A DNA stretch of 64,000 nucleotides from an uncultured Acidobacteriota bacterium (GCA_963836075.1 CAWIIB010000001.1:2016001-2080000), one strand, 5' to 3'; positions 1-64,000 are shown, counted from the stretch's first letter. Numbers and translations are program-made. The notes: generated from the sequence alone by a model not told the origin.

Positions 1-2196
1 ATTTGGACCGGGAACTGTCCCGCATCAATGACGAGATCACCGCCGAACTGAAAACAGCCTGCGCTCCCGGCCAGGAGAAGCTGGCCGCCTTCATCCAGTC
101 GCAGGGCGGTGTGGTGATCAACCGGTTGACGGCAATGAATATCATCACCGCGGCGGTGCCGGTGGCATCGATCCAGGCACTGGCCAATCACCCCCTGGTG
201 CTCACCATCAGCGCCGACCATCCCGGCTCACCGGAGCTGGACAACCAGCTCACCTCCCTGGGCGCCGATGCGTTTCACGGCGACTTCCCCGCCATCAACG
301 GCGACCCCTGGGACATCGCCTCGGTGGACACCGGCGTGGACGAGACCCACCCCGCGCTGAGTTCCCACAACTTCATCGAGTTCTACAGTTCCAACGGCTA
401 CCATGGCACCGGCACCACCGGGATGTATGCCAGCACCGACAGCACCTACCGCGGGCTGGCCTACGGGCTGGACACCATTTTTGTCGATGATGGCGGCGCC
501 GATTCCACCACCATGAACTCGTTCGACACCATCCTGACCTACAGCGGTGAGTCGGCGGAGGTGTTCAACTATTCGTTTGGCAACGGCACGGCCAACGACA
601 CCGATTACAGCAATTTCGACCGCTTCTTCGACGGCGCGATCAATACCTACAACGTCATGGTGGCCAAGTCCTGCGGAAACGGATACTGGGGAACCACTAC
701 CATCACCCACCCGGCACCGGCCTACAACCTGCTGGCTTCGGCCAATATGAACGACATGAACACCGTGACCCGTGCGGACGACGAAATCACCTCCTCCAGC
801 AGCACCGGCCCCACCCTGGGCCAGCGGCGCAAGCCGGATATCACCGCTCCGGGCAACAATACCCACAGCCCCGATTCCGGCGGCGGCTGGCAAGACCTGG
901 GAGGGACCAGCTCGGCGGCGCCGAAAACCGGGTCCGGGGCGCTGCTGCTCTACGATTTCGGGGTGAGCAGTTCCATGGCCGTGCGGGCGATCCTGATCAA
1001 CACCGCCGATGCCTGGACCTGCAACAACACCGAAACCACCGCTGACGACGGGCCGGTGAGCGGCGACCACTGGGACAAGCGGTTCGGCTGGGGCTATCTC
1101 GATCTGGCCGAGGCCCACTTCCATGCCGGGGATCATTTCATTGACGATGTGACGGCCGCCGGCAGCGGCGGCGACAGTTTTGATCTCTACGCCGGCTGGA
1201 TGTATGCCGACGAGAAATCGACCCTGGCCTGGAACCGCCGCGTGGGTTACAACGGGAGCAGCTACCCCACCACCTGGTATGACCTGACCAACATCGACCT
1301 CGCGCTCTACGACGAAGCGGACGGCGGGACGGACGATTCGGACCTCAATACCATCGACAACGTCCACCAGGTCTCGGCCGGCGCTGATGGGAACAAGGTG
1401 ATCAAGGTCTATTCCGCATCCACCATTGACGGGGCAGCCAGCGAGGCCTATGCCCTGGCCACCGAGGAGAACTGGGCCCTGGTCAACGGTCCCGACCTCA
1501 GCGCACTGACCCTCGACGTGCCGGCCGGTGTGGGGTTCGGCCAGTCGTTCACCGTCAGCACCACGGTGGAGAACAGCGGCGACATCTCCGGTCACAACAT
1601 CGAAGTTGAACTGACCCTGCCCGCGGGCATGACCCTGATGGCCGGGGACAACCCCCAGGCCCTGGGCAGCCTGGCCGCCTCCGCCAGTGCGGAGGCCAGT
1701 TGGACGGTTCAGGCGCCTGCCGGCCCCGAGGGCTGGTATGACTTCTCCGCCGCCTCCACCTCGAGCTCCTACGGCATCGCTCAGAGCGGGGCGGACACGG
1801 GATCCACATATGTCAGCGCATCACCCACGGGAACCATCGCGGTCGCCCTGACCACGCTTCCCTCTTCGGGCACACTCCCGTTCATCAGCAGTTTTACCGC
1901 GGAGCTGGTCAACCATGCCGGAACCTTCCGCCGGGCAGCGGCACGGATCAATGTGGTGATCGGCAACGGCTCCGTCTTCGGAAACTGGCGCGGCGGGGTG
2001 GACCAACCTCGACCCGGGCGAGACCTGGTCCACCAGCTGGAACCAGCCCTTCCCCGGGCTGGCCACCGTCGTGGGCGACAATGTCTTCACCCTCGTCGGG
2101 GAGGACGTGACCCCGTCACCCTACAACCAGCCGCCCTATCTGCCGGCCGGGGACACCGCAACCGCGGTGAGCACGGTCACCGGGATCGCCCCGTAA
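1..2196 (+). CDS. Secreted S8 subtilisin-like serine protease with Ig-like (CARDB/NEW3-like) domain and C-terminal module B; 5'-partial, +1 frameshift at 1995-1998
   Basis: Triad motifs VDTG, HGTGT, GTSSAAP and KPDITAPG. Removing one G from the GGGG at 1995-1998 gives ...NWRGGWTNLDPGETWSTSWNQPFP...EDVTPSPYNQPPYLPAGDTATAVSTVTGIAP* (TAA 2194-2196), followed by a terminator. Confidence 0.85.
1825..2196 (+). repeat. C-terminal module B, copy 1
   Basis: PSSGTLPF..RRAAARINV..NGS..WRGGWTN..SWNQPFP..EDVTPSPYNQPPY; aligns by eye with copies at ~17425-17806 and 53946-54312. Confidence 0.85.
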
Positions 2197-2218
2197 GCGC
2201 TGACCCGGCAATTGGACG

Positions 2219-2253
2219 AATAAAAAGCCCGGGCGGAGCCCGGGCTTTTTATT
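2219..2253. terminator. Intrinsic terminator, bidirectional shape
   Basis: Perfect 16-bp inverted repeat AATAAAAAGCCCGGGC-GGA-GCCCGGGCTTTTTATT, 22 nt after the corrected stop at 2196. Confidence 0.9.
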
Positions 2254-2502
2254 TACCTCCACCTCTCTACGGTTCCAAAGCCCTCAACAGACCGTCCTCC
2301 CTACGGATAACGACTTCCGGAACAGAATCCCATCTTCTTCAAGGACGAGCTGGGCGATGATGCCGGTCGGCGAAATGCCGAGTCGGGTCATTCCCACACA
2401 CCAGTAGCATCTTGCGAGCCATCAGAGTTATATTCAGGGTAACTGATCCGATCCCGGTGGCTCGCAGCCCCATAGTCAGGCATGGCCGCCAGAGGGAATT
2501 TC

Positions 2503-2880
2503 ATGCCGACCCTGCTCATCTCGTCATTCACGCTGATCACCCTGGCCCTGTTTTTCTACTCCCTCGGGGTCTGGGCCGAACGGATCGCCCTTTATCTCAA
2601 ACCCTGGCACGTGGCCGCCTTCTGGACCGGCCTGGCCTTTGACATCTCGGGCACCCTGGCCATGCACGCCCTGGCCCGGGGGAAGTTCGACATCCTCGAA
2701 CCGCACACCCTCACCGGACAGATCGCGCTCTGGCTGATGCTGATCCACGCGGTCTGGGCCACCCGGGTGGCAAGGAGAGGTACCGAGCAGGCCCGGTCCA
2801 ACTTCCACCGCTACAGCCTGATCGTCTGGCTGGTCTGGCTGGTGCCCTATTTCGGGGGGATGTATCTGGGAATGAGCTGA
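2503..2880 (+). CDS. HsmA/TIGR03987-like small membrane protein
   Basis: Four hydrophobic segments; ITLALFFYSLGVWAE, FD..GT..M, H..TG.IA..LM.IHA.WA, FHRYSLIVW..WL.PY pattern; AGAGGG before ATG 2503. Confidence 0.7.
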   Translation: MPTLLISSFTLITLALFFYSLGVWAERIALYLKPWHVAAFWTGLAFDISGTLAMHALARGKFDILEPHTLTGQIALWLMLIHAVWATRVARRGTEQARSNFHRYSLIVWLVWLVPYFGGMYLGMS

Positions 2881-2906
2881 GCACGGTAATAACGGAAACC
2901 GGAACC

Positions 2907-3653
2907 ATGACAGAACTGAACAAACCAAAAAAAGAACCGATGACCTTCACCAGGAACCAGGCGAAGCTGCTGGGCGTGATCTCATGGATGCCCTGCTGCT
3001 GGACGGTACTGTTCATGATCCTGATGGTTACCGCCGGAAAATGGGAACTGGGTCAGAAGATAATGGCCGGCAGTTTTGTCATTACTTTTATTGGTGTCAA
3101 TATCATTACCCTGGCCCTGATCGTTTACTACATCGTCCTGATCAGCCGGGAGGCGGACCTGACCAGCAACCAGAAATACAGCTGGGGCTGGATGATCTTC
3201 CTCTTTCACGCCATGGCCTTTCCTTTTGTCTGGCACAAGTTTGTCTGGTCGCGAGTGAACCAGCCCCACCGGACGGTGGAGGCGGCGAGACCAGAAACCG
3301 CAGCATCCTCCAGCCGCCGACGGGTGGTGTGGCTGGGGCTGCTTTCATGGGCTCCACTCCTCTGGATCATCCTGCTCATCGCGACAGTAGTCGTGATCGG
3401 CACGACGGGCGGGTCGCCGAGGGAGGTGCTCCCCTTCCTGATGGCCACGGTGGTCGGCCTCAATGTCCTCACCATCTCGCTGGTGGTCTATTCCTGCACC
3501 CTGATCAACAAGGCTGACCTGACCAGCGAAAAAAAACACAACTGGTATTGGACCATATTCCTGCTGAACATATTTGTCTTCCCGGTGGTCTGGTATAAAT
3601 TTGCCAGGAAGCAGGCGGGCCAGCCCGGAAAGCCGCCTTCCGTTGTAGAATGA
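2907..3653 (+). CDS. Membrane protein built from two tandem homologous halves (PLDc_N-like)
   Basis: Repeated LG..SW.P..W...N..T..L.VY...LI...ADLTS..K..W.W.IFL.....FP.VW.KF unit. Confidence 0.65.
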   Translation: MTELNKPKKEPMTFTRNQAKLLGVISWMPCCWTVLFMILMVTAGKWELGQKIMAGSFVITFIGVNIITLALIVYYIVLISREADLTSNQKYSWGWMIFLFHAMAFPFVWHKFVWSRVNQPHRTVEAARPETAASSSRRRVVWLGLLSWAPLLWIILLIATVVVIGTTGGSPREVLPFLMATVVGLNVLTISLVVYSCTLINKADLTSEKKHNWYWTIFLLNIFVFPVVWYKFARKQAGQPGKPPSVVE

Positions 3654-3690
3654 CCACAGGAACTCTGAACATATTTCGGAGCATAAACCG

Positions 3691-3981
3691 ATGGAGAACA
3701 CACCATTCAAGTGCCACGTCTTTATCTGCGTCAACGACCGGCAGGGCGAACGCAGATCCTGCGCCGACGATAGCGGTATGGAGATCAAGGCCCGGATCAA
3801 GGACGCGGTGAAGGCCCGGGGCTGGTTCGTGCCCCAGGTGCGGGTCTCGCAAAGCGGCTGTCTGGGTCTTTGCGGGAAGGGCCCCAACGTGATGATCTAC
3901 CCCCAGGAAATCCTCTTTTGCGGGGTGACCCTCGACGACGTGGAGCGGATCGTCGACAAGATCGGAAACTGTCTTCAATGA
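3691..3981 (+). CDS. Thioredoxin-like [2Fe-2S] ferredoxin
   Basis: FICVN..RSC and SGCLGLCGKGPNVMIYP cysteine pattern. Confidence 0.85.
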   Translation: MENTPFKCHVFICVNDRQGERRSCADDSGMEIKARIKDAVKARGWFVPQVRVSQSGCLGLCGKGPNVMIYPQEILFCGVTLDDVERIVDKIGNCLQ

Positions 3982-5102
3982 AACTCGAGAACTTCCGGCT
4001 GGAACGTTATCTCGCCGAACACGAGTTCAGCGCACCCTACGTCCTCTGTGCCTCGGACTGCGAGAGTCTCGAACTGGGCGAGCTGCTGGCGCTGGAGCCG
4101 GGTACCGGCGACCGATTCCTGAAGCTCAGGCTGGGATATACCGAGTCCCTGGGCGACCCCGACCTCCGGCAGGCCATCACCACTCTCTACGAGGGGGTCC
4201 GGCCGGACCAGGTCCTGGTGCACAGCGGCGCCGAGGAAGCGATCTTCAATTTCATGAACGTGGCCCTCGAACCGAGGGATCACGTGGTGGTCCACTCTCC
4301 GTACTACCAGTCACTGGGTGAGGTGGCGCGGGGCATCGGCGCCGAGGTGACCCACTGGCAGGGCGACCCCCGCAATGGCTGGGCGCTCGACCTGGGTCAA
4401 CTGGAACGCTACCTCACCGGACGCACCCGGGTGGTGGTGCTCAACGTCCCCCACAATCCCACCGGGTTCCTGCCCGATGAGGCGTTTCTCCGCGAACTAT
4501 CGGCACTCTCCGATCGACATGGTTTCCTTCTCTTTTCCGACGAGGTTTACCGCGGCCTGGAGCACGAACCCGGCGACCTACTGCCCTCCATGACCGATCT
4601 CAACGAACGTGCCGTGTCGCTGGGTGTGATGTCGAAAACCTACGGCCTGGCCGGCCTGCGCATCGGCTGGATCGCCACCCGCAACGTACCGCTCTACCGG
4701 TCGCTGGCCGCCTTCAAGGACTACACCACCATCTGCAGCAGCGGCCCCAGCGAGTTCCTCGCCGACCTGGCCCTGCGGCACCGCGGGCCGATCGTGGAGC
4801 GCAACCTGGGCATTATCCGCGCCAACCTCGACCTGCTGGACGACTTCTTCGGTTCCTATCCTGACCTGTTCCGCTGGTCCCGGCCCCGCGCCGGGTCCAT
4901 CGCCTTCCCCGGATTACTCTGCGGATCAGTGGATCAGTTTTGTGCTGATCTCCTGCAGCAGGCCGGTGTCCTGCTGATTCCGGGAACCGTGTACAGGCCG
5001 GAGTTCAACGCCTTTCGCATCGGCTTCGGCCGCGCCGACCTGCCCACAGGGCTGGAGCGGTTCGAAGGTTTTATTCAGCAACTGGTTAAGAGTAACTTAT
5101 GA
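3978..5102 (+). CDS. PLP-dependent aminotransferase class I/II
   Basis: PHNPTG, SDEVY, MSKTYGLAGLRIGW; ATGA overlap with the ferredoxin stop. Confidence 0.9.
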   Translation: MKLENFRLERYLAEHEFSAPYVLCASDCESLELGELLALEPGTGDRFLKLRLGYTESLGDPDLRQAITTLYEGVRPDQVLVHSGAEEAIFNFMNVALEPRDHVVVHSPYYQSLGEVARGIGAEVTHWQGDPRNGWALDLGQLERYLTGRTRVVVLNVPHNPTGFLPDEAFLRELSALSDRHGFLLFSDEVYRGLEHEPGDLLPSMTDLNERAVSLGVMSKTYGLAGLRIGWIATRNVPLYRSLAAFKDYTTICSSGPSEFLADLALRHRGPIVERNLGIIRANLDLLDDFFGSYPDLFRWSRPRAGSIAFPGLLCGSVDQFCADLLQQAGVLLIPGTVYRPEFNAFRIGFGRADLPTGLERFEGFIQQLVKSNL

Positions 5103-6109
5103 ATTTATGTATGTCCCCGATCCTGCTCGCTCTCCTGCTCGGTGCGGCCACGGGTGCGGCCGCCGGCGGTGAATCAATTGCCGTCAATGGCATCTCCTGG
5201 CCCCTCTATCCCACCGTGCTCGACAGGAGGCCGACCTTCCCCTCCCCGTTCACCGCCGAGGACGGCACGGTAGTGGTGCTCGGATACCGGAAAGCGGACC
5301 GTACTTCGTCGGTCATCCCGGTGACGGTGGAGAACGGCGCCCCGCGGAACTACCGGAAAGGCCTGTTCGGCAAGGGCAGCCAGCTGGAGGTGGACGGGGC
5401 GGACTTCCCCACCCTGGCCCGCACCGGGCTGCACTCGGAGGAGGAGTTGTCGAAAACGGGGACCATCACCGGCCTCACCGTGAAGGAGATCACTGCACGG
5501 GGCCGGCCGAGACAGTTCTCCCGAGCCGGTTTCATGGGATCCGGTGAAGACATCATCGGCGTGCTGACCCGCGACAACCGGCTGGTCCGGGCCATGGGTC
5601 TGACCCATCCGGAGCTGGCAAGGGAGCTGTTCCAACTGTGGAATATCGTGTTGCTCCACGACCGGCAGATGCGTGCAGAGGGACGGCCCCTGCGCCGCAT
5701 CGACAGTTTCCGCTGCCGCGGGCGGACCGTCCGCATCCTCGAAGCGTCCAGCGGCAAGGGCTGGCAGGAGTCGATCTTCGACGACGGCATCCTCGGCATG
5801 TACCAGCTGGAGTTCAGACGGGACCTCGACTCCGGGGAACAGGCGTACCTCAACGAGAAATACGGTTACCTGGACAAGACCCGGATGGCCCGGCTGGTGG
5901 ACAGGCTGACCCGCATCCACACCGGCGAGATGGTGCCCTACTACATCCAGCGATACGGATTCTACGAGGGTGACACCATGTTCCGCGCCGATCCGCTGAC
6001 CCTGGCCCTTATCTTCGGCCTGCGCAGTCTCGAAGAACTGGATACCGCCTTCAAGGGGAAACTGTACGAGGTGCTCACCGGTAATGCCGCAAGACCCGGT
6101 TCCATGTAG
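5099..6109 (+). CDS. Secreted hypothetical protein
   Basis: Signal-peptide-like N-terminus (ILLALLLGAATGAAA), typical codon bias, ATGA overlap with upstream gene. Confidence 0.7.
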   Translation: MNLCMSPILLALLLGAATGAAAGGESIAVNGISWPLYPTVLDRRPTFPSPFTAEDGTVVVLGYRKADRTSSVIPVTVENGAPRNYRKGLFGKGSQLEVDGADFPTLARTGLHSEEELSKTGTITGLTVKEITARGRPRQFSRAGFMGSGEDIIGVLTRDNRLVRAMGLTHPELARELFQLWNIVLLHDRQMRAEGRPLRRIDSFRCRGRTVRILEASSGKGWQESIFDDGILGMYQLEFRRDLDSGEQAYLNEKYGYLDKTRMARLVDRLTRIHTGEMVPYYIQRYGFYEGDTMFRADPLTLALIFGLRSLEELDTAFKGKLYEVLTGNAARPGSM

Positions 6110-6135
6110 AATAGGGACACAAAGGGAGGTGAACC

Positions 6136-6546
6136 ATGCAGCCTCGAGAACTGCTGCGCATGAGCTACCGGGTGGGGATCATGGCCGACGCGCTGGCGGC
6201 GATGATGATGCTCAGCCAGGCGATCTTCGGCCAGCAGAGCCCGCTGACCCACTACACGCCGGAACTGCCCTACCGCTACGCCATGGGGATGGGCGGTTCG
6301 CTGATGGTGGGCTGGACCCTGTTGCTGATCTGGGCCGACCGGGACCCGGTGGCGCGCCGCGGTGTGCTGCCGATCACCGTGATAGTGATCCTGGGGATGC
6401 TGGCCAGCGGGCTGACCGCCTCACTGGCCGGGTTCACCAAGCTCTCTTCGCTGTTGCCGCTGCTCCTGATCGAATGCGCCCTGATGGTTCTGTTCAGCGT
6501 CAGTTACCTCCTGTCCCGATTCCATGACGGCGAGGACAACGGCTGA
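6136..6546 (+). CDS. Small integral membrane hypothetical protein
   Basis: GGAGGT RBS; four hydrophobic segments; M.GWT.LL.WADR.P..RRGVL motif. Confidence 0.75.
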   Translation: MQPRELLRMSYRVGIMADALAAMMMLSQAIFGQQSPLTHYTPELPYRYAMGMGGSLMVGWTLLLIWADRDPVARRGVLPITVIVILGMLASGLTASLAGFTKLSSLLPLLLIECALMVLFSVSYLLSRFHDGEDNG

Positions 6547-6575
6547 CGTCCCTCTGATCCCTGCAGGAGTGCCGA

Positions 6576-7904
6576 ATGACGCTGCCCTACAAACGTCTCT
6601 TCTTCTGGTCGCTCAGTTCCTCCCTTGCCGGTTTTCTCTTCGGTTTCGACACGGTGGTCATCTCCGGCGCCGAGCAGCGAATCCAGGTCCTGTGGGGTCT
6701 GGGCAGCGGCCAGCACGGCCTGGCGGTGAGCATGGCCCTCTGGGGCACGGTGATCGGTGCGCTGGGCGGCGGCTGGCCCAGCGAGCGTTTCGGCAGAAAA
6801 ACCACCCTGCTCTGGATCGGCATCCTCTACCTGGTCTCCGCGGTGGGCTCGGCCCTGGCACCGGATGTCTACACCTTCATGATCGCCCGCTTCATCGGCG
6901 GCCTGGGGGTGGGCATCTCCACCGTCGCGGCTCCGCTGTTCATCGCCGAGATCTCTCCGGCACGCTACCGCGGGCGGCTGGTGGGCCTGTTCCAGTTCAA
7001 CATCGTTTTCGGAATCCTCGTCGCCTTCCTCTCCAATGCGCTGCTTGCCGGTTTCGGCGAACATGCCTGGCGCTGGATGCTGGGGGTGGAGGCGATCCCG
7101 GCCCTGGTCTTTGCCCTGCTCTGCCTCGGCCTGCCGGAAAGCCCCCGCTGGCTGATCCTGCACAACCGCCGGGAGGAGGGAGTCGACGTCTTTCGCCGCA
7201 TCGACCCGCAGCTCAGCGAGGAGGAACTCTGTGCCCGGGCAAACCGAATCGCCACCGGCGCCGGCGACAGGACGGAGAAACGCCGCTTCTGGTCCGCCCG
7301 GCTGCGCTACCCGATCATGCTGGCGATCCTGGTGGCCTTCTTCAACCAGCTCTCGGGGATCAACGCCGTGCTCTACTTCGCCCCGCGGATCTTCGAATTC
7401 ACCGGCCTCGGTGAACGGGCGGCCCTGCTGCAGTCGGTGGGCATCGGCGTCACCAACCTGGTGTTCACCTTCGTGGGGCTCTACCTCATCGACCGCATGG
7501 GCCGGCGGACCCTGCTCTACATCGGCTCGGTGGGCTACATCCTCTCCCTCGGCCTCTGCGCCTGGGGCTTCTCTTCCGAAAACTTCGGCATCGTCCCGTT
7601 CTGTATCTTTGCCTTCATCGCCTCCCATGCCGTGGGCCAGGGCGCGGTGATCTGGGTTTTCATCGGCGAGATTTTCCCCAACCGCGACCGCTCCGCGGGC
7701 CAGGCCCTGGGCTGCGGCACCCACTGGGTTTTTGCCGCGCTGCTGACCCTGGTCTTTCCCCGAATGGCTGAAACCTTTGCACCGGGATACATCTTCTCCT
7801 TCTTCTGTCTGATGATGGTGCTGCAGCTGATCTGGGTCAAGGTGATGGTCCCCGAAACCCGGGGCGTGCCGCTGGAGGAGATGCAGAAGACGTGGGGGAA
7901 ATAG
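6576..7904 (+). CDS. Sugar porter family MFS transporter
   Basis: GFLFGFDTVVISG, ERFGRK, AEISPARYRG, PESPRWL, QLSGINAVLY, DRMGRR, PETRG. Confidence 0.95.
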   Translation: MTLPYKRLFFWSLSSSLAGFLFGFDTVVISGAEQRIQVLWGLGSGQHGLAVSMALWGTVIGALGGGWPSERFGRKTTLLWIGILYLVSAVGSALAPDVYTFMIARFIGGLGVGISTVAAPLFIAEISPARYRGRLVGLFQFNIVFGILVAFLSNALLAGFGEHAWRWMLGVEAIPALVFALLCLGLPESPRWLILHNRREEGVDVFRRIDPQLSEEELCARANRIATGAGDRTEKRRFWSARLRYPIMLAILVAFFNQLSGINAVLYFAPRIFEFTGLGERAALLQSVGIGVTNLVFTFVGLYLIDRMGRRTLLYIGSVGYILSLGLCAWGFSSENFGIVPFCIFAFIASHAVGQGAVIWVFIGEIFPNRDRSAGQALGCGTHWVFAALLTLVFPRMAETFAPGYIFSFFCLMMVLQLIWVKVMVPETRGVPLEEMQKTWGK

Positions 7905-7989
7905 CGGGCCGGCAAACAAGATGCGGCCGGTGATCGTAAGCAATGATGAAAGACTGAGTGACAACAGTGGAAGCGGAAGGAGAAAACCA

Positions 7990-8190
7990 ATGAGCACGAG
8001 TGGTAAACTGGTCCGGTCCAGAGACCGGTGGCTGGGCGGTGTCTGCGGAGGAATTGCCGACTGGCTCGGCTGGTCGCCGACCATGGTGAGGGTCCTCTAC
8101 ATCCTCGTTTCGATAGCCAGCGTCGCTTTCCCCGGTATCCTGGCCTACCTGATCCTCTGGTTCGTCATGCCGGGGCCCGGATCGGATTGA
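7990..8190 (+). CDS. PspC domain protein
   Basis: LVRSRDRWLGGVCGGIADW..VRVLY..YLILWFVMP; AGGAG RBS. Confidence 0.9.
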   Translation: MSTSGKLVRSRDRWLGGVCGGIADWLGWSPTMVRVLYILVSIASVAFPGILAYLILWFVMPGPGSD

Positions 8191-8228
8191 GCAACCGGAA
8201 ACGACAAGCACCACCGGAGACGAGCACC

Positions 8229-8786
8229 ATGAAACCGCGCCACCTTGTCCTCACCCTGCTGCTGCTGGGCCTCGTCTCCGCTGCGGCCGGGGCAATCGAC
8301 CTGCCCACGCCGCCGGCGGGTTACAACTGGAAGCATCTCGATGAAATCCATGCGGCATTTCTCGTTCCTGTCTCCTGGCACTTCAAGGAAACACGGGTCA
8401 AGGAAACCCTGGCCTACTTCGTGACCCGGGAAAACATCGACGAGAAAGGAAGCTTCGAAACCGGCCTGACGATCAACGTCCTGCGCAAGGGCAAGGGTTT
8501 CGACGCGGTGGGCTACGCCGGGGCGTTCATTCTGGACATGGTCAAGGACAAGGACGTGCTGGAAGAGCCGTTCGAAGCCGGCGGCGGCAAACTGAAAGGG
8601 TACGGCTGCCGGGTGCGGGTGACCGGTGAGAGCGGACCATTGTTGATGCAGTACCTGGTGATCGGCAACGCGGAGACGGGGACGCTCTACGTGATGTATT
8701 TCGAGACCCCGGAACCGGAGTGGGAAAAAATCTGGGCCATCGCCGAACCGATCCTCACCCTGTTCGTGCTGGGAGACGACACCTGA
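8229..8786 (+). CDS. Secreted hypothetical protein
   Basis: Signal peptide MKPRHLVLTLLLLGLVSAAAGA; GGAG RBS. Confidence 0.7.
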   Translation: MKPRHLVLTLLLLGLVSAAAGAIDLPTPPAGYNWKHLDEIHAAFLVPVSWHFKETRVKETLAYFVTRENIDEKGSFETGLTINVLRKGKGFDAVGYAGAFILDMVKDKDVLEEPFEAGGGKLKGYGCRVRVTGESGPLLMQYLVIGNAETGTLYVMYFETPEPEWEKIWAIAEPILTLFVLGDDT

Positions 8787-8793
8787 GGCCCCG

Positions 8794-9771
8794 ATGAAAT
8801 ACCGCCGGTCTATCATCAAGATCTTCATCGGTGTCATCGGTGGGATCTTTCTGCTCCTCGGGTTCTTCGTCGGCCTGGTCCGGCAGCCCATGGCCGCCGT
8901 GGACCGCAACGGTTTCCAGGGGCTGGCCAGCGCAGCACGGATCGAGGAAGACCTGCGCTTCATCGTCGAGAGCTGCTTCCCGCGGGATGCCGGGAACCCG
9001 GACAACCTGCTGACCGCGGCCGTCTATATCCGGGCCGGGTTCGAGGAGGCCGGCCTGGAGGCCCGCTTCCAGGAATACGAGGCCGACGGCCAGACATACC
9101 GCAACGTGGTGGGAACCCTGGGGCCGCGCAGCGGAACCGTGTATGTCCTCGGTGCGCACTATGACGCCTACATGGAACGGCCCGGGGCCGACGACAACGC
9201 CAGCGGCACGGCGGTATTGATGGAGATCGCCCGCCTGCTGGGTGATCGTGACGACCTGCAGGCGCAGATAGTTTTTGTCGCCTTCTGCACCGAGGAGCCG
9301 CCCTATTTTGCTTCGACGAACATGGGCAGCTACGTCCACGCCCACCAGCTGGCCGCGGGCCCGGACCGGGTGGCCGGCATGATCTGCCTGGAAATGCTCG
9401 GCTACTACACCGAGGAGCAGCCCTGGCCGATGTGGCTTCTCGACCTGGCCTACACCGATCGTGGCGACTTCATCGCCGTGACCGGCCGCTGGTCGGACCG
9501 GATCCTGGCCCGGGAAGTGCGTTCCTGGATCGACGGCACCGCGGGAATCGACGCCGTCTCCTACAATGGGCCCGACCCGGGCGGGCTCAGCTATTCGGAC
9601 CACCGCAACTACTGGGCTGAAGGAATCTCCGCGGTGATGATCACCGACACCGCCTTCATCAGAAACCCCCACTACCACACCGCGGAAGACACGCCCGACA
9701 CGCTGGACTACGGGAAAATGGCATCGATCGCCGAAGGAGTGGCCGGCTTCCTCCACTCCCGGGGGTCGTGA
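8794..9771 (+). CDS. M28 family metallopeptidase with N-terminal membrane anchor
   Basis: GAHYD, GADDNASG, TEEPP, SDH, PHYH motifs. Confidence 0.9.
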   Translation: MKYRRSIIKIFIGVIGGIFLLLGFFVGLVRQPMAAVDRNGFQGLASAARIEEDLRFIVESCFPRDAGNPDNLLTAAVYIRAGFEEAGLEARFQEYEADGQTYRNVVGTLGPRSGTVYVLGAHYDAYMERPGADDNASGTAVLMEIARLLGDRDDLQAQIVFVAFCTEEPPYFASTNMGSYVHAHQLAAGPDRVAGMICLEMLGYYTEEQPWPMWLLDLAYTDRGDFIAVTGRWSDRILAREVRSWIDGTAGIDAVSYNGPDPGGLSYSDHRNYWAEGISAVMITDTAFIRNPHYHTAEDTPDTLDYGKMASIAEGVAGFLHSRGS

Positions 9772-9795
9772 CCGTCTGAAAAAAGGAGAGACCGG

Positions 9796-10116
9796 ATGAG
9801 CACCAAGGAAATGCCCAACCACTACGAATCGCTGAAACAGCGTTTCCCAAAAACCATGGCCGCCATTGAAAACCTCGGATCCACCGTGCGCGATGAGGGG
9901 CCGCTGGAGAAGAAGGTGGGCCACCTGGTGAAGCTGGCCGCGGCGGCGGTCTCCAGCTCCGAAGGGGCGGTGCACAGCCACACCCGCCGGGCGCTGGCCG
10001 CCGGCGCCACCCCGGACGAGGTCTACCACGCGCTGTTGATCCTGGTGTCCACGGTGGGATTCCCCAGGGTGGCCGCGGCCATCAGTTGGGCCGACGACGT
10101 GATCAAGGATAAGTAA
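9796..10116 (+). CDS. Carboxymuconolactone decarboxylase (CMD/AhpD-like) family protein
   Basis: GPLEKK..HLVKLA...SEGAVHSHTRRALAAGAT.DEV...GFP; no CxxC. Confidence 0.85.
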   Translation: MSTKEMPNHYESLKQRFPKTMAAIENLGSTVRDEGPLEKKVGHLVKLAAAAVSSSEGAVHSHTRRALAAGATPDEVYHALLILVSTVGFPRVAAAISWADDVIKDK

Positions 10117-10149
10117 GCGGAGCGCACGTCATCACAACGGAGGTTGATC

Positions 10150-11769
10150 ATGCATTCAGGCATCCCGCGCGGTTCGTCGTCCCTGTTCCTTATGGGCCTC
10201 CTGTTCCTGTCCGGCTGCGGCGGACCGCTGAGCGAAACGCCGCCGGCGGAACAGGCAGAACTCCAGCTGGAGCAACTGGACATCGAAGCGCTGCAATCGC
10301 TGATGGACGAGGGGCAGCTCACCGCCGAGGAGCTGACCCGCCACTGTCTGGACCGTATCGCCGAGCTGGATGATTCCGGACCGCGGCTCAATGCCATCAT
10401 CGAGATCAATCCCGCGGCGCTGGAGATCGCCGCAGCCCTGGACGGGGAGCGCCGGCAGATCGGGCCCCGCGGGCCGCTGCACGGCATACCGGTGGTGCTC
10501 AAGGCGAACATCGACACCGGCGACCGGATGACCACCACTGCCGGCTCCCTGGCCCTGGCCGGCCACCAGGCCGGGCAGGATGCCTTTCTGGTGGCCCGGC
10601 TGCGCGAGGCCGGCGCCGTGATCCTGGCCAAGGCCAATCTCAGCGAGTGGGCCAACTTCCGCTCCGAGCACTCCACCAGCGGCTGGAGCAGCCAGGGCGG
10701 CCAGACCCGCAACCCCCACGTGCTCGACCGCTCGCCCTGCGGATCGTCCAGCGGTTCGGCGGTGGCGGTGGCTGCCGGCCTGGCGCCGCTGGCCGTGGGC
10801 ACCGAAACCGACGGCTCCGTAGTCTGCCCCGCGGGCACCAGCGGCATCGTGGGGATCAAGCCCACCCTGGGCCTGGTCAGCCGCGACGGCATCGTCCCCA
10901 TCGCCCACAGCCAGGACACCGCCGGCCCCATGGCCCGCTCGGTGCAGGACGCGGCACTGCTGCTGGCGGCCATGGCGGTAAAGGACCCGGATGACCCGGC
11001 CGCCGGGGATATCCCCGACCCGCTGCCCGACTACAGTACCGTCATCGATACCGGCGATATCCGCGGCCTGCGGGTGGGCGTGATGCGCGACTACTACGGC
11101 GCCGGCAACAACAGCGCCGTGGAAAAAATCTTCGCGGCGGCCATCGCGACCTTCAAGGAGCTGGGGGCCGAAGTGGTGGACCCGGCAGACCTCGGCGACC
11201 GGGAAGGGCTGGACACCGCCGAATACACGGTGCTGCTCTACGAGTTCCAGGCCGACCTGGCCGGCTACCTCGCCGCCCACGGCTCGCCCAACGGCATGGG
11301 CACCCTGCAGGACCTGATCGCGTTCAACAACGAGAACAGCGGGAAGGTCATGCCCTGGTTCGGCCAGGAGATCTTCGTCAAGGCCGCGGAGAAAGGACCG
11401 CTCACCGACGGGGAGTATCTCGACGCCCTGGGCAAGAGCAAGCGGCTGGCCAGGGAGGCCATCGACCGGGCGCTGGAAAAGGACGACCTCGACCTGATCA
11501 TCGCCCCCACCAACGGCCCGGCCTGGGTGGTGGACCTGGTGAACGGCGACAACTTCGGCACCTCGGTCTCCAGCTCCACTCTGCCGGCCGTGTCGGGGTA
11601 TCCCAATGTCACCCTGCCCATGGGAGCCGTTCGCGGCCTGCCCATCGGCCTCTCGCTCTTCGGCACGGCGCACAGCGAGCCGGTGCTGCTCCGCGCGGCT
11701 TTCGCTTTCGAGCAGGCGGCCCAGCCCGGGAGAGTTCCCAAGTTCGTCCCGACGATTCCTGTGGTGTAA
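10150..11769 (+). CDS. Amidase-signature family amidase, predicted lipoprotein
   Basis: GPLHGIPVVLK, GSSSGS, GTETDGSVVCP; lipobox LSGC; GGAGG RBS. Confidence 0.92.
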   Translation: MHSGIPRGSSSLFLMGLLFLSGCGGPLSETPPAEQAELQLEQLDIEALQSLMDEGQLTAEELTRHCLDRIAELDDSGPRLNAIIEINPAALEIAAALDGERRQIGPRGPLHGIPVVLKANIDTGDRMTTTAGSLALAGHQAGQDAFLVARLREAGAVILAKANLSEWANFRSEHSTSGWSSQGGQTRNPHVLDRSPCGSSSGSAVAVAAGLAPLAVGTETDGSVVCPAGTSGIVGIKPTLGLVSRDGIVPIAHSQDTAGPMARSVQDAALLLAAMAVKDPDDPAAGDIPDPLPDYSTVIDTGDIRGLRVGVMRDYYGAGNNSAVEKIFAAAIATFKELGAEVVDPADLGDREGLDTAEYTVLLYEFQADLAGYLAAHGSPNGMGTLQDLIAFNNENSGKVMPWFGQEIFVKAAEKGPLTDGEYLDALGKSKRLAREAIDRALEKDDLDLIIAPTNGPAWVVDLVNGDNFGTSVSSSTLPAVSGYPNVTLPMGAVRGLPIGLSLFGTAHSEPVLLRAAFAFEQAAQPGRVPKFVPTIPVV

Positions 11770-11807
11770 ACCTGGAGCGCCAGCAGGTCAGAAGCTCAGT
11801 CGAGGCT

Positions 11808-14800
11808 CTACTCACCGTAGACGCTGATGGGGAAACCGTCCTGCACCAGGGGGGTGCCCCAGATGGAGGGGGCCAGACGGATCACCAGGCGGTGGCGGTC
11901 CCAGCCGTGGGTCATGGGGATGAACCAGTCCACCGACCCGCGGACCGTCTCCCCCGGGGCGAGGGTCAGCGGCCATGGCTCCACCACCCAGCTCACCGGC
12001 CCGCCCTGGTACGGCTCCTGGAGCAGCACCACCATCGCCCAGCCGCTGACGCTGCCGCTGCCGTGGTTGGCCAGTACCCAGTCGGAGGTGATCGAGTCCA
12101 CCCCCCGGGCCAGGACCATCTTGCAGGTGGGCTCGAGATTGGCCGCCAGCCCCGCCACCGGCTGAACCATCACGTCATCCACGAACCAGCCGCGGTTGTC
12201 GTTGGGGAAATCGGCCTTGTAGTGGTCACTGCCAAAACGGAAGCGAACCCGGGCCACCCCCTGGCGCTGGTCAAGGTAGAAGGACTGGTAGCGGTTGTCG
12301 ATGAGGCCGGAGAAACAGCGGGTGTCGGTGGGAAAGGCCACCGGAACCCAGAAGGGGAACATGGTCATCTCGAAGCCGCCCTGGGGATGGAGCTCTTCCC
12401 ACCCGCCATCGTCCACGTTGATCTCCACGATGCCGCCGTCAAGAGCGGTGTACTCATAGGTCTCCATGAACTCGGCGTCCATGGCCTGCCAGAAGGTGAG
12501 CATGGAGCCGGCCTGGAGGCCGAAGGGCGGAGAGGTCAGGGCCGCGTCCATCCGGTCGCTGTAAGCTTCCCAGACGGCTGGCGGCCCGCACTTCCAGGCC
12601 TGGCCGGTCCCGCCGGCGGCGTACTGCGAACTGAGGTTCCAGTCGTCAGCGGTCCACTTCACCGGACCGTGGGTCCAGCCCGGTCCCCCGTCCTCCATGT
12701 CCTCGGCCAGCCCCAGACCCACCACGTCAAGAACCAGGGCGCCCCGGGCTCGGAAGGCCCAGTCGGCCTCGAAGCCCAGGTCCAGCTGGGGATGATAGGG
12801 CGAGGGAGCCCCGGCGGAGACCTGGACCAGCACCGGCGACCCGGCCGCGGCGCTCTCCCCCGGAGCCAGATCGCCGAACGTCGTGGTGGACTGCAGAACC
12901 TCCACCAGCGGGTCCTGGCTCACCACCCGCGCCAGCAGCCCCCCCACGGCCCGCGAACCGTGGTTGGCGACGATGAGGGTGAGCTCCGCCGTCTCACCCG
13001 GCTCGAGGATCCCGTTGCCCGCTTCGGTTGTGGCCCCGCCGATATCCGCCAGCTGGAAGTCCTGGCAGATGATCAGCGGCGCCGAGAGCGGCAGCAGGAA
13101 GGACGAAACCCACTCCCGCCCCAGGCCGTCGGTGACGGTCAGGGTAAGGGGAGCGGCAAAACCGTCGGGAGCGCCACCGTGAATGGTGGCCACGAATGGT
13201 GACTGCGGCGTGGCGGTCTGCCCCGGATCCAGCCGGCCATAGTCGGCCTGGCCCGAGGTAACCGTGACCCTGGGGTCATCGCTGGACAGGACGGCAGCCA
13301 CCCCGTCCGCCGGCTGCAGCCCGAAATTCCTGAGCTGGACCGGGAGCTCCACCGTCTCACCGCTGCCGGCCACGCCGTCCCCGTCGCCGTTGCTCGCCCC
13401 GGAGGTATCGTCATCCACCTGGTGGTCGAGATAGCCGACCCAGGCAGCCAGGGAGCGGGGTGTGATCGAGCCCTGGAACGGCAGGCAATCGTGGCCGGTG
13501 ACGCTGACCTGCAGCGGATCCACCGAGGAGAGGCTCACCGGCAGCCAGACCCGGCCGTCGTCGTTGGTGTCGCCCCGGGCATAGGCCCCGCCGTCCCTCT
13601 CCTGGAAGAGGCAGACCCGCGCCCCGGACACCGGAAGGCCGTCGCGCAGGACGCGGAGCGGCACGGTGATGCCGCCCATCCCCACTTCGGCCGGGTGCAG
13701 CACCTGGAGCGGGCGCGGTGTGGCGGTCCAGACCTTCATCTCCGGGTCGCCCAGAAGATTCAGCGTGTAGTAACAGTAGCGGAAGAAGCTGCTGCCCACC
13801 GACCAGATGTTGTCGATCTTGCTGTCGTCCGCGGCCTCGCCGAGGCTGGCGATTCCCTCGCCAAAGAGGGCGTCGAAGAACTCGCGGTCAAAATACTGCG
13901 AGGGGCCGTTGGTGTCGATGTAACTGCCCCAGCCGTTGCGGCTGTTCATCACGCAGGCCACCGCGCCGGTGGCGATGGTGGTCAACTCTTCGCCCACCGC
14001 GTCCTCTTCGAGGTAGTGGAACTCCCAGTCCCGGTCGTCGAAGGCCCCGCTGTAGCAGCCCTGGGAGTAAATGATGCTCAGCCCGTTCTCCACTCCGTCG
14101 TTCTGCAGGTTCTCCTCGTTGATCATGAAGTCGGTGAGCTTCATCACCACGAAGTTGTCGGCGTGGCCGGCGTGGTTGATCAGGTTGGGTCCGCGATTGA
14201 GCAACGGCAACAGATTGGCTTCCGCGTCCCAGACCCCCTCAACGTCGTAGAGCGTACCCACCAGAAACTCCGGCGGGAACCCGGCGGTGCTGACGCCCCA
14301 GTTGTCCGAGCCGAGGCGGATCTCCTCCTTGTAGGCCTTGGCCTTCACATCCCACCAGGTCTCCTCGCCGAGCATCAGCCCGGTCTCGCAGTCGGCGAGC
14401 ACCGGCGACTCCAGGTAGCGAACGACCTTGGTGATGAAGTTCCGTGCCTCGGCCACGCTGTCCACCGACGCACGGCCCACGTGGACCTCGGGCAGGAAGT
14501 CGGCCTCGGCCAGCTCGCCCCAGTAGACGTCGTTGTCGTCGTTCCAGGTGCCGTCCAGGGCGCCATAGTAGAGGTCGGCCGGACAGTCGAGATCGATGTA
14601 GAAGATCTCGTCGGCCATGAACCCGCGGTGCGGCACCACCTCGTCGTCACCGCCCAGCAGCACGTAGCGGGTGCCCCACTCCTCGTAAGCCATGGTGATG
14701 AAGTCGCGAATCTTCTGCTGGTCCGGGCCCTCGGTGAACTGGGCGTAAATCTGGGGCAGGGTGACCATCCGGCAGCGGACGCCGCGGCGGGTCTTCCAGG

Positions 14801-15539
14801 TGGCGAACTCCTGAAACGGTTCGGCCAGCGCCTGGCTGGTGATGACGACCTGGTCCCAGCCCCGGGAGGAGCGGTGGCTGCTGTCGCCGAGGTCGAGATA
14901 GGCTTCCACCGCCCCGGGGTTGGCCGCCATCCCGCGGACGCGATTCACCGTCTCGTCATCCAGGGAGAGGAATCGAGGCCGTGATGCGGGATCAACGGCC
15001 CGGCGGGTGGTGAGCACCACCCTGAGTTTCGAGTGGTGGAAGAGCCGGCCGCTGGACGGGCGGTAGCGCACCGGGTGGAGCAGCACGGTGACCAGGCCGA
15101 AGCCCCGGTAGCGGGATGCCACTGTCTGGCCGTGCAGCGATGCCGGAAAGAGGGCGTCACTGGTGTAAATCCGGGGATCGGGCAGGGTATCCTCGACCTC
15201 CGGCGCGGACAGCTTGTGCGGCCGCCGGGCGTGGGCCACCGTCCAGGCACCTTCAAGGGGCGTGGCTTCGGCCGCCTCCACCCGGAATTCCAGCAGTTCT
15301 TCACCGGGCGGCAGGAGCAGGGTCAGCGGCAGCACCGGCAGCAGCGGCGCCCCGGGTTCGGCCAGCAGACGCAGGCCGTCCGCCTCCACCCGAACCGTTC
15401 CGTCTCCGACCTCCGCCAGCCTGGGCGGAGCCGGCTGAAGGTCCACTTCCAGGGTGACCGCCCCGACCGGCAAAGCGGCGAGCAGAAGGATCACCGGAAG
15501 GAACAGGCGGGCCGCAGATTGCACAGGATCGGATCGCAT
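11808..15539 (-). CDS. Secreted C25 (gingipain-like) cysteine protease: propeptide, catalytic domain, several Ig-like domains, jelly-roll domain, C-terminal Ig-like domain
   Basis: Signal peptide; PGAPLLP propeptide; YVLLGGD, DLYY, VGR, NHAGH (His), YSQGC (Cys), LNLLGDP; two DG/NG...GETxEL...N Ig units; GWFVDDV. Confidence 0.9.
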   Translation of the reverse strand: MRSDPVQSAARLFLPVILLLAALPVGAVTLEVDLQPAPPRLAEVGDGTVRVEADGLRLLAEPGAPLLPVLPLTLLLPPGEELLEFRVEAAEATPLEGAWTVAHARRPHKLSAPEVEDTLPDPRIYTSDALFPASLHGQTVASRYRGFGLVTVLLHPVRYRPSSGRLFHHSKLRVVLTTRRAVDPASRPRFLSLDDETVNRVRGMAANPGAVEAYLDLGDSSHRSSRGWDQVVITSQALAEPFQEFATWKTRRGVRCRMVTLPQIYAQFTEGPDQQKIRDFITMAYEEWGTRYVLLGGDDEVVPHRGFMADEIFYIDLDCPADLYYGALDGTWNDDNDVYWGELAEADFLPEVHVGRASVDSVAEARNFITKVVRYLESPVLADCETGLMLGEETWWDVKAKAYKEEIRLGSDNWGVSTAGFPPEFLVGTLYDVEGVWDAEANLLPLLNRGPNLINHAGHADNFVVMKLTDFMINEENLQNDGVENGLSIIYSQGCYSGAFDDRDWEFHYLEEDAVGEELTTIATGAVACVMNSRNGWGSYIDTNGPSQYFDREFFDALFGEGIASLGEAADDSKIDNIWSVGSSFFRYCYYTLNLLGDPEMKVWTATPRPLQVLHPAEVGMGGITVPLRVLRDGLPVSGARVCLFQERDGGAYARGDTNDDGRVWLPVSLSSVDPLQVSVTGHDCLPFQGSITPRSLAAWVGYLDHQVDDDTSGASNGDGDGVAGSGETVELPVQLRNFGLQPADGVAAVLSSDDPRVTVTSGQADYGRLDPGQTATPQSPFVATIHGGAPDGFAAPLTLTVTDGLGREWVSSFLLPLSAPLIICQDFQLADIGGATTEAGNGILEPGETAELTLIVANHGSRAVGGLLARVVSQDPLVEVLQSTTTFGDLAPGESAAAGSPVLVQVSAGAPSPYHPQLDLGFEADWAFRARGALVLDVVGLGLAEDMEDGGPGWTHGPVKWTADDWNLSSQYAAGGTGQAWKCGPPAVWEAYSDRMDAALTSPPFGLQAGSMLTFWQAMDAEFMETYEYTALDGGIVEINVDDGGWEELHPQGGFEMTMFPFWVPVAFPTDTRCFSGLIDNRYQSFYLDQRQGVARVRFRFGSDHYKADFPNDNRGWFVDDVMVQPVAGLAANLEPTCKMVLARGVDSITSDWVLANHGSGSVSGWAMVVLLQEPYQGGPVSWVVEPWPLTLAPGETVRGSVDWFIPMTHGWDRHRLVIRLAPSIWGTPLVQDGFPISVYGE

Positions 15540-15545
15540 ACAACA

Positions 15546-15574
15546 AATGTAGAGCGTGGGGACGAAAATAACAA
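15546..15574 (-). promoter_or_regulatory. Sigma70-type promoter, probably giving a leaderless mRNA for the C25 protease
   Basis: TTGTTA-17 nt-TACATT, then 6 nt to ATG 15539; no SD sequence. Confidence 0.55.
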
Positions 15575-15596
15575 GCAGTTTTCCGAAAAGCCGTCC

Positions 15597-15625
15597 TTGC
15601 CAGATCTCCGGGGCGAACGTATGAT
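15597..15625 (+). promoter_or_regulatory. Sigma70-type promoter for the beta-helix gene
   Basis: TTGCCA-17 nt-TATGAT. Confidence 0.6.
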
Positions 15626-15687
15626 GAAATCAGGCAACAAACGTCCCCGGCGGCCGCACCGGCCCGCTGAGTTCAGACAGGCGATTG

Positions 15688-17806
15688 ATGTATCGTTCAG
15701 TAATCCTCCTCATCGCGGCGCTGCTGGCGCCGGCGGCCCTCCCGGCGGCCACCATCGTGGTGGACGGATCCGGGGGCGGCGACGTTCTGACCATCCAGGC
15801 CGGGATTGACGGTGCCGCGGACGGCGACCAGGTTCTGGTGCGTCCCGGCGTCTACAGCGGCCCGGGGAACATCGGTCTCGACTACAGCGGCAAGGCCATC
15901 ACCGTGGAGTCGCAGACCGGTGCGGCCGCCACGGTGATCGACTGCGACGGCGAGGACCGGGCGGTCCACTTTCACTCCGGCGAGGGACGTGATTCGGTCT
16001 TCCGCGGGTTCACCGTCACCGGCGGCTCGGCCATGTTCGGGGGGGCGATCTTCTGTCAGAACGCCTCACCCACGGTGGCCGACTGTCAACTGACCGGCTG
16101 TTACGCGCTCAACGCCGGCGGGGCGGTCTGCTGCACCCGCTCGTCGGGAGTGTTCGAGCGGCTGACCATCAGCGACTGCAGCACCAGCCCCTTTGGTGAC
16201 GGCGGAGGAATGGCCCTCGACGATTCGGACCCGGAGCTGATCGAGGTGGTGATCCAGGGCAGCACCGCCTTTCACGGTGGCGGAGGGCTCTACTGCTCGG
16301 CCTCCTCCCCGGCGGTCCAGGCCTGCATGATCACCGGCAACACGGCGCACAACAATGGCGGCGGCATCCACCTCACCGACGGATCCTCGCCAACGATCCA
16401 GGACTGCACCATCTCCGACAACCGTTCCGACGATGACGGCGGCGGCATCTACTGCCACAACGAATCCTCCCCCAGGGTTCTTGACTGCCGGATCGGCGAG
16501 AACCCGGCCGGCCGCTATGGCGGCGGCATCTACTGTGACCAGGGCTCGGCCCCGCTGATCCGCGGCAACACGATCACCGGCAACACGGCCTATGGCGGCG
16601 GCGGCGTCTATTGCTACACCCTTTCCGCGCCCCGGGTGGTGAACAACCTGATCCGCGGCAACGAGACCGAACAGGGCGGCGGGGGGATCGCCTGCTTCCG
16701 CGCCGACCGGGCGCTGATCACCGGAAACCGGGTCGAGGAGAACGTCGCTTCCGATGCCGGCGGGATCGGCATCGACTTCTGTTCGCCAACGGTGACCGAC
16801 AACCTGATCCGGGGCAACATGGCGGAGTGGAGCGCGGCCGGGCTGCTGATCATGCGCGAGTCGGCGGCCGTGGTGATCAACAACCTGATCGTAGAGAATC
16901 AGGCCGGCTACAGCGGCGCCGGCCTCTACGTCACCCGTCAATCCACCCCCACGCTGGTCAATCTCACCGTGGCCAACAACGTGGCGGAGGAGGAGGGTGG
17001 CGGTTGCTACTTCTCGCAGGGTGCCGGCATCCCCGTGCCCATGGAGAACTGCATCATCTACGGCAACCGCGCAATGGAAGGCGGGGACCAGGTCTACGTG
17101 TCGGGTACTGGCTGGGCCCTGTTCAGCCACACCGACCTGCAGGGCGGCCAGCCTGGAATCGGCGGGAACGGCAACGTTACCTGGGGCGCCGGGAACATCG
17201 ACGACGACCCGCGGTGGGCGGCCCTCAGCGGTGAATACTACCTCTCCCAACTGGCCACCGGCCACCCGGCGGACAGTCCTTGCACCGACAGCGGTTCAGG
17301 CCCGGCCGACGAGGTCTGTTTCATCGGATACGGCGGCCCGGACTGCCTCGATGCCCGGACTTCACGCGTGGACGGAATCGCCGACAGCGGCACCGCTGAC
17401 ATGGGCTTTCACTACAAATCCCGGATCAGAACCATCGACTGCTCTCTCAGCTGCAGTCCGCAGACGGCCACGGCGCCATTTTCATGGCAGATTGCCGTGG
17501 GGCTGAAAAACCTCAGGCCACGCCCGCGGCGGGCTGCCGGCCGGGCCGACCTGCATTTCCCCGACGGCAGTTCATGGAGCGACTGGCGCAGCGGCTACTA
17601 CAACCTGTCGGGAAACAGCAGCCAGTACATCAGCTGGAGCGTCAACGTACCCGGCCCTCCGTTCGGTCCTCGGCCAGCTGCGTCTGGACCTCACCGTGAT
17701 CGACGTCACTCCCCCACCCTGGAACCAGCCGCCCTACGCCCCCTCCGGCGACCTGGTGGAAGAAAGCTGCGCGTCAGAAGTGGCGATGCCGGGCGTATCC
17801 TTCTGA
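15688..17806 (+). CDS. Secreted right-handed parallel beta-helix (pectin lyase fold, GGGIYC repeats) protein with C-terminal module B; +1 frameshift near 17652
   Basis: Signal peptide; TIQAGID..GD.VLV.PG.Y; many GGGIYC/SP.I..N.I..N repeats; GNIDDDP. After removing one base at 17650-17654 it reads VNVPALRSVLGQLRLDLTVIDVTPPPWNQPPYAPSGD...GVSF* (TGA ends 17806). Confidence 0.85.
17425..17806 (+). repeat. C-terminal module B, copy 2 (most divergent)
   Basis: PQTATAPF..RRAAGR..DGS..WRSGYYN..SWSVNVP..DVTPPPWNQPPY. Confidence 0.8.
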
Positions 17807-17843
17807 AACATCAATTGAAGTGTAAGAATTAATGGCGGCTTCC

Positions 17844-17873
17844 TTGCCAATACCCACGGTTTTAGTGTATTTT
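17844..17873 (+). promoter_or_regulatory. Possible sigma70-type promoter for the second C25 gene
   Basis: TTGCCA-18 nt-TATTTT in an AT-richer intergenic stretch. Confidence 0.35.
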
Positions 17874-18002
17874 CGAGCTGTATAGCTTCTATTGCCGGTC
17901 TGAAACCCTGCCAGGGTTGCTTGCCTTGCCTGCCAAACCGGTTGCGGCTTGTCTGTCAAGGACGGACGAGGGCGCCGGCGCTGTCATCTGGAGGAATTAT
18001 CA

Positions 18003-20851
18003 ATGAGTAGAAGTGCGCGCTTGTGGTCCATCCGCCTCATCTGCGCGGCTGCCACGCTGTGCATCATGATGCCGGCAACCGCTGAAACCACCGGTTCCGT
18101 CACCTGCCGCATCGAGGCCGGTGAGTACCGCCTCACCGAGGCCGGCCAAGGCGTCGAGCTGAACCTCGAGGGGTTCGGAGTGGTGGGCACCCACGGTGGC
18201 CCCCGTCTCCCGGGCAGGATCTTTGCCATCGCCCTGCCGCCCGGGGCCGAGGTCAGCGGCGTGAGCTTCCGGGGCAAGGCCGAAGCCATTCCCGGCACCT
18301 TCCGCATCGCACCGGCCGAACCACACCGGCTGATCGGTGAAGAGAACCCGGAGTTCCGCAAGCAGCAGCTGGCTGAGTGGACGGCCACCCGGGACGGCAT
18401 CTACTCCAGTGACCAGGGCTGGCCGGCCAGCCCGGTGGAATTCATCCGCCGTGCCGGACTGCGCAAGTACAACCTGGCCGACGTCCGCGTGGCGCCCTTC
18501 CGCTACCACCCCCTCTCGGGACAGCTTTACCACTACCCGGTGCTGGAGGTGATGGTGAACTACACCCTCGGCGACGACAGCAGCCGGATGGCTATCTCGG
18601 ACAGCGTCCCGCAGATGGAGCGGACGGCGAGGGACGTGATTCTCAACTACGAGCAGGCCCAGGCCTGGTATCCCGAGACCACCGCACCCGGAACCATGAA
18701 GGACTTCGTGCTCATCACCACCGAGGCGCTCTCCCCCTACGTCACCGCGCTGGTCAGCCACGAAGCGTCCAAGGGACGGACCCCGGAAGTGGTGACCGTG
18801 GAGTGGATCTACGCCAACTACAGCGGTTACGACGACGCGGAAAAGGTCCGCAACTTCCTGCGCGACAAATACCCCTCCTCCCAGTGGGGCATCCGTGATG
18901 TGCTGCTGGTGGGCCACCACGACCAGGTGCCGATGCGCCTGGCCTGGCAGGAAGTCTAGCGGCTACGGCAATCCGCGCACCGACTTCTACTATGCCGAGC
19001 TGTCCGAGGCCGACGCCGACTCCTGGGATGCCGACGGCGACCACCGCTGGGGCGAGGACTACGGCGACACCGTGGACTTCTACAACGAGGTCAACGTGGG
19101 CCGCATCCCCTGGAGCGACCCGGCCACGGTCTCCAGCATCTGCGCCAAGTCGGTGGCCTTCGAGCTGAACAGCGACCCGGCGTTCAAGAAGAACATCCTG
19201 CTCATCGGGTCCTTCTTCTGGGAGGACACCGACACCGCCGTGCTGATGGAAGCCAAGTGCTGGACCAGCCCTGGATGGCCGACTGGACCTCGGTGCGGAT
19301 GTACGAGCAGAACAGCACCGTCTACTCCGACTATCCCCTGCGACTTCCCGATGAACCACGCCAACGTGATGGACAGCTGGTCCAACGGCACCTTCTGCTT
19401 CGTCAACTGGGCCGGCCACGGTTCGCCCTGGTCGAGCCACATCATGGGCCACGGCTCCCAGGCCTATATCGAGACCAGCGACTGCCCGCCAGCTCAACGA
19501 CGACTACCCGTCCATCGTCTGGGCCGACTCCTGCTCCAACAGCGACACCGACGAGGCGAATCTCGGCCGGGAGATGCTGAAGCAGCGGGGCGGTGGGCTT
19601 TGTGGGCGCCACCAAGGTGGCCCTGGGCGCCTGGGAGCTGGAGCGATCCCTACGACGGCTCGAGCCAGTCCTGCGACTACTGGTTCACCACCAAGGTCAC
19701 CTCGGGCGAGATGACCCAGGGCGAGGCGCACCAGTACTCCCTGCGCCAGAATTACACCAACGGGCTGTGGGACGTCACCGAGTACGAGATGCTTCGAGTG
19801 GACCCTCTGGGGCAACCCCGACCTGGGGTTGGGTGAAGTCACGGCAACGGCCGGCAACCTGGTCACCGGCGCCGGACCCGGCGAGAACAATCCCACCGAG
19901 GTGCGGGTCTTTGACAGCGCCGACGTGGCCGCCGGCCCCACCGCCGTTTTCAACGCCTACGGGGTGAACAAGTTCGGGACCAACGTGGCGCTGGGTGACA
20001 TCGACGGCGACGGGGTGGACGAGATCGTCACCGGCCCCGGCCCGGGAGCGGTGTTCGGCCCCCACGTGCGCGCTTTTGAGCTGAACGGCACACCGATCCA
20101 GGACGTGAGCTTCCAGGCCTACGGCACCCTGAAATACGGGGTGAACGTGGCCTGCGGCGACATCGACGGTGACGGCATCGACGAGATCGTCACCGGCGCC
20201 GGACCCGGCGCGGTGTTCGGGCCCCACGTCCGCGGCTGGAACTATGACGGCACCACGGTGACCGCGATGACCGGGGTGAGCTTCTTCGCCTACGGCACAC
20301 CCAAGTGGGGTGTCAACGTGGCCTGCGCCGACCTCGATGCCGACGGCACCGACGAGATCATCACCGGCGCCGGACCCGGTCCGATCTACGGGGCCCACGT
20401 CCGCAGCTGGAACGTGGGCGGGACCGCATCCCCGACCTCCGGGGCCAGTTTCTTCGCCTTCGGCACCCGGCTCTGGGGAGTCAACGTCGCCGGCGGGGAC
20501 ATCGACGGTGACGGCAAAGCCGAAATCATCGCCGGCGCCGGACCCGGTCCGGTGATGGGCACCCACATCAGGGCCTTCGGCGTCCAGGGAACCACGGCCA
20601 GCGCCATCCCCGGGGTCAGTTTCTTCGCCTACGGTGATGCGGGCTTCGGGGCACGGGTGGGCTGCGGCGACCTTGACGGTGACGGCATCTGTGAGATCAT
20701 CAGCGGTGAGGGTCCCGACCCGGACACCGGCAGCTGCATCCGCGGCTGGAACTACGACGGCGGCACCCTGGTCCATATACCGGGTATCGACTTCGACGCC
20801 TATGGCGCCGGTGTGACCCACGGAGCCAACGCGGCGGCGTCCAGGCCCTGA
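18003..20851 (+). pseudogene. Second C25 (gingipain-like) protease with C-terminal module A; about 7 frameshifts (pseudogene or, more likely, consensus errors)
   Basis: GGAGG RBS and signal peptide. A continuous C25 sequence can be stitched across frames: VLLVG, TDFYY, VGRIP, NWAGHG (His), WADSCSN (Cys), TLWGNP. Shifts near 18957, 19256, 19337, 19489, 19587, 19628, 19792. Confidence 0.8.
19859..20851 (+). repeat. C-terminal module A (six FG-GAP-like repeats), copy 1
   Basis: LVTGAGPGENNPTEVR...six TG.GP units...HGANAA. Confidence 0.9.
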
Positions 20852-20897
20852 TCCGGCTAACGGCACGCTGGACCGCGGCCCGCTGCAACCGAGGACG

Positions 20898-22331
20898 ATG
20901 AGCGAGCACGCGGTTCAGCTGACACCCCTCGGCGGAGGCAAGGAGATCGGCGCCAACGCCTATCTGCTCCGCTGGGGAGAGGTGTCGATCCTCCTCGACG
21001 CCGGGATGCACCCCAGCCGCGATGGCTACCAGGCCCTGCCCCTGCTGGAGCCGCTGGACCAGCTGGACCAACTGGATGCGGTGCTCGTCTCCCATGCCCA
21101 CCTGGACCACGTGGGCAGCCTGCCATACATCGCCCGCGAATACCGACCGCCGGCCATCTTCTGCACCGAGCCCACCGTGGAGGTGGCCTCGCGGATGCTG
21201 CACAACACCGTCTCCGTGCTCTCGATGCTCGGGCACCGCGAGTTCGGCGACCACCGCTACTTCGAAACACACTGGTCCCACGAGGGCATCGACGCCCTGT
21301 CCGAGATCCTCCGCTTCCACGGCCAGCCCTTCGGCAAGTGGTTCCGCGTGGCCGGACCGGTGCGCGCCCTCTTCTTCGAAGCGGGCCACGTGCTCGGCGC
21401 CGCCGGGATCCTGCTCACCGACGGCCAGTTCACCCTGGCCTACAGCGGCGACATCAACCTCGCCCCCCAGGAAATCCACCGCGGGGCCAGCCTGCCGGAG
21501 CTGGAACGCCCGGTGGACGCCCTGATTCTCGAATCAACCTACGGCAGTGACGAAGAGGCCCAGCGGGTCAGCCGGCGGCATGAGAGCAGCCGCTTCACCA
21601 AAAAGGCCCGCAAGGCACTGAACCGCGGAGGCAGCGTGCTGGTGCCCAGCTTCGCCCTGGGCCGGACCCAGGAGATGCTGGCCCTGGTGACCCGGCTGAT
21701 GGAAAAGGGTGAACTGCCCCTGGTACCCATCCGCATCTCAGGTCTGGGCCGGGCGGTGAACCGGATCTACGACGACTTCAACCACCTGCTGCTGCCCAAA
21801 AAGGAAGGGGGGCTGCACCAATTCGACACCGGCTACCGCGTATTGGAACTCTACCCCCCGGGTAAACCCTGGGAACGGCGGGACCGGGATTTCACCCGTC
21901 GCCGGGTGAGAAGGCTGCTGGAGCACCCCTCGATCATCATCGCCACCAACGGGATGATGAAGGAGGAGACCCCCTCGGCCCACTTTGCCGAGGCGATGCT
22001 CGGCTGGCGCGAGCACGCCATTCTCTTTGTCGGCTATGTGGCCCCCGCGGAGCTGGGCGCCCGGGTTCTCGCCGCCGAAAACGGGGATGAAGTGGATTTC
22101 GGCCCCGAAGCCCCCACGGTGCGCGTCCGCTGCCGGACTATCGAGCGCTACCGCTTTTCCGCCCATTCCCACCGCGGCCACCTGCTTGAGGTGGAAGACC
22201 ACTTCTCACCCCGCCGCACAGTGCTGATCCACGGTGAGGACGCCAGTGTGGCCTGGATGAAGGAGCACCTCGAAGACCACACCCGGGTTGACGTTCCCGA
22301 GGTGGGCGAACCCCTCGACCTCCGCGGCTGA
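20898..22331 (+). CDS. Beta-CASP family MBL-fold metallo-hydrolase (predicted ribonuclease)
   Basis: LGG..EIG, SHAHLDH, AGHVLGA, SGD, ESTYG, FALGRTQE, FSAH, IHGE. Confidence 0.92.
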   Translation: MSEHAVQLTPLGGGKEIGANAYLLRWGEVSILLDAGMHPSRDGYQALPLLEPLDQLDQLDAVLVSHAHLDHVGSLPYIAREYRPPAIFCTEPTVEVASRMLHNTVSVLSMLGHREFGDHRYFETHWSHEGIDALSEILRFHGQPFGKWFRVAGPVRALFFEAGHVLGAAGILLTDGQFTLAYSGDINLAPQEIHRGASLPELERPVDALILESTYGSDEEAQRVSRRHESSRFTKKARKALNRGGSVLVPSFALGRTQEMLALVTRLMEKGELPLVPIRISGLGRAVNRIYDDFNHLLLPKKEGGLHQFDTGYRVLELYPPGKPWERRDRDFTRRRVRRLLEHPSIIIATNGMMKEETPSAHFAEAMLGWREHAILFVGYVAPAELGARVLAAENGDEVDFGPEAPTVRVRCRTIERYRFSAHSHRGHLLEVEDHFSPRRTVLIHGEDASVAWMKEHLEDHTRVDVPEVGEPLDLRG

Positions 22332-22361
22332 ATGCAAAAAGATGATGCCACTTTGGGGGAC

Positions 22362-22389
22362 CTGACCCAGCTTTTGCATGCGATATAAT
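22362..22389 (+). promoter_or_regulatory. Possible sigma70-type promoter
   Basis: Perfect TATAAT at 22384-22389; weak -35 CTGACC 16 nt upstream. Confidence 0.45.
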
Positions 22390-22423
22390 GGTCATACGTT
22401 AAGAGTCAGGGGAGAGAAGAACG

Positions 22424-23068
22424 ATGCAGCAGGAATACACCACCGGCGAGGAAATCGCCAACAGCATCACCCACGGTCTGGGGCTGGCCCTCAGTGTCGC
22501 CGGGCTGGTGATGCTGGTCATATTGGCTGCCCAGCGCGGTGATCCCTGGCAGGTGGTCAGTTTCAGCATCTTCGGTGCCTCGCTGATTCTGCTCTACCTC
22601 GCGTCCACGCTCTACCATGGACTGACCCGGCCGGAAACCAAGAAAACCTTCAAGTTTTTTGACCACGCGTCGATCTACATTCTCATCGCCGGCACCTACA
22701 CCCCCTTCACAATGGTCTCCATCCGCGGCGGCTGGGGCTGGGCCCTCTTCGGCGTGATCTGGGGGCTGGCCATCCTGGGCATCCTGTTCAAGATCAAAAA
22801 CACCGGGCGCTGGGGCAAGGTCTCCGCCGCAGTCTACGTGCTGATGGGCTGGCTCTGCGTCATTGCCCTGCACCGGATGATCGCCACCATCCCCACGGCC
22901 GGCCTGATCTGGCTCTTCGCCGGCGGCGTACTCTACACCAGCGGCCTGATCTTCTATGGCTGGAAGAAACTGCCCTACAACCACGCCGTCTGGCATCTCT
23001 TCGTCCTCGGCGGCAGCATCTGCCACTTCTTCTCCATCTTCTATTACGTGCCGGGGGGCACGGCCTGA
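22424..23068 (+). CDS. Hemolysin III / PAQR (TrhA-like) membrane protein
   Basis: EEIANSITHG, STLYH, DHASIYILIAGTYTP, HAVWHLFV..GS.CH. Confidence 0.93.
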   Translation: MQQEYTTGEEIANSITHGLGLALSVAGLVMLVILAAQRGDPWQVVSFSIFGASLILLYLASTLYHGLTRPETKKTFKFFDHASIYILIAGTYTPFTMVSIRGGWGWALFGVIWGLAILGILFKIKNTGRWGKVSAAVYVLMGWLCVIALHRMIATIPTAGLIWLFAGGVLYTSGLIFYGWKKLPYNHAVWHLFVLGGSICHFFSIFYYVPGGTA

Positions 23069-23094
23069 ACGCCACCGGGAGCGCGCACAGCGGC

Positions 23095-25053
23095 ATGAAC
23101 TCGCCCGATGCCAAGCCGATCAGATCCCGTCAGGACGTGGTCCTGCTCATCGCCGTGGCCGCGGCCCTGACCGAAGGGATCATCTGCGCCTCTCTCTACC
23201 GTCACCTGCCGCTGGGGCCATTCCGCTTCTTCAGCGCCACGATCAGCGGGTATGCCGCCCTGATGGCGCTGGCCGCCGGGGCCCTGACCTGGCTGCTGAC
23301 CCTGCTCTTCCGCCGGCCCCGCCCGGCCGTCGCCCTGGGGTCGGCCCTGGCCTGGTTCGCCCTCCTCGCCTGGCGCGGGTTGGGCATCGCCGCACTGCTG
23401 GACACCGGTCCCGCCTCCACCAAGGACGTGGTGGCGGCACCGGTCTGGCCGGTGTACTCCATGGCCGGCGGAGCCGCCCTGGCCATCGGTCTCATCGCCT
23501 GGCTGCTGGCCGCACGAAAGCGGCGCTGGGTTCCCCGGCCGGTGGCCGTCAGCCTGGCACTGCTGGTCCTTGCCGGCGGGCTCTTCCTCACCCGGGGCGA
23601 GACGGTGATCACGGCCGGGCAAACCGGATCGGGAGCCGCAGCCACCGTTCAAACGGCCCCGCCGTTCCATGCCGCGGACACCAACCTCCTGCTGGTCACC
23701 GTGGACACCCTGCGCGCTGACCACACTTCGGCGTACGGCTACGGGCGGGATACCTCACCGGTCCTGACCGATCTCAGCAGCCGCGGGGTTCGTTTCGGCC
23801 GCTGCATCACCCAGCGGACCAACACTGCGGCCAGCGTGGCCGCCCTGATGACCGGGCTCTACCCGCCCACCAACCGGACGCTGAACAACCGCGACATCCT
23901 TCAGGACTTCAACTTCACCCTGGCCGAGCTGTTCCGGGACCAGGGGTATCGCACGGCGGCCTTTGTCACCGTGCCGGTGGTGGGGCCGCGCTTCAACTTC
24001 GACCAGGGGTTCGAGCAGTTCAAGATGCTGGCCTTCCGCATTCCCGAGGACGAACTGGCCGAGTCGCGGATCGTCAACCGCAGCACCTTCAACTGGTTGA
24101 CCGAAAACGCGGAAAACCGCTTCTTCCTCTGGCTGCACTACAAGGATCCCCACTCGCCCTACCTCGTCCCGGAAAAGTACAAGGGCCTCTACCTCGACAC
24201 ACCCGGGACCGCATCGCCAGGCGAAACGGAGCTGCTGATGCAGGGGACCGAGGAGGCACGCCGGGAAAACGCCCGCTACTTCATCTCGCAATATGACGCG
24301 GAGATCCGCTTCATCGACGAGAGCCTCGGCCGGCTCTTTGACAAACTGGACGAACTGGGCCTGGGCGAGCGCACCCTGGTGGTGCTCACCGCCGACCATG
24401 GCGAGGGGCTGGGCGAGCACGGCGAGTATTTCGCCCACGGCGCCAACTGTTACGAACCCACGGCCAGCGTACCGCTCTACCTGCTCCACCCCGCGCTGCC
24501 CGGTGGACGGCTGGTCACCGACACGGTGAGCCTGGTGGACGTCCTGCCCACCCTCCGTGACCTGTTCGGTTTCGGCGCCGATCCCGGCCTGCAGGGCCAG
24601 AGCCTCACCGGACTGCTCACCAATGACCAGACCCGGCCGGCCCGCCCGCACCACTTCATCGTCGGCGCCTACCGTGCCGGTTACCAGACCCACGCGGTGA
24701 CCACCGGCAGCCACAAGCTGATTTTGAAAGCAATGGAGGGATGGGTGGCCACCGACCAGGCCATGGATCGGCTGGTGCGGCTCTGGACCGGCGACCCGCT
24801 GCTCAATCCATACCGCTGCCGGGTCACCGGCTACGAGCTCTACGATCTGGAGGCCGACCCCGGTGAGACGAACAACCTGGCCGGCCAGGGACTGGAGGCG
24901 GAGGCGGAGCTGGAGGACGAACTCTGGCGCTGGATGGACCGGACCTACCGCCGCGGCGCGGTGCACGACGTCCGGCAAGGCGATTTGACACCAAAGCTGG
25001 CCGACCAGCTGCGGGCCCTGGGCTACCTGGAGCGTGAGCCGGGCGAGAAGTAA
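23095..25053 (+). CDS. Membrane-anchored sulfatase-like (alkaline phosphatase superfamily) protein
   Basis: Five N-terminal TM segments; LVTVDTLRADH, H..DPH.PY, YDAEI, TADHGE, ELYDL..DPGE..NL, QLRALGY. Confidence 0.85.
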   Translation: MNSPDAKPIRSRQDVVLLIAVAAALTEGIICASLYRHLPLGPFRFFSATISGYAALMALAAGALTWLLTLLFRRPRPAVALGSALAWFALLAWRGLGIAALLDTGPASTKDVVAAPVWPVYSMAGGAALAIGLIAWLLAARKRRWVPRPVAVSLALLVLAGGLFLTRGETVITAGQTGSGAAATVQTAPPFHAADTNLLLVTVDTLRADHTSAYGYGRDTSPVLTDLSSRGVRFGRCITQRTNTAASVAALMTGLYPPTNRTLNNRDILQDFNFTLAELFRDQGYRTAAFVTVPVVGPRFNFDQGFEQFKMLAFRIPEDELAESRIVNRSTFNWLTENAENRFFLWLHYKDPHSPYLVPEKYKGLYLDTPGTASPGETELLMQGTEEARRENARYFISQYDAEIRFIDESLGRLFDKLDELGLGERTLVVLTADHGEGLGEHGEYFAHGANCYEPTASVPLYLLHPALPGGRLVTDTVSLVDVLPTLRDLFGFGADPGLQGQSLTGLLTNDQTRPARPHHFIVGAYRAGYQTHAVTTGSHKLILKAMEGWVATDQAMDRLVRLWTGDPLLNPYRCRVTGYELYDLEADPGETNNLAGQGLEAEAELEDELWRWMDRTYRRGAVHDVRQGDLTPKLADQLRALGYLEREPGEK

Positions 25054-25062
25054 TGCCGGGAC

Positions 25063-26070
25063 CTACCGCGCCCCGGCGCCGGCCACCTTCACCCCGTGGG
25101 TGAACAGGTCGGGATCGTAGGCCATGAAATCGACGCCCGGCACCGCACTCACCGACCCATCCTCGTAGTCGAACGCCCTGACCCACGGGGAGTAGTCCTC
25201 CCGCGGGCCGGGACCGGTGAGAATCTCGTCGACCCCGTCACCGTCCACATCGCCGCACCCCACGTTGACCCCGTACTGGAGGTAGTCATCGTAGGCGAAG
25301 AAGCTGATCCCCGGCAGCGGCTGGGCCGTGCCCGACCCGTCCCAGTTCCAGGCACGGACATGCGGACCAAAGACGATGCCCGGGCCGGCGCCGGTGATGA
25401 TCTCGTCGATCCCGTCGCCGTCCAGATCGCCGCAGGCCACGTTCACCCCGTACTTGTTGGTGCCGTAGGCCAGGAAGTTGACCTCCGGGATGGCCACGGC
25501 CGGACCGCCGTCCACGTTCCAGCCGCGCACGTGCGGGCCGTACACCGCACCCGGACCGGCGCCGGTGACGATCTCGTCGAAACCGTCGCCGTCGATGTCT
25601 CCGCAGGAGACGTTCACGCCCCACTTGGGGGTGCCGTAGGCGAAGTAGGAGATAGTGGGGATGATGGTCACCTCGCCGCCACCGTCCCAGTTCCAGCCGC
25701 GCACGTGGGGGCCGAAGACGGCGCCCGGGCCCGCCCCGGTGACGATCTCGGGATAGTCATCGCCGTCCACATCCCCGCAGGCCACGTTCACCCCGAATTT
25801 ATGCGTGCCGTAGGCCAGGAAGGAGATCTCCGCAATGGCCGTGCCGTCCTCGCGGAACCCCCGGACATGGGGCCCGTAGATCTCTCCCGGCCCGGGGCCG
25901 GTGAGCAGTTCGACCTTCGAGTCGAGGGTCAGGTCGCCGCAGGCCACGTTCACCCCGTAGTTGTCCGCACCATAGGCCGTCCACTCCGCCACCGGGCTGC
26001 CGGGATTGCCCGGGTCGAACAGCCGGACCAGCGGCGGGTTGCCCTCTCCCCGTCCCGGACCGGTGACGAT
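25063..26070 (-). repeat. C-terminal module A, copy 2
   Basis: IVTGPGRGEGNPPLVR...HGVKVAG. Confidence 0.9.
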
Positions 26071-27225
26071 GTATCTCGGTCCCACGGTGCTGTTGAGCAG
26101 GATGGCCACGAAGTTGGAGGAATTGCTCCCCACGGCCACATCCAGGTCCCCGTCACCATCCAGGTCGCTCAGGGCCAGCGAGGAACCGCTGTAGTCAGCG
26201 AGGTATTCCCGGCCCTCCTGGAAGGTCAGATCGCCGTTGCCCAGGAAGACCGTCAGCATCGGGTTGCCAAGACTGGCCATGGCCAGGTCGAGATTGCCGT
26301 CAAGGTCGAGGTCACCCGCCGCCAGCGCCCAGGGATTTCCATTGAGGGTACGGTCGACCCTGTTGCCGAAATTCCCGTTGCCCAGGTTTTCCAGGATAGT
26401 GAGCCTGCCGTAGTATCCGACCACCGCCAGGTCCGGGTCACCGTCATCGTCCAGGTCGCTGAAGACCGTTCCGCGAGGCCTGTCGCAGACCCCGTAGTCG
26501 ACCCGGTGGGTGTAGTTGCCGTCGTCATACTTGAGAACGGTCACCGAATCGTCGGAGTAGTTCGTCACGGCGAGATCCACCATGTCGTCATCGGTCAACT
26601 CGGCGAAGGTGATGAAATTGGGTTCCCGCCCGGCGGTGAAATTGCCGTCCATGGTGTACGTGCCGTCTCCGTCGCCGTTGAACAGCTGTAACCGCTGTGC
26701 GTCGGGCCAGGTCATCATGATGTCCAGGTCGTCGTCACCGTCAATACTGCACTCGGCCAGTGCCATGGCCGTGGGGTAGTCGGGCGAGTAATCGTACCAG
26801 TGGGTGAGCAGCTCTCCGACGCCGTTGCCCAGCAAGATGATCAGTTCCGGCCCGTAACGGCTGAGGACGGCAGCGTCAAGGTGCCCGTCGCTGTTCAGGT
26901 CGCCCAGCTCCAGGTCCTGCGGCGAGTATCCGGCATCGGTGACGTTGCCAACGAAAAAGGTGCCGTCCCCGTTGCCAATCAGGACCGCCACCGAATCGTC
27001 GTAGTCGTTGAGGGTCACCAGGTCCATGATGCCGTCCTCATCGATATCGCCGGCCCCCACATCCACTGGTGTGCCGGTGCTTGCGGTGAGAATCACCGTT
27101 CCCAGGAGATCGTCCCCTTCCCCGGGGAGCACCTGGGCGGACAGGACTGATGGAAGACAGGCAAACAGCGCGGCCAGCAGTACCGGCAGCAGGGCCGGTC
27201 CCCTCTTCGACAGTGACAAGGTCAT
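25063..27225 (-). CDS. Secreted FG-GAP/VCBS repeat protein with C-terminal module A
   Basis: GAGGT RBS; signal peptide; D.D.DG..DL...G.GDGTF repeats followed by six module-A repeats; paralog of 27302-29464. Confidence 0.88.
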   Translation of the reverse strand: MTLSLSKRGPALLPVLLAALFACLPSVLSAQVLPGEGDDLLGTVILTASTGTPVDVGAGDIDEDGIMDLVTLNDYDDSVAVLIGNGDGTFFVGNVTDAGYSPQDLELGDLNSDGHLDAAVLSRYGPELIILLGNGVGELLTHWYDYSPDYPTAMALAECSIDGDDDLDIMMTWPDAQRLQLFNGDGDGTYTMDGNFTAGREPNFITFAELTDDDMVDLAVTNYSDDSVTVLKYDDGNYTHRVDYGVCDRPRGTVFSDLDDDGDPDLAVVGYYGRLTILENLGNGNFGNRVDRTLNGNPWALAAGDLDLDGNLDLAMASLGNPMLTVFLGNGDLTFQEGREYLADYSGSSLALSDLDGDGDLDVAVGSNSSNFVAILLNSTVGPRYIVTGPGRGEGNPPLVRLFDPGNPGSPVAEWTAYGADNYGVNVACGDLTLDSKVELLTGPGPGEIYGPHVRGFREDGTAIAEISFLAYGTHKFGVNVACGDVDGDDYPEIVTGAGPGAVFGPHVRGWNWDGGGEVTIIPTISYFAYGTPKWGVNVSCGDIDGDGFDEIVTGAGPGAVYGPHVRGWNVDGGPAVAIPEVNFLAYGTNKYGVNVACGDLDGDGIDEIITGAGPGIVFGPHVRAWNWDGSGTAQPLPGISFFAYDDYLQYGVNVGCGDVDGDGVDEILTGPGPREDYSPWVRAFDYEDGSVSAVPGVDFMAYDPDLFTHGVKVAGAGAR

Positions 27226-27301
27226 GGCGATAACCTCTTCAGGAATATGACTGCATATAACGGACAGGTTCACCCCGCCCAGTTTGACCAAGGCTCGAGC
27301 A

Positions 27302-28312
27302 CTATTGCGGGCCGGCACCGGCCACCTTCACCCCGTGGCTGAAATGATCCGGATTGTAGGCCAGGAAATCGATGCCCTGCACCGCGGTGAGCGCATCGCC
27401 ATCGAAATTGAATGCCCGGACCCACGGGAGATGATCCTCCCCCGGTCCGGGACCGGTGAGGATCTCGTGGATCCCGTCACCGTCCACGTCTCCGCACGCC
27501 ACGTTCACACCCCACTGGGAGTACAACGCATAGGCAAAGAAACTCACCCCGCCCACCGCTTCCACCGGCCCCGAGCCGTCCCAGTTCCAGGCACGAACGT
27601 GGGGGCCGAACACGGTGCCCGGACCGGCACCGGTGACGATCTCGCTCATTCCGTCGCCGTCGATGTCACCACAGGCCACGTTGACCCCGAACTGGTTGGT
27701 GCCGTAAGCCAGGAAGGAGATTTCCGGGATGGCCTGGGCCACCCCTGTTCCGTCCCAGTTCCAGCCCCGGACGTGGGGGCCGTAGATCGCTCCTGGTCCG
27801 GCGCCGGTGATGATCTCATCGTAGCCGTCGCCGTCAAGGTCGCCGCAGGCCACGTTGACCCCCCACTGGGACGCGCCATAGGCGAAATAGGAGATCTCGG
27901 GAATGGCACTGACCTCGCCGGCCCCGTCCCAGTTCCAGCCGCGCACGTGGGGGCCGAACACGGCACCCGGACCGGCGCCGGTGATGATCTCGGGATAGCT
28001 GTCGCCGTCGATGTCGCCACAGGCCACGTTGACGCCGAACTTCAGGGTGCCGTAAGCGATGAAGGAAATCTCCGGGATCGGCGCACCGTTGCCCTGGAAC
28101 CCGCGAACCTGTGGCCCGTAAATCTCCCCGGGGCCCGGGCCGGTGAGCACGTCGAGATTCTGGTCCAGGTCGAGGTCGCCGCAGGCCACATTCACCCCGT
28201 ACTTGTCCGCCCCGTAGGCCGTCCACTCGGCCAGCGGTGTGGACACATTCCTCGGGTCAAAGACCCGGGCCAACGGCGGGTTGTTCTCGCCGCGGCCCGG
28301 ACCGGTGACGAT
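27302..28312 (-). repeat. C-terminal module A, copy 3
   Basis: IVTGPGRGENNPPLAR...HGVKVAG. Confidence 0.9.
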
Positions 28313-29464
28313 GTATCCCGGGTCCAGGGTGGAGTTCAGGAACACCGCCACATAGCCGTTGTTGCCGCTGGGTATGGCGATGTCGAGATCACCATCCCCG
28401 TCCAGGTCGGCCATGGAGATGGCAGTACCGCCATCATCGTAAAGATAGGTGAGTGGGGATTCAAAGGTCAGGTCCCCCCGGCCCAGAAGTACGGTGAGCA
28501 GGTCCGAGTAATCACTGACAAGGGCCAGGTCGACGTGGCCGTCGAGGTTCAGATCCCCGGCAGCCACCTTCAAGGGGTAGGTGTACAAACTGACCATTCC
28601 GGCATTTCCGAAAACACCGCCGCCCATGTTCTCCAGAATGGTCACCCCGTCCCACTGGCAGGCCACGGCGAGATCCTCGTCGCCATCCTCGTCCAGGTCG
28701 GCGAGCGCGGCCCCCTGGGGTTCTCCGAACACCGCGTAGTCGGCCCGGTGGGTGTAGTTCCCGTCACTGTATTTGAGGATGGAAACACTGTTGTCGTCCC
28801 TGTTGGACACGGCGAAATCCATGATCCCGTTGCCGGTGAGATCGGCAAGGGTGATGAAAGTGGCATCGCGGCCCACGGCAAAGTTACCGTCGGTGGTGAA
28901 GGTACCGTCACCCACACCGTTGAGCAGCCGCACTTCGTCGTCGTAGGGCCAGTTTACCACCAGGTCGAGGTCGTCATCGCCGTCGGCCCCCACACTCCCC
29001 AGGGCCATGGCCGTGGGGTTATCGGGCGAGGTATCGGTCCAGTGTTCGGTGAACTCCCCCAGTCCGTCGCCCAGCAGCACGCGCAGTTCCGGCGCATAGC
29101 GGCTGATGGTGACGGCATCCTGGTGCCCGTCGTCGTCGACATCGCCCATGGCAAGATCGGTAATATAGTCCCCGGCATGGAAACTGCCGCCGGTGGAGAA
29201 GGTGCCGTCGCCATTGCCGTGATACACCGTTATATTCTCGTAGTAGTCGGCGGTCACCAGGTCCGGACGGCCGTCCTCGTCCACGTCGGCGACCTCGATA
29301 TCCACGGGATTGCCGGTGACCGGCAGCAGGATCACCGCTTCGAAGAGATCGCCTGCCGTCCCGCCCGCCATCTGGGCCGGAAGGAGTGCCGGGAACAGCA
29401 TGAGCAGCACAATTGCCAGGACCGGCAACAGAAACGGCCCTCTTCTCCAAAGAGATGAAATCAT
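27302..29464 (-). CDS. Secreted FG-GAP/VCBS repeat protein with C-terminal module A
   Basis: AAGGGG RBS; signal peptide; colinear with 25063-27225 (SRY.PEL, PTAMAL, GNYTHR.DY.V shared). Confidence 0.88.
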   Translation of the reverse strand: MISSLWRRGPFLLPVLAIVLLMLFPALLPAQMAGGTAGDLFEAVILLPVTGNPVDIEVADVDEDGRPDLVTADYYENITVYHGNGDGTFSTGGSFHAGDYITDLAMGDVDDDGHQDAVTISRYAPELRVLLGDGLGEFTEHWTDTSPDNPTAMALGSVGADGDDDLDLVVNWPYDDEVRLLNGVGDGTFTTDGNFAVGRDATFITLADLTGNGIMDFAVSNRDDNSVSILKYSDGNYTHRADYAVFGEPQGAALADLDEDGDEDLAVACQWDGVTILENMGGGVFGNAGMVSLYTYPLKVAAGDLNLDGHVDLALVSDYSDLLTVLLGRGDLTFESPLTYLYDDGGTAISMADLDGDGDLDIAIPSGNNGYVAVFLNSTLDPGYIVTGPGRGENNPPLARVFDPRNVSTPLAEWTAYGADKYGVNVACGDLDLDQNLDVLTGPGPGEIYGPQVRGFQGNGAPIPEISFIAYGTLKFGVNVACGDIDGDSYPEIITGAGPGAVFGPHVRGWNWDGAGEVSAIPEISYFAYGASQWGVNVACGDLDGDGYDEIITGAGPGAIYGPHVRGWNWDGTGVAQAIPEISFLAYGTNQFGVNVACGDIDGDGMSEIVTGAGPGTVFGPHVRAWNWDGSGPVEAVGGVSFFAYALYSQWGVNVACGDVDGDGIHEILTGPGPGEDHLPWVRAFNFDGDALTAVQGIDFLAYNPDHFSHGVKVAGAGPQ

Positions 29465-29606
29465 GATGAAGTCCCCTTGAGGTATCCCGGTGGATGGCTG
29501 GTTCAGAACCGCCACGCAATCCTCGGGCAATTCCAAAAATATGATGATTCGGTTTGAGTAAGGCGTTTTAAAACTGGGGCCACCATTCACAGGTGAATTA
29601 CTAAAA

Positions 29607-29635
29607 AGTATACCTATCAGGAAAACAGTTGTCAA
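29607..29635 (-). promoter_or_regulatory. Near-consensus sigma70 promoter for the tandem propeller genes
   Basis: TTGACA-17 nt-TATACT; palindrome ATTCAC-AG-GTGAAT (29585-29598) just downstream. Confidence 0.75.
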
Positions 29636-29700
29636 ACTTACCTTTACCGGAACAATTTCATTATTCCAATCCGTATGAACTGTCATAACGAACACCTAGT

Positions 29701-29729
29701 TTGTCCGGAATGGAAATACGGACTATACT
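29701..29729 (+). promoter_or_regulatory. Sigma70-type promoter for the oligosaccharyltransferase gene
   Basis: TTGTCC-17 nt-TATACT. Confidence 0.6.
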
Positions 29730-29780
29730 CACCGCGAATCTGTTCCCGAATCACCGGCATTCCGTAATCAGCGAACAGCC

Positions 29781-32036
29781 ATGCCCGATCCACCGACCAG
29801 TCCGAAAAGCCTGCCCAGACGACTGGCGCCCTGGATTCTACTGCTCCTCATCATCGCCCTGGGTCTGGCCCTCCGGCTGGAAGACCTGCGGGACTGGCGG
29901 CAGGAGCCCCAGCGCACCATGTACCAGGGTGAGCCGCTGATCCGCACCATGGACGGCTACTACTACCTCCACCTGGCCCGGGGTCTGCTGGAAGGCACCT
30001 GGCAGGGAGGCTCCGCCGAACCCTGGCGCTGTCTGCAGGAGGACTCGGAGGCGCCGGCATTCCCGCCCCTGCTCTCTCTGGTCACCGCCGCCATTTCCCG
30101 CGGAACCGGCATTCCGCTGATCCGGGTGGCCGTCTTCCTCCCGCCGCTGCTGGGCATCCTGCTGGTGCTGCCGGTCTTCTTTCTCGGCCGGCAGTTCGGG
30201 GGGACCATCTGCGGTCTGCTCTCCGCACTGTTCGCCGGCACCAGCGGGTACTACCTTTACCGCAGCAGCCTCGGTTTTTTCGACACCGACATCCTCAATG
30301 TCACCTTCACCATGACGGTCAGCCTCTTCTTCATCCACTTCGCGCTCAAACGGAGCCGCTGGCGCTACCTCCACCTGGCCCTGGCCCTGGCGACCAGCCT
30401 GCTCTTTTTCCTCTGGTGGCGGCCCTACGCGGTCACCGCCCTGGTGCTCACCATCTTTGCCACGGCCATGGTCTTCTTTTTCCGCAGCGCAACAGGGAAT
30501 GAACGGAAGATCGCGGCTCTGCTCCTGGCCCTGCTGGTCCTTGTCCCGCTGGCCGGTCTCCTCTTCGGCGGCCAGGGCCTGGCCCCGGTGGGCCGGCTCT
30601 TCCAGACCGGCCTGGCCCGGATCATCAACTACGCCGTGTCCAGCGAGGCCTGGAAGGACCAGGATGTGGTCCTGGCCATCAGCGAGCTGCAGCGGCCGTC
30701 GCTGCGGCTGGTGGTGCAGTCGGTGGCCGGCGGGCCCCTGCTCTTTACCGCCGGCCTGGCCGGAATCCTGCTCCTGCTGGTCCGCCGGCCGCGGCAGGCG
30801 CTGCTGCTGGCGGCCCCGCTGGCCCTGGGCTTTATCTCCTTTCTCGCCGGGCGGCGCTTCCTGATCTTCCTCAGCCCCTTTTTCGCTCTCGGCGCGGGGT
30901 TCCTGGCCGCACAACTGCACCGGCTGCTCCGCGGCCGCCACTGGTGGTACGGGGCGCTGCTGCTGGCGGGGTTCACCGCACTGAGCCTGCCCTCCATCCG
31001 CCAGGAACTGGACCGGACCTACTGGCCTTCAATCCACCCCTCGGTGGCCGGGGGGCTGGAGCACCTGGCCGTGCTCCCCCGGGACACGGTGGTCTGGAGC
31101 TGGTGGGACAACGGCCTCGCCCTGGCCTACTGGAGCCGCCAGTGCACCGTTGCCGACAACATGCAGATCGGCAACGTCTTCTACCAGGCCTGGCCCCTGG
31201 CCTCCGCTTCGCCGGCCGTGGCCTCCGGCTTCATGCATTTCTACGTCAAACGCGGGGATCAGGGGATGGACCGGCTGCTGGAACAGTTCGGGGGCTGGGA
31301 CCAGGTCTTCCAGTTCATCGATGAGATCTACCGCCTGGGCCCGGAGGCGTCGCTGCTCCACCTGCGAAATCTGCGGCTCCATCCGCTGGTGGGCTGGTAC
31401 AAATACATGTTCCCCCGTGACTCCCGGCCGCTCTACCTCTACCTCGATGGCGAGATGATGAAGACGGCCTACTGGTGGTACTGGTACGGCACCTGGAACT
31501 ATGCCCACCGCGAAGGGATCCACCCCACCGTGCGAATGTTCGCCGGGCTGCGCTCCGCAAAAGATTCAATCAAGGCCCCCGGCCTGACCATCGACCGTGA
31601 AAAGGGGATCCTCGTGGCCGATGATATGCAGACCACCCTCTCCAGGGTGCTGGACATCAGCCAGAAGATGATGGTGGCCCGGGACTATCCGGACGGGTCG
31701 GACCTGCAGTTCGATTTCTTCCACCCGGCCCGCTTCGGCCTGCTGCACAGCAGCGAATTCGGAGACTCCCTCTTCAACCAGCTGTTCATCCGCCAGACCT
31801 ATGACCCGGCCAGTTTCAAGCCGGTGGTCCTCGCCTCGCCGGTGCTCCAGGTCTGGGAAGCCGTGCGCGACGAGCAGGCCATCGAACAGACCATCACCAG
31901 GCTGCACGCCGGACTGGTCCCGGTGGACGGGGACCCGGTGATGTGGCTCGATCCGGAGAGCGCCACGGGGGAGGAGACGGGGGACGAGCCGGAACCCTTA
32001 CCGCAGCCGGTTCAGGGGCGCGGACCGGGTGAATAG
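29781..32036 (+). CDS. STT3/PglB/AglB-family oligosaccharyltransferase (GT-C)
   Basis: Many TM helices; TMDGYYY, YRSSLGFFDTD (DxD), ISE (TIxE-like), RRF and WSWWDNG (WWDxG) motifs in PglB order. Confidence 0.85.
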   Translation: MPDPPTSPKSLPRRLAPWILLLLIIALGLALRLEDLRDWRQEPQRTMYQGEPLIRTMDGYYYLHLARGLLEGTWQGGSAEPWRCLQEDSEAPAFPPLLSLVTAAISRGTGIPLIRVAVFLPPLLGILLVLPVFFLGRQFGGTICGLLSALFAGTSGYYLYRSSLGFFDTDILNVTFTMTVSLFFIHFALKRSRWRYLHLALALATSLLFFLWWRPYAVTALVLTIFATAMVFFFRSATGNERKIAALLLALLVLVPLAGLLFGGQGLAPVGRLFQTGLARIINYAVSSEAWKDQDVVLAISELQRPSLRLVVQSVAGGPLLFTAGLAGILLLLVRRPRQALLLAAPLALGFISFLAGRRFLIFLSPFFALGAGFLAAQLHRLLRGRHWWYGALLLAGFTALSLPSIRQELDRTYWPSIHPSVAGGLEHLAVLPRDTVVWSWWDNGLALAYWSRQCTVADNMQIGNVFYQAWPLASASPAVASGFMHFYVKRGDQGMDRLLEQFGGWDQVFQFIDEIYRLGPEASLLHLRNLRLHPLVGWYKYMFPRDSRPLYLYLDGEMMKTAYWWYWYGTWNYAHREGIHPTVRMFAGLRSAKDSIKAPGLTIDREKGILVADDMQTTLSRVLDISQKMMVARDYPDGSDLQFDFFHPARFGLLHSSEFGDSLFNQLFIRQTYDPASFKPVVLASPVLQVWEAVRDEQAIEQTITRLHAGLVPVDGDPVMWLDPESATGEETGDEPEPLPQPVQGRGPGE

Positions 32037-32692
32037 CCCTGGCCCTGCTCCTTCACGCCCACGGCATAGATCCGTTCCACATCGATCTCCGTATCGTAAG
32101 CTTCACGCCGCTCGATGAACTCTATCGTGAACCCCGCCTGCCGGAAATACCCGGAGATCTCCTCCTCGGTGAACCAGGCGAACCAGATCCGGGCGCCGGT
32201 GTCGAGCACGTCCTCCATCCACCCCTCCGTCTCCCCCACCTTCACCGCAATGAGCAGGGCACCCCCGGGGCGGAGCAGGCGATGGAACTCATCGAACAGA
32301 CGGCCAACATGGCACTTGGGCGTGTGGATGATCGAGTAGTAGGCGAGAATGCCGTGGTAGCTTTCGTCGGCGCAGTCGAGTCGGCCCAGATCACCGACCC
32401 GGATGGCAACCCCGGGGTTCAGTTCCCGGGCCAGGGCGACCGAGCGGTCCGAGATGTCCACGCCCTCAACGGTGACCCCCCGGTCCATGAGGTAACGTCC
32501 GATGTGGAACGACGGGCCGCAGCCAGCGTCGAGGATCAGCGAGGATTTGTCGAACCGGGCGGCGAAACGGTCCAGGAGCTGCCGGTCGTAGGGCTTGCCC
32601 TCCAGCTCGTCGTGGAACAGCTCGTGGTAGGTCCGGGCCGCGCGGTTCACCGCCTCCCGGGTCTCGGCGTTGATCTTGTCCAGCACGTCCAT
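32012..32692 (-). CDS. Class I SAM-dependent methyltransferase
   Basis: ILDAGCGP, GVDIS, YSIIH, LRPGG; GGAG RBS. Confidence 0.9.
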   Translation of the reverse strand: MDVLDKINAETREAVNRAARTYHELFHDELEGKPYDRQLLDRFAARFDKSSLILDAGCGPSFHIGRYLMDRGVTVEGVDISDRSVALARELNPGVAIRVGDLGRLDCADESYHGILAYYSIIHTPKCHVGRLFDEFHRLLRPGGALLIAVKVGETEGWMEDVLDTGARIWFAWFTEEEISGYFRQAGFTIEFIERREAYDTEIDVERIYAVGVKEQGQGYSPGPRP

Positions 32693-32706
32693 GGTCAACT
32701 CCAGAC

Positions 32707-33195
32707 CTACCGGGCGCGGAAGAGCCGCTTGACCAGCTGGATCTGTCCCGTGTGGTAGAGGTCGTGGGTCACCGCGCCGAACATCAGGTCAACGAAACGG
32801 TAGCGGCCGCTGCCCGGAGCGATCTCGTCCAGCCGCCGGGCGTCGAAAGCCCGCACCACGGCCAGCAATTTTTCGTGCTCGGCGCCAAGCAAGCCGCGGT
32901 CCTGCTTCCACGCCTTATCTTCCGCGACGTCCGACACCACCGGCCAGTTGGAGGGTTTGCGGGGAAAGGCCCCTTTGGGCGAATCCTCGAGGATGCGCCG
33001 CACCGCGTATTTCCAGTAGGCCAGGTGGAGCACCAAGGCCCAGATGCTGTGCCGCTCCGGCGCCGGCTGCCAGGCCGCCTCGACGCAACCCACGCCGCGC
33101 AGTGATCCGCCGGCGGTGGCCCCGCCATACCACAGCCGCTTCCCTGGGGACGGCTGGAGCAGATTGAGGATCTCGTCGATTCTATTGTCAGTCAT
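32707..33195 (-). CDS. DinB family protein
   Basis: HSIWALVLHLAYW and HDLYHTGQI. Confidence 0.85.
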   Translation of the reverse strand: MTDNRIDEILNLLQPSPGKRLWYGGATAGGSLRGVGCVEAAWQPAPERHSIWALVLHLAYWKYAVRRILEDSPKGAFPRKPSNWPVVSDVAEDKAWKQDRGLLGAEHEKLLAVVRAFDARRLDEIAPGSGRYRFVDLMFGAVTHDLYHTGQIQLVKRLFRAR

Positions 33196-33258
33196 CCTGC
33201 ATCTCCATTGAATACTCTGGTATTATGGCATTTGTTCAGACCATGGAGAAAGGAAGGA

Positions 33259-36211
33259 ATGAGGATGCCACGCCCAGCACTCCGCGCTCCCCTGTTTTTC
33301 ACCCTGCTGATCCTGCTCGCCTCATCCGCGGTGGCCGGCCCGCCATCGGCCATACACACCTCGTACGGGTCGTTCGATCCGCTGGCCGGCCCGCCGCCCG
33401 ACCCTCTGCAGTTTAAAGCTGCCCCGGGCAATACCATCCGCCTGCTCCAGGTGACCGGCAGACTCAGCTCGGACGAGATCGAGGCGCTGAAGACCGCCGG
33501 CGTCAGGCTGCTGGGCTATGTCCCCCACAACACCTACGTGGCCGACATCCCGGCCTCCCTGGCCCAACGAATCAGCGCCCTGCCCACGGTGCGCTGGATC
33601 GGGGAACTCCCTCCCGGCTGGCGTATCGAATCCGGGCTGCTGCACCAGCCGCCGGAGGAGCTGGTGGTGCGCATCGATTATTTCCCGGACGAGGACAGCG
33701 ACCGGAACCGCCAGGCCGTGCGCGATACGGTGTCCGCCTGGTCCGGCGGACTGATCGAGGAATACCTATCCATCCCGGTGCTCCGCGCCCGGGTGCCGGC
33801 GGCGGCGCTGGTCGATCTGGCCCGGCTGCCCGGGGTCCGCTGGATCGAGCAGTGGCACCCGCCGCAACCGGCGATGGACAATGGCCGCTATCAGCTGGGG
33901 GCCCGGCCCCTGCACGTCCACCAGGCCTGGGACGGCAGCGGCATCGTCGGCGAGATCCGTGACAACGGCATCGACCTGACCCACCCCGACTTCGGCAACC
34001 TGATCGGCACCCACGGCGACATCATTATGGATCTCCACGGTACCGGCACCTTCGGCATCGTCTTTGCCGACGGCGCTGCCGGGTCCTACCAGAGCCTCAG
34101 GGCCCGGGGGATGATGACCGGCGGCAGCGGCGTCTTCTGCGACTGGCGGGTCGGCACGGCCGACTCGGTACAAGAACCTGGCCGAGGAGTGGGACGGCCG
34201 GTTCCAGAGCAACAGCTTTGTCGGCGGCGTGCTCAACGGCCGCTACACCGGGATGTCCCGGGAAAACGACCTGGTCACCAACGCCCACGACATCCTGTTG
34301 CTCTATGCCGGGGGGAACAACGGCATCGAACCGTACAAGATCTCCCAGCATGCCTGCGCGAAAAACGTCATCGGCGTGGGGGCCATCTTCCACTATGACA
34401 ACGACGACCCCGGCGATGACGACTGGCATATCGCCGGCGGCGCCCCGAGCCAGGGGCCGGCGGAAGACGGCCGGGTCAAGCCCGACCTGGTGGGCTACTA
34501 CGACAGCATCTTCACCACCGACCCGGTGGGCCCGGCCGGCGGCACGGCCAGCGATTACACCACCATGTTCGGCGGCACCAGCGGGGCCTGCCCCATGGTG
34601 GCCGGCGCCGCCGGGCTGGTCTACCAGATGCTGGAAGGGGGGCACCTGGGCGCCGTGCCCCCGGGTGAACGGGGACACACGGCCACGGTGAAGGCGATCC
34701 TCATCGCCCACACCAACCAGTACCCGCTGGAGCGGGCCACACGCTATCAGCAGGGCTGGGGGATACCTGACGTAAGCCGGGTCCACGCAGCCGGCCGCAA
34801 CATGCTGGTGGTCAACGGCGGCCACCCCCTGTCCACCGGCGAAAGCCGCAGCTTCCAGGTCCGGCGGTATGCCGCCGGTGAGCCGCTGCGCATCAGCCTG
34901 GTCTGGGCCGACCGGGAGGCCGAGATGATGGCCAACCCCACCCTGGTCAACGATCTTGACCTGAGGGTCACCTCCCCCAGCGGCACGGTGTTCCACGGGA
35001 ATCGCGGCTTGCACGGCAACCTCTGGTCCCTGCCGGACGGTGATTTTGACCGCCTGAACAACGTGGAAAACGTCTTTATCGAGGAGCCCGAAGCCGGTCT
35101 GTACACCATCGAGGTGACGGCCTGGAACGTGCCGCTGGACAACCACCCCGACGCCGGCATCAACCAGGACTTCTCGCTCTGCGCCACCATGACGGAAGGG
35201 GCCCCGTCGCCGTTCATCGTCACCGGCCCCGGGCCATACAGTTTCAACGACCCGCTGGTCCGCACCTGGGACCCGCTGGCCCCCTCCTGTCTCGTGGAGT
35301 GGAAGGCCTACGGCCTGGACCGCTACGGGGTGAACGTGGCCGCCGGCGACACCGACGGCGACGGCCATGACGAGATTATCACCGGCGCCGGTCCGGGGAC
35401 CGTCTTCGGCCCCCATGTGCGGGGATTCAGCCGCTCAGGGTGGCCGCTGGACCGGATCAATTTCCTGGCCTACGGCACGAACAAGTACGGGGTGAATGTC
35501 GCCGCGGGAGACCTGGACGGCAACGGAATCGACGAGATCATCACCGGCGCCGGTCCGGGAGCGGTGTTCGGCCCCCACGTGCGGGGCTGGGCCGTGGGCG
35601 CGACGGCCACCACCCCCCTCGCCGGGATCAGCTACTTCGCCTACGGCACACCGAAATACGGGGCCAACGTCAGCTGCGGCGACATCGACGGAGACGGCTT
35701 TGACGAGATCGTCACCGGTGCCGGTCCGGGTGCGGTGTATGGCGCCCACGTGCGCGGCTGGAACTGCGACGGCACGACGGGTGCCGCAGCCATGCCGGGG
35801 GTGAGCTTCTTCGCCTACGGCACACCCCAGTGGGGAGTGAAGGTGGCCTGCGGCGATATCGACGGCGACGGCCTGGACGAGATGATCACCGGCCCCGGCC
35901 CCGGCCTGGAGTTCGGGCCGCACCTCCGCGCGTTCGCCTTTGACGGAAGTGGTGTGGCGCCCGTCCCGGACATCAGCCAGTTTGTTTACGACGGATATCT
36001 CTACGGGCTTACCGTGGGGGCCGCGGATGTGGACGGCGACAGCTTCGCCGAAATCCTCACCATGCCCGGCCCCGATCCCGAGGCACTGCCCTGGCTCAGG
36101 GTCTGGGATGCCGACGGCGGTTCGCTACAGCTGAAACCGGAGTTCGATGACAACGCCTACGATGAACTGAACATCTCTCACGGTGGGACCGTGGCCGGAG
36201 GTGTTTTTTGA
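33259..36211 (+). CDS. Secreted S8 subtilase (Kp43-like layout) with C-terminal module A; +1 frameshift near 34167
   Basis: Signal peptide; YVPHNTY prodomain; RDNG, HGTGT, AKNVI.VGA, DGRVKPD, GTSGACP, LVNDLDL, NNVENV. ORFs 33208-34398 and 34229-36211 join via ...ADS/YKNLAEEWDGRFQSNS. Confidence 0.85.
35216..36211 (+). repeat. C-terminal module A, copy 4
   Basis: IVTGPGPYSFNDPLVR...HGGTVAGG. Confidence 0.9.
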
Positions 36212-36819
36212 CATTCCAACTGCTTGTCGTGCACTGGCGAGAGCAGGGTCAGGGAGAGCAGCGCGCCCAGCAGCGCGAGGAACATGTCCCACTGGGTGTC
36301 CCAGACGTCTCCCTGGGTGCCGAGAAATGAGTCCGCCGCTTCCCCGCCGGCCAGGGCCGCCCACCACTCGATCATCTCGTAAAAAGCACTGAAGGCGAGA
36401 CAGACACAGGTGACGAGGAAAAAGAGCCAGCCCCCGCGCAGGGCCGGTACCTTTTTGCGCAGTATCTCACGGGCCAGGATGGCCGGGACGAAGCCCTGGG
36501 CCAGGTGCCCCAGCCGGTCGTAGTGGTTGCGGCCGAGATCCAAGAGCTCCTGGACCCAGAACCCCGGCGGCACCCGGGCATAGGTGTAGTGGCCGCCGAG
36601 AATCAGGATCAGGGCGTGGAAAAAGAGCAGCCGGTAGAGCAGCGGCGTGGGCCGGAAACGGTTCCAGGTGAGCATGAGGACCGGGACACCGATGAGCACC
36701 GGGGCCACCTCCAGCAGCCAGGTGGTCCGGTCAAACGGCCGGATCCCGGAGACGATCAGGGCCAGCAGGCAAAGTGCCAGCAGGACCAGCGGTTCGGTGT
36801 TCCGGCGCTCACCGGTCAT
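36178..36819 (-). CDS. DUF2238 (YjdF-like) inner membrane protein
   Basis: WLLE, GGHYTYARVP, RNHYDRLGH..QG, SAFYE..EW, FLGTQGD.WDTQWDM. Confidence 0.9.
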   Translation of the reverse strand: MTGERRNTEPLVLLALCLLALIVSGIRPFDRTTWLLEVAPVLIGVPVLMLTWNRFRPTPLLYRLLFFHALILILGGHYTYARVPPGFWVQELLDLGRNHYDRLGHLAQGFVPAILAREILRKKVPALRGGWLFFLVTCVCLAFSAFYEMIEWWAALAGGEAADSFLGTQGDVWDTQWDMFLALLGALLSLTLLSPVHDKQLECQKTPPATVPP

Positions 36820-37390
36820 GATTGATCCTCTCCAGGGTCCGCACCAGCTCGGCCCCCAGGCCGAAAACGGCCTGCTGCTTGCTCTCGTCCACCAGCCCCC
36901 CCTGCTCATCAAAGGCCTTGAACGCCCCGGGCAGGGTCTGCTGGGCGGGGAGCACCAGCACCTGGAGGTTGGCCAGCAGCATCCGCAGGTGGACCAGCCC
37001 CCGTATCCCGCCCAACCCCCCGGGTGAGGCGGCCAGCAGTGCGGCAGCCTTCCCCTTATACGCGGCGTAGGGCGGTTCGCTCTCCGATTCGACCCGGGAG
37101 GCCCAGTCGAGGGCGTTCTTCAGCAGCGGGCTGAACGCACCGTTGTATTCCGGCGAAGCGATCAGAAAGCCGTCATGCTCGATGAGCAGCCGCTTGAATG
37201 CCCGGGCAGGGTCGGGCATCCCGTCCTGCGCCTCCAGGTCCTGGTTGAACAGCGGCATGGGGTAGTCCGCCAGGTCGATCTCGGTCACCCGGGCGCCGGC
37301 ATCCCGGGCGCCGGCGGCGGCGATACGCACCAGTTTTTTATTGAACGATTCCTCACGGCTGCTTCCGGCAAAGGCGAGCACTGAAAGCAT
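36809..37390 (-). CDS. NADPH-dependent FMN reductase (ChrR/SsuE-like)
   Basis: AGSSREESFN, SPEYNG....LKNALDW.SR, ASPGGLGG.RG. Confidence 0.92.
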   Translation of the reverse strand: MLSVLAFAGSSREESFNKKLVRIAAAGARDAGARVTEIDLADYPMPLFNQDLEAQDGMPDPARAFKRLLIEHDGFLIASPEYNGAFSPLLKNALDWASRVESESEPPYAAYKGKAAALLAASPGGLGGIRGLVHLRMLLANLQVLVLPAQQTLPGAFKAFDEQGGLVDESKQQAVFGLGAELVRTLERINHDR

Positions 37391-37527
37391 GTCAAAGACC
37401 CTCCTCTCGTAAAATATTGATTTCCCCAGAGTCGATTTAAACTCACCTCATCTGTGTGATAGCATATATCTATAAATCATGTCTCGGAACATGGGTTGGT
37501 TTTCGAGCATCGATAAAGAGGTATCTC

Positions 37528-38949
37528 GTGCGCGAAAAGTCCGAGCCCATTTTTTACGTACCCCTCTTTTTGACTGTACTAATACTCTTCATCGTCTCTT
37601 TTGCCTGCGGCTCCTGGCGCAACAAGCCGGTGAGTTCGCCGATCCTGGTCGTGGGCGTGGACGGCATCGAATGGGAGCTGGCCCTGCCGCTGGTCGCCGA
37701 GGGCCGGATGCCCACCTTCGAGCGCTTGATGGCCGAAGGGCGCTACGGCCTCCTGGAGACTCTGGTCCCCACCGATTCTCCGGTGATCTGGACCACGGTG
37801 GCCACCGGAATGCCGAAAAGCGTGCACGCCATTCTCGGTTTTGCCAACACCAACCGTCCGCAAAACATCTCGCTCTACGACAACAGCTACCGGCAAGCCC
37901 CTGCCCTGTGGAACATCCTGTCCAATTTCGAGAAACGGGTCTGCGTGGTGGGCTGGTGGATGACCTGGCCAGCCGAACCGGTGAACGGGGTGATGGTAGC
38001 CCAAACCAACACCATGGACCAGTTCGATACCGCCAGGGGGAGGGAAACCTGGAAGGGTGCGATCCGTCCGGGTGTGGCCGGCCAGGTCTATCCTCCCGAG
38101 CTGGAGAGCAGGATCATGAGCACCCTCGGAGAAGTGGAGACCGAGCTGCCCCGGATCACCGAGGAGATCTTCGGACAGTTTCCGCACCCCCTCTCCCGCC
38201 TGGGTGACCAGCTCTGGTCGAACTGCCACTGGTCCTTCCGCGCCGACCAGACCTATGCCCGCATTGCCCACCGGCTGATCGCCGAGGAGGAACCGTTCGA
38301 CCTGTCCATGGTCTACTTCGGCGGCTCGGATGTGGCGGGACACCGTTTCCTCCGCTACATGAAACCGGAACTGTTTGACCACCCCCCCACAGCCGAACAG
38401 GTGGCCAACTTCCGCAGCGTGATCAGTAACTACTATTCCTGGCTCGACTCGGAAATCGGCCGCTTGATCGAACTCTACCCGGAGGATGTCACCGTGATCG
38501 TCCTCTCCGACCACGGCATGGTGCCAGTGAACCGGGAAAACCTTTTCGACCCGGACGACATTCCGGAGGATGTCAATTCCGGCCACCACCATGACGGGCC
38601 ACCGGGCATCTTCATCGCCGCCGGCCCATTTATCGTACCCGCGGAGAATGCCCTGCCACCGGCAGCCCTCCGGCGAGATGACCTGCCTACGGTGGGCAGC
38701 GTGTATGATCTGGCGCCCACCATTCTGGCCATGCTCCGTCTTCCCCGGGGCCGTGACATGGAGGGGCGCGTGCTCGACGAACTCTTTGCCGAGCGTTTCC
38801 AGATCGACCTCCAACCCCGGATGGTCAGCTCTCACACCAGCATGGAATTTCTCCAATCTCGAAAGAAACTCCATCGGGACAATCCGGCCGAGGACACCCG
38901 CATCGAGCAACTGCAGAACCTTGGATACCTTCCCCACCCGGACCAGTGA
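37528..38949 (+). CDS. Alkaline phosphatase superfamily (phosphodiesterase/nucleotide pyrophosphatase-like) exported protein
   Basis: VGVDG, SPVIWTT.ATG, VGWW.TWPAE, D..GH, LSDHG, DLAPT, QL..LGY; GTG start after GAGGT (start uncertain). Confidence 0.82.
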   Translation: MREKSEPIFYVPLFLTVLILFIVSFACGSWRNKPVSSPILVVGVDGIEWELALPLVAEGRMPTFERLMAEGRYGLLETLVPTDSPVIWTTVATGMPKSVHAILGFANTNRPQNISLYDNSYRQAPALWNILSNFEKRVCVVGWWMTWPAEPVNGVMVAQTNTMDQFDTARGRETWKGAIRPGVAGQVYPPELESRIMSTLGEVETELPRITEEIFGQFPHPLSRLGDQLWSNCHWSFRADQTYARIAHRLIAEEEPFDLSMVYFGGSDVAGHRFLRYMKPELFDHPPTAEQVANFRSVISNYYSWLDSEIGRLIELYPEDVTVIVLSDHGMVPVNRENLFDPDDIPEDVNSGHHHDGPPGIFIAAGPFIVPAENALPPAALRRDDLPTVGSVYDLAPTILAMLRLPRGRDMEGRVLDELFAERFQIDLQPRMVSSHTSMEFLQSRKKLHRDNPAEDTRIEQLQNLGYLPHPDQ

Positions 38950-39072
38950 GAACCGGCCGCCCCCGAAAAACAGAACGCCCGTCTCCAGGAAGGGTCGTTC
39001 TCCCTGTTGACGGGCGATCGCGGTTGCAGTCGGGACCAGGCGGCAACCCGACTGTTTCCGTCGTGGTCGTGG

Positions 39073-39618
39073 CTAGAAATAGCGTTCAAGAAGGCCCTTG
39101 AAGGCCTGGCCGTGACGAGCCTCGTCCTTGCACATCTCGTGCACCGTATCGTGAATCGCGTCGTAGCCCAGTTCCTTGGCCCTGGTGGCGATATCCTTTT
39201 TGCCCTTGCAGGCGCCATGCTCGGCGGCAACACGGGCTTTGAGGTTTTCTCTGGTATCGGCCACCAGCACCTCACCCAGCATTTCGGCAAACCTGGCGGC
39301 GTGCTCCGCCTCCTCGAAGGCAATACGCTTGTAGGCCTCGGCCACCTCGGGAAAGCCCTCCCGCTCGGCCTGGCGGCTCATCGCCAGATACATGCCCACT
39401 TCGGTGCACTCACCGGTGAAGTTGGCCCGCAACCCCTCGAGGATCCCCGGGTCCGCATCCTTTGCCACCCCGATCCGGTGCTCATCGGCCCAGGCCATCT
39501 CCTCATCGCTGCCCTGCTCTTCGAACTTCTCGGCCGGCGCACCGCACTGGGGGCAGGCATCCGGAGGAGTGTCGCCTTCATGAACATAACCGCAAATAGT
39601 GCAAATCCACTTTTTCAT
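39073..39618 (-). CDS. Reverse rubrerythrin (N-terminal rubredoxin domain; NADH peroxidase type)
   Basis: CTICGY..CPQC followed by [20 protein letters not shown] di-iron motifs. Confidence 0.93.
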
Positions 39619-39757
39619 CTCTCTGTCTCCCGTCGCAGATACATATTGAAAATACAGCGTTTCCATCAGCAGGCCGGGCCAGCCACATGCCTGACAGCCA
39701 ATGATCGGGGTTCTCTGACCCCGAAAGAAGGCCTGATTCTACACTGAAACAGGGGGG

Positions 39758-40973
39758 CTACCAAACAAGCTCGAGGCCCAGTGATAAAGCATACCGCTGC
39801 AGGGCGGTCCGGCCCGCTTCCCCGTCGGCCGCTGAAGCCGGACAGCGAGAATCGGCCCCTTCGAATCGGCAGGAAAGCACCCGAAGTGTGCTGTTTTTGC
39901 GGTCCGCCTTGAGATCGTATCGCGCCACCAGCCGCTCACCGGCCAGCACCGGGAGACAGTAGTAGCCATACAACCGCTTCGGCGCCGGCTTGTAGATCTC
40001 CAGCACCTGGTCAAATCCGAACAGCCGGCGCACCCGGGCCCGGTCCCAGAGCAACGGGTCAAAAGGCGAGAGAAGAACACCCTGGTCCACCCGGGGCCGC
40101 AGACGGTCCAGGCGGTGAACCAGTTCCAGGTCCGCCGGCCGGATCCAGCCCGCCGCGGGCCGGACGCCCCCCGAATTTTCCAACCGGCAGGGCACCACCT
40201 CTCCCCTGCGGGTCAGCCGGCGAAATGCGGCCTCCAGCGGCTTCCGCTTGTTGGATAAACGCCAGGTGGCCGCCAGCGTCCCGCTGGACGCCCACCCGTG
40301 GCCTTCCAGCGCCTTGAGCAGCAGGCAGTCGAGGCTCGCTTCCAGTCTGGTTGTCTGCTGCCGCAGGCCGGCGGGAATGACCCTTTCACTGAGATCGAAA
40401 ACGCGCAGGAACTTCCGTCGTTCCCGGATGGCCAGGTCCCCCCTGGACCAGAGGGCCGAAGCCACCTGTCTCGCCGTCTTGAGGTCCCACCAGCCACGGC
40501 TGCCCCGCCCCTCCATCTCGATGGAGAGCAGCGGCCCCTCCTCCCTGATCCGCTGGAGGAGCCGCCGGGCCACGCGCGGGTGCCGGGCCAGCAGATCACC
40601 CCACCAGGGATGGGTGCGGTACTCGCGCCGGCGGAAACCGAAGAGGGGGTAAAGCTCGAGGGGGATCCAGCTGGCTTCGTGGCCCCAGGTACTCGAAGAG
40701 CGGAGCCCCCGGCCGGAGCAGTTCCTCGCCGAGGGACGGGTCAAAGCCCTCGAGACGTGAGAGAAGGACAATGACATGACTGCGGGCCCCGGCAATGGAG
40801 ACGGTATCCAGCTGCAGGTAGCCGAAACGGCCGATCACCCGCTGCGCCGCTTCCCGGGCCCGCTTTCCCCCACCGGCGGCGCGGCGCGGCAATCCGGTCC
40901 AGTGGGGTTTGAGGAGCCCGGCCCGGACCAGGGCCAGCCGGCGGGCCAAGCGGATGCTCAGACAGGTTGTCAT
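39758..40973 (-). CDS. YcaQ/AlkZ-family winged-helix crosslink-repair DNA glycosylase; +1 frameshift near 40688
   Basis: LQLDTVS..ARSH (QxD), LFEY/WGHEAS across the shift, LLSPFDPL.WDR.R...LFGFD..LEIY.P..KR.YGYY.LP. Confidence 0.85.
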
Positions 40974-41530
40974 GGGTCCGCTCGGGTCTCCACTTCGCCG
41001 GGCAGGCTGTCGATCCGCAGCAGGACCAGTTCACCCAGCTTCTCGGTGCTGACCAGGTAGTGCCGCTTCCGGATTCCGGCGGGGGTCACCGTGAACTGGT
41101 ATGCCGGGACCTGCTCCTGCCCCTCCCCCGATGCCGCCGTGTGGCCCACCAGCATCCTGATGGTGCAGCCCGAGCAGTGAACGGAGGCGCCGCAGCCACC
41201 CGGCTCACCGGCATTGACGCACTCCATCACGTTCCCTCCCCGCTGGCCATCCATCTGATCCATGGTTTTGCCAAATGAAGCGGCAGCTTCATCGTTGGCC
41301 GCCACCACCAGCCCCGCGGTGCCGTCCACCACCAGCACCGGGCCCTCCAGACGGCAGAGCAGCTTGTCCAGGGATATATCCTTGTAGTTTGAGAGGATGT
41401 GATCGCAGGCGGGACAAATACCGTGGGTCACCGGATACTTGTGGTATTCGGGTCGAGCCACCAGCCCCATCTCCCCACCGCACCAGGCACAGACCCGGCG
41501 AACGGTGTCCGGCCCCTTGGTATCCAGCAT
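40970..41530 (-). CDS. Cys-rich hypothetical protein: N-terminal Zn-ribbon plus PAS-like domain
   Basis: CAWC..THGICPAC; PVLVVD...VVAAN; G.VMEC..A...GCG...HC.GC.IR. Confidence 0.7.
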   Translation of the reverse strand: MLDTKGPDTVRRVCAWCGGEMGLVARPEYHKYPVTHGICPACDHILSNYKDISLDKLLCRLEGPVLVVDGTAGLVVAANDEAAASFGKTMDQMDGQRGGNVMECVNAGEPGGCGASVHCSGCTIRMLVGHTAASGEGQEQVPAYQFTVTPAGIRKRHYLVSTEKLGELVLLRIDSLPGEVETRADP

Positions 41531-41586
41531 TTTTGCACCTCATCCCGGGCACGGCCATCTCCCGTATCGTGGGTGCCGAGAGAACG

Positions 41587-42717
41587 TCAGCCCCCGGTAG
41601 GCCCCCCGGAGAGGATCTCCGCCATGGCGGGATCTTCGGTCAGTCGTCTGAGGATCAACTCGGCAACAAAGCGGTTGCCCTCCTCGTTGAAGTGGCCCGC
41701 CGCCGCCGGATAGTCCAGCTCCCCCTCGGGGATAAAGAGACCGGCCATACTGCTGAAGGGGCGGGAGCGGAACTCGGTCACCAGGTCGATCAGCGGCAGG
41801 CCGTGACGGTCCGCCTCCTGCCGAAAGAACCGGATCCACTCCTGGGGAGCCGCACCCCGCAGTTCATCGATCACCGGGAAGTAGACCAGCACCAGGCGGC
41901 TCGATTTCTCGCGGTTCAACTTCTCCATTTCAGTGATGATCAGGCTGAGCACCTCACGGGTGTTCACGTTCTGGTCAGTCACCCCCGTCTCGGCGGCCCT
42001 GCGGCCGGCACCGAGAGCGCCGGTCAGCAGCTGGGCCTTGCGCAGGCGCTTGAAGTTGTGCACGTTCTTGATCAGCCAGGAGAGGCGGTAGGTGCGCTGC
42101 GGCACCGGCACGTTCTTCACCACCAGTTCCTCTTCCTCGGTGATGACCAGAGGCTTGCCGTAGCCGATGAAGCTGTCGGACTGCATCCGCTGGAAGTCGT
42201 CGGTGATGAACGCCAGGATCTGCAGCTGGTGGTCGAGTTCCATCCCGTCACGCCGGTACCAGAGCCAGGCCTGGTCGATGCCGTAGCCCCCCTGGCCCAT
42301 GTTCACCGTCTCGATCACCGGGTCGAGGTCGGCCAGTTGACGGCACCAGGTGTGGTCGTTGCTCACACCGTAACCGAGGGTGAAGGAATCCCCGGAGCAG
42401 ATGATCCGGACCCTGCCCTCCGGCACCTCCGGAGCCACCTCCTGGTTGGCCCTGAACCCCTGTCCGTTGGTCCTGAGGTAGATGCCTTCGCCGTACATGT
42501 CCGGCAGGTGCAGGTCGGGGATGTTGACCCAGCCCAGGTCGGGGTCATAGCGGGTGTGACGCCGCTCGGCCAGGGATCGGGTGGCCAGGATATCACTGCC
42601 CAACAACATGTAGCTGGCCAACCCTTCGACCACCAGCAGCAAGAGGCACAATACCCCCAGGTTCACGGCGAGGATGCGAAGAATTTTATTCAGTTTTGAA
42701 GCCGGGGGGCCGCTCAC
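41587..42717 (-). CDS. SGNH/GDSL hydrolase-like membrane-anchored protein
   Basis: N-terminal TM; TNGQGFR, GDSFTLG, NMGQGGYG.DQ, GHFN.EGN. Confidence 0.82.
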   Translation of the reverse strand: MSGPPASKLNKILRILAVNLGVLCLLLLVVEGLASYMLLGSDILATRSLAERRHTRYDPDLGWVNIPDLHLPDMYGEGIYLRTNGQGFRANQEVAPEVPEGRVRIICSGDSFTLGYGVSNDHTWCRQLADLDPVIETVNMGQGGYGIDQAWLWYRRDGMELDHQLQILAFITDDFQRMQSDSFIGYGKPLVITEEEELVVKNVPVPQRTYRLSWLIKNVHNFKRLRKAQLLTGALGAGRRAAETGVTDQNVNTREVLSLIITEMEKLNREKSSRLVLVYFPVIDELRGAAPQEWIRFFRQEADRHGLPLIDLVTEFRSRPFSSMAGLFIPEGELDYPAAAGHFNEEGNRFVAELILRRLTEDPAMAEILSGGPTGG

Positions 42718-42869
42718 CAGTTTGCTCCGTTGTCCCGGACCGGCGGGCGGGGCGCCCCCGGTGCCACTGAAACCCGGGATTGTTCATTACCAGCACGGAC
42801 GATTCCCGGATCACGCCCTGGCCAGGCAAAAACATAAGTATACCAGTTCAGCGGGCAGAGCGGTTATGG

Positions 42870-42897
42870 AAAAACGCCCCCGGACAGCCGGGGGCGT
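42870..42897 (-). terminator. Intrinsic terminator downstream of the M1 peptidase gene
   Basis: 10-bp stem ACGCCCCCGG/CCGGGGGCGT, 4-nt loop, T5 on the minus strand. Confidence 0.8.
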
Positions 42898-42938
42898 AAG
42901 ACAATTCACTCATCTGGCGGCCACGGCTAGCGCTGTTG

Positions 42939-45700
42939 CTATCTCGGCGCAAAATCAGCGGCGGTAAATCGAGGTTTGGCCCCCGGGGCCACCGGTCCCG
43001 CCAGGGGCCGTTCCACGGCCTGCCTCCCGCGGCCGTCCAGCGGGAAACGTCCGCCGGCGAGGTTGGCCCCCAGGTCCATCCCGGGGATCGCCTCGAAGGC
43101 ATACTGCAGCTCGCCCTGTCCATCGGCGTTGATGGTGATCGACACCGCAACGGCCCCGATGCCCGGCTGGGGGCCTGGAGCGACGAGGATGTCGTCGGTG
43201 CCGTCGCCGTCCATGTCGGCGGATCCCACCCTGGCCCCGAACCCGGTGCCAAAGACAAAGAAACTGATCTCGTCGATGGGCGTCACCGCGGATCCGTCAT
43301 AGTTGAAACCGCGGATGTGACCGGGGAAGGTTGCGCTGGGGCCGGGCGCGGTGATGATCTCGTCCATCCCGTCGGCATCAATGTCGCCGCAGGTCACGTT
43401 CACTCCCCATCGCGGGGTGCCGTAGGCAAAGAAGCTCACCGCGGGGATCGGCACCGCCGGACCGCCGTCCACGTTCCACCCGCGGACGTGGGGACCGAAC
43501 ACCGGGCCCGGTCCGGCCCCGGTGACGATCTCGTCGAAGCCGTCACCATCCAGATCACCGGCGGCCACGTTCACGCCATACTTGAGCGTACCGTAGGCAA
43601 AATAGGAAACACCGGGCACCGGCACCACCGGGCCGGAGCCGTCGTAATCAAAGGCGCGGACGTGCGGCCCGAACACCGCCCCCGGTCCGGCGCCGGTGAG
43701 GATCTCGTCGAACCCGTCACCGTCGATGTCGCCGGCGCCGACATTGACGCCCCACTTCGGTGTTCCGTAGGCCAGGAAACTCAGGCCGGGAAGCGGCGTA
43801 CCGTCCACCTCGAAACCGCGGACGTGGGGGCCGAACACCGGCCCCGGCCCGGCGCCGGTGAGGATCTCGTCATAGCTGTCGCCATCCAGGTCACCGGCGG
43901 CCACGTTGGCCCCGTAGCGGGGAACGCCATACGGCGTGATCTCGGGCCCCAGGGGGGCTCCGTAGGCGTCAAAGGCCCGCGCCGCGGGCCGGTTGTCCGG
44001 ACCCGGCCCCGGAGCCACCACCACCCCGTTTTCGCTCTGGATCTTGCAAAGCACCTTCAGACCGGGGTCGAGGAAGATCCTCGTCGGCTCGGCAGGCACC
44101 ATGATGATGAAGGTTTCCGACTGCTGGTCCACCCGGACCGTGGTCTCCACGTCGCCGGCCGGGGTCCTGATCAGCAGGTCCAGCGGCATGTCGAAGAGCG
44201 GGGTCACCGCGTCCACATCCTGGATCTGCTCGATGGTGACATAGAGGTTGCCGGCGGAACTGGTCCAGTTGACCCGGTATTCGGGGTAGCCGGCCATATA
44301 AACCCACTGGTCGAAGAACCAGTCCCAATCCTCGCCGGTAACGTCTTCGATCACCTGCTGGAAGTCGGCGGTGGTGGCCGAGTCGTAACGGTAGCGGTCG
44401 GCCCATTCGCGGTAGATGTCGACAAAGGTCTCGTAGCCCACCTCGCTGCGAATCATGTGCAGAATCCAGGCGCCCTTGCGGTAGACCGTCCCCCCCACAT
44501 GTAGTCCGGGTCATAGATCGGGAAGCGCCCCTCGGAATACTCCTCGGACTGGAAGTAGTCCCAGCGGTTGTCGATCATCTGGAAACGGAAAGCCTCGTCA
44601 CCATAATAGTGCTCGGTGAACAGGGCGTCGAAATAGGTCGCGGCGCCCTCGTTGAGCCAGATGTCCATCCAGGTGCCGCAGGTCACCAGGTCGCCCCACC
44701 ACTGGTGGGCCAGTTCGTGGGCCACCACACTCTCATAGCTCCGTAGGCCATCCACCAGGTTCGGGCTCCAGGTGGTCATGGTCTCGTGTTCCATCGCCCC
44801 GCTGAACGGCGCCACCGCGTGGCCGTAGGTGTCGAACGGGTAAGGCTCGAACACGGTTTCGAAGAATTCGAACATCGCCGGCATGTTGGCCCAGTCGTAT
44901 GCCGCGTCGTCATAGTGGCTGGGGTAGACAAAGGACTTGATCGGGATGCCGCTTGGCGTGGTCTGCTCCAGAATCGCGTAGTCCGAGACGGCCAGTGATA
45001 TCAGGTAAGTAGGGACGGGATAGTCGAGGAAATAGCTGGTGGTACTGGTGCCGTCGCCGTTGTCCACAATCCCCTGAAGGTCGCCATTGGAGGCCACCAG
45101 CAGATCCGAGGGAGCGGTGATGTGACCACGGTACCAGTCGGCCTTGTCGCTGGGGATGTCCCGGCAGGGGAACCAGCCCCGGGCATCCTCCGGCTGAGAG
45201 TGAGTGTACACCGTGCCGCCATTGCTGCTGGTGAATCTCAACCCACTTGTCGGCATACCCTCATAGGAGACGGAAAACAGTCGTGATTCGCCGAGGCTCA
45301 TCGGTGACGACGGCGTGACCCGCAGTTCCTCGTTCTCATGGGTCCAGCTCACTGCCGTGCCGCCGTCTTCCACCACCCCGGTGACCGTGAGTCCGATCAA
45401 GTCGAGGGTGAACTGGGTGAGACCGGCCTCGGTGCTCTCCATTCCCACATCACACTGCGCATCGATGGTCCGGGTGTCAGGATCGAGAGCGATGGTCAGG
45501 GTATAGGAGATCACATCGTAGTTGTCGGTGGACCGGCTCTTCCAGTCCGCTGCCGCCCTGGCAAAAGCCGCCTTGCCCTGCTGGCAGGCCAGCGAACCAT
45601 CGACGCGCCGGGGAAGATCCCGCTGCTGCGCCATCAGGGGCCCGGCGGCCAGAAACCCGATAAGGAAGACGAAGAAGACCTTGCTGAGTTTGCGGTACAT
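42939..45700 (-). CDS. Secreted M1 family aminopeptidase with C-terminal module A; -1 frameshift in a G7 run (44490-44496)
   Basis: GAGGAG RBS; signal peptide; GAMEH, HELAHQWWG..WLNEG, then TVYRKGA..LHM in the next frame. Confidence 0.9.
43045..44025 (-). repeat. C-terminal module A, copy 5
   Basis: VVAPGPGPDNRPAAR...LGANLAGG, followed by a ~35-aa tail. Confidence 0.88.
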
Positions 45701-45943
45701 GACCACTCCTCCCCGAGATGCGGAAACCCCACTCCCGATGGTGGCGCGAATTGACGCCCCGCTTTTTTGTTCCTGACCTGCCCCCGGCCGGATGCCGCGG
45801 AGCGCATACCTGTATAAACGAAAATAGGGCGTCACAGTTCCCCATCTGAATGGTGGGATTATCCCCCGCTTTCGCGAGGGGATCGGGATCGGCCGGATGG
45901 AGTTGCCGGCGGCCGCCGAACCGGGTCCGGCGGCCGGCAGGAT

Positions 45944-46570
45944 CTAGAACGGGAGGAAGTTCTCTCCGTAAACCATTTTACCTCCCAAATGACCGACAAA
46001 GCCGATCAGTCCGGCGGCAGCGGCCATCATGGCCAGGTAGATCCAGCGCACGGTTCCGGTGAAATTCTTCCTCGCCCTGAACCGTGTGGCCAGCGCGACG
46101 AGACAGATGAAGAGAACCAGGAAGGCCAGGTTGCGGTGGGTTTCCACCGGATAGTAAATGCCGGCGGAAACGGTCATGGAATTGGCCCGCAGCAGCCCGG
46201 TGGAGAGGGCCGGCACAAAGGCCAGCACCCCGAGGGCCAGTGCCCAGAGCCCGGCGGCTTCCAATTCTCGGCGGCCGAGGACAAAGGCCAGCAGGTCCAG
46301 GAGCAGCACCAGGGTGATCCAGCCGATGGGAAAATGAACCAGGGCCGGGTGCAACCGCCCCGCCATTTCCGCCACCCCGGGCTCGGGATCGGCCTCGACG
46401 ATCTCGAAATCATCGAAACTCTCCAGTTCCTCGATCTCTTCCGTGCCGTCGTCCGATGCTTGCTGGGCCCCCACGGGCGCCGCCGGAGGTAACAGGACGG
46501 CCACAAGAACAAGAATGAGCAGAAGGGATACGCGGGGAAATACGTTGTGCAGCCGGCCCTGTTCGTTCAT
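45944..46570 (-). CDS. DUF2231-like membrane protein
   Basis: LHPALVHFPIG, H in TM3, GHLGG..VYG; GGAGGT RBS. Confidence 0.8.
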   Translation of the reverse strand: MNEQGRLHNVFPRVSLLLILVLVAVLLPPAAPVGAQQASDDGTEEIEELESFDDFEIVEADPEPGVAEMAGRLHPALVHFPIGWITLVLLLDLLAFVLGRRELEAAGLWALALGVLAFVPALSTGLLRANSMTVSAGIYYPVETHRNLAFLVLFICLVALATRFRARKNFTGTVRWIYLAMMAAAAGLIGFVGHLGGKMVYGENFLPF

Positions 46571-46589
46571 CGTTCGAACCTCCCGGTGG

Positions 46590-47003
46590 TCACTCCTCCA
46601 GATTGATCACGACCCGTCCATCCTCCAGCGACGTCTCGAAACGGTGCAGCGCTTTCTCCGCCGGCCCCTTGAGCACATTCCCCTCCAGATCGTATATCGA
46701 CCCGTGGCAGGGGCACTCGATCTTGTCGCTCCCCTCCTTGTGTTCCACCGTGCACTGCTTGTGGGTACAGGTGGGGTCGAACCCGCTGACCGAATCTTCA
46801 GCATCCCGGATGAACATCACCATCCGGCCCTTGAGCTTGATGGTCATGGACGAGCCCACGTCCTTGAGCTTCTCCAGCTTGTCCATGCCGATGGCCAGCT
46901 TGCCGGCACGGGCCGCCCTGGCCGGCCAGAACAGAACTGCCCCCAGGGCTGCGGCAATCGATTTCAATACCGTACGTCTCTTCATCTTGCGTAACTCCAT
47001 CAT
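46590..47003 (-). CDS. Rieske [2Fe-2S] protein with twin-arginine signal
   Basis: CTHKQC and CPCHGS; KRRTVLK..ARA; start could be 46985. Confidence 0.9.
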   Translation of the reverse strand: MMELRKMKRRTVLKSIAAALGAVLFWPARAARAGKLAIGMDKLEKLKDVGSSMTIKLKGRMVMFIRDAEDSVSGFDPTCTHKQCTVEHKEGSDKIECPCHGSIYDLEGNVLKGPAEKALHRFETSLEDGRVVINLEE

Positions 47004-47110
47004 TTCACACATTTCACGTCAAAGTTATCGAGAATAGAATCACACATCGTGGTCTCTATATCAAGTTCAAAATGTGTGGAGGAACAGGGTCCGGCCGGCC
47101 GCGTTCCGGA

Positions 47111-48103
47111 TCAGAAGCTGCCGCCGGCCACGTTTCCGCCGTGACCCAGCCCCAGATCTTCAAACGCATCGAAATCCATGGCGCCGGCGGAAGCCGATCC
47201 GCCATCCACGTTCCAGACCCGAAGCCGGGCCGGCTGGTCCGGGTCGGGGCCAGGCATGGTGAGGATCTCGTCGAAGCCATCGGCATCGAGGTCACCGCAG
47301 GAGATGTTGACCCCGTAAAGCGCACCGGGATAGGCAAAAAAGTTCACCCCGGGAATCGCTGCCGCGGCACCACCGTCAACGTCCCAGCCACGGACGTGGG
47401 CGCCGAAGATCTGACCGGGACCGGAGCCGGTGACGATCTCATCCATCCCGTCGCCATCGATGTCGCCGCAGGTGACGTTGACACCGTATTTGAGGGTGCC
47501 GTAGGCGAAGTAGCTCACCCCGGGGATCGACGCCGCGGCGCCGCCGTCCACGTTCCAGCCGCGGACGTGGGGACCGAACACCGCACCGGGGCCGGCACCG
47601 GTGATGATCTCGTCCGTCCCGTCACCGTCGATATCCCCGCACGAGACGTTGACACCGTATTTGAGGGTGCCGTAAGCAAAGTAGCTCACACCGGACACCG
47701 GCGAGACCGACCCGCCGTCACTGTTCCAGCCGCGCACGTGGGGACCGAAAACCGCACCGGGGCCCGCGCCGGTGACGATCTCGTCCATCCCGTCACCGTC
47801 GATGTCCCCGCAGGTGACATTGACCCCGAACTTGTTTGTGCCGTAAGCGAGAAAATTGACCGCCGAAACCGGGGAGCCGGCGGTGGAAAAGGCACGGACG
47901 TGGGGACCGAAAACCGCGCCAGGGCCCGCGCCGGTGACCAGTTCGGCCCGGCCGCTGCCGTCCAGGTCGCCGGCGGCCAGGTTCACACCCCAGGCAGGTG
48001 TGCCGTAAGCCAGCCACTGTGACAGGGGCTCCCCCGGCGCCTGGGCGCTGTACATCCGCACCAGCGGCGGGTTGGTGGAAGCATGACCGGGCCCGGTGGC
48101 CAC
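47111..48103 (-). repeat. C-terminal module A, copy 6
   Basis: VATGPGHASTNPPLVR...HGGNVAGG. Confidence 0.9.
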
Positions 48104-49531
48104 CATGGTCACATCCAGCGGCACCAGGGCGATGTCGCGGACAGTGGCCTCCTCCCAGATCACCGGGACGTTGTCCAGCGTCTGGGGCTCATACCCTTCT
48201 GCGCTGTACGTCACGGTGTATTCCCCGGTGTAGAGTGGCCGGACGTAGTTGCCATGGTCCGGGTCGCAGTGCACCGGAGTGGGCATGTCGATGCCCGAAA
48301 CGGTAATTTCAGCGGCCACCGGCCCGCCGGTGATCGCGTCGGTCACCGTGCCGGTAAGTCCCTTGCCGGCCAGGTCGATGTGGTAGAGCATCGACTCCCG
48401 GTTGTCGTCCCAGTAGTCGTCGATCTGGGAAGCCGGCGGCGATGAGGGGTCGGACAGTTCGATGATCACGTCGTAGTCGGCATACCAGTAGTAGTTCCAG
48501 TCCTGCATGCTGCCGTGGGTCATATACCACTCGACGCCCCGGGTCACACCGTCCTCGAAATAGGAACTGCTGTACATCGGCTCGTTGCGCGAGGCGTAGC
48601 CGAGGGCCATGTGGTAGAAGACCGTATCGTCCGGGCAGTAGTCCCAGGTGGAATCCCAGGGGTAGTTCACCACCGTGGCCCCGGTGTGGAAGTTGGCCGA
48701 GAGCACGAAGGTCTGCTCCAGCTGCCAGAGCATCACCAGCTGGGTCTCGGTGCCCCGGCCGTCGGGTTCGTTCACCGGGTCTTCGATGAAATCAGGGAAG
48801 TCACGGTTCAGGTCCCGGCCCTGGGCGTTGTAGCGCGAACCCGAGACATAGCCGTCGGGGTTCATCAGCGGCATGATAAAGATTTCGCGGTTGTCCACCA
48901 TGGCGGTGATGGCCGGGTCGGAGCCGTAGTTCGCCAGCAAATGCTCGATGAGGTTGAGCAGCAGCGGCACGCAGAGGGTCTCGTTCCCGTGCATCGCGCC
49001 GATATACTTGAATTCCGGCTCGGCTTCCTCGGTGCCGGCATTGTCGCTGATCTTCATCACCCAGAGGTCGCGGCCGTTGGTGGACTGGCCGATGCTGAAC
49101 AGGTCGCAGAGACCGGGATAGGAGGTTTCCATGTCCTGCAGCCAGGTCTCCATCTCACTGAAGGTGGGGTAACTGGTCCATTCTCGCCCGGGCTGGGGGA
49201 TGTAGCCCTGTTGCCCGAGGGTCTCCAGATACTCCCGGCTGTTGTCCACCATGGGGTAGACCGTGAAACCCCGGGCCAGCAGTTCCAGCCGTTCCCGGTC
49301 CACGAGATACGCTTCGGCATACTGCCCGGGACGGACCGTGGTGATATCGAGATCCATGGCCACCAGTGCACCAACATCGTTCTCGCCGCTCAACACGATG
49401 CGGAACAGGTCCGGATTTCCGGCAAACATCGCGGAGTCGACCCCGGCCGGCACGATGGCGGAAACCGTGGCAAAGAGGCAGATGAACAATACAATGGTAA
49501 ACCGGCTCAACGATTTCTGGTGCTGGCTCAA
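47111..49531 (-). CDS. Secreted M14 zinc carboxypeptidase (N/E-type, with regulatory-like domain) and C-terminal module A
   Basis: HGNE, NPDG, RYN....DLNR.FP, SANFH.G, GSMQDW.Y, IELS; G.V.DA.TG.PV.A domain; TTG start after GGGAG. Confidence 0.9.
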   Translation of the reverse strand: MSQHQKSLSRFTIVLFICLFATVSAIVPAGVDSAMFAGNPDLFRIVLSGENDVGALVAMDLDITTVRPGQYAEAYLVDRERLELLARGFTVYPMVDNSREYLETLGQQGYIPQPGREWTSYPTFSEMETWLQDMETSYPGLCDLFSIGQSTNGRDLWVMKISDNAGTEEAEPEFKYIGAMHGNETLCVPLLLNLIEHLLANYGSDPAITAMVDNREIFIMPLMNPDGYVSGSRYNAQGRDLNRDFPDFIEDPVNEPDGRGTETQLVMLWQLEQTFVLSANFHTGATVVNYPWDSTWDYCPDDTVFYHMALGYASRNEPMYSSSYFEDGVTRGVEWYMTHGSMQDWNYYWYADYDVIIELSDPSSPPASQIDDYWDDNRESMLYHIDLAGKGLTGTVTDAITGGPVAAEITVSGIDMPTPVHCDPDHGNYVRPLYTGEYTVTYSAEGYEPQTLDNVPVIWEEATVRDIALVPLDVTMVATGPGHASTNPPLVRMYSAQAPGEPLSQWLAYGTPAWGVNLAAGDLDGSGRAELVTGAGPGAVFGPHVRAFSTAGSPVSAVNFLAYGTNKFGVNVTCGDIDGDGMDEIVTGAGPGAVFGPHVRGWNSDGGSVSPVSGVSYFAYGTLKYGVNVSCGDIDGDGTDEIITGAGPGAVFGPHVRGWNVDGGAAASIPGVSYFAYGTLKYGVNVTCGDIDGDGMDEIVTGSGPGQIFGAHVRGWDVDGGAAAAIPGVNFFAYPGALYGVNISCGDLDADGFDEILTMPGPDPDQPARLRVWNVDGGSASAGAMDFDAFEDLGLGHGGNVAGGSF

Positions 49532-49646
49532 TCGATAACTCCCTGGTGCACCGCCAAACCGGCGGTAACTTCATACTGCGGCATCCCGGACCGTGGCGCC
49601 GGGTATTCTAGCAGGCCGGGCCATTGGGGCATAGAAGGAAATCGTC

Positions 49647-50420
49647 TCAGGAGCGGGGTTCCATAAGAAACCACCGCATGCGTCCGGGGCGGTCTTCGCT
49701 GATGCAGCGCAGCAGGTACTTCTTCCACAACGCCGCAAACAGTGTGGAGAGGGGAAAGGGGAAATCGTCCACCGTCCGCGCTCGGGAGCGAATCTCGGTG
49801 ATCTCGTGGCTTTTCTGGAACCGCTCGGTGAGCAGATCACCGATCTGCGGGAAGATGAAGTCATGCAGTTCCACCAGGATGTGGACCCTGGACAGTTCGG
49901 GGATCACATGGGGGTCGAGGAGCAGGCTCTCAGCCCCTTCGGCATCCATGAAAACGAGGCAGTTGGTGCTGCGGCTGAAACAGTTGGCGAAGGCGGGAAT
50001 ATCACACAGCCCATGGACGATGACCCGGGTCTGGACACCGTTCAACTGGGCCATTCTGCGGGAACACTGCTGTCCCCCCTCGTCCGACTCGAAGGCGATG
50101 ACACCCGCGCCGGGCATACACCGGGCCAGGCCCACCGCATAGTAGCCCTCTCCGGCCCCGACATTGACCACGTGATCCAGTTCCAGGGAGCAGAGTTTTT
50201 CAATGGCGGCGTGCAGTTCCTTCTCGTAGGTGCCCAGGATCTTGGGGTAATACTGGCTCCCCACACTGGCCCCGATGTAGGTCATGCCGGAAAACGGTCC
50301 CGAATGGACCTTGTACCCGGTTTCCCGCTGAATACGACGGTAGACAAAGTAACTGGGGTGCAGAGAACTGAACCGGGTCCGCAAGGGGTTTAGAATCCGC
50401 TGTTTGAAAAACGTGAGCAT
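49647..50420 (-). CDS. FkbM-like SAM-dependent methyltransferase
   Basis: GPF.GM.Y, LGTYE.EL, NVGAGEGYYAVG, MDAEGAE, VELH. Confidence 0.75.
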   Translation of the reverse strand: MLTFFKQRILNPLRTRFSSLHPSYFVYRRIQRETGYKVHSGPFSGMTYIGASVGSQYYPKILGTYEKELHAAIEKLCSLELDHVVNVGAGEGYYAVGLARCMPGAGVIAFESDEGGQQCSRRMAQLNGVQTRVIVHGLCDIPAFANCFSRSTNCLVFMDAEGAESLLLDPHVIPELSRVHILVELHDFIFPQIGDLLTERFQKSHEITEIRSRARTVDDFPFPLSTLFAALWKKYLLRCISEDRPGRMRWFLMEPRS

Positions 50421-50501
50421 GACCGTTCCTCGGACTGTTGCTGCTGGCGGCACACGGGCCGGACGAGCGCCATTATACGTAAACCGGCGGGAACTGAACA
50501 A

Positions 50502-51425
50502 TTACCCTGAACCGGCACGAGTTCGACCTAGTGTGGTGTCCCTCTCGAAAGGCTCGATGTGCACCACCACGTCCATCACCCCCGGCCCGTCCTCGATCAG
50601 CCGCCGTTTCACCGCGCCCGCAATCTCGTGCCCCTGCAGAACCGAGAGGTTCTCGTCCACCTGGACGTGGAGATCCACCTGGGTGCCGCCCCCGGAAAGC
50701 CGGGTGCGCAGTGCGTGGACATCAAGGACGCCTTCAATGCTCCGGCTCAGCTGCAGGATCAGCCGGCGGTCCTCGGAGGGTGCGCCGCGGTCGGTGAGCT
50801 CGCCAAAAGCGTTGAAGAGGATGCGCCAGGCAGCGTGGAGCAGGAAGACGGTGACCAGCAGGGCGGCAATCTGGTCCACGAACGACCAGCCGGGGAAGAA
50901 GATCGCCACCACCACGGCCAGGGCCACCGGGATGGAACTGAGCGCATCGCTGCGGTGGTGCCAGGCGTTGGCGGCCAGGGCCGACGATCCGGTCCGTTGG
51001 GCAGCGGCCCGGGTCCACTGGTAGAGCAGTTCCTTGAACAGAATGGAGATCGCGGCGCCGGCAAAAGCGACCCAGCCGGGGGTGGGCCCCGATGCGTCGT
51101 GAATGGAGGTCAGGGCCTGGTAACCGATGCCGAAGGCCGCCGTGGCGAGGAAGAGGCCGATGGCCGCACTGACCAGGGTCTCGATGCGGTGATGGCCGTA
51201 CGCGTGGTCGTCGTCGGCCGGGGCGGTCCATAATTTGACGCCGAGAAGCAGGGCCAGGTCGGTGCCCAGGTCGGAGAGGCTGTGCGCGGCGTCGGCCACC
51301 AGGGCCTGGCTGTGCCCCACCACACCGAGCACGAACTTCAAGCCGGCAAGGAGGATGTTCACCGCCATGCCCACCACCGTTACCCGGCGGATGGTTGCAC
51401 AGTTGCCTGACCTGTCTTCGCTCAT
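50502..51425 (-). CDS. Cation diffusion facilitator (FieF-like) transporter
   Basis: SQALVADAAHSLSD, H.YGH.RIE, ANAWHHRSD, VHIEP. Confidence 0.93.
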   Translation of the reverse strand: MSEDRSGNCATIRRVTVVGMAVNILLAGLKFVLGVVGHSQALVADAAHSLSDLGTDLALLLGVKLWTAPADDDHAYGHHRIETLVSAAIGLFLATAAFGIGYQALTSIHDASGPTPGWVAFAGAAISILFKELLYQWTRAAAQRTGSSALAANAWHHRSDALSSIPVALAVVVAIFFPGWSFVDQIAALLVTVFLLHAAWRILFNAFGELTDRGAPSEDRRLILQLSRSIEGVLDVHALRTRLSGGGTQVDLHVQVDENLSVLQGHEIAGAVKRRLIEDGPGVMDVVVHIEPFERDTTLGRTRAGSG

Positions 51426-51441
51426 GCCTGTCTGATCACCT

Positions 51442-52431
51442 TCAATTCTCGAGGAAGGCCACCTTGGCGCCGTATCCCACCTCTCCCGCCGGGTAGGCGA
51501 GGAAATCGATATCTTCCATGGCGGTCAGCGTCATGCCGTCGTAATTCCAGCCGCGGACCCGGGCGTCGAAATCCGGCCCCGGGCCGGGTGCGGTGATGAG
51601 CTCGTCGATGCCGTCACCGTCCAGGTCACCGGCGCCCACTTCCACGCCGTACTCGGTGGTGTCATAGGCGAAAAAGCTGATGCCCTGGATCGGCACCACC
51701 GACCCGCCGTCGATGTTCCAGCCCCGCACGTGGGGGCCGAAGACCACACCCGGCCCGGCGCCGGTGATGATCTCGTCCATCCCGTCACCGTCCAGGTCGC
51801 CGCAGGCGACATTGACGCCCCATTTCAACGTACTGTAAGCAAAATAGCTCACTCCGGCCAGCGGCCCCGCTGTCCCGCCGTCCACATTCCAGCCCCGCAC
51901 GTGGGGGCCGAAAACCGCGCCCGGCCCGGCACCGGTGACGATCTCGTCCATCCCGTCGCCGTCCAGGTCGCCGCAAGCGACATTTACACCGTATTTCAGC
52001 GTGCCGTAAGCGAAATAGCTCACCCCGGGCACCGCGGCCACCGCGCCGCTGTCATAACTGAACCCCCGCACGTGAGGGCCGAACACCGCGCCGGGACCGG
52101 CGCCGGTGACGAACTCGTCGCGGCCGTCACCGTCCAGGTCGCCGGCGGTGACGTTGACGCCGTATTTGTTGGTACCGTACGCGAGGAAGGACGCCCCGGT
52201 CACCGCTGTGCCGGTGCTGCTGAAGGCCCGCACCTGGGGGCCAAAGACCGCCCCCGGTCCGGGGCCGGTGATGATCTCGTCCCCCGGGTCGTCATCGATG
52301 CGGCCGGCCGCGACGTTGACACCGTATTTGTCAGCGCCATAGGCGACAAAGGAGACGACCATGCCGTTGCCGGGGACGAACCCGCGCACCTCGGGCGGGT
52401 TGTCCGGGCCGGGACCGGGGCCGGTGAGGAC
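51442..52431 (-). repeat. C-terminal module A, copy 7
   Basis: VLTGPGPGPDNPPEVR...YGAKVAF. Confidence 0.9.
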
Positions 52432-53856
52432 CAGGCCGTCATAGTCACCCGTGCCGTTGTTGATGAAGAGGTAGTTGCCCACACTGCTGTCCCAGTTGGA
52501 GACCGCTATTTCAAGGTCGAGCGAGTACTCATAAAGGATCTCCACCGGCAGTCCATCCGGGTCATCCGGCAGGCTGACCCAGCCGTTCTCCAAGTCTGCG
52601 CAGTAATCGGTAACCTGCGTGTCATAGACCATTACCCAGAGGATCTTTTCCACCGGTCGGTGGGGAAGCTGGTAGAGGGTCTTCCCCGGCGGCGGGGCCC
52701 CTTCGTAAAATGTGTTCTGACGGATCCCGTCCCGATCGGTGTCGCCGAAACAGATGCGCTCCACCACGCTGCCGGTGGAGGAGGCCCAGACCGCTGATGA
52801 GCTGAGCGTACCGCCCTGGTTCAGGTGCACCCGCACCGGCCCCCACCACTGGCCGGAAAAGAGGTCGAGGTCGCCGTCGTTGTCCACGTCGCTGAAGGCC
52901 ACCGAGGAGCCGTAGCCCCCCTCGTCGGACGTCCAGGCCGGCATCGTGCCCAGGGTGCCGGATCCGTTGTTGACATAGAGTTTGAACCGGCCGCTGCCGC
53001 CCAGCTGGTTGTTGTCGGCCACCGCCAGGTCGGGCCAGCCGTCGCCGGTGACATCGCCCCAGGCCAGGGTGTTGGCGTCCTGCTCGGCGGTGTCGGCCGA
53101 GCTCCAGCCGGCGGTGGCGCTCATCACGCCGTTGTTGTTGTAGTAGACCCGGTTGGGATCGCCGGAGTTGCAGAAGGCCAGGTCGAGGTCGCCGTCCCGG
53201 TCCACATCGGCCCAGGAAAGGTCATAGCTGGAATCCAGCTCGGACGACTGCCAGACTGGCGTGGTCTCCAGCATTCCCCCCACGTTGCGGAAGATGCGGT
53301 TGGTGCGTGGGCGGTTATTGTATGACTCGCCGCAGGCCACTGCCAGGTCGAGGTCGCCGTCGTTGTCCAGATCGCCAAAAGCGCAGCGGAAGGTGTAGAC
53401 ATCCTCGTCCGCCGCCCATGACGGAGTCGATTCCAGGGTTCCGCTGCCGTCGTTCAGATAGAGCTTGATCTTGCCGTCCTGGCTGAACCCGGCGGCGCCG
53501 ATGTAGACCGATGCCGCCACGTCCGGCCAGCCGTCGCCGTTGACATCGCCCACCGAGAGGTGACCGTGATAGTCGATGTCGCCGGACTCCCAATCGGGGT
53601 TGCCGGGAAAGGTTCCGTCCCCCTGGTTGTAGTAGACCGCCAGGTGCTGGCGGTAGATATCGTTGCCGTTGGCCACCACCAGGTCGGGCCAGCCATCGAG
53701 GTCCAGGTCGGCCAGCATGGCGCCGGTGGAAACCTCGGTGTCCGACGATTCCCAGTTCGGTGTGGCGTCGTAAGGCAGGCTGCCGGCGAATAGGGCCGGC
53801 GCAAAGGCCAGACAACAGCCGAGTAAAAGGATCCGAACAGAACGATTTCTGATCAT
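51442..53856 (-). CDS. Secreted FG-GAP/VCBS propeller protein with C-terminal module A
   Basis: AGGAGG RBS; signal peptide; D.D.DG..DL repeats with P.W.S spacers; paralog of 53946-55769 up to NYLF.NNG. Confidence 0.9.
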   Translation of the reverse strand: MIRNRSVRILLLGCCLAFAPALFAGSLPYDATPNWESSDTEVSTGAMLADLDLDGWPDLVVANGNDIYRQHLAVYYNQGDGTFPGNPDWESGDIDYHGHLSVGDVNGDGWPDVAASVYIGAAGFSQDGKIKLYLNDGSGTLESTPSWAADEDVYTFRCAFGDLDNDGDLDLAVACGESYNNRPRTNRIFRNVGGMLETTPVWQSSELDSSYDLSWADVDRDGDLDLAFCNSGDPNRVYYNNNGVMSATAGWSSADTAEQDANTLAWGDVTGDGWPDLAVADNNQLGGSGRFKLYVNNGSGTLGTMPAWTSDEGGYGSSVAFSDVDNDGDLDLFSGQWWGPVRVHLNQGGTLSSSAVWASSTGSVVERICFGDTDRDGIRQNTFYEGAPPPGKTLYQLPHRPVEKILWVMVYDTQVTDYCADLENGWVSLPDDPDGLPVEILYEYSLDLEIAVSNWDSSVGNYLFINNGTGDYDGLVLTGPGPGPDNPPEVRGFVPGNGMVVSFVAYGADKYGVNVAAGRIDDDPGDEIITGPGPGAVFGPQVRAFSSTGTAVTGASFLAYGTNKYGVNVTAGDLDGDGRDEFVTGAGPGAVFGPHVRGFSYDSGAVAAVPGVSYFAYGTLKYGVNVACGDLDGDGMDEIVTGAGPGAVFGPHVRGWNVDGGTAGPLAGVSYFAYSTLKWGVNVACGDLDGDGMDEIITGAGPGVVFGPHVRGWNIDGGSVVPIQGISFFAYDTTEYGVEVGAGDLDGDGIDELITAPGPGPDFDARVRGWNYDGMTLTAMEDIDFLAYPAGEVGYGAKVAFLEN

Positions 53857-53945
53857 CTCATCCTCCTGGCACAGGGCCGGACAAACCCGCCGGGCGGGCA
53901 ATGACATGCGGGCAAGGCTTTGAAAATATATCACACCGGTTCAGG

Positions 53946-54312
53946 TCAGGGTGCCGCGGCCGTGAGGGCGGCGCTGGCCGTGGCCGTGCCGCCGGCCGCC
54001 GGGTAGGGCGGCTGGTTGTACGGGGCGGGGGTCACGTCTTCAGCCGCCAGGGTGAAGACATTGAGCCCGATCAGCGAGCCGGCCGCCGGGATAGTCTGGT
54101 TCCAGGAGCTGGTGAACCGGTCGCCCGGTGAGACGTTGGTGTACCCGGCCCGCCAGGAGTTGACGGAACTGCCGTTGGCCAGGGCGATGTTGATCCGCCC
54201 GGCGAGACGGCGGACCTGGCCGGGGTAGGTGTTGGCCAGGGAAACACTGAAGTTGGCCACGAAGGGCACCTGACCGCTGTCGGGGGTCACGGTAAACCCG
54301 GCGGCCAGGGTG
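53946..54312 (-). repeat. C-terminal module B, copy 3 (intact reading frame)
   Basis: PDSGQVPF..RRLAGRINI..NGS..WRAGYTN..SWNQTIP..EDVTPAPYNQPPY..TATA..AP*. Confidence 0.9.
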
Positions 54313-55769
54313 GAGGTGGACGCGGAACCGTTGTTGGCGAAGAGGTAGTTGCCGTCGTCGCCGTCCCAGTTGCTCACCGCCATCTCCTGGTCAAAGGACC
54401 AGGTGAAGCCCACGGCCACGGTGGCGCCGGCCGGATCGGCGGCCAGGCTGACCCAGCCGTTCTCCAGATCGAAACAGTAGGCCCCGCTGACCAGCGGACT
54501 GCCGCCAACCGCCACCGAATCGATGGATTCCAGGGGCCGACGGGGCAGAGTGTAGAGGGTCTGTCCGCCGGTCCCCTCGAATACGGCCGTGGCCTGCCGC
54601 AGGTCGTCCCGGTCGGTGTCGGCGAAACAGATCCGTTCCACCACGCTGCTGGTGGAGGCGGTCCAGACCGCCGACGAGCTGAGGGTGCCGCCCTGGTTCT
54701 CGTGCACCCGCACCGGGCCCCACCACTGCCCGGAAAAGAGGTCGAGGTCACCATCATCGTCAGCGTCGCTGAAGACCACCGATGACCCGTAGCCATTCTC
54801 ACTGGAAGTCCAGGCCGGAATGGTGCCCAGGGTGCCGGAGCCATTGTTCACATACAGCTTGAACCGGCCGCTGCCCCCCAGCTGGTTGTTGTCGGCCACC
54901 GCCAGGTCCGGCCAACCGTCGCCGGTGACGTCGGCCCAGGCCAGGGTGTTGGCATCCAGGGACAGATCGGTGGAGCTCCAGCCGGCGCTGGTCTCCAGCA
55001 GACCGCCGTTGTTGTAGTAGACCCGGTTGGGGTCGCCGGAGTTGCAAAAGGCGAGGTCGAGGTCGCCGTCCCGGTCCACGTCGGCCCAGGAAACGTCGTA
55101 ACTGGAGTCCAGTTCGTCGGAGAGCCAGGCCGGCGTCGACTCCAGCATCCCGCCGCTGTTGCGGAACACCCGGTTGTATCGCGGCCGGTTGTAATACGAC
55201 TCGCCGCAGGCCACCGCCAGGTCCAGGTCGCCATCGTTGTCCATGTCGCCGAAAGCGCAGCGGAAAGAGTAGACATCCTGGCCGGCCGTCCAGGCGGGGA
55301 TCGCCCCCAGGGTGCCGGCCCCGTTGTTGAGATAGAGCTTGACCGTGCCGTCCTGGCTGAACCCGGCGGCGCCGATGTAGACCGACACCGCCACATCGGG
55401 CCAGCCGTCGCCGTTGACGTCGCCCACCGAGAGATGTCCGTGGTAATCGATGTCGGTGGACTGCCAGTCGGGGTTGCCGGGGAAGGTGCCGTTACCCTGG
55501 TTGTAGTAGACCGCCAGCCGCTGGCGTTGGATGTCGTTGCCGTTGGCCACCACCAGGTCGGGCCAGCCGTCGCGGTCGATGTCGGCCAGTGCCGCGCCGG
55601 TGGAGACCCGGGTGTCCGAAGAGACCCAGGCCGGAGAGGTCCCATAGGGAACCTGCGCTGAAACCGGAGCCGCCGCCAGCAGGAGCAGGCAACCGGCGAC
55701 GAGCAGGTATGAAATGAGCGCCCGGGAACAGGGACAGTCCCGTCCGGGACGGATGGCGATGCTGATCAT
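53946..55769 (-). CDS. Secreted FG-GAP/VCBS propeller protein with C-terminal module B
   Basis: GGAGGT RBS; signal peptide; same body as 51442-53856 but ends in module B. Confidence 0.9.
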   Translation of the reverse strand: MISIAIRPGRDCPCSRALISYLLVAGCLLLLAAAPVSAQVPYGTSPAWVSSDTRVSTGAALADIDRDGWPDLVVANGNDIQRQRLAVYYNQGNGTFPGNPDWQSTDIDYHGHLSVGDVNGDGWPDVAVSVYIGAAGFSQDGTVKLYLNNGAGTLGAIPAWTAGQDVYSFRCAFGDMDNDGDLDLAVACGESYYNRPRYNRVFRNSGGMLESTPAWLSDELDSSYDVSWADVDRDGDLDLAFCNSGDPNRVYYNNGGLLETSAGWSSTDLSLDANTLAWADVTGDGWPDLAVADNNQLGGSGRFKLYVNNGSGTLGTIPAWTSSENGYGSSVVFSDADDDGDLDLFSGQWWGPVRVHENQGGTLSSSAVWTASTSSVVERICFADTDRDDLRQATAVFEGTGGQTLYTLPRRPLESIDSVAVGGSPLVSGAYCFDLENGWVSLAADPAGATVAVGFTWSFDQEMAVSNWDGDDGNYLFANNGSASTSTLAAGFTVTPDSGQVPFVANFSVSLANTYPGQVRRLAGRINIALANGSSVNSWRAGYTNVSPGDRFTSSWNQTIPAAGSLIGLNVFTLAAEDVTPAPYNQPPYPAAGGTATASAALTAAAP

Positions 55770-55886
55770 GGAAACCTCCGATTGGCTGGCCGCCGGCACC
55801 GAGGAAAAGCTCCGACCGACGAACGTCTGCGGGCAAGGCTGGAGTTATTTTAACACGTTTCTTCACCGCCGGGCCCGGAGGGTCTG

Positions 55887-57113
55887 CTACCGGATAACCC
55901 CCACCTTGCGCAAGCCGCGCTCGAACTGGGCCTTGCGGTCCTCCAGATCGCCGGTGTAGCCGATGGAGAAGCGGATCAGGCCCGGGGAGAGACCCATTTG
56001 CGCCTGGTCCTCGTCGGAGATTTCCGACGAGGTGGTGGAGCCGGAACAGGACATCAGGGTGTCGAAATAGCCGAGGGAGACGGCGATCAGGCCGAACCGC
56101 TCCTCGTTCTGCAGCACTTCCAGCAACTGGTCCGCCCGCTCCGGGGTCCGGCAATCGATGGTCAGCATGCCGCCGTAGCCGTAACTGTCGTCGTTGAGCA
56201 TCGAGCCCATCAGTTCGCGCTGCGGGTGGGTCTCCAGGCCCGGGTAGCTGACCGGGGCGCCGAGGGCCTCGGCGTGGCGGGCCAGGGCCATGGCCCGGCG
56301 GGAGTGCTCGCGCATGCGCAGCGGCAGGCTGGGCAGCCGCTGGATCAGGTCGAAGGCCGCCCGCGGGTCCATGGTGGGGCCGAGCAGCATCACCCGGCCG
56401 GTGTGCAGGTCCATCAGCTCGTAGATGAACTCCTTGGTGCCGCAGATCACACCGGCGATCATGTCGCTGGCCCCGTTGACGAACTTGGTCAGCGAGTAGA
56501 TCACCACGTGGGCGCCGAGGGCGACGGGCGAGATCATGGCCGGGGTGAAGGTGTTGTCCACCACCAGCTTGAGGCCGTGTTCGTCGGCCAGTTTGCCCAG
56601 CGCCGGGATATCGGCCACTTTCAGCGTGGGGTTGCCCAGGGTCTCGGTGAAGAGCACTTTCGTTTTCGGAGTGATGGCCGCGGCAAAGGCAGCGGTGTCC
56701 GAGGGATCCACAAAGGTGGTCTCGATGCCCATGTCGGGGAGCACCTCGTTGAACAGGGCATGGGTGCCGCCGTAGACCGTGTCCGACGAGACGATGTGGT
56801 CGCCACTGCGGCAGATCTGCAGTATGGTGCAGGAGATGGCGGACATGCCGCTGGCGGTGCAGATGGCATGACCCGACCCCTCCAGCGCCGCCAGGTAGCG
56901 GGCCGCCACATCGACGGTGGGGTTGAAGTGACGGCTGTAGAGGAAACAGCCGCCGGTGTCGGGCCCCTTCAGTCCGTCAAAGATCTCGGGCATGGTTCCC
57001 GGCTCGAGCACGGTGAACGTGGACGAGCGGTCCACCGAGGGGCAGACCCCGCCAAACTCACCGAACTCTCGCTTGGCCTGCTGGAGGGCCTTCTCCGGAT
57101 TGTGCTTTTTCAT
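55887..57113 (-). CDS. Cys/Met-metabolism PLP enzyme, probable methionine gamma-lyase
   Basis: EFGEFGGV.PS, YSRHFNP, SGMSAI, YGGT, VDNTF, SLTKF (PLP Lys), AVSLG; AGGGG RBS. Confidence 0.85.
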   Translation of the reverse strand: MKKHNPEKALQQAKREFGEFGGVCPSVDRSSTFTVLEPGTMPEIFDGLKGPDTGGCFLYSRHFNPTVDVAARYLAALEGSGHAICTASGMSAISCTILQICRSGDHIVSSDTVYGGTHALFNEVLPDMGIETTFVDPSDTAAFAAAITPKTKVLFTETLGNPTLKVADIPALGKLADEHGLKLVVDNTFTPAMISPVALGAHVVIYSLTKFVNGASDMIAGVICGTKEFIYELMDLHTGRVMLLGPTMDPRAAFDLIQRLPSLPLRMREHSRRAMALARHAEALGAPVSYPGLETHPQRELMGSMLNDDSYGYGGMLTIDCRTPERADQLLEVLQNEERFGLIAVSLGYFDTLMSCSGSTTSSEISDEDQAQMGLSPGLIRFSIGYTGDLEDRKAQFERGLRKVGVIR

Positions 57114-57280
57114 GGTGTATCCCCTGTATGGCTCATTGCGGCCCCCGGGTTCCCGGCGGGCGGGTCTCCGATCCCGGCACCGGCCGGCTGATTGTCTGGC
57201 AGTATAGGAAAGGTGCCTTCGCAGATCAAGGAACAGCAGCGGCCGGAGACGGCTCGTCCGGCTCCGTGCTACACTTCGGA

Positions 57281-58237
57281 ATGCGAAAACCATCGGGTTT
57301 CATCATTGCCGGGACCTTCGTCCTGTTGACCCTGATCTGGGGCACCACCTGGGCCGCCATCCGCATCGGCCTCGCCGGCATCCCCCCGGTCACCGGAGTG
57401 GCGCTGCGCTTCGCCATCGCCGCGGTGATACTGCTGGCCATGGCGCCACTGTTCAAGGTCCGCTTCGGCCGCACCCCGGGTGAACGGCGGCTCTGGGTGC
57501 TCAACGCCCTCTGTTCGTTCTGTGCCTCTTACGGCATCGTCTACTGGGCCGAGCAGTGGCTCCCCTCCGGCCTGACATCGGTGATTTTCGCCACCATGCC
57601 GCTCTTCGTCGCCCTGATGGCCCACGTCGCCCTACCCGGAGAGCGCCTGACGAGGAAAGGTTTCTTTGGCGTGGTTCTCGGATTCGGCGGCGTGGCGCTG
57701 ATCTTCTCCGAGGATTTCACGCTGCTGGTGGGACCGATGGCCGCCACCGCCTCGGTGGTGCTGCTCATCTCGCCACTGCTCTCGGCAGTGGCCAGCGTAT
57801 CGATCAAGAAGTGGGGCAAGGAGATCCACCCCATCTCCATTTCGGCGATACCCATGGGGATCGCCGCGGGCCTGATGGGAGCGCTGGCCCTTGCCGTGGA
57901 GGGGGATAGGCAACCGGTTTTTGACGCGGTGTCGGTGGGCGCCCTGCTCTACCTGGCGGTGCTCGGATCGGCGGTGACCTTCAGCCTCTACTTCTGGCTG
58001 CTGACCCACGTGGATGCCACAAAAATGTCGCTGATCGCCTACACCGCCCCGGTGGTGGCGGTCAGCGTGGGGGCGCTGGTTTTTGACGAACCGCTGACCT
58101 GGAGGATCCTCTGGGGTTCAGCGCTGGTGATCGGGGGGGTGGCCCTGGCGGTGCACCGGCCCGGCGGGTTCAGCCGGCCAGCCAGCGCAGCAGCTCCTGC
58201 AGCAGCAACACGCCGAAAAGCAGCAGGGCCAGAATAA
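57281..58237 (+). CDS. EamA/DMT family transporter
   Basis: IWGTTW.AI..GL..IPP....ALRF, PSGL, GE, LLYLAV.GS, ten hydrophobic segments. Confidence 0.9.
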   Translation: MRKPSGFIIAGTFVLLTLIWGTTWAAIRIGLAGIPPVTGVALRFAIAAVILLAMAPLFKVRFGRTPGERRLWVLNALCSFCASYGIVYWAEQWLPSGLTSVIFATMPLFVALMAHVALPGERLTRKGFFGVVLGFGGVALIFSEDFTLLVGPMAATASVVLLISPLLSAVASVSIKKWGKEIHPISISAIPMGIAAGLMGALALAVEGDRQPVFDAVSVGALLYLAVLGSAVTFSLYFWLLTHVDATKMSLIAYTAPVVAVSVGALVFDEPLTWRILWGSALVIGGVALAVHRPGGFSRPASAAAPAAATRRKAAGPE

Positions 58238-59405
58238 TCAGAATATTGCCGGCCGGACCGTTGCGCCACCGGCCGATCCACCCCTGCCGGTTGTTGAGAA
58301 TCAGCAGGGTGGCGGCAAGAACGGGCATGAACAGGGCGCCGGACACGGCGTAGGCCATCACCAGCCAGACCGGTTTGGCGGCCAGCAGAAGAACCATTGG
58401 CGGCAGGGCGAGATAGACCAGCCAGGCCCGGTATGCCGGGCTGCGATCCAACGGGACCACCGTATCGCCCTGGCCGGACCGCGAGCGGAGGATGTTCACC
58501 GAATCGGCAAAGATGTACGGGACGCCCTGCCAGACCCCGAGCATCGAGCTGAACACCGCACCCCAGAAACCGAGCAGAAAACTCCACCGCCCCACCGGGC
58601 CCACCGCGGCGCCCACCCGTTCGGCCAGCCCGAGGACCATACCGCTGCCGGTGGCCACCTCGGGGCGGACACCGGCCGCCACCACCACCACCGCCATACC
58701 GAACAGACCGGTGAGCAGGTAGGCCACGCCCAGGTCGATCCGGCTCAGCCCGAGGCGTTCCGGTCCGCGCCAGCCCCGCTCCCTGATCCAGTAGCCGTAA
58801 CTGAGCAGGGTCACACTGCCACCCACTCCGCCGATCAGCCCGACCACCAGGGCGGCGCGCCCGGCGGGGATGACGGGCAGCAGGCCGGAGAGGATCTCCC
58901 GCCATCCTGGAGCGGTCAGCACGGCGCAGACCATCACCACCAGGAACATCAGCGCGATGAGGCCCTTCATCAGCCGCTCCAGCAGCTGGTAGCGGCCGAG
59001 GAGGACGAGGAGCAGGGCGGCCAGGGAATGCAGCGCACCCCAGGCGGCCACCGTCAGCGAGGGGCAGAGGGCGTTGGCGGCCAGACCGCAAGCGGCCATC
59101 AACGCCCCGGCCACGACAAAGGACCAGAGGAACAGGTAGGCGAGAAACCCGAGGAAGAAGAGACGGGGGAGCCGGTGGGCCCACCCTTCGAGGAGGGTGG
59201 TCCCGGTGGCCAGCTGCCAGCGGGCCAGGCCCTCGTTCAGCGCGAACTTGAGCAGGGCCCCGGCCAGCACGGCCCAGAGCACCCTCGTGCCGAAGATGGC
59301 CCCGCAGACCGCGGCGGCCACGAGATCCCCGGCACCCACACCGGTGGCGGCGATAATGATTCCCGGCCCGATGGCCCTGAGCATGCCCGGGTTCCGTACG
59401 GTCAT
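58170..59405 (-). CDS. NRAMP-superfamily (YcsG-like) transporter
   Basis: IGPGIIIAATGVGAGDL, K..LNEG.AR.QLATG, GGVGG.VT...Y.YW..E; lacks the DPGN motif of MntH. Confidence 0.82.
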   Translation of the reverse strand: MTVRNPGMLRAIGPGIIIAATGVGAGDLVAAAVCGAIFGTRVLWAVLAGALLKFALNEGLARWQLATGTTLLEGWAHRLPRLFFLGFLAYLFLWSFVVAGALMAACGLAANALCPSLTVAAWGALHSLAALLLVLLGRYQLLERLMKGLIALMFLVVMVCAVLTAPGWREILSGLLPVIPAGRAALVVGLIGGVGGSVTLLSYGYWIRERGWRGPERLGLSRIDLGVAYLLTGLFGMAVVVVAAGVRPEVATGSGMVLGLAERVGAAVGPVGRWSFLLGFWGAVFSSMLGVWQGVPYIFADSVNILRSRSGQGDTVVPLDRSPAYRAWLVYLALPPMVLLLAAKPVWLVMAYAVSGALFMPVLAATLLILNNRQGWIGRWRNGPAGNILIILALLLFGVLLLQELLRWLAG

Positions 59406-59447
59406 GCCAGCATTGTATCAGATGGGATTGGAGCGGAGCGTGCGTAC

Positions 59448-59543
59448 AAAAAAAACTGTCAACCCCTCGCCGGCCAGCTGCCGGCCGCGGCGCCGTAGCC
59501 CCGAAGCGGGTCAGCTCGGCTGATGACGGCGAGGTGTCAACAG
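59448..59543 (-). ncRNA. Candidate structured small RNA or leader (~95 nt), family not recognised
   Basis: TGG-TATAAT (59548-59556) immediately upstream; 16-bp closing stem with G-U pairs; internal C(UUCG)G hairpin; U8 directly after the stem. Confidence 0.55.
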
Positions 59544-59640
59544 AATTATTATACCATGCGGGAAGCCTTGGGCCACCGGATGGTATACATTTCTTTTCGA
59601 CCGATGCGGCTCACGGCTTTAGCTGAAAACAGGCATTTTC

Positions 59641-59669
59641 TTGATCGGGTCCCGGCGCTGTGCTATAAC
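59641..59669 (+). promoter_or_regulatory. Sigma70-type promoter for the DUF507 pair
   Basis: TTGATC-17 nt-TATAAC with TGn extension. Confidence 0.55.
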
Positions 59670-59736
59670 CGCTCCTGAGGTTAGACCCCCGGCACGGGCA
59701 GCCGGCGGCCGTCCAGCCATGAAAGGTTTCCTGCAG

Positions 59737-60015
59737 ATGCGGCTCTCTCTGCACCAGATCGACCTCTTCTCCTTCCGGATCGCCAAGCAGTTGCTGCGCA
59801 ACGGCTTCATCGAGGGGATCAAGGAGGACAAGCTCGCTGAGCGGATCGGTGACGCGATCACCGTCGAACTGCGCAAGGAGGACGACCTGAACGACGAGGT
59901 GCGGCAGATCCTCGACCAGTATGCCGACCAGATGCAGGAGGCCGGCGCCCAGTATCACGAGATGTTCAAAAAGATAAAGGCCAAGCTGGTCAGAGAGCGC
60001 AACATCATTCTCTGA
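59737..60015 (+). CDS. DUF507 family protein
   Basis: MRLS..QI...E..L..EV..IL......Y..MFKKIK.KL..ER.IIL. Confidence 0.8.
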   Translation: MRLSLHQIDLFSFRIAKQLLRNGFIEGIKEDKLAERIGDAITVELRKEDDLNDEVRQILDQYADQMQEAGAQYHEMFKKIKAKLVRERNIIL

Positions 60016-60024
60016 GTGCGTGTC

Positions 60025-60306
60025 ATGAAACTGAGCCGGGAAAAAATCAATCTCCTCTCCAGCCAGATCGTCGATGACATGGCCGGACAGGGGGACATTA
60101 TCTTCAAGTATCCCCGCAACGAGATCCGCCTGCAGGTGGTGGAGATCCTTCGCGCCGAAATGCTCCGGGAAGAGCAGATCGAGGACACGGCCCGCCAGCG
60201 GCTCACCTCACTGGCCCGGGACATCCCCGAGGGCAGCGAGGAGTGGAACGTGCTCTACGACAAGGCCTACCGGGAAGAGTCCGAGAAACAGCGCAAGGTC
60301 AAATAG
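60025..60306 (+). CDS. DUF507 family protein (second type)
   Basis: MKLSREKIN.LS...EE.I...AR....S..R.IPEGS.EW.VLY.K.Y.EE. Confidence 0.8.
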   Translation: MKLSREKINLLSSQIVDDMAGQGDIIFKYPRNEIRLQVVEILRAEMLREEQIEDTARQRLTSLARDIPEGSEEWNVLYDKAYREESEKQRKVK

Positions 60307-60327
60307 CCCTCCCCCTCAGTTGAACTT

Positions 60328-61077
60328 CTAATCACCACCGATGATATCGCCCAATACGCTGGAAAGCCCTTTCCCCCGGCGGTGTTCACCTCTGCTGCCA
60401 CCGGCGGCGGCGGTGATCCGGTCGGCCAGCCTGGAGAAGGGCAGCGTCTGCAGGTACACCGTTCCCGGTCCGGTGAGGTGGGCGAAGAAGAGCCCCTCCC
60501 CGCCGAAGAGGGATGTCTTGATCCCGCCGACCATCTTGATGTCATAGTCCACCGTCTGGTCGAAGGCCACCAGACAACCGGTGTCCACCTTCAGTTTCTG
60601 ACCGGCGGCCAGTTCGATCTTGGTCAGCGTGCCCCCGGCGTGGATGAACAAATCCCCGCTGCCCTGCAGTTTCTGCAGGATGAACCCTTCACCGCCGAAG
60701 AAACCGGCGCCGAGGCGCTTGGTGAAGGCCACGTTGATATCGATGTCACCCGCGGAACAGAGGTAGGCATCTTTCTGGCAGAGCAACGCCTCGTCGTTGA
60801 GGCGCCGGGCGAGGATCTTTCCCGGGTACGGGGCGCTGAAGGCCGCCTGGCCCGAAGGCGCGTTGCAGTGGAAATGGGTGATGAAGAAACTCTCTCCGGC
60901 CAGGACCTTCCGCTTCAGGCCCCCGAGGATCCCGCCATCCATTTTGGCATCCATCTCGATCCCCTCGGTCATGTACATCAGGGCGCCGGCTTCCGCCCGA
61001 ATCACCTGGCCGCTGGTCATGTTGATCACCACGGCCTGCATGTCGTCCCCGATCAGGTGGTAGTTCAAATCGCTCAT
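60328..61077 (-). CDS. TIGR00266 / AIM24 family protein
   Basis: I.GDDMQ, AEAG..MYM, GESFF, APYPGKI, QKD.YLC, GFFGGEGFILQ, VDTGC, QTLPFSRLA. Confidence 0.9.
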   Translation of the reverse strand: MSDLNYHLIGDDMQAVVINMTSGQVIRAEAGALMYMTEGIEMDAKMDGGILGGLKRKVLAGESFFITHFHCNAPSGQAAFSAPYPGKILARRLNDEALLCQKDAYLCSAGDIDINVAFTKRLGAGFFGGEGFILQKLQGSGDLFIHAGGTLTKIELAAGQKLKVDTGCLVAFDQTVDYDIKMVGGIKTSLFGGEGLFFAHLTGPGTVYLQTLPFSRLADRITAAAGGSRGEHRRGKGLSSVLGDIIGGD

Positions 61078-61408
61078 GCCTCTCTCTCCATGAAAAGCCG
61101 ACCCGGCCCGCCAGCTCCAACGGCAACGGGTCCGCGGCCGGTAAGGTGTTCTTCGTCCCTCAGCAATCATCGGATAAAGCAGGGCCGAACTCAAGCACAG
61201 GCCCCCGGCTACACGGAGGATACGATTTCCGTTGCCGGGGAGTTCCCCAGGGAAACGTCAGAACCGGCTCGATACGCACACCTTATCGCGCCGTAAATGC
61301 CCGGTTGCTCAAGAAGCAGACCCACAGTGCCGAAAAGAGACGCAGCGAGAAAACCTTGTCCGCCCGGGCGGATGGGAAATGAGGACTCCAGGGGGAAGCG
61401 GGCGAGCA

Positions 61409-64000
61409 ATGGACCAGCACGACAGGACACCCGGACGTCAGTTCAGCAGAGAGGGCTTCAGGCAGCGAAAATCCGTGGCGCCGATTCTGGCGCTGTGCCT
61501 GTTGATGCTCATCGTCTTCGCGCCACTCTCCCCGGCCCAGGAAAGCAAGATCAAATTCAAGAGTATCTCTCTGGACGAAGGCCTGTCTCAGAGTACGGTG
61601 TTCTGTATCGCCCAGGACCACCGCGGATTCCTCTGGTTCGGCACCGAAGACGGTCTGAACCGCTACGATGGACACACCTTCCGGGTCTACAAGCGGGATC
61701 CGGAAGACCCCCGGAGCCTGGCCTTCGGTTACATCAAGGCACTCCATGAAGACCGGGCCGGCCGGTTGTGGATCGGGACCTTTGGCGGCGGCTTGAGCCG
61801 CTACGACCGGGCAACGGACCGGTTCATCCGCTACCAGTACAGAGAGGATGACCCGTCCAGCCTGAACAGCGACAGCGTCCAGGCGCTGTGCGAGGACCGC
61901 TCCGGGGCGCTGTGGATCGGCACCACCAGCGGGCTCAACCACTACAACCCGAAAACCGACACGATCTCCCGCTATGACCTCATCACCGCGGGCGGGACGG
62001 GCGAAAACCAGGTGAATGTCCTCTCCATTGCCGAAGACGCCCTGGGACGCCTCTGGGTCGGCACGGAGAATCAGGGGCTGTTCCGCTGTGACCGGCTGAA
62101 CGACGACGTGATCCGTTTTCAAACCGAGAGCAGCGGTGACGACCAGTCGGCCAACCGGATCAACACGCTGCTCACCGACACGTTTGGGGTTCTCTGGGTG
62201 GGCACCGGACACGGGTTGAGCCGCTACAACGAGAGAGCCGGCGTGCTGGAGCAGCTGAAGGGCAAAGGCGACAACCCGGACGCCCTGCTGGCCGACCAGG
62301 TGATCAACAAGATCTACGAGGACAGCTCGGGCAATATCTGGGTCGGCACCGACGCCCACGGCCTCAGCCGGTTCGACCGTGACCGCAACCACTTCGTCAC
62401 TCACCGGGCCCAGGCCAACGACCGGCTGAGCATCACCGACGACACGATTCACGACATCCTCGAGGACCGCTCGGGGGTGCTCTGGGTCGGCACCCACAAC
62501 GGGCTGAACAAGTTCGACGAGGAGAAGCAGTTCCTCGTCCACTACCGGCAGATCCCCGACGATTCCACCTCGCTGAGCAACAACTTCGTCCGCTCGTTCT
62601 GCGAAGACAGCCGGGGCGACTTCTGGGTCGCCACCTACGACGGGTTGAACCGCTTCGACCGGCAGACCGAACAGTTCACGCACTACTACCACGATCCCGC
62701 TGATCCCGACACCATCTCGCACAACAAGGTGATGTGTGTCTACGAGGACCACCTGGGCGCTCTCTGGATCGCCACCTACGGCGGGCTGGACCGCCGCGAC
62801 CCGGAGACCGGCGCCTTCAGCCACTACCGCCACCGCCGTGACAACCCGCACAGCCTGAGCAGCGACACGGTGCGCTCGGTCTACGAGGACAGCTTCGGCA
62901 CGGTCTGGGTGGGGACCCAGGGCGGGCTGAATCGCTTCGACCGGGAGAGCGGAGCCTTTGTCCGCTATTTCAGCGACCAGACCGACCCCTCGAGCATCTC
63001 CAGCGACTTCATCCTCACCATCCGCGAAGATGCCCACGGACTGCTCTGGGTGGGCACCCTGACCGGCCTCAACCTCTACGACCGGGACCACGACGAATTC
63101 ATTCGCTACTATTCCAACCCCGACGACCCCACCAGCCTGTCGAGCAGCGAAGTGCTCTCCGTCTACGAAGACACCGCGGGAGAACTCTGGTTCGGCACGT
63201 CCAGCGGCCTCAACCGCTACCGCCGCGAGTATGACGGGTTCGAATATTTCTCGGAGAAGGACGGGCTGCCCAACGACTGCATCTATGCCATCCTCGAGGA
63301 TGACGCCGGGCACATCTGGTTCAGCACCAACAAGGGGCTGTCCAAGTACGACCGCCGCACCGGGACGTTCCACAACTACGACGTCAGCGACGGGCTGCAG
63401 AGCCGGGAATTCAACCTCGGGTCGGCGTACAAACGGGAGAGCGGCGAGCTCTACTTCGGCGGCATCAACGGCTTCAACGCCTTTTTCCCCTCGAGAATCC
63501 AGCGCAACCGCCACCTCCCGCCGATGGTCATCACCGATTTCAAGATCTTCAACGAAACCGTGGCGGTGGGCCCGGATTCACCGCTGAAGACGAGCATCAG
63601 CGAGGCCACGGAGATCACCCTTGCCCCGGAAGACAGCGTCATTTCTTTCGAGTTTGTCGCCCTGCACTTCAGCGACCCGACCAAGAACCAGTACGCCTAC
63701 ATGATGGAGGGGATCGACAAGGAGTGGGTCGACCTGGGGACCCGGCGCTACGTGACCTACAACAGTATGCCCCACGGGAACTACACCTTCCGGGTAAAGG
63801 GATCGAACTGCGACGGCGTCTGGAACGAGGAGGGGACCTCGCTGGAGATCACCGTCCTGCCGCCGTTCTGGAAGACCAAGACCTTTACCGCCTTCAGCGG
63901 CACCATCCTGCTGTTCAGTATTCTCGGGATGGTGCAGTGGCGCACCCGCTCGATCCTCCGGCAAAAACGAATACTGGAAGGCCGCGTGGACCAGCGGACC
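61409..64000 (+). CDS. Propeller-type ligand-binding sensor (Reg_prop repeats + Y_Y_Y + TM); 3'-truncated, output domain outside the window
   Basis: Absent from the ORF track because there is no stop in the window. Translated by hand: signal peptide, DEGLSQSTV.CIAQD..GFLWFGTEDGLNRYDG, many ED..G.LW.GT repeats, QYAYMMEG..YTFRVKGSN, PPFW TM, LEGRVDQRT. Confidence 0.92.
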   Translation, partial: MDQHDRTPGRQFSREGFRQRKSVAPILALCLLMLIVFAPLSPAQESKIKFKSISLDEGLSQSTVFCIAQDHRGFLWFGTEDGLNRYDGHTFRVYKRDPEDPRSLAFGYIKALHEDRAGRLWIGTFGGGLSRYDRATDRFIRYQYREDDPSSLNSDSVQALCEDRSGALWIGTTSGLNHYNPKTDTISRYDLITAGGTGENQVNVLSIAEDALGRLWVGTENQGLFRCDRLNDDVIRFQTESSGDDQSANRINTLLTDTFGVLWVGTGHGLSRYNERAGVLEQLKGKGDNPDALLADQVINKIYEDSSGNIWVGTDAHGLSRFDRDRNHFVTHRAQANDRLSITDDTIHDILEDRSGVLWVGTHNGLNKFDEEKQFLVHYRQIPDDSTSLSNNFVRSFCEDSRGDFWVATYDGLNRFDRQTEQFTHYYHDPADPDTISHNKVMCVYEDHLGALWIATYGGLDRRDPETGAFSHYRHRRDNPHSLSSDTVRSVYEDSFGTVWVGTQGGLNRFDRESGAFVRYFSDQTDPSSISSDFILTIREDAHGLLWVGTLTGLNLYDRDHDEFIRYYSNPDDPTSLSSSEVLSVYEDTAGELWFGTSSGLNRYRREYDGFEYFSEKDGLPNDCIYAILEDDAGHIWFSTNKGLSKYDRRTGTFHNYDVSDGLQSREFNLGSAYKRESGELYFGGINGFNAFFPSRIQRNRHLPPMVITDFKIFNETVAVGPDSPLKTSISEATEITLAPEDSVISFEFVALHFSDPTKNQYAYMMEGIDKEWVDLGTRRYVTYNSMPHGNYTFRVKGSNCDGVWNEEGTSLEITVLPPFWKTKTFTAFSGTILLFSILGMVQWRTRSILRQKRILEGRVDQRT

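Follow-up and report, generated by a model that had tools for sequence, protein, structure and literature searches.

Adjacent paralogous propeller proteins of an uncultured Acidobacteriota bacterium carry alternative C-terminal modules, possible address labels of exported proteins

Homologous bodies with different C-terminal anchors are covered in NCBIfam by the choice-of-anchor concept, and in the T9SS one C-terminal slot can be filled by two alternative tail classes, type B being found besides type A. The T9SS signal is described as a C-terminal beta-sandwich (PMC4804311; PMC11285876). In a further report, UmbA proteins combine one body with swapped C-terminal lectin domains (41 families, 10 folds), and the C-terminal six-bladed propeller of UmbA4 is given as a lectin for a cell-surface glycopolymer (PMC13274773).

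The window analysed here is a stretch of 64,000 nucleotides from an uncultured Acidobacteriota bacterium (GCA_963836075.1 CAWIIB010000001.1:2016001-2080000), in which two adjacent genes on the minus strand end in one or the other of two modules, termed A and B, with the following layout:

53946..55769, minus strand: B-type gene (signal peptide, FG-GAP propeller body, module B)
55656..55769, minus strand: probable Sec signal peptide of the B-type protein (M11 to A48, VSA/QV)
54327..55661, minus strand: shared body of the B-type protein (aa 47-491), an FG-GAP/VCBS propeller with a less conserved end of ~90 aa
53949..54326, minus strand: module B (126 aa), Ig-like beta-sandwich
51442..53856, minus strand: A-type gene (signal peptide, FG-GAP propeller body, module A)
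53785..53856, minus strand: probable Sec signal peptide of the A-type protein (M27 to A50, LFA/GS)
52453..53787, minus strand: shared body of the A-type protein (aa 50-494)
51445..52452, minus strand: module A (336 aa), six-bladed FG-GAP-type beta-propeller

Both signal peptides were called by eye and with a hydrophobic-region heuristic, not with a trained predictor. The A-type ORF (P0001) codes for 804 aa from the ATG at 53856, the form found in the protein database (P0083), or for 830 aa from the longest start, a GTG at 53934. The B-type ORF (P0002) codes for 607 aa from the ATG at 55769, a length also seen in database relatives, or for 617 aa from the longest start, a GTG at 55799. The shared bodies match Pfam PF13517 above the gathering score (179.4 and 148.8 bits); in NCBIfam (E<=1) their sole match is XAC2610_fam (29.4 bits for P0001, 39.8 bits for P0002), and none of the named choice-of-anchor models is matched.

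The initial annotation had described the two genes as highly similar up to a split into A or B, and BLASTP bears this out with 354/503 identities (70%, E = 0.0), the three identical stretches that it quoted being present in both proteins; the passengers alone are 75.3% identical over 449 aa. Likeness ends after NYLF[IA]NNG (residue 494 of P0001, residue 491 of P0002), 5-6 residues ahead of the two unrelated modules, which puts the start of module A at 52452 and that of module B at 54326, and pairwise alignment has in this way replaced the earlier estimates of ~52445 and ~54325. The divergence had been called abrupt, but the drop has two steps, from ~85% identity in the propeller (aa ~55-400) to ~50% in the last ~90 aa of the body and then to none.

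Because copies of A and B number in the hundreds in this genome and frame-split genes are common, such a pair could in principle be an assembly artefact, a chimeric join of two repeats. Misassembly is unlikely here: the longest run of identical bases between the copies is 40, their third codon positions agree at ~70%, and two other assemblies (L001, L002) contain the B-then-A tandem with unchanged gene lengths. With bodies that are only ~80% identical at the nucleotide level and with both reading frames open from start to stop, an artefact is hardly credible. The A copies and the B copies from three genomes form separate clades (support 91/93 and 98/97), and the duplication and exchange are therefore older than the split of these species; a recent tail swap in this pair is ruled out by the same clades. 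The two genes may thus go back to an old tandem duplication of a gene for a Sec-exported FG-GAP propeller protein, with the C-terminal domain exchanged in one copy.

Module A is modelled as a six-bladed propeller of 24 strands (pLDDT 91.4, pTM 0.92), each blade of which bears a DxDGDGxDE loop and a GPHVRGW motif. Its consensus conserves GD(L/I)DGDGxDE, with several invariant D and G positions, and its copies are ~53-66% identical. Taken alone, it matches PF01839 (49.3 bits, cut-off 22.1) and PF13517 (45.9 bits, cut-off 26.9) in Pfam, and its best match in the PDB is the lectin propeller of UmbA4 (9oee_A; Foldseek, E 2.6e-9, 20% identity, TMq 0.62).

Module B is modelled as an eight-strand Ig-like beta-sandwich (pLDDT 93.8) with a conserved last strand and an invariant, proline-rich, non-strand loop, D-V-T-P-x-P-x-N-Q-P-P. 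The terminal residue is Pro in 156 of the 178 in-genome copies; a Cys pair that links the first strand to the last, a putative disulfide staple, is found in 121/178, both Cys are missing in 26/178, and the copy in the tandem pair is without the pair. No family is matched by module B in NCBIfam (E<=1) or in Pfam (E<=10), where the HMMs of CARDB (PF07705) and PKD give no match and the sole listing is CBM_2, at 14.8 bits under a cut-off of 24. Structural comparison gives RbmA FnIII as the best match (Z 11.8), with many further matches at Z 8-11 and 72 chains at Z >= 8, among them the PKD domain of an archaeal M14 peptidase (4xed, Z 9.7) and CARDB (3idu, Z 9.6); a protein-atlas lead that compared module B with CARDB/PKD-type folds had a score of 0.87. 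On the strength of the model, the fold of B is a generic Ig/FnIII/CARDB-type sandwich, by which its function is little constrained.

The tandem pair is one case of a genome-wide rule. At the score thresholds applied, tail A closes 135 ORFs and tail B 193, together ~330 proteins, counted as ORFs and not as curated genes because many are split by frame changes. An hmmsearch of 14,942 ORFs places module B in 200, with a median of 0 residues after the domain and 188/200 within 10 aa of the end, and module A in 162, with a median of 5 residues and 122/159 within 10 aa. Among the 150 database representatives of B, the module ends within 5 aa of the C-terminus in 145 and lies away from the end in 5, and two tandem copies occur in 9; tandem and non-terminal copies would be expected of a domain for binding or spacing more than of one that serves purely as an export signal. 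No convincing ORF with both modules was found: the 8 ORFs that match both models have, beside a real B, weak A matches of generic FG-GAP type (domain scores up to 27), and none of the 150 B-bearing representatives has a strong module A. Both tails are found behind S8, C25 and M14 peptidases, PQQ-dehydrogenase-like, BNR sialidase, beta-helix and other passengers, and the two modules are shared further by lipases, sulfatase-type enzymes and non-enzymatic propellers. Of 36 passenger families 14 are mixed, and a genome-wide search for A/B paralogs, as had been proposed, gave 16 pairs whose passengers share 50% identity or more; for most of the top 8 pairs, likeness stops no more than ~10 residues from the tail. 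The idea of the initial annotation that A and B can replace each other in a single slot is strongly supported by these findings and reaches well past the tandem pair. Adjacent genes less than 400 bp apart form 15 A/B, 30 B/B and 15 A/A pairs. Among proteins whose passenger has at least 200 aa, 87/111 with A and 131/165 with B show a signal-peptide-like N-terminus, and a looser test on all members gave 89/135 A and 136/193 B as against 918/2840 background ORFs of at least 400 aa, by a crude heuristic that misses ~20% of proteins. A third, rare tail, dockerin-like, ends 9 ORFs of this genome; its likeness to dockerin was judged visually on the basis of paired D-x-D-G-x-G-x-(V/I)-D-G repeats, and for L119 neither Pfam (E<=1e-5) nor NCBIfam (E<=0.01) lists a dockerin model.

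Elsewhere in the window, the tails are carried by:

47111..49531, minus strand: M14 carboxypeptidase with module A
42939..45835, minus strand: M1 peptidase with module A, in two ORFs (44453-45835, 42939-44498)
33208..36211, plus strand: S8 peptidase with module A, probable split gene
25063..29695, minus strand: two tandem FG-GAP proteins, each with a terminal module A (25063-27318, 27302-29695)
19829..20851, plus strand: ORF that is a fragment or copy of module A
15685..17832, plus strand: beta-helix protein with terminal module B, inside which the reading frame changes
3..2360, plus strand: S8 peptidase with terminal module B, inside which the reading frame changes; the gene begins before the window

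The S8 gene with module A is probably split, as judged from the truncated S8 domain in ORF 34229-36211 and the overlapping upstream ORF 33208-34398. The passengers of the two tandem FG-GAP/A proteins are 51.5% identical. The two S8 proteases of the window had been thought to show the same A/B split as the tandem pair, which holds at the family level, with one B and one A, but not as close paralogy, given only 30% identity over 155 aa; S8 proteases that do form an A/B paralog pair (63% identity) are encoded in another part of the genome.

Modules A and B were found solely in the genus of the window (A in 3 of 121 genomes of the phylum, B in 3 of 31 relatives). The T9SS tail (TIGR04183/Por_Secre_tail) and SprA (TIGR04189) have no match in the 3/3 genomes of the genus, as against at least 150 and 89 matches for the tail and 784 and 385 bits for SprA in two control genomes, and neither module has HMM similarity to T9SS tails (NCBIfam E<=1, Pfam E<=10). 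TIGR04183 does end homologues of the body in other lineages, in an Ignavibacteriaceae MAG (32.8 bits, residues 483-573 of 576) and in an Eisenbacteria MAG (26.7 bits, residues 505-585 of 588; cut-off 23 for both), while other body homologues end in a dockerin-like tail (a Phycisphaerae MAG) or in another domain of ~113 aa (Planctomycetota MAGs). No candidate receptor, translocon or processing enzyme for A/B emerged; the 1243-aa C25 peptidase of the window scores 50.6 bits against the PorU model, with a cut-off of 420.

With ~330 proteins carrying one or the other tail, A and B are probably alternative address or anchor labels, and we lean towards regarding them as lineage-specific sorting or surface-anchoring labels. 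The C-terminal slot would then serve as an address label on exported proteins with unrelated catalytic or binding bodies, each label being read by one common partner so that the protein would be sorted or tethered outside the cytoplasmic membrane. The likeliest partner of module A would be a glycan that belongs to the envelope or matrix of the cell itself, that of module B some receptor or export/attachment machine, and paralogs with the same body would be deployed at two different places. The initial annotation had suggested, as examples, that the two modules might serve two destinations (cell-bound versus released) or two partners in a complex. We infer export beyond the periplasm, a common partner per label and two destinations. 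One shared partner rather than many substrates is suggested by copies that remain ~50-66% identical across unrelated bodies and by the invariant loop of B, and the label reading is further supported by the strict terminal position, the occurrence of a single label on each protein, the recurrent swaps at the domain boundary, the T9SS sorting domain in the same slot elsewhere, the signal-like N-termini and the Cys pair of B as signs of export, the lectin-type fold of A, and the age and retention of the separate A and B clades in three genomes. It is weakened by the lack of a partner machine, the generic fold of B and the tandem and non-terminal copies of B.

The lectin propeller A and the Ig-like binder B might instead be CBM-like modules that target substrates, either insoluble ones or the surfaces of other microbes, a reading that we consider rather unlikely. 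Structurally, module A comes closest to a lectin whose ligand is the cell-wall polymer of foreign cells, module B has similarity to CARDB, FnIII and glycosidase accessory domains, tandem B-B forms occur, and many passengers are degradative enzymes; since propeller lectins such as UmbA4 bind foreign cells, module A could be directed at prey or substrates rather than at the producer's own surface. However, one substrate is hard to picture for peptidases, lipases, sulfatase-type enzymes, dehydrogenases and non-enzymatic propellers, such modules usually vary in position and copy number whereas here they are terminal (in 188/200 for B and 122/159 for A), and in other phyla the same slot holds the T9SS sorting domain.

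Another reading is that module B, and possibly A, directs export across the outer membrane through an undescribed translocon and is then cleaved off, so that the mature protein would lack it; its function would be that of the T9SS CTD. In favour of this, B is an Ig-like sandwich of ~120 aa at the C-terminus, its last strand is conserved and its terminal residue invariant, and a C-terminal beta-sandwich is also how the T9SS signal is described (PMC4804311; PMC11285876); TIGR04183 occupies the same slot of homologous bodies, and the cargo-like proteins are about as numerous as in the T9SS. This is nonetheless improbable in view of the missing HMM similarity to T9SS tails and missing SprA in the genus (3/3 genomes), the tandem B-B forms, the size of the 336-aa propeller A, which is large for a signal, and the failure to find a candidate machine, the C25 peptidase of the window falling far short of the PorU cut-off. 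Very unlikely, finally, is a binding of A to B that would bring A-tailed and B-tailed proteins together in heteromeric complexes, for which the invariant proline-rich loop of B and the Kelch-like six-bladed fold of A, of a kind that often binds peptides, might be suited and with which the 15 close A/B gene pairs agree: each module occurs once per protein on more than 100 proteins, no repeat-bearing scaffold is present, unlike in cohesin-dockerin systems, and same-type neighbours are together commoner (30 B/B and 15 A/A as against 15 A/B).

The label reading can be extended, tentatively, to the possibility that A and B mark the cargo of an undescribed export/attachment system in a deep, T9SS-less lineage that NCBI labels Acidobacteriota, with B as the counterpart of the T9SS signal and A as a lectin anchor. 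If so, the invariant proline-rich loop and terminal Pro of B would be read by an undescribed machine, A would keep enzymes on the cell's own glycan coat, and tail swapping between paralogs would be the lineage's route to one activity at two addresses.

Compared with described systems, module B resembles T9SS tails in that both are folded beta-sandwiches that form the very end of Sec-exported proteins, whose bodies differ widely; T9SS tails, A and B alike are carried by a hundred or more proteins per genome, and in T9SS-bearing relatives the T9SS tail takes the exact slot of A/B. Module B differs from T9SS tails in its 8 strands, invariant proline-rich loop and Cys pair, and module A in being a 336-aa propeller and no sandwich. 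Module B is probably of the fold class of RbmA FnIII, CARDB and PKD, from which it is set apart by the lack of a sequence-profile match, its strictly terminal position, its own invariant D-V-T-P-x-P-x-N-Q-P-P loop and its terminal Pro. The FG-GAP body behaves like those of choice-of-anchor proteins, with A, B, T9SS, dockerin-like or ~113-aa tails, although the anchors here are two undescribed ones instead of PEP-CTERM, LPXTG or T9SS tails. UmbA4, from Streptomyces umbrella toxin particles, and module A are both C-terminal and six-bladed with Ca-binding-type loops, and UmbA proteins likewise exchange a C-terminal domain on a constant body. Sugar binding by module A is putative. UmbA lectins have diversified for different target species, whereas the copies of A are conserved (~53-66%) on 135 proteins of one genome; and UmbA4 belongs to a toxin particle, whereas the passengers here stand outside any such particle.

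The A-type gene, whose product P0001 consists of a propeller body followed by the C-terminal module A, and the neighbouring B-type gene, whose product P0002 carries module B on the same body, are separated by a gap of 11 nt. In window coordinates, the genes and their tails are:

51442–53934, minus strand: A-type gene (P0001), 830 aa from the longest start
51445–52452, minus strand: module A, 336 aa
53946–55799, minus strand: B-type gene (P0002), 617 aa
53949–54326, minus strand: module B, 126 aa

The two products are identical at 354 of 503 positions (70%; BLASTP, E 0.0), both bodies contain an FG-GAP/VCBS propeller (PF13517 at 179 and 149 bits), and the three identical stretches pointed out in the initial annotation were all found in both proteins by BLASTP. 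The likeness stops past NYLF[IA]NNG, at residue 494 of P0001 and 491 of P0002, and the tails start at nt 52452 and 54326, respectively, a few bases off the breakpoints first estimated. The divergence had been described as abrupt; the codon-wise profile refines this, with identity falling within the body from ~85% over propeller residues ~55–400 (third positions ~70%) to ~50% over its final ~90 aa, and no likeness left in the tails. Judging from this profile and from the longest exact nucleotide match between the two genes, 40 nt, the pair is an old duplication and not a recent recombinant.

The B-then-A tandem is kept in two more assemblies, L001 (617 and 831 aa) and L002 (627 and 835 aa; an Acidobacteriota MAG according to its NCBI label), and it is extremely improbable that the pair is a misassembly. 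On the body tree the copies fall into two clades by tail, the three with A at 91/93 support and the three with B at 98/97. Since the A and B clades are separate across the three genomes, duplication and tail exchange predate the split of these genomes, both copies having been kept. A third body paralog with tail A (C1:1472446–1474917 of the window's genome, 64.6% identity) is not resolved on the same tree, which hence does not show which way the swap went.

In the profile libraries, module A matches generic FG-GAP models only. Its structural model, built with an alignment of 20 in-genome paralogs, is a six-bladed propeller of 24 strands (pLDDT 91.4, pTM 0.92). In the PDB its nearest match is UmbA4 (9oee_A, 20% identity, E 2.6e-9); designed six-bladed proteins, Kelch domains and the PVL lectin rank behind it. 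According to passages of its published description, UmbA4 binds teichuronic acid through a C-terminal six-bladed β-propeller lectin, and the UmbA proteins as a group carry C-terminal lectin domains of 41 families (PMC13274773). Judged by its predicted fold, module A may be an anchor of lectin type that attaches to a glycan. For module B no family was found in Pfam or NCBIfam. It is modelled as an eight-strand β-sandwich (pLDDT 93.8) of a generically Ig-like fold in Foldseek and VIA searches (RbmA, Z 11.8; transglutaminase barrel, 11.4; PKD, 9.7; CARDB, 9.6), with no T9SS C-terminal domain among the matches listed, which is not evidence that the folds differ; a protein atlas search reached a best score of 0.88, under the 0.9 lead level, with a faint hint of CARDB. 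Conservation in the module B alignment is concentrated in a non-strand loop, invariant at D97, T99, P100, P102, N104, Q105, P106 and P107, and in the last residue, an invariant Pro. A Cys pair (one near the first strand, one in the last strand) is complete in 121 of 178 copies, reduced to a single Cys in 31 and missing in 26, the copy in the window and its two orthologs having neither Cys.

Both tails recur throughout the genome of the window (6.23 Mb in 10 contigs; the window is C1:2016001–2080000). Profile searches of its 14,942 ORFs of at least 120 aa matched module B in 200 and module A in 162, and after score thresholds 193 and 135 ORFs, respectively, were retained, about 330 combined; because many genes are split by frame changes, these tallies refer to ORFs. 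The position is strictly C-terminal for B, with a median of 0 residues past the module and no more than 10 in 188 of 200 copies; for A the median is 5, with 122 of 159 copies within that limit, the copies away from the end being mostly weak FG-GAP cross-hits or split genes. Only 8 ORFs match both models, each with a full B domain and a weak A part (domain scores of 27 or less). The passengers, i.e., the proteins minus their tails, are very diverse, and the repertoires of the two classes overlap: they comprise peptidases (S8, C25, M14, M1, M28), other enzymes (GDSL lipases, PQQ-dehydrogenase-like proteins, BNR sialidase, arylsulfotransferase, FGE-sulfatase, GH5), β-helix and FG-GAP proteins. 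Among proteins whose passengers reach at least 200 aa, a heuristic recognises a signal-peptide-like N-terminus in 87 of 111 with tail A and in 131 of 165 with tail B; no difference was seen between the N-terminal signals of the two classes (lipoboxes, rare in both, in 1 and 3; RR motifs in 4 and 5).

Frame-split tail genes within the window lie at 3–2360 (+), 15685–17832 (+), 33208–36211 (+) and 42939–45835 (–). In two tail genes the frame change falls inside module B, and elsewhere many ORFs end in Arg-rich out-of-frame tails; the split genes reflect either assembly indel errors or many pseudogenes. The census also brought out a third, rare C-terminal module of ~64 aa with paired Ca-loop-like repeats, dockerin-like by eye and unnamed in Pfam and NCBIfam. 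It occurs in 9 ORFs (C1:1131813–1133099, C1:1133145–1134452, C1:2156597–2158114, C9:2777252–2779144 and five more), being C-terminal in 8, and four of these ORFs have bodies 41–45% identical to A-type passengers.

Exchange of A and B on homologous bodies extends well beyond the tandem pair. Both tail types occur in 14 of the 36 passenger families that have two or more members, and in 16 A/B pairs the passengers share at least 50% identity across no less than 70% of their length; the best of these pairs, listed here, come from five different families.

A/B pairs by passenger family (Pfam) and passenger identity
PAF-AH-like hydrolase: 76.6%
FG-GAP pair of the window: 75.3%
β-helix protein: 71.6%
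DUF362: 69.5%
S8 peptidase: 63%

In most of the eight best pairs the likeness ends about 10 residues or fewer from the tail; the DUF362 pair has 42 additional residues, and the B member of the S8 pair has 122, with a PPC domain. The A/B split first ascribed to the two S8 proteases of the window holds at family level, but the two are not close paralogs (30% identity over 155 aa); the S8 pair listed above lies elsewhere in the genome. Among adjacent A/B pairs, the window's alone has passengers of high identity, against 30–38% in the other three adjacent A/B paralog pairs. Where a protein's nearest paralog by passenger shares at least 50% identity, that paralog bears the same tail in 55 cases and the other tail in 16, counts that are sturdier than those derived from trees: in the largest passenger family (60 members, 32 A and 28 B), two FastTree runs gave 12 and 16 tail changes, with 15–26 for shuffled labels, and since the tree, built from repeat proteins, lacks the stability needed for an exact count, the changes can only be called many. 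No distinctive composition and no common motif indicative of a linker or recombination signal were seen 5' of the tails. Several β-helix passengers show T-(T/S)-R-(T/S)-D ... D-x-G-Y-H-Y-P directly upstream of A and B tails, which seems to be the conserved end of a single passenger family.

Both modules are narrowly distributed. Of 31 genomes searched, 3 have module B, all of its own genus, and it was absent from the 28 others, which represent 25 further families of the phylum; of 121 genomes of the phylum, module A at E ≤ 1e-60 was likewise confined to 3, those of the genus. Against 1.84 billion representative proteins, the module B profile retrieved just 501 at E ≤ 1e-3; among the best 150 of these, B lies within 5 aa of the C-terminus in 145 and is not terminal in 5, two tandem B copies occur in 9, and a strong A in none. 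Such tandem pairs sit at the C-terminus of some relatives (metagenome representatives P0203–P0210), a form not noted in the window's genome. For module A, 3361 relatives at E ≤ 1e-3 were counted among 8000 candidates scored.

In other phyla, homologues of the body (46–52% identity) have differing C-terminal ends. The T9SS type A sorting domain TIGR04183 is above cut-off in those of an Ignavibacteriaceae MAG (residues 483–573 of 576) and an Eisenbacteria MAG (505–585 of 588), a Phycisphaerae MAG has a dockerin-like tail (by eye), and a Thermoanaerobaculia MAG has no tail. Two Planctomycetota MAG homologues (L005, 4492–6123; L009, 5231–7057) end in another domain, unmatched by the B profile, which in L009 spans ~113 aa and also ends in Pro and in L005 is truncated where the contig stops; this domain may be a further tail, particular to its lineage, at the same position. 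Neither TIGR04183 nor the translocon protein SprA was found in the window's genome or in the other two genomes of its genus tested, and both were present in the two T9SS-bearing control genomes (at least 150 and 89 TIGR04183 matches). Membership of A and B in the T9SS tail family was therefore rejected, the functional analogy being kept: in a genus that lacks a T9SS, the two modules fill the position taken in other phyla by an established sorting signal.

Some other genes of the window deserve mention. A C25 (gingipain-family) peptidase of 1243 aa (11808–15539, minus strand) has no A or B tail, and was discarded as a PorU-type sortase, the PorU match being local and weak (50.6 bits, cut-off 420); other C25 peptidases of the genome carry an A or B tail, as cargo. 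Between genes of A-tailed proteins lies an STT3/PglB-like oligosaccharyltransferase of 751 aa (29781–32036, plus strand; PF02516 at 96.8 bits, NCBIfam PglB model at 86.8 bits, cut-off 1300), possibly a sign that proteins are glycosylated; the idea that this enzyme N-glycosylates the tails was dropped because the N-x-S/T sites of the window's module B are not kept in its two orthologs. A β-CASP ribonuclease-like protein is encoded at 20898–22331 (plus strand), with the archaeal-type aCPSF1 as best NCBIfam model (221 bits, cut-off 580).

With moderate confidence, A and B are read as alternative address labels on Sec-exported proteins. This reading is supported by the strict terminal position, the occurrence of a single label on each protein, the analogy with T9SS, and the conservation of A and of B on bodies that are themselves unrelated, implying that each label has a single partner. 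That the modules target substrates is unlikely, and that they are cleavable export signals for an unknown translocon is less likely still. Binding of A and B to each other is very improbable; a complex prediction with each module as an alignment scored 0.00 in both runs, was returned as no answer and has no bearing on binding.

If the tails are indeed address labels, they would delimit the set of proteins exported by an uncultured group with many peptidases and other degradative enzymes, and would indicate a sorting or anchoring partner yet to be recognised in T9SS-less bacteria. The natural A/B pairs, available in at least five unrelated families (FG-GAP propeller, hydrolase, β-helix, DUF362, S8), are ready-made controls for tail function, and the body offers the picture of one conserved protein whose C-terminal "anchor slot" is filled by devices that differ between phyla. 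Swaps of C-terminal sorting or anchoring domains on homologous bodies are already known from the T9SS tail classes and the "choice-of-anchor" domains. The UmbA lectins are likewise C-terminal domains swapped on homologous bodies (PMC13274773). No description of the A and B tail domains was found in the literature searched, that is, in main texts rather than supplements. What is new with respect to the known systems is the modules themselves, one of them without a family in the libraries searched, the scale of ~330 ORFs, and the restriction to one T9SS-less genus.
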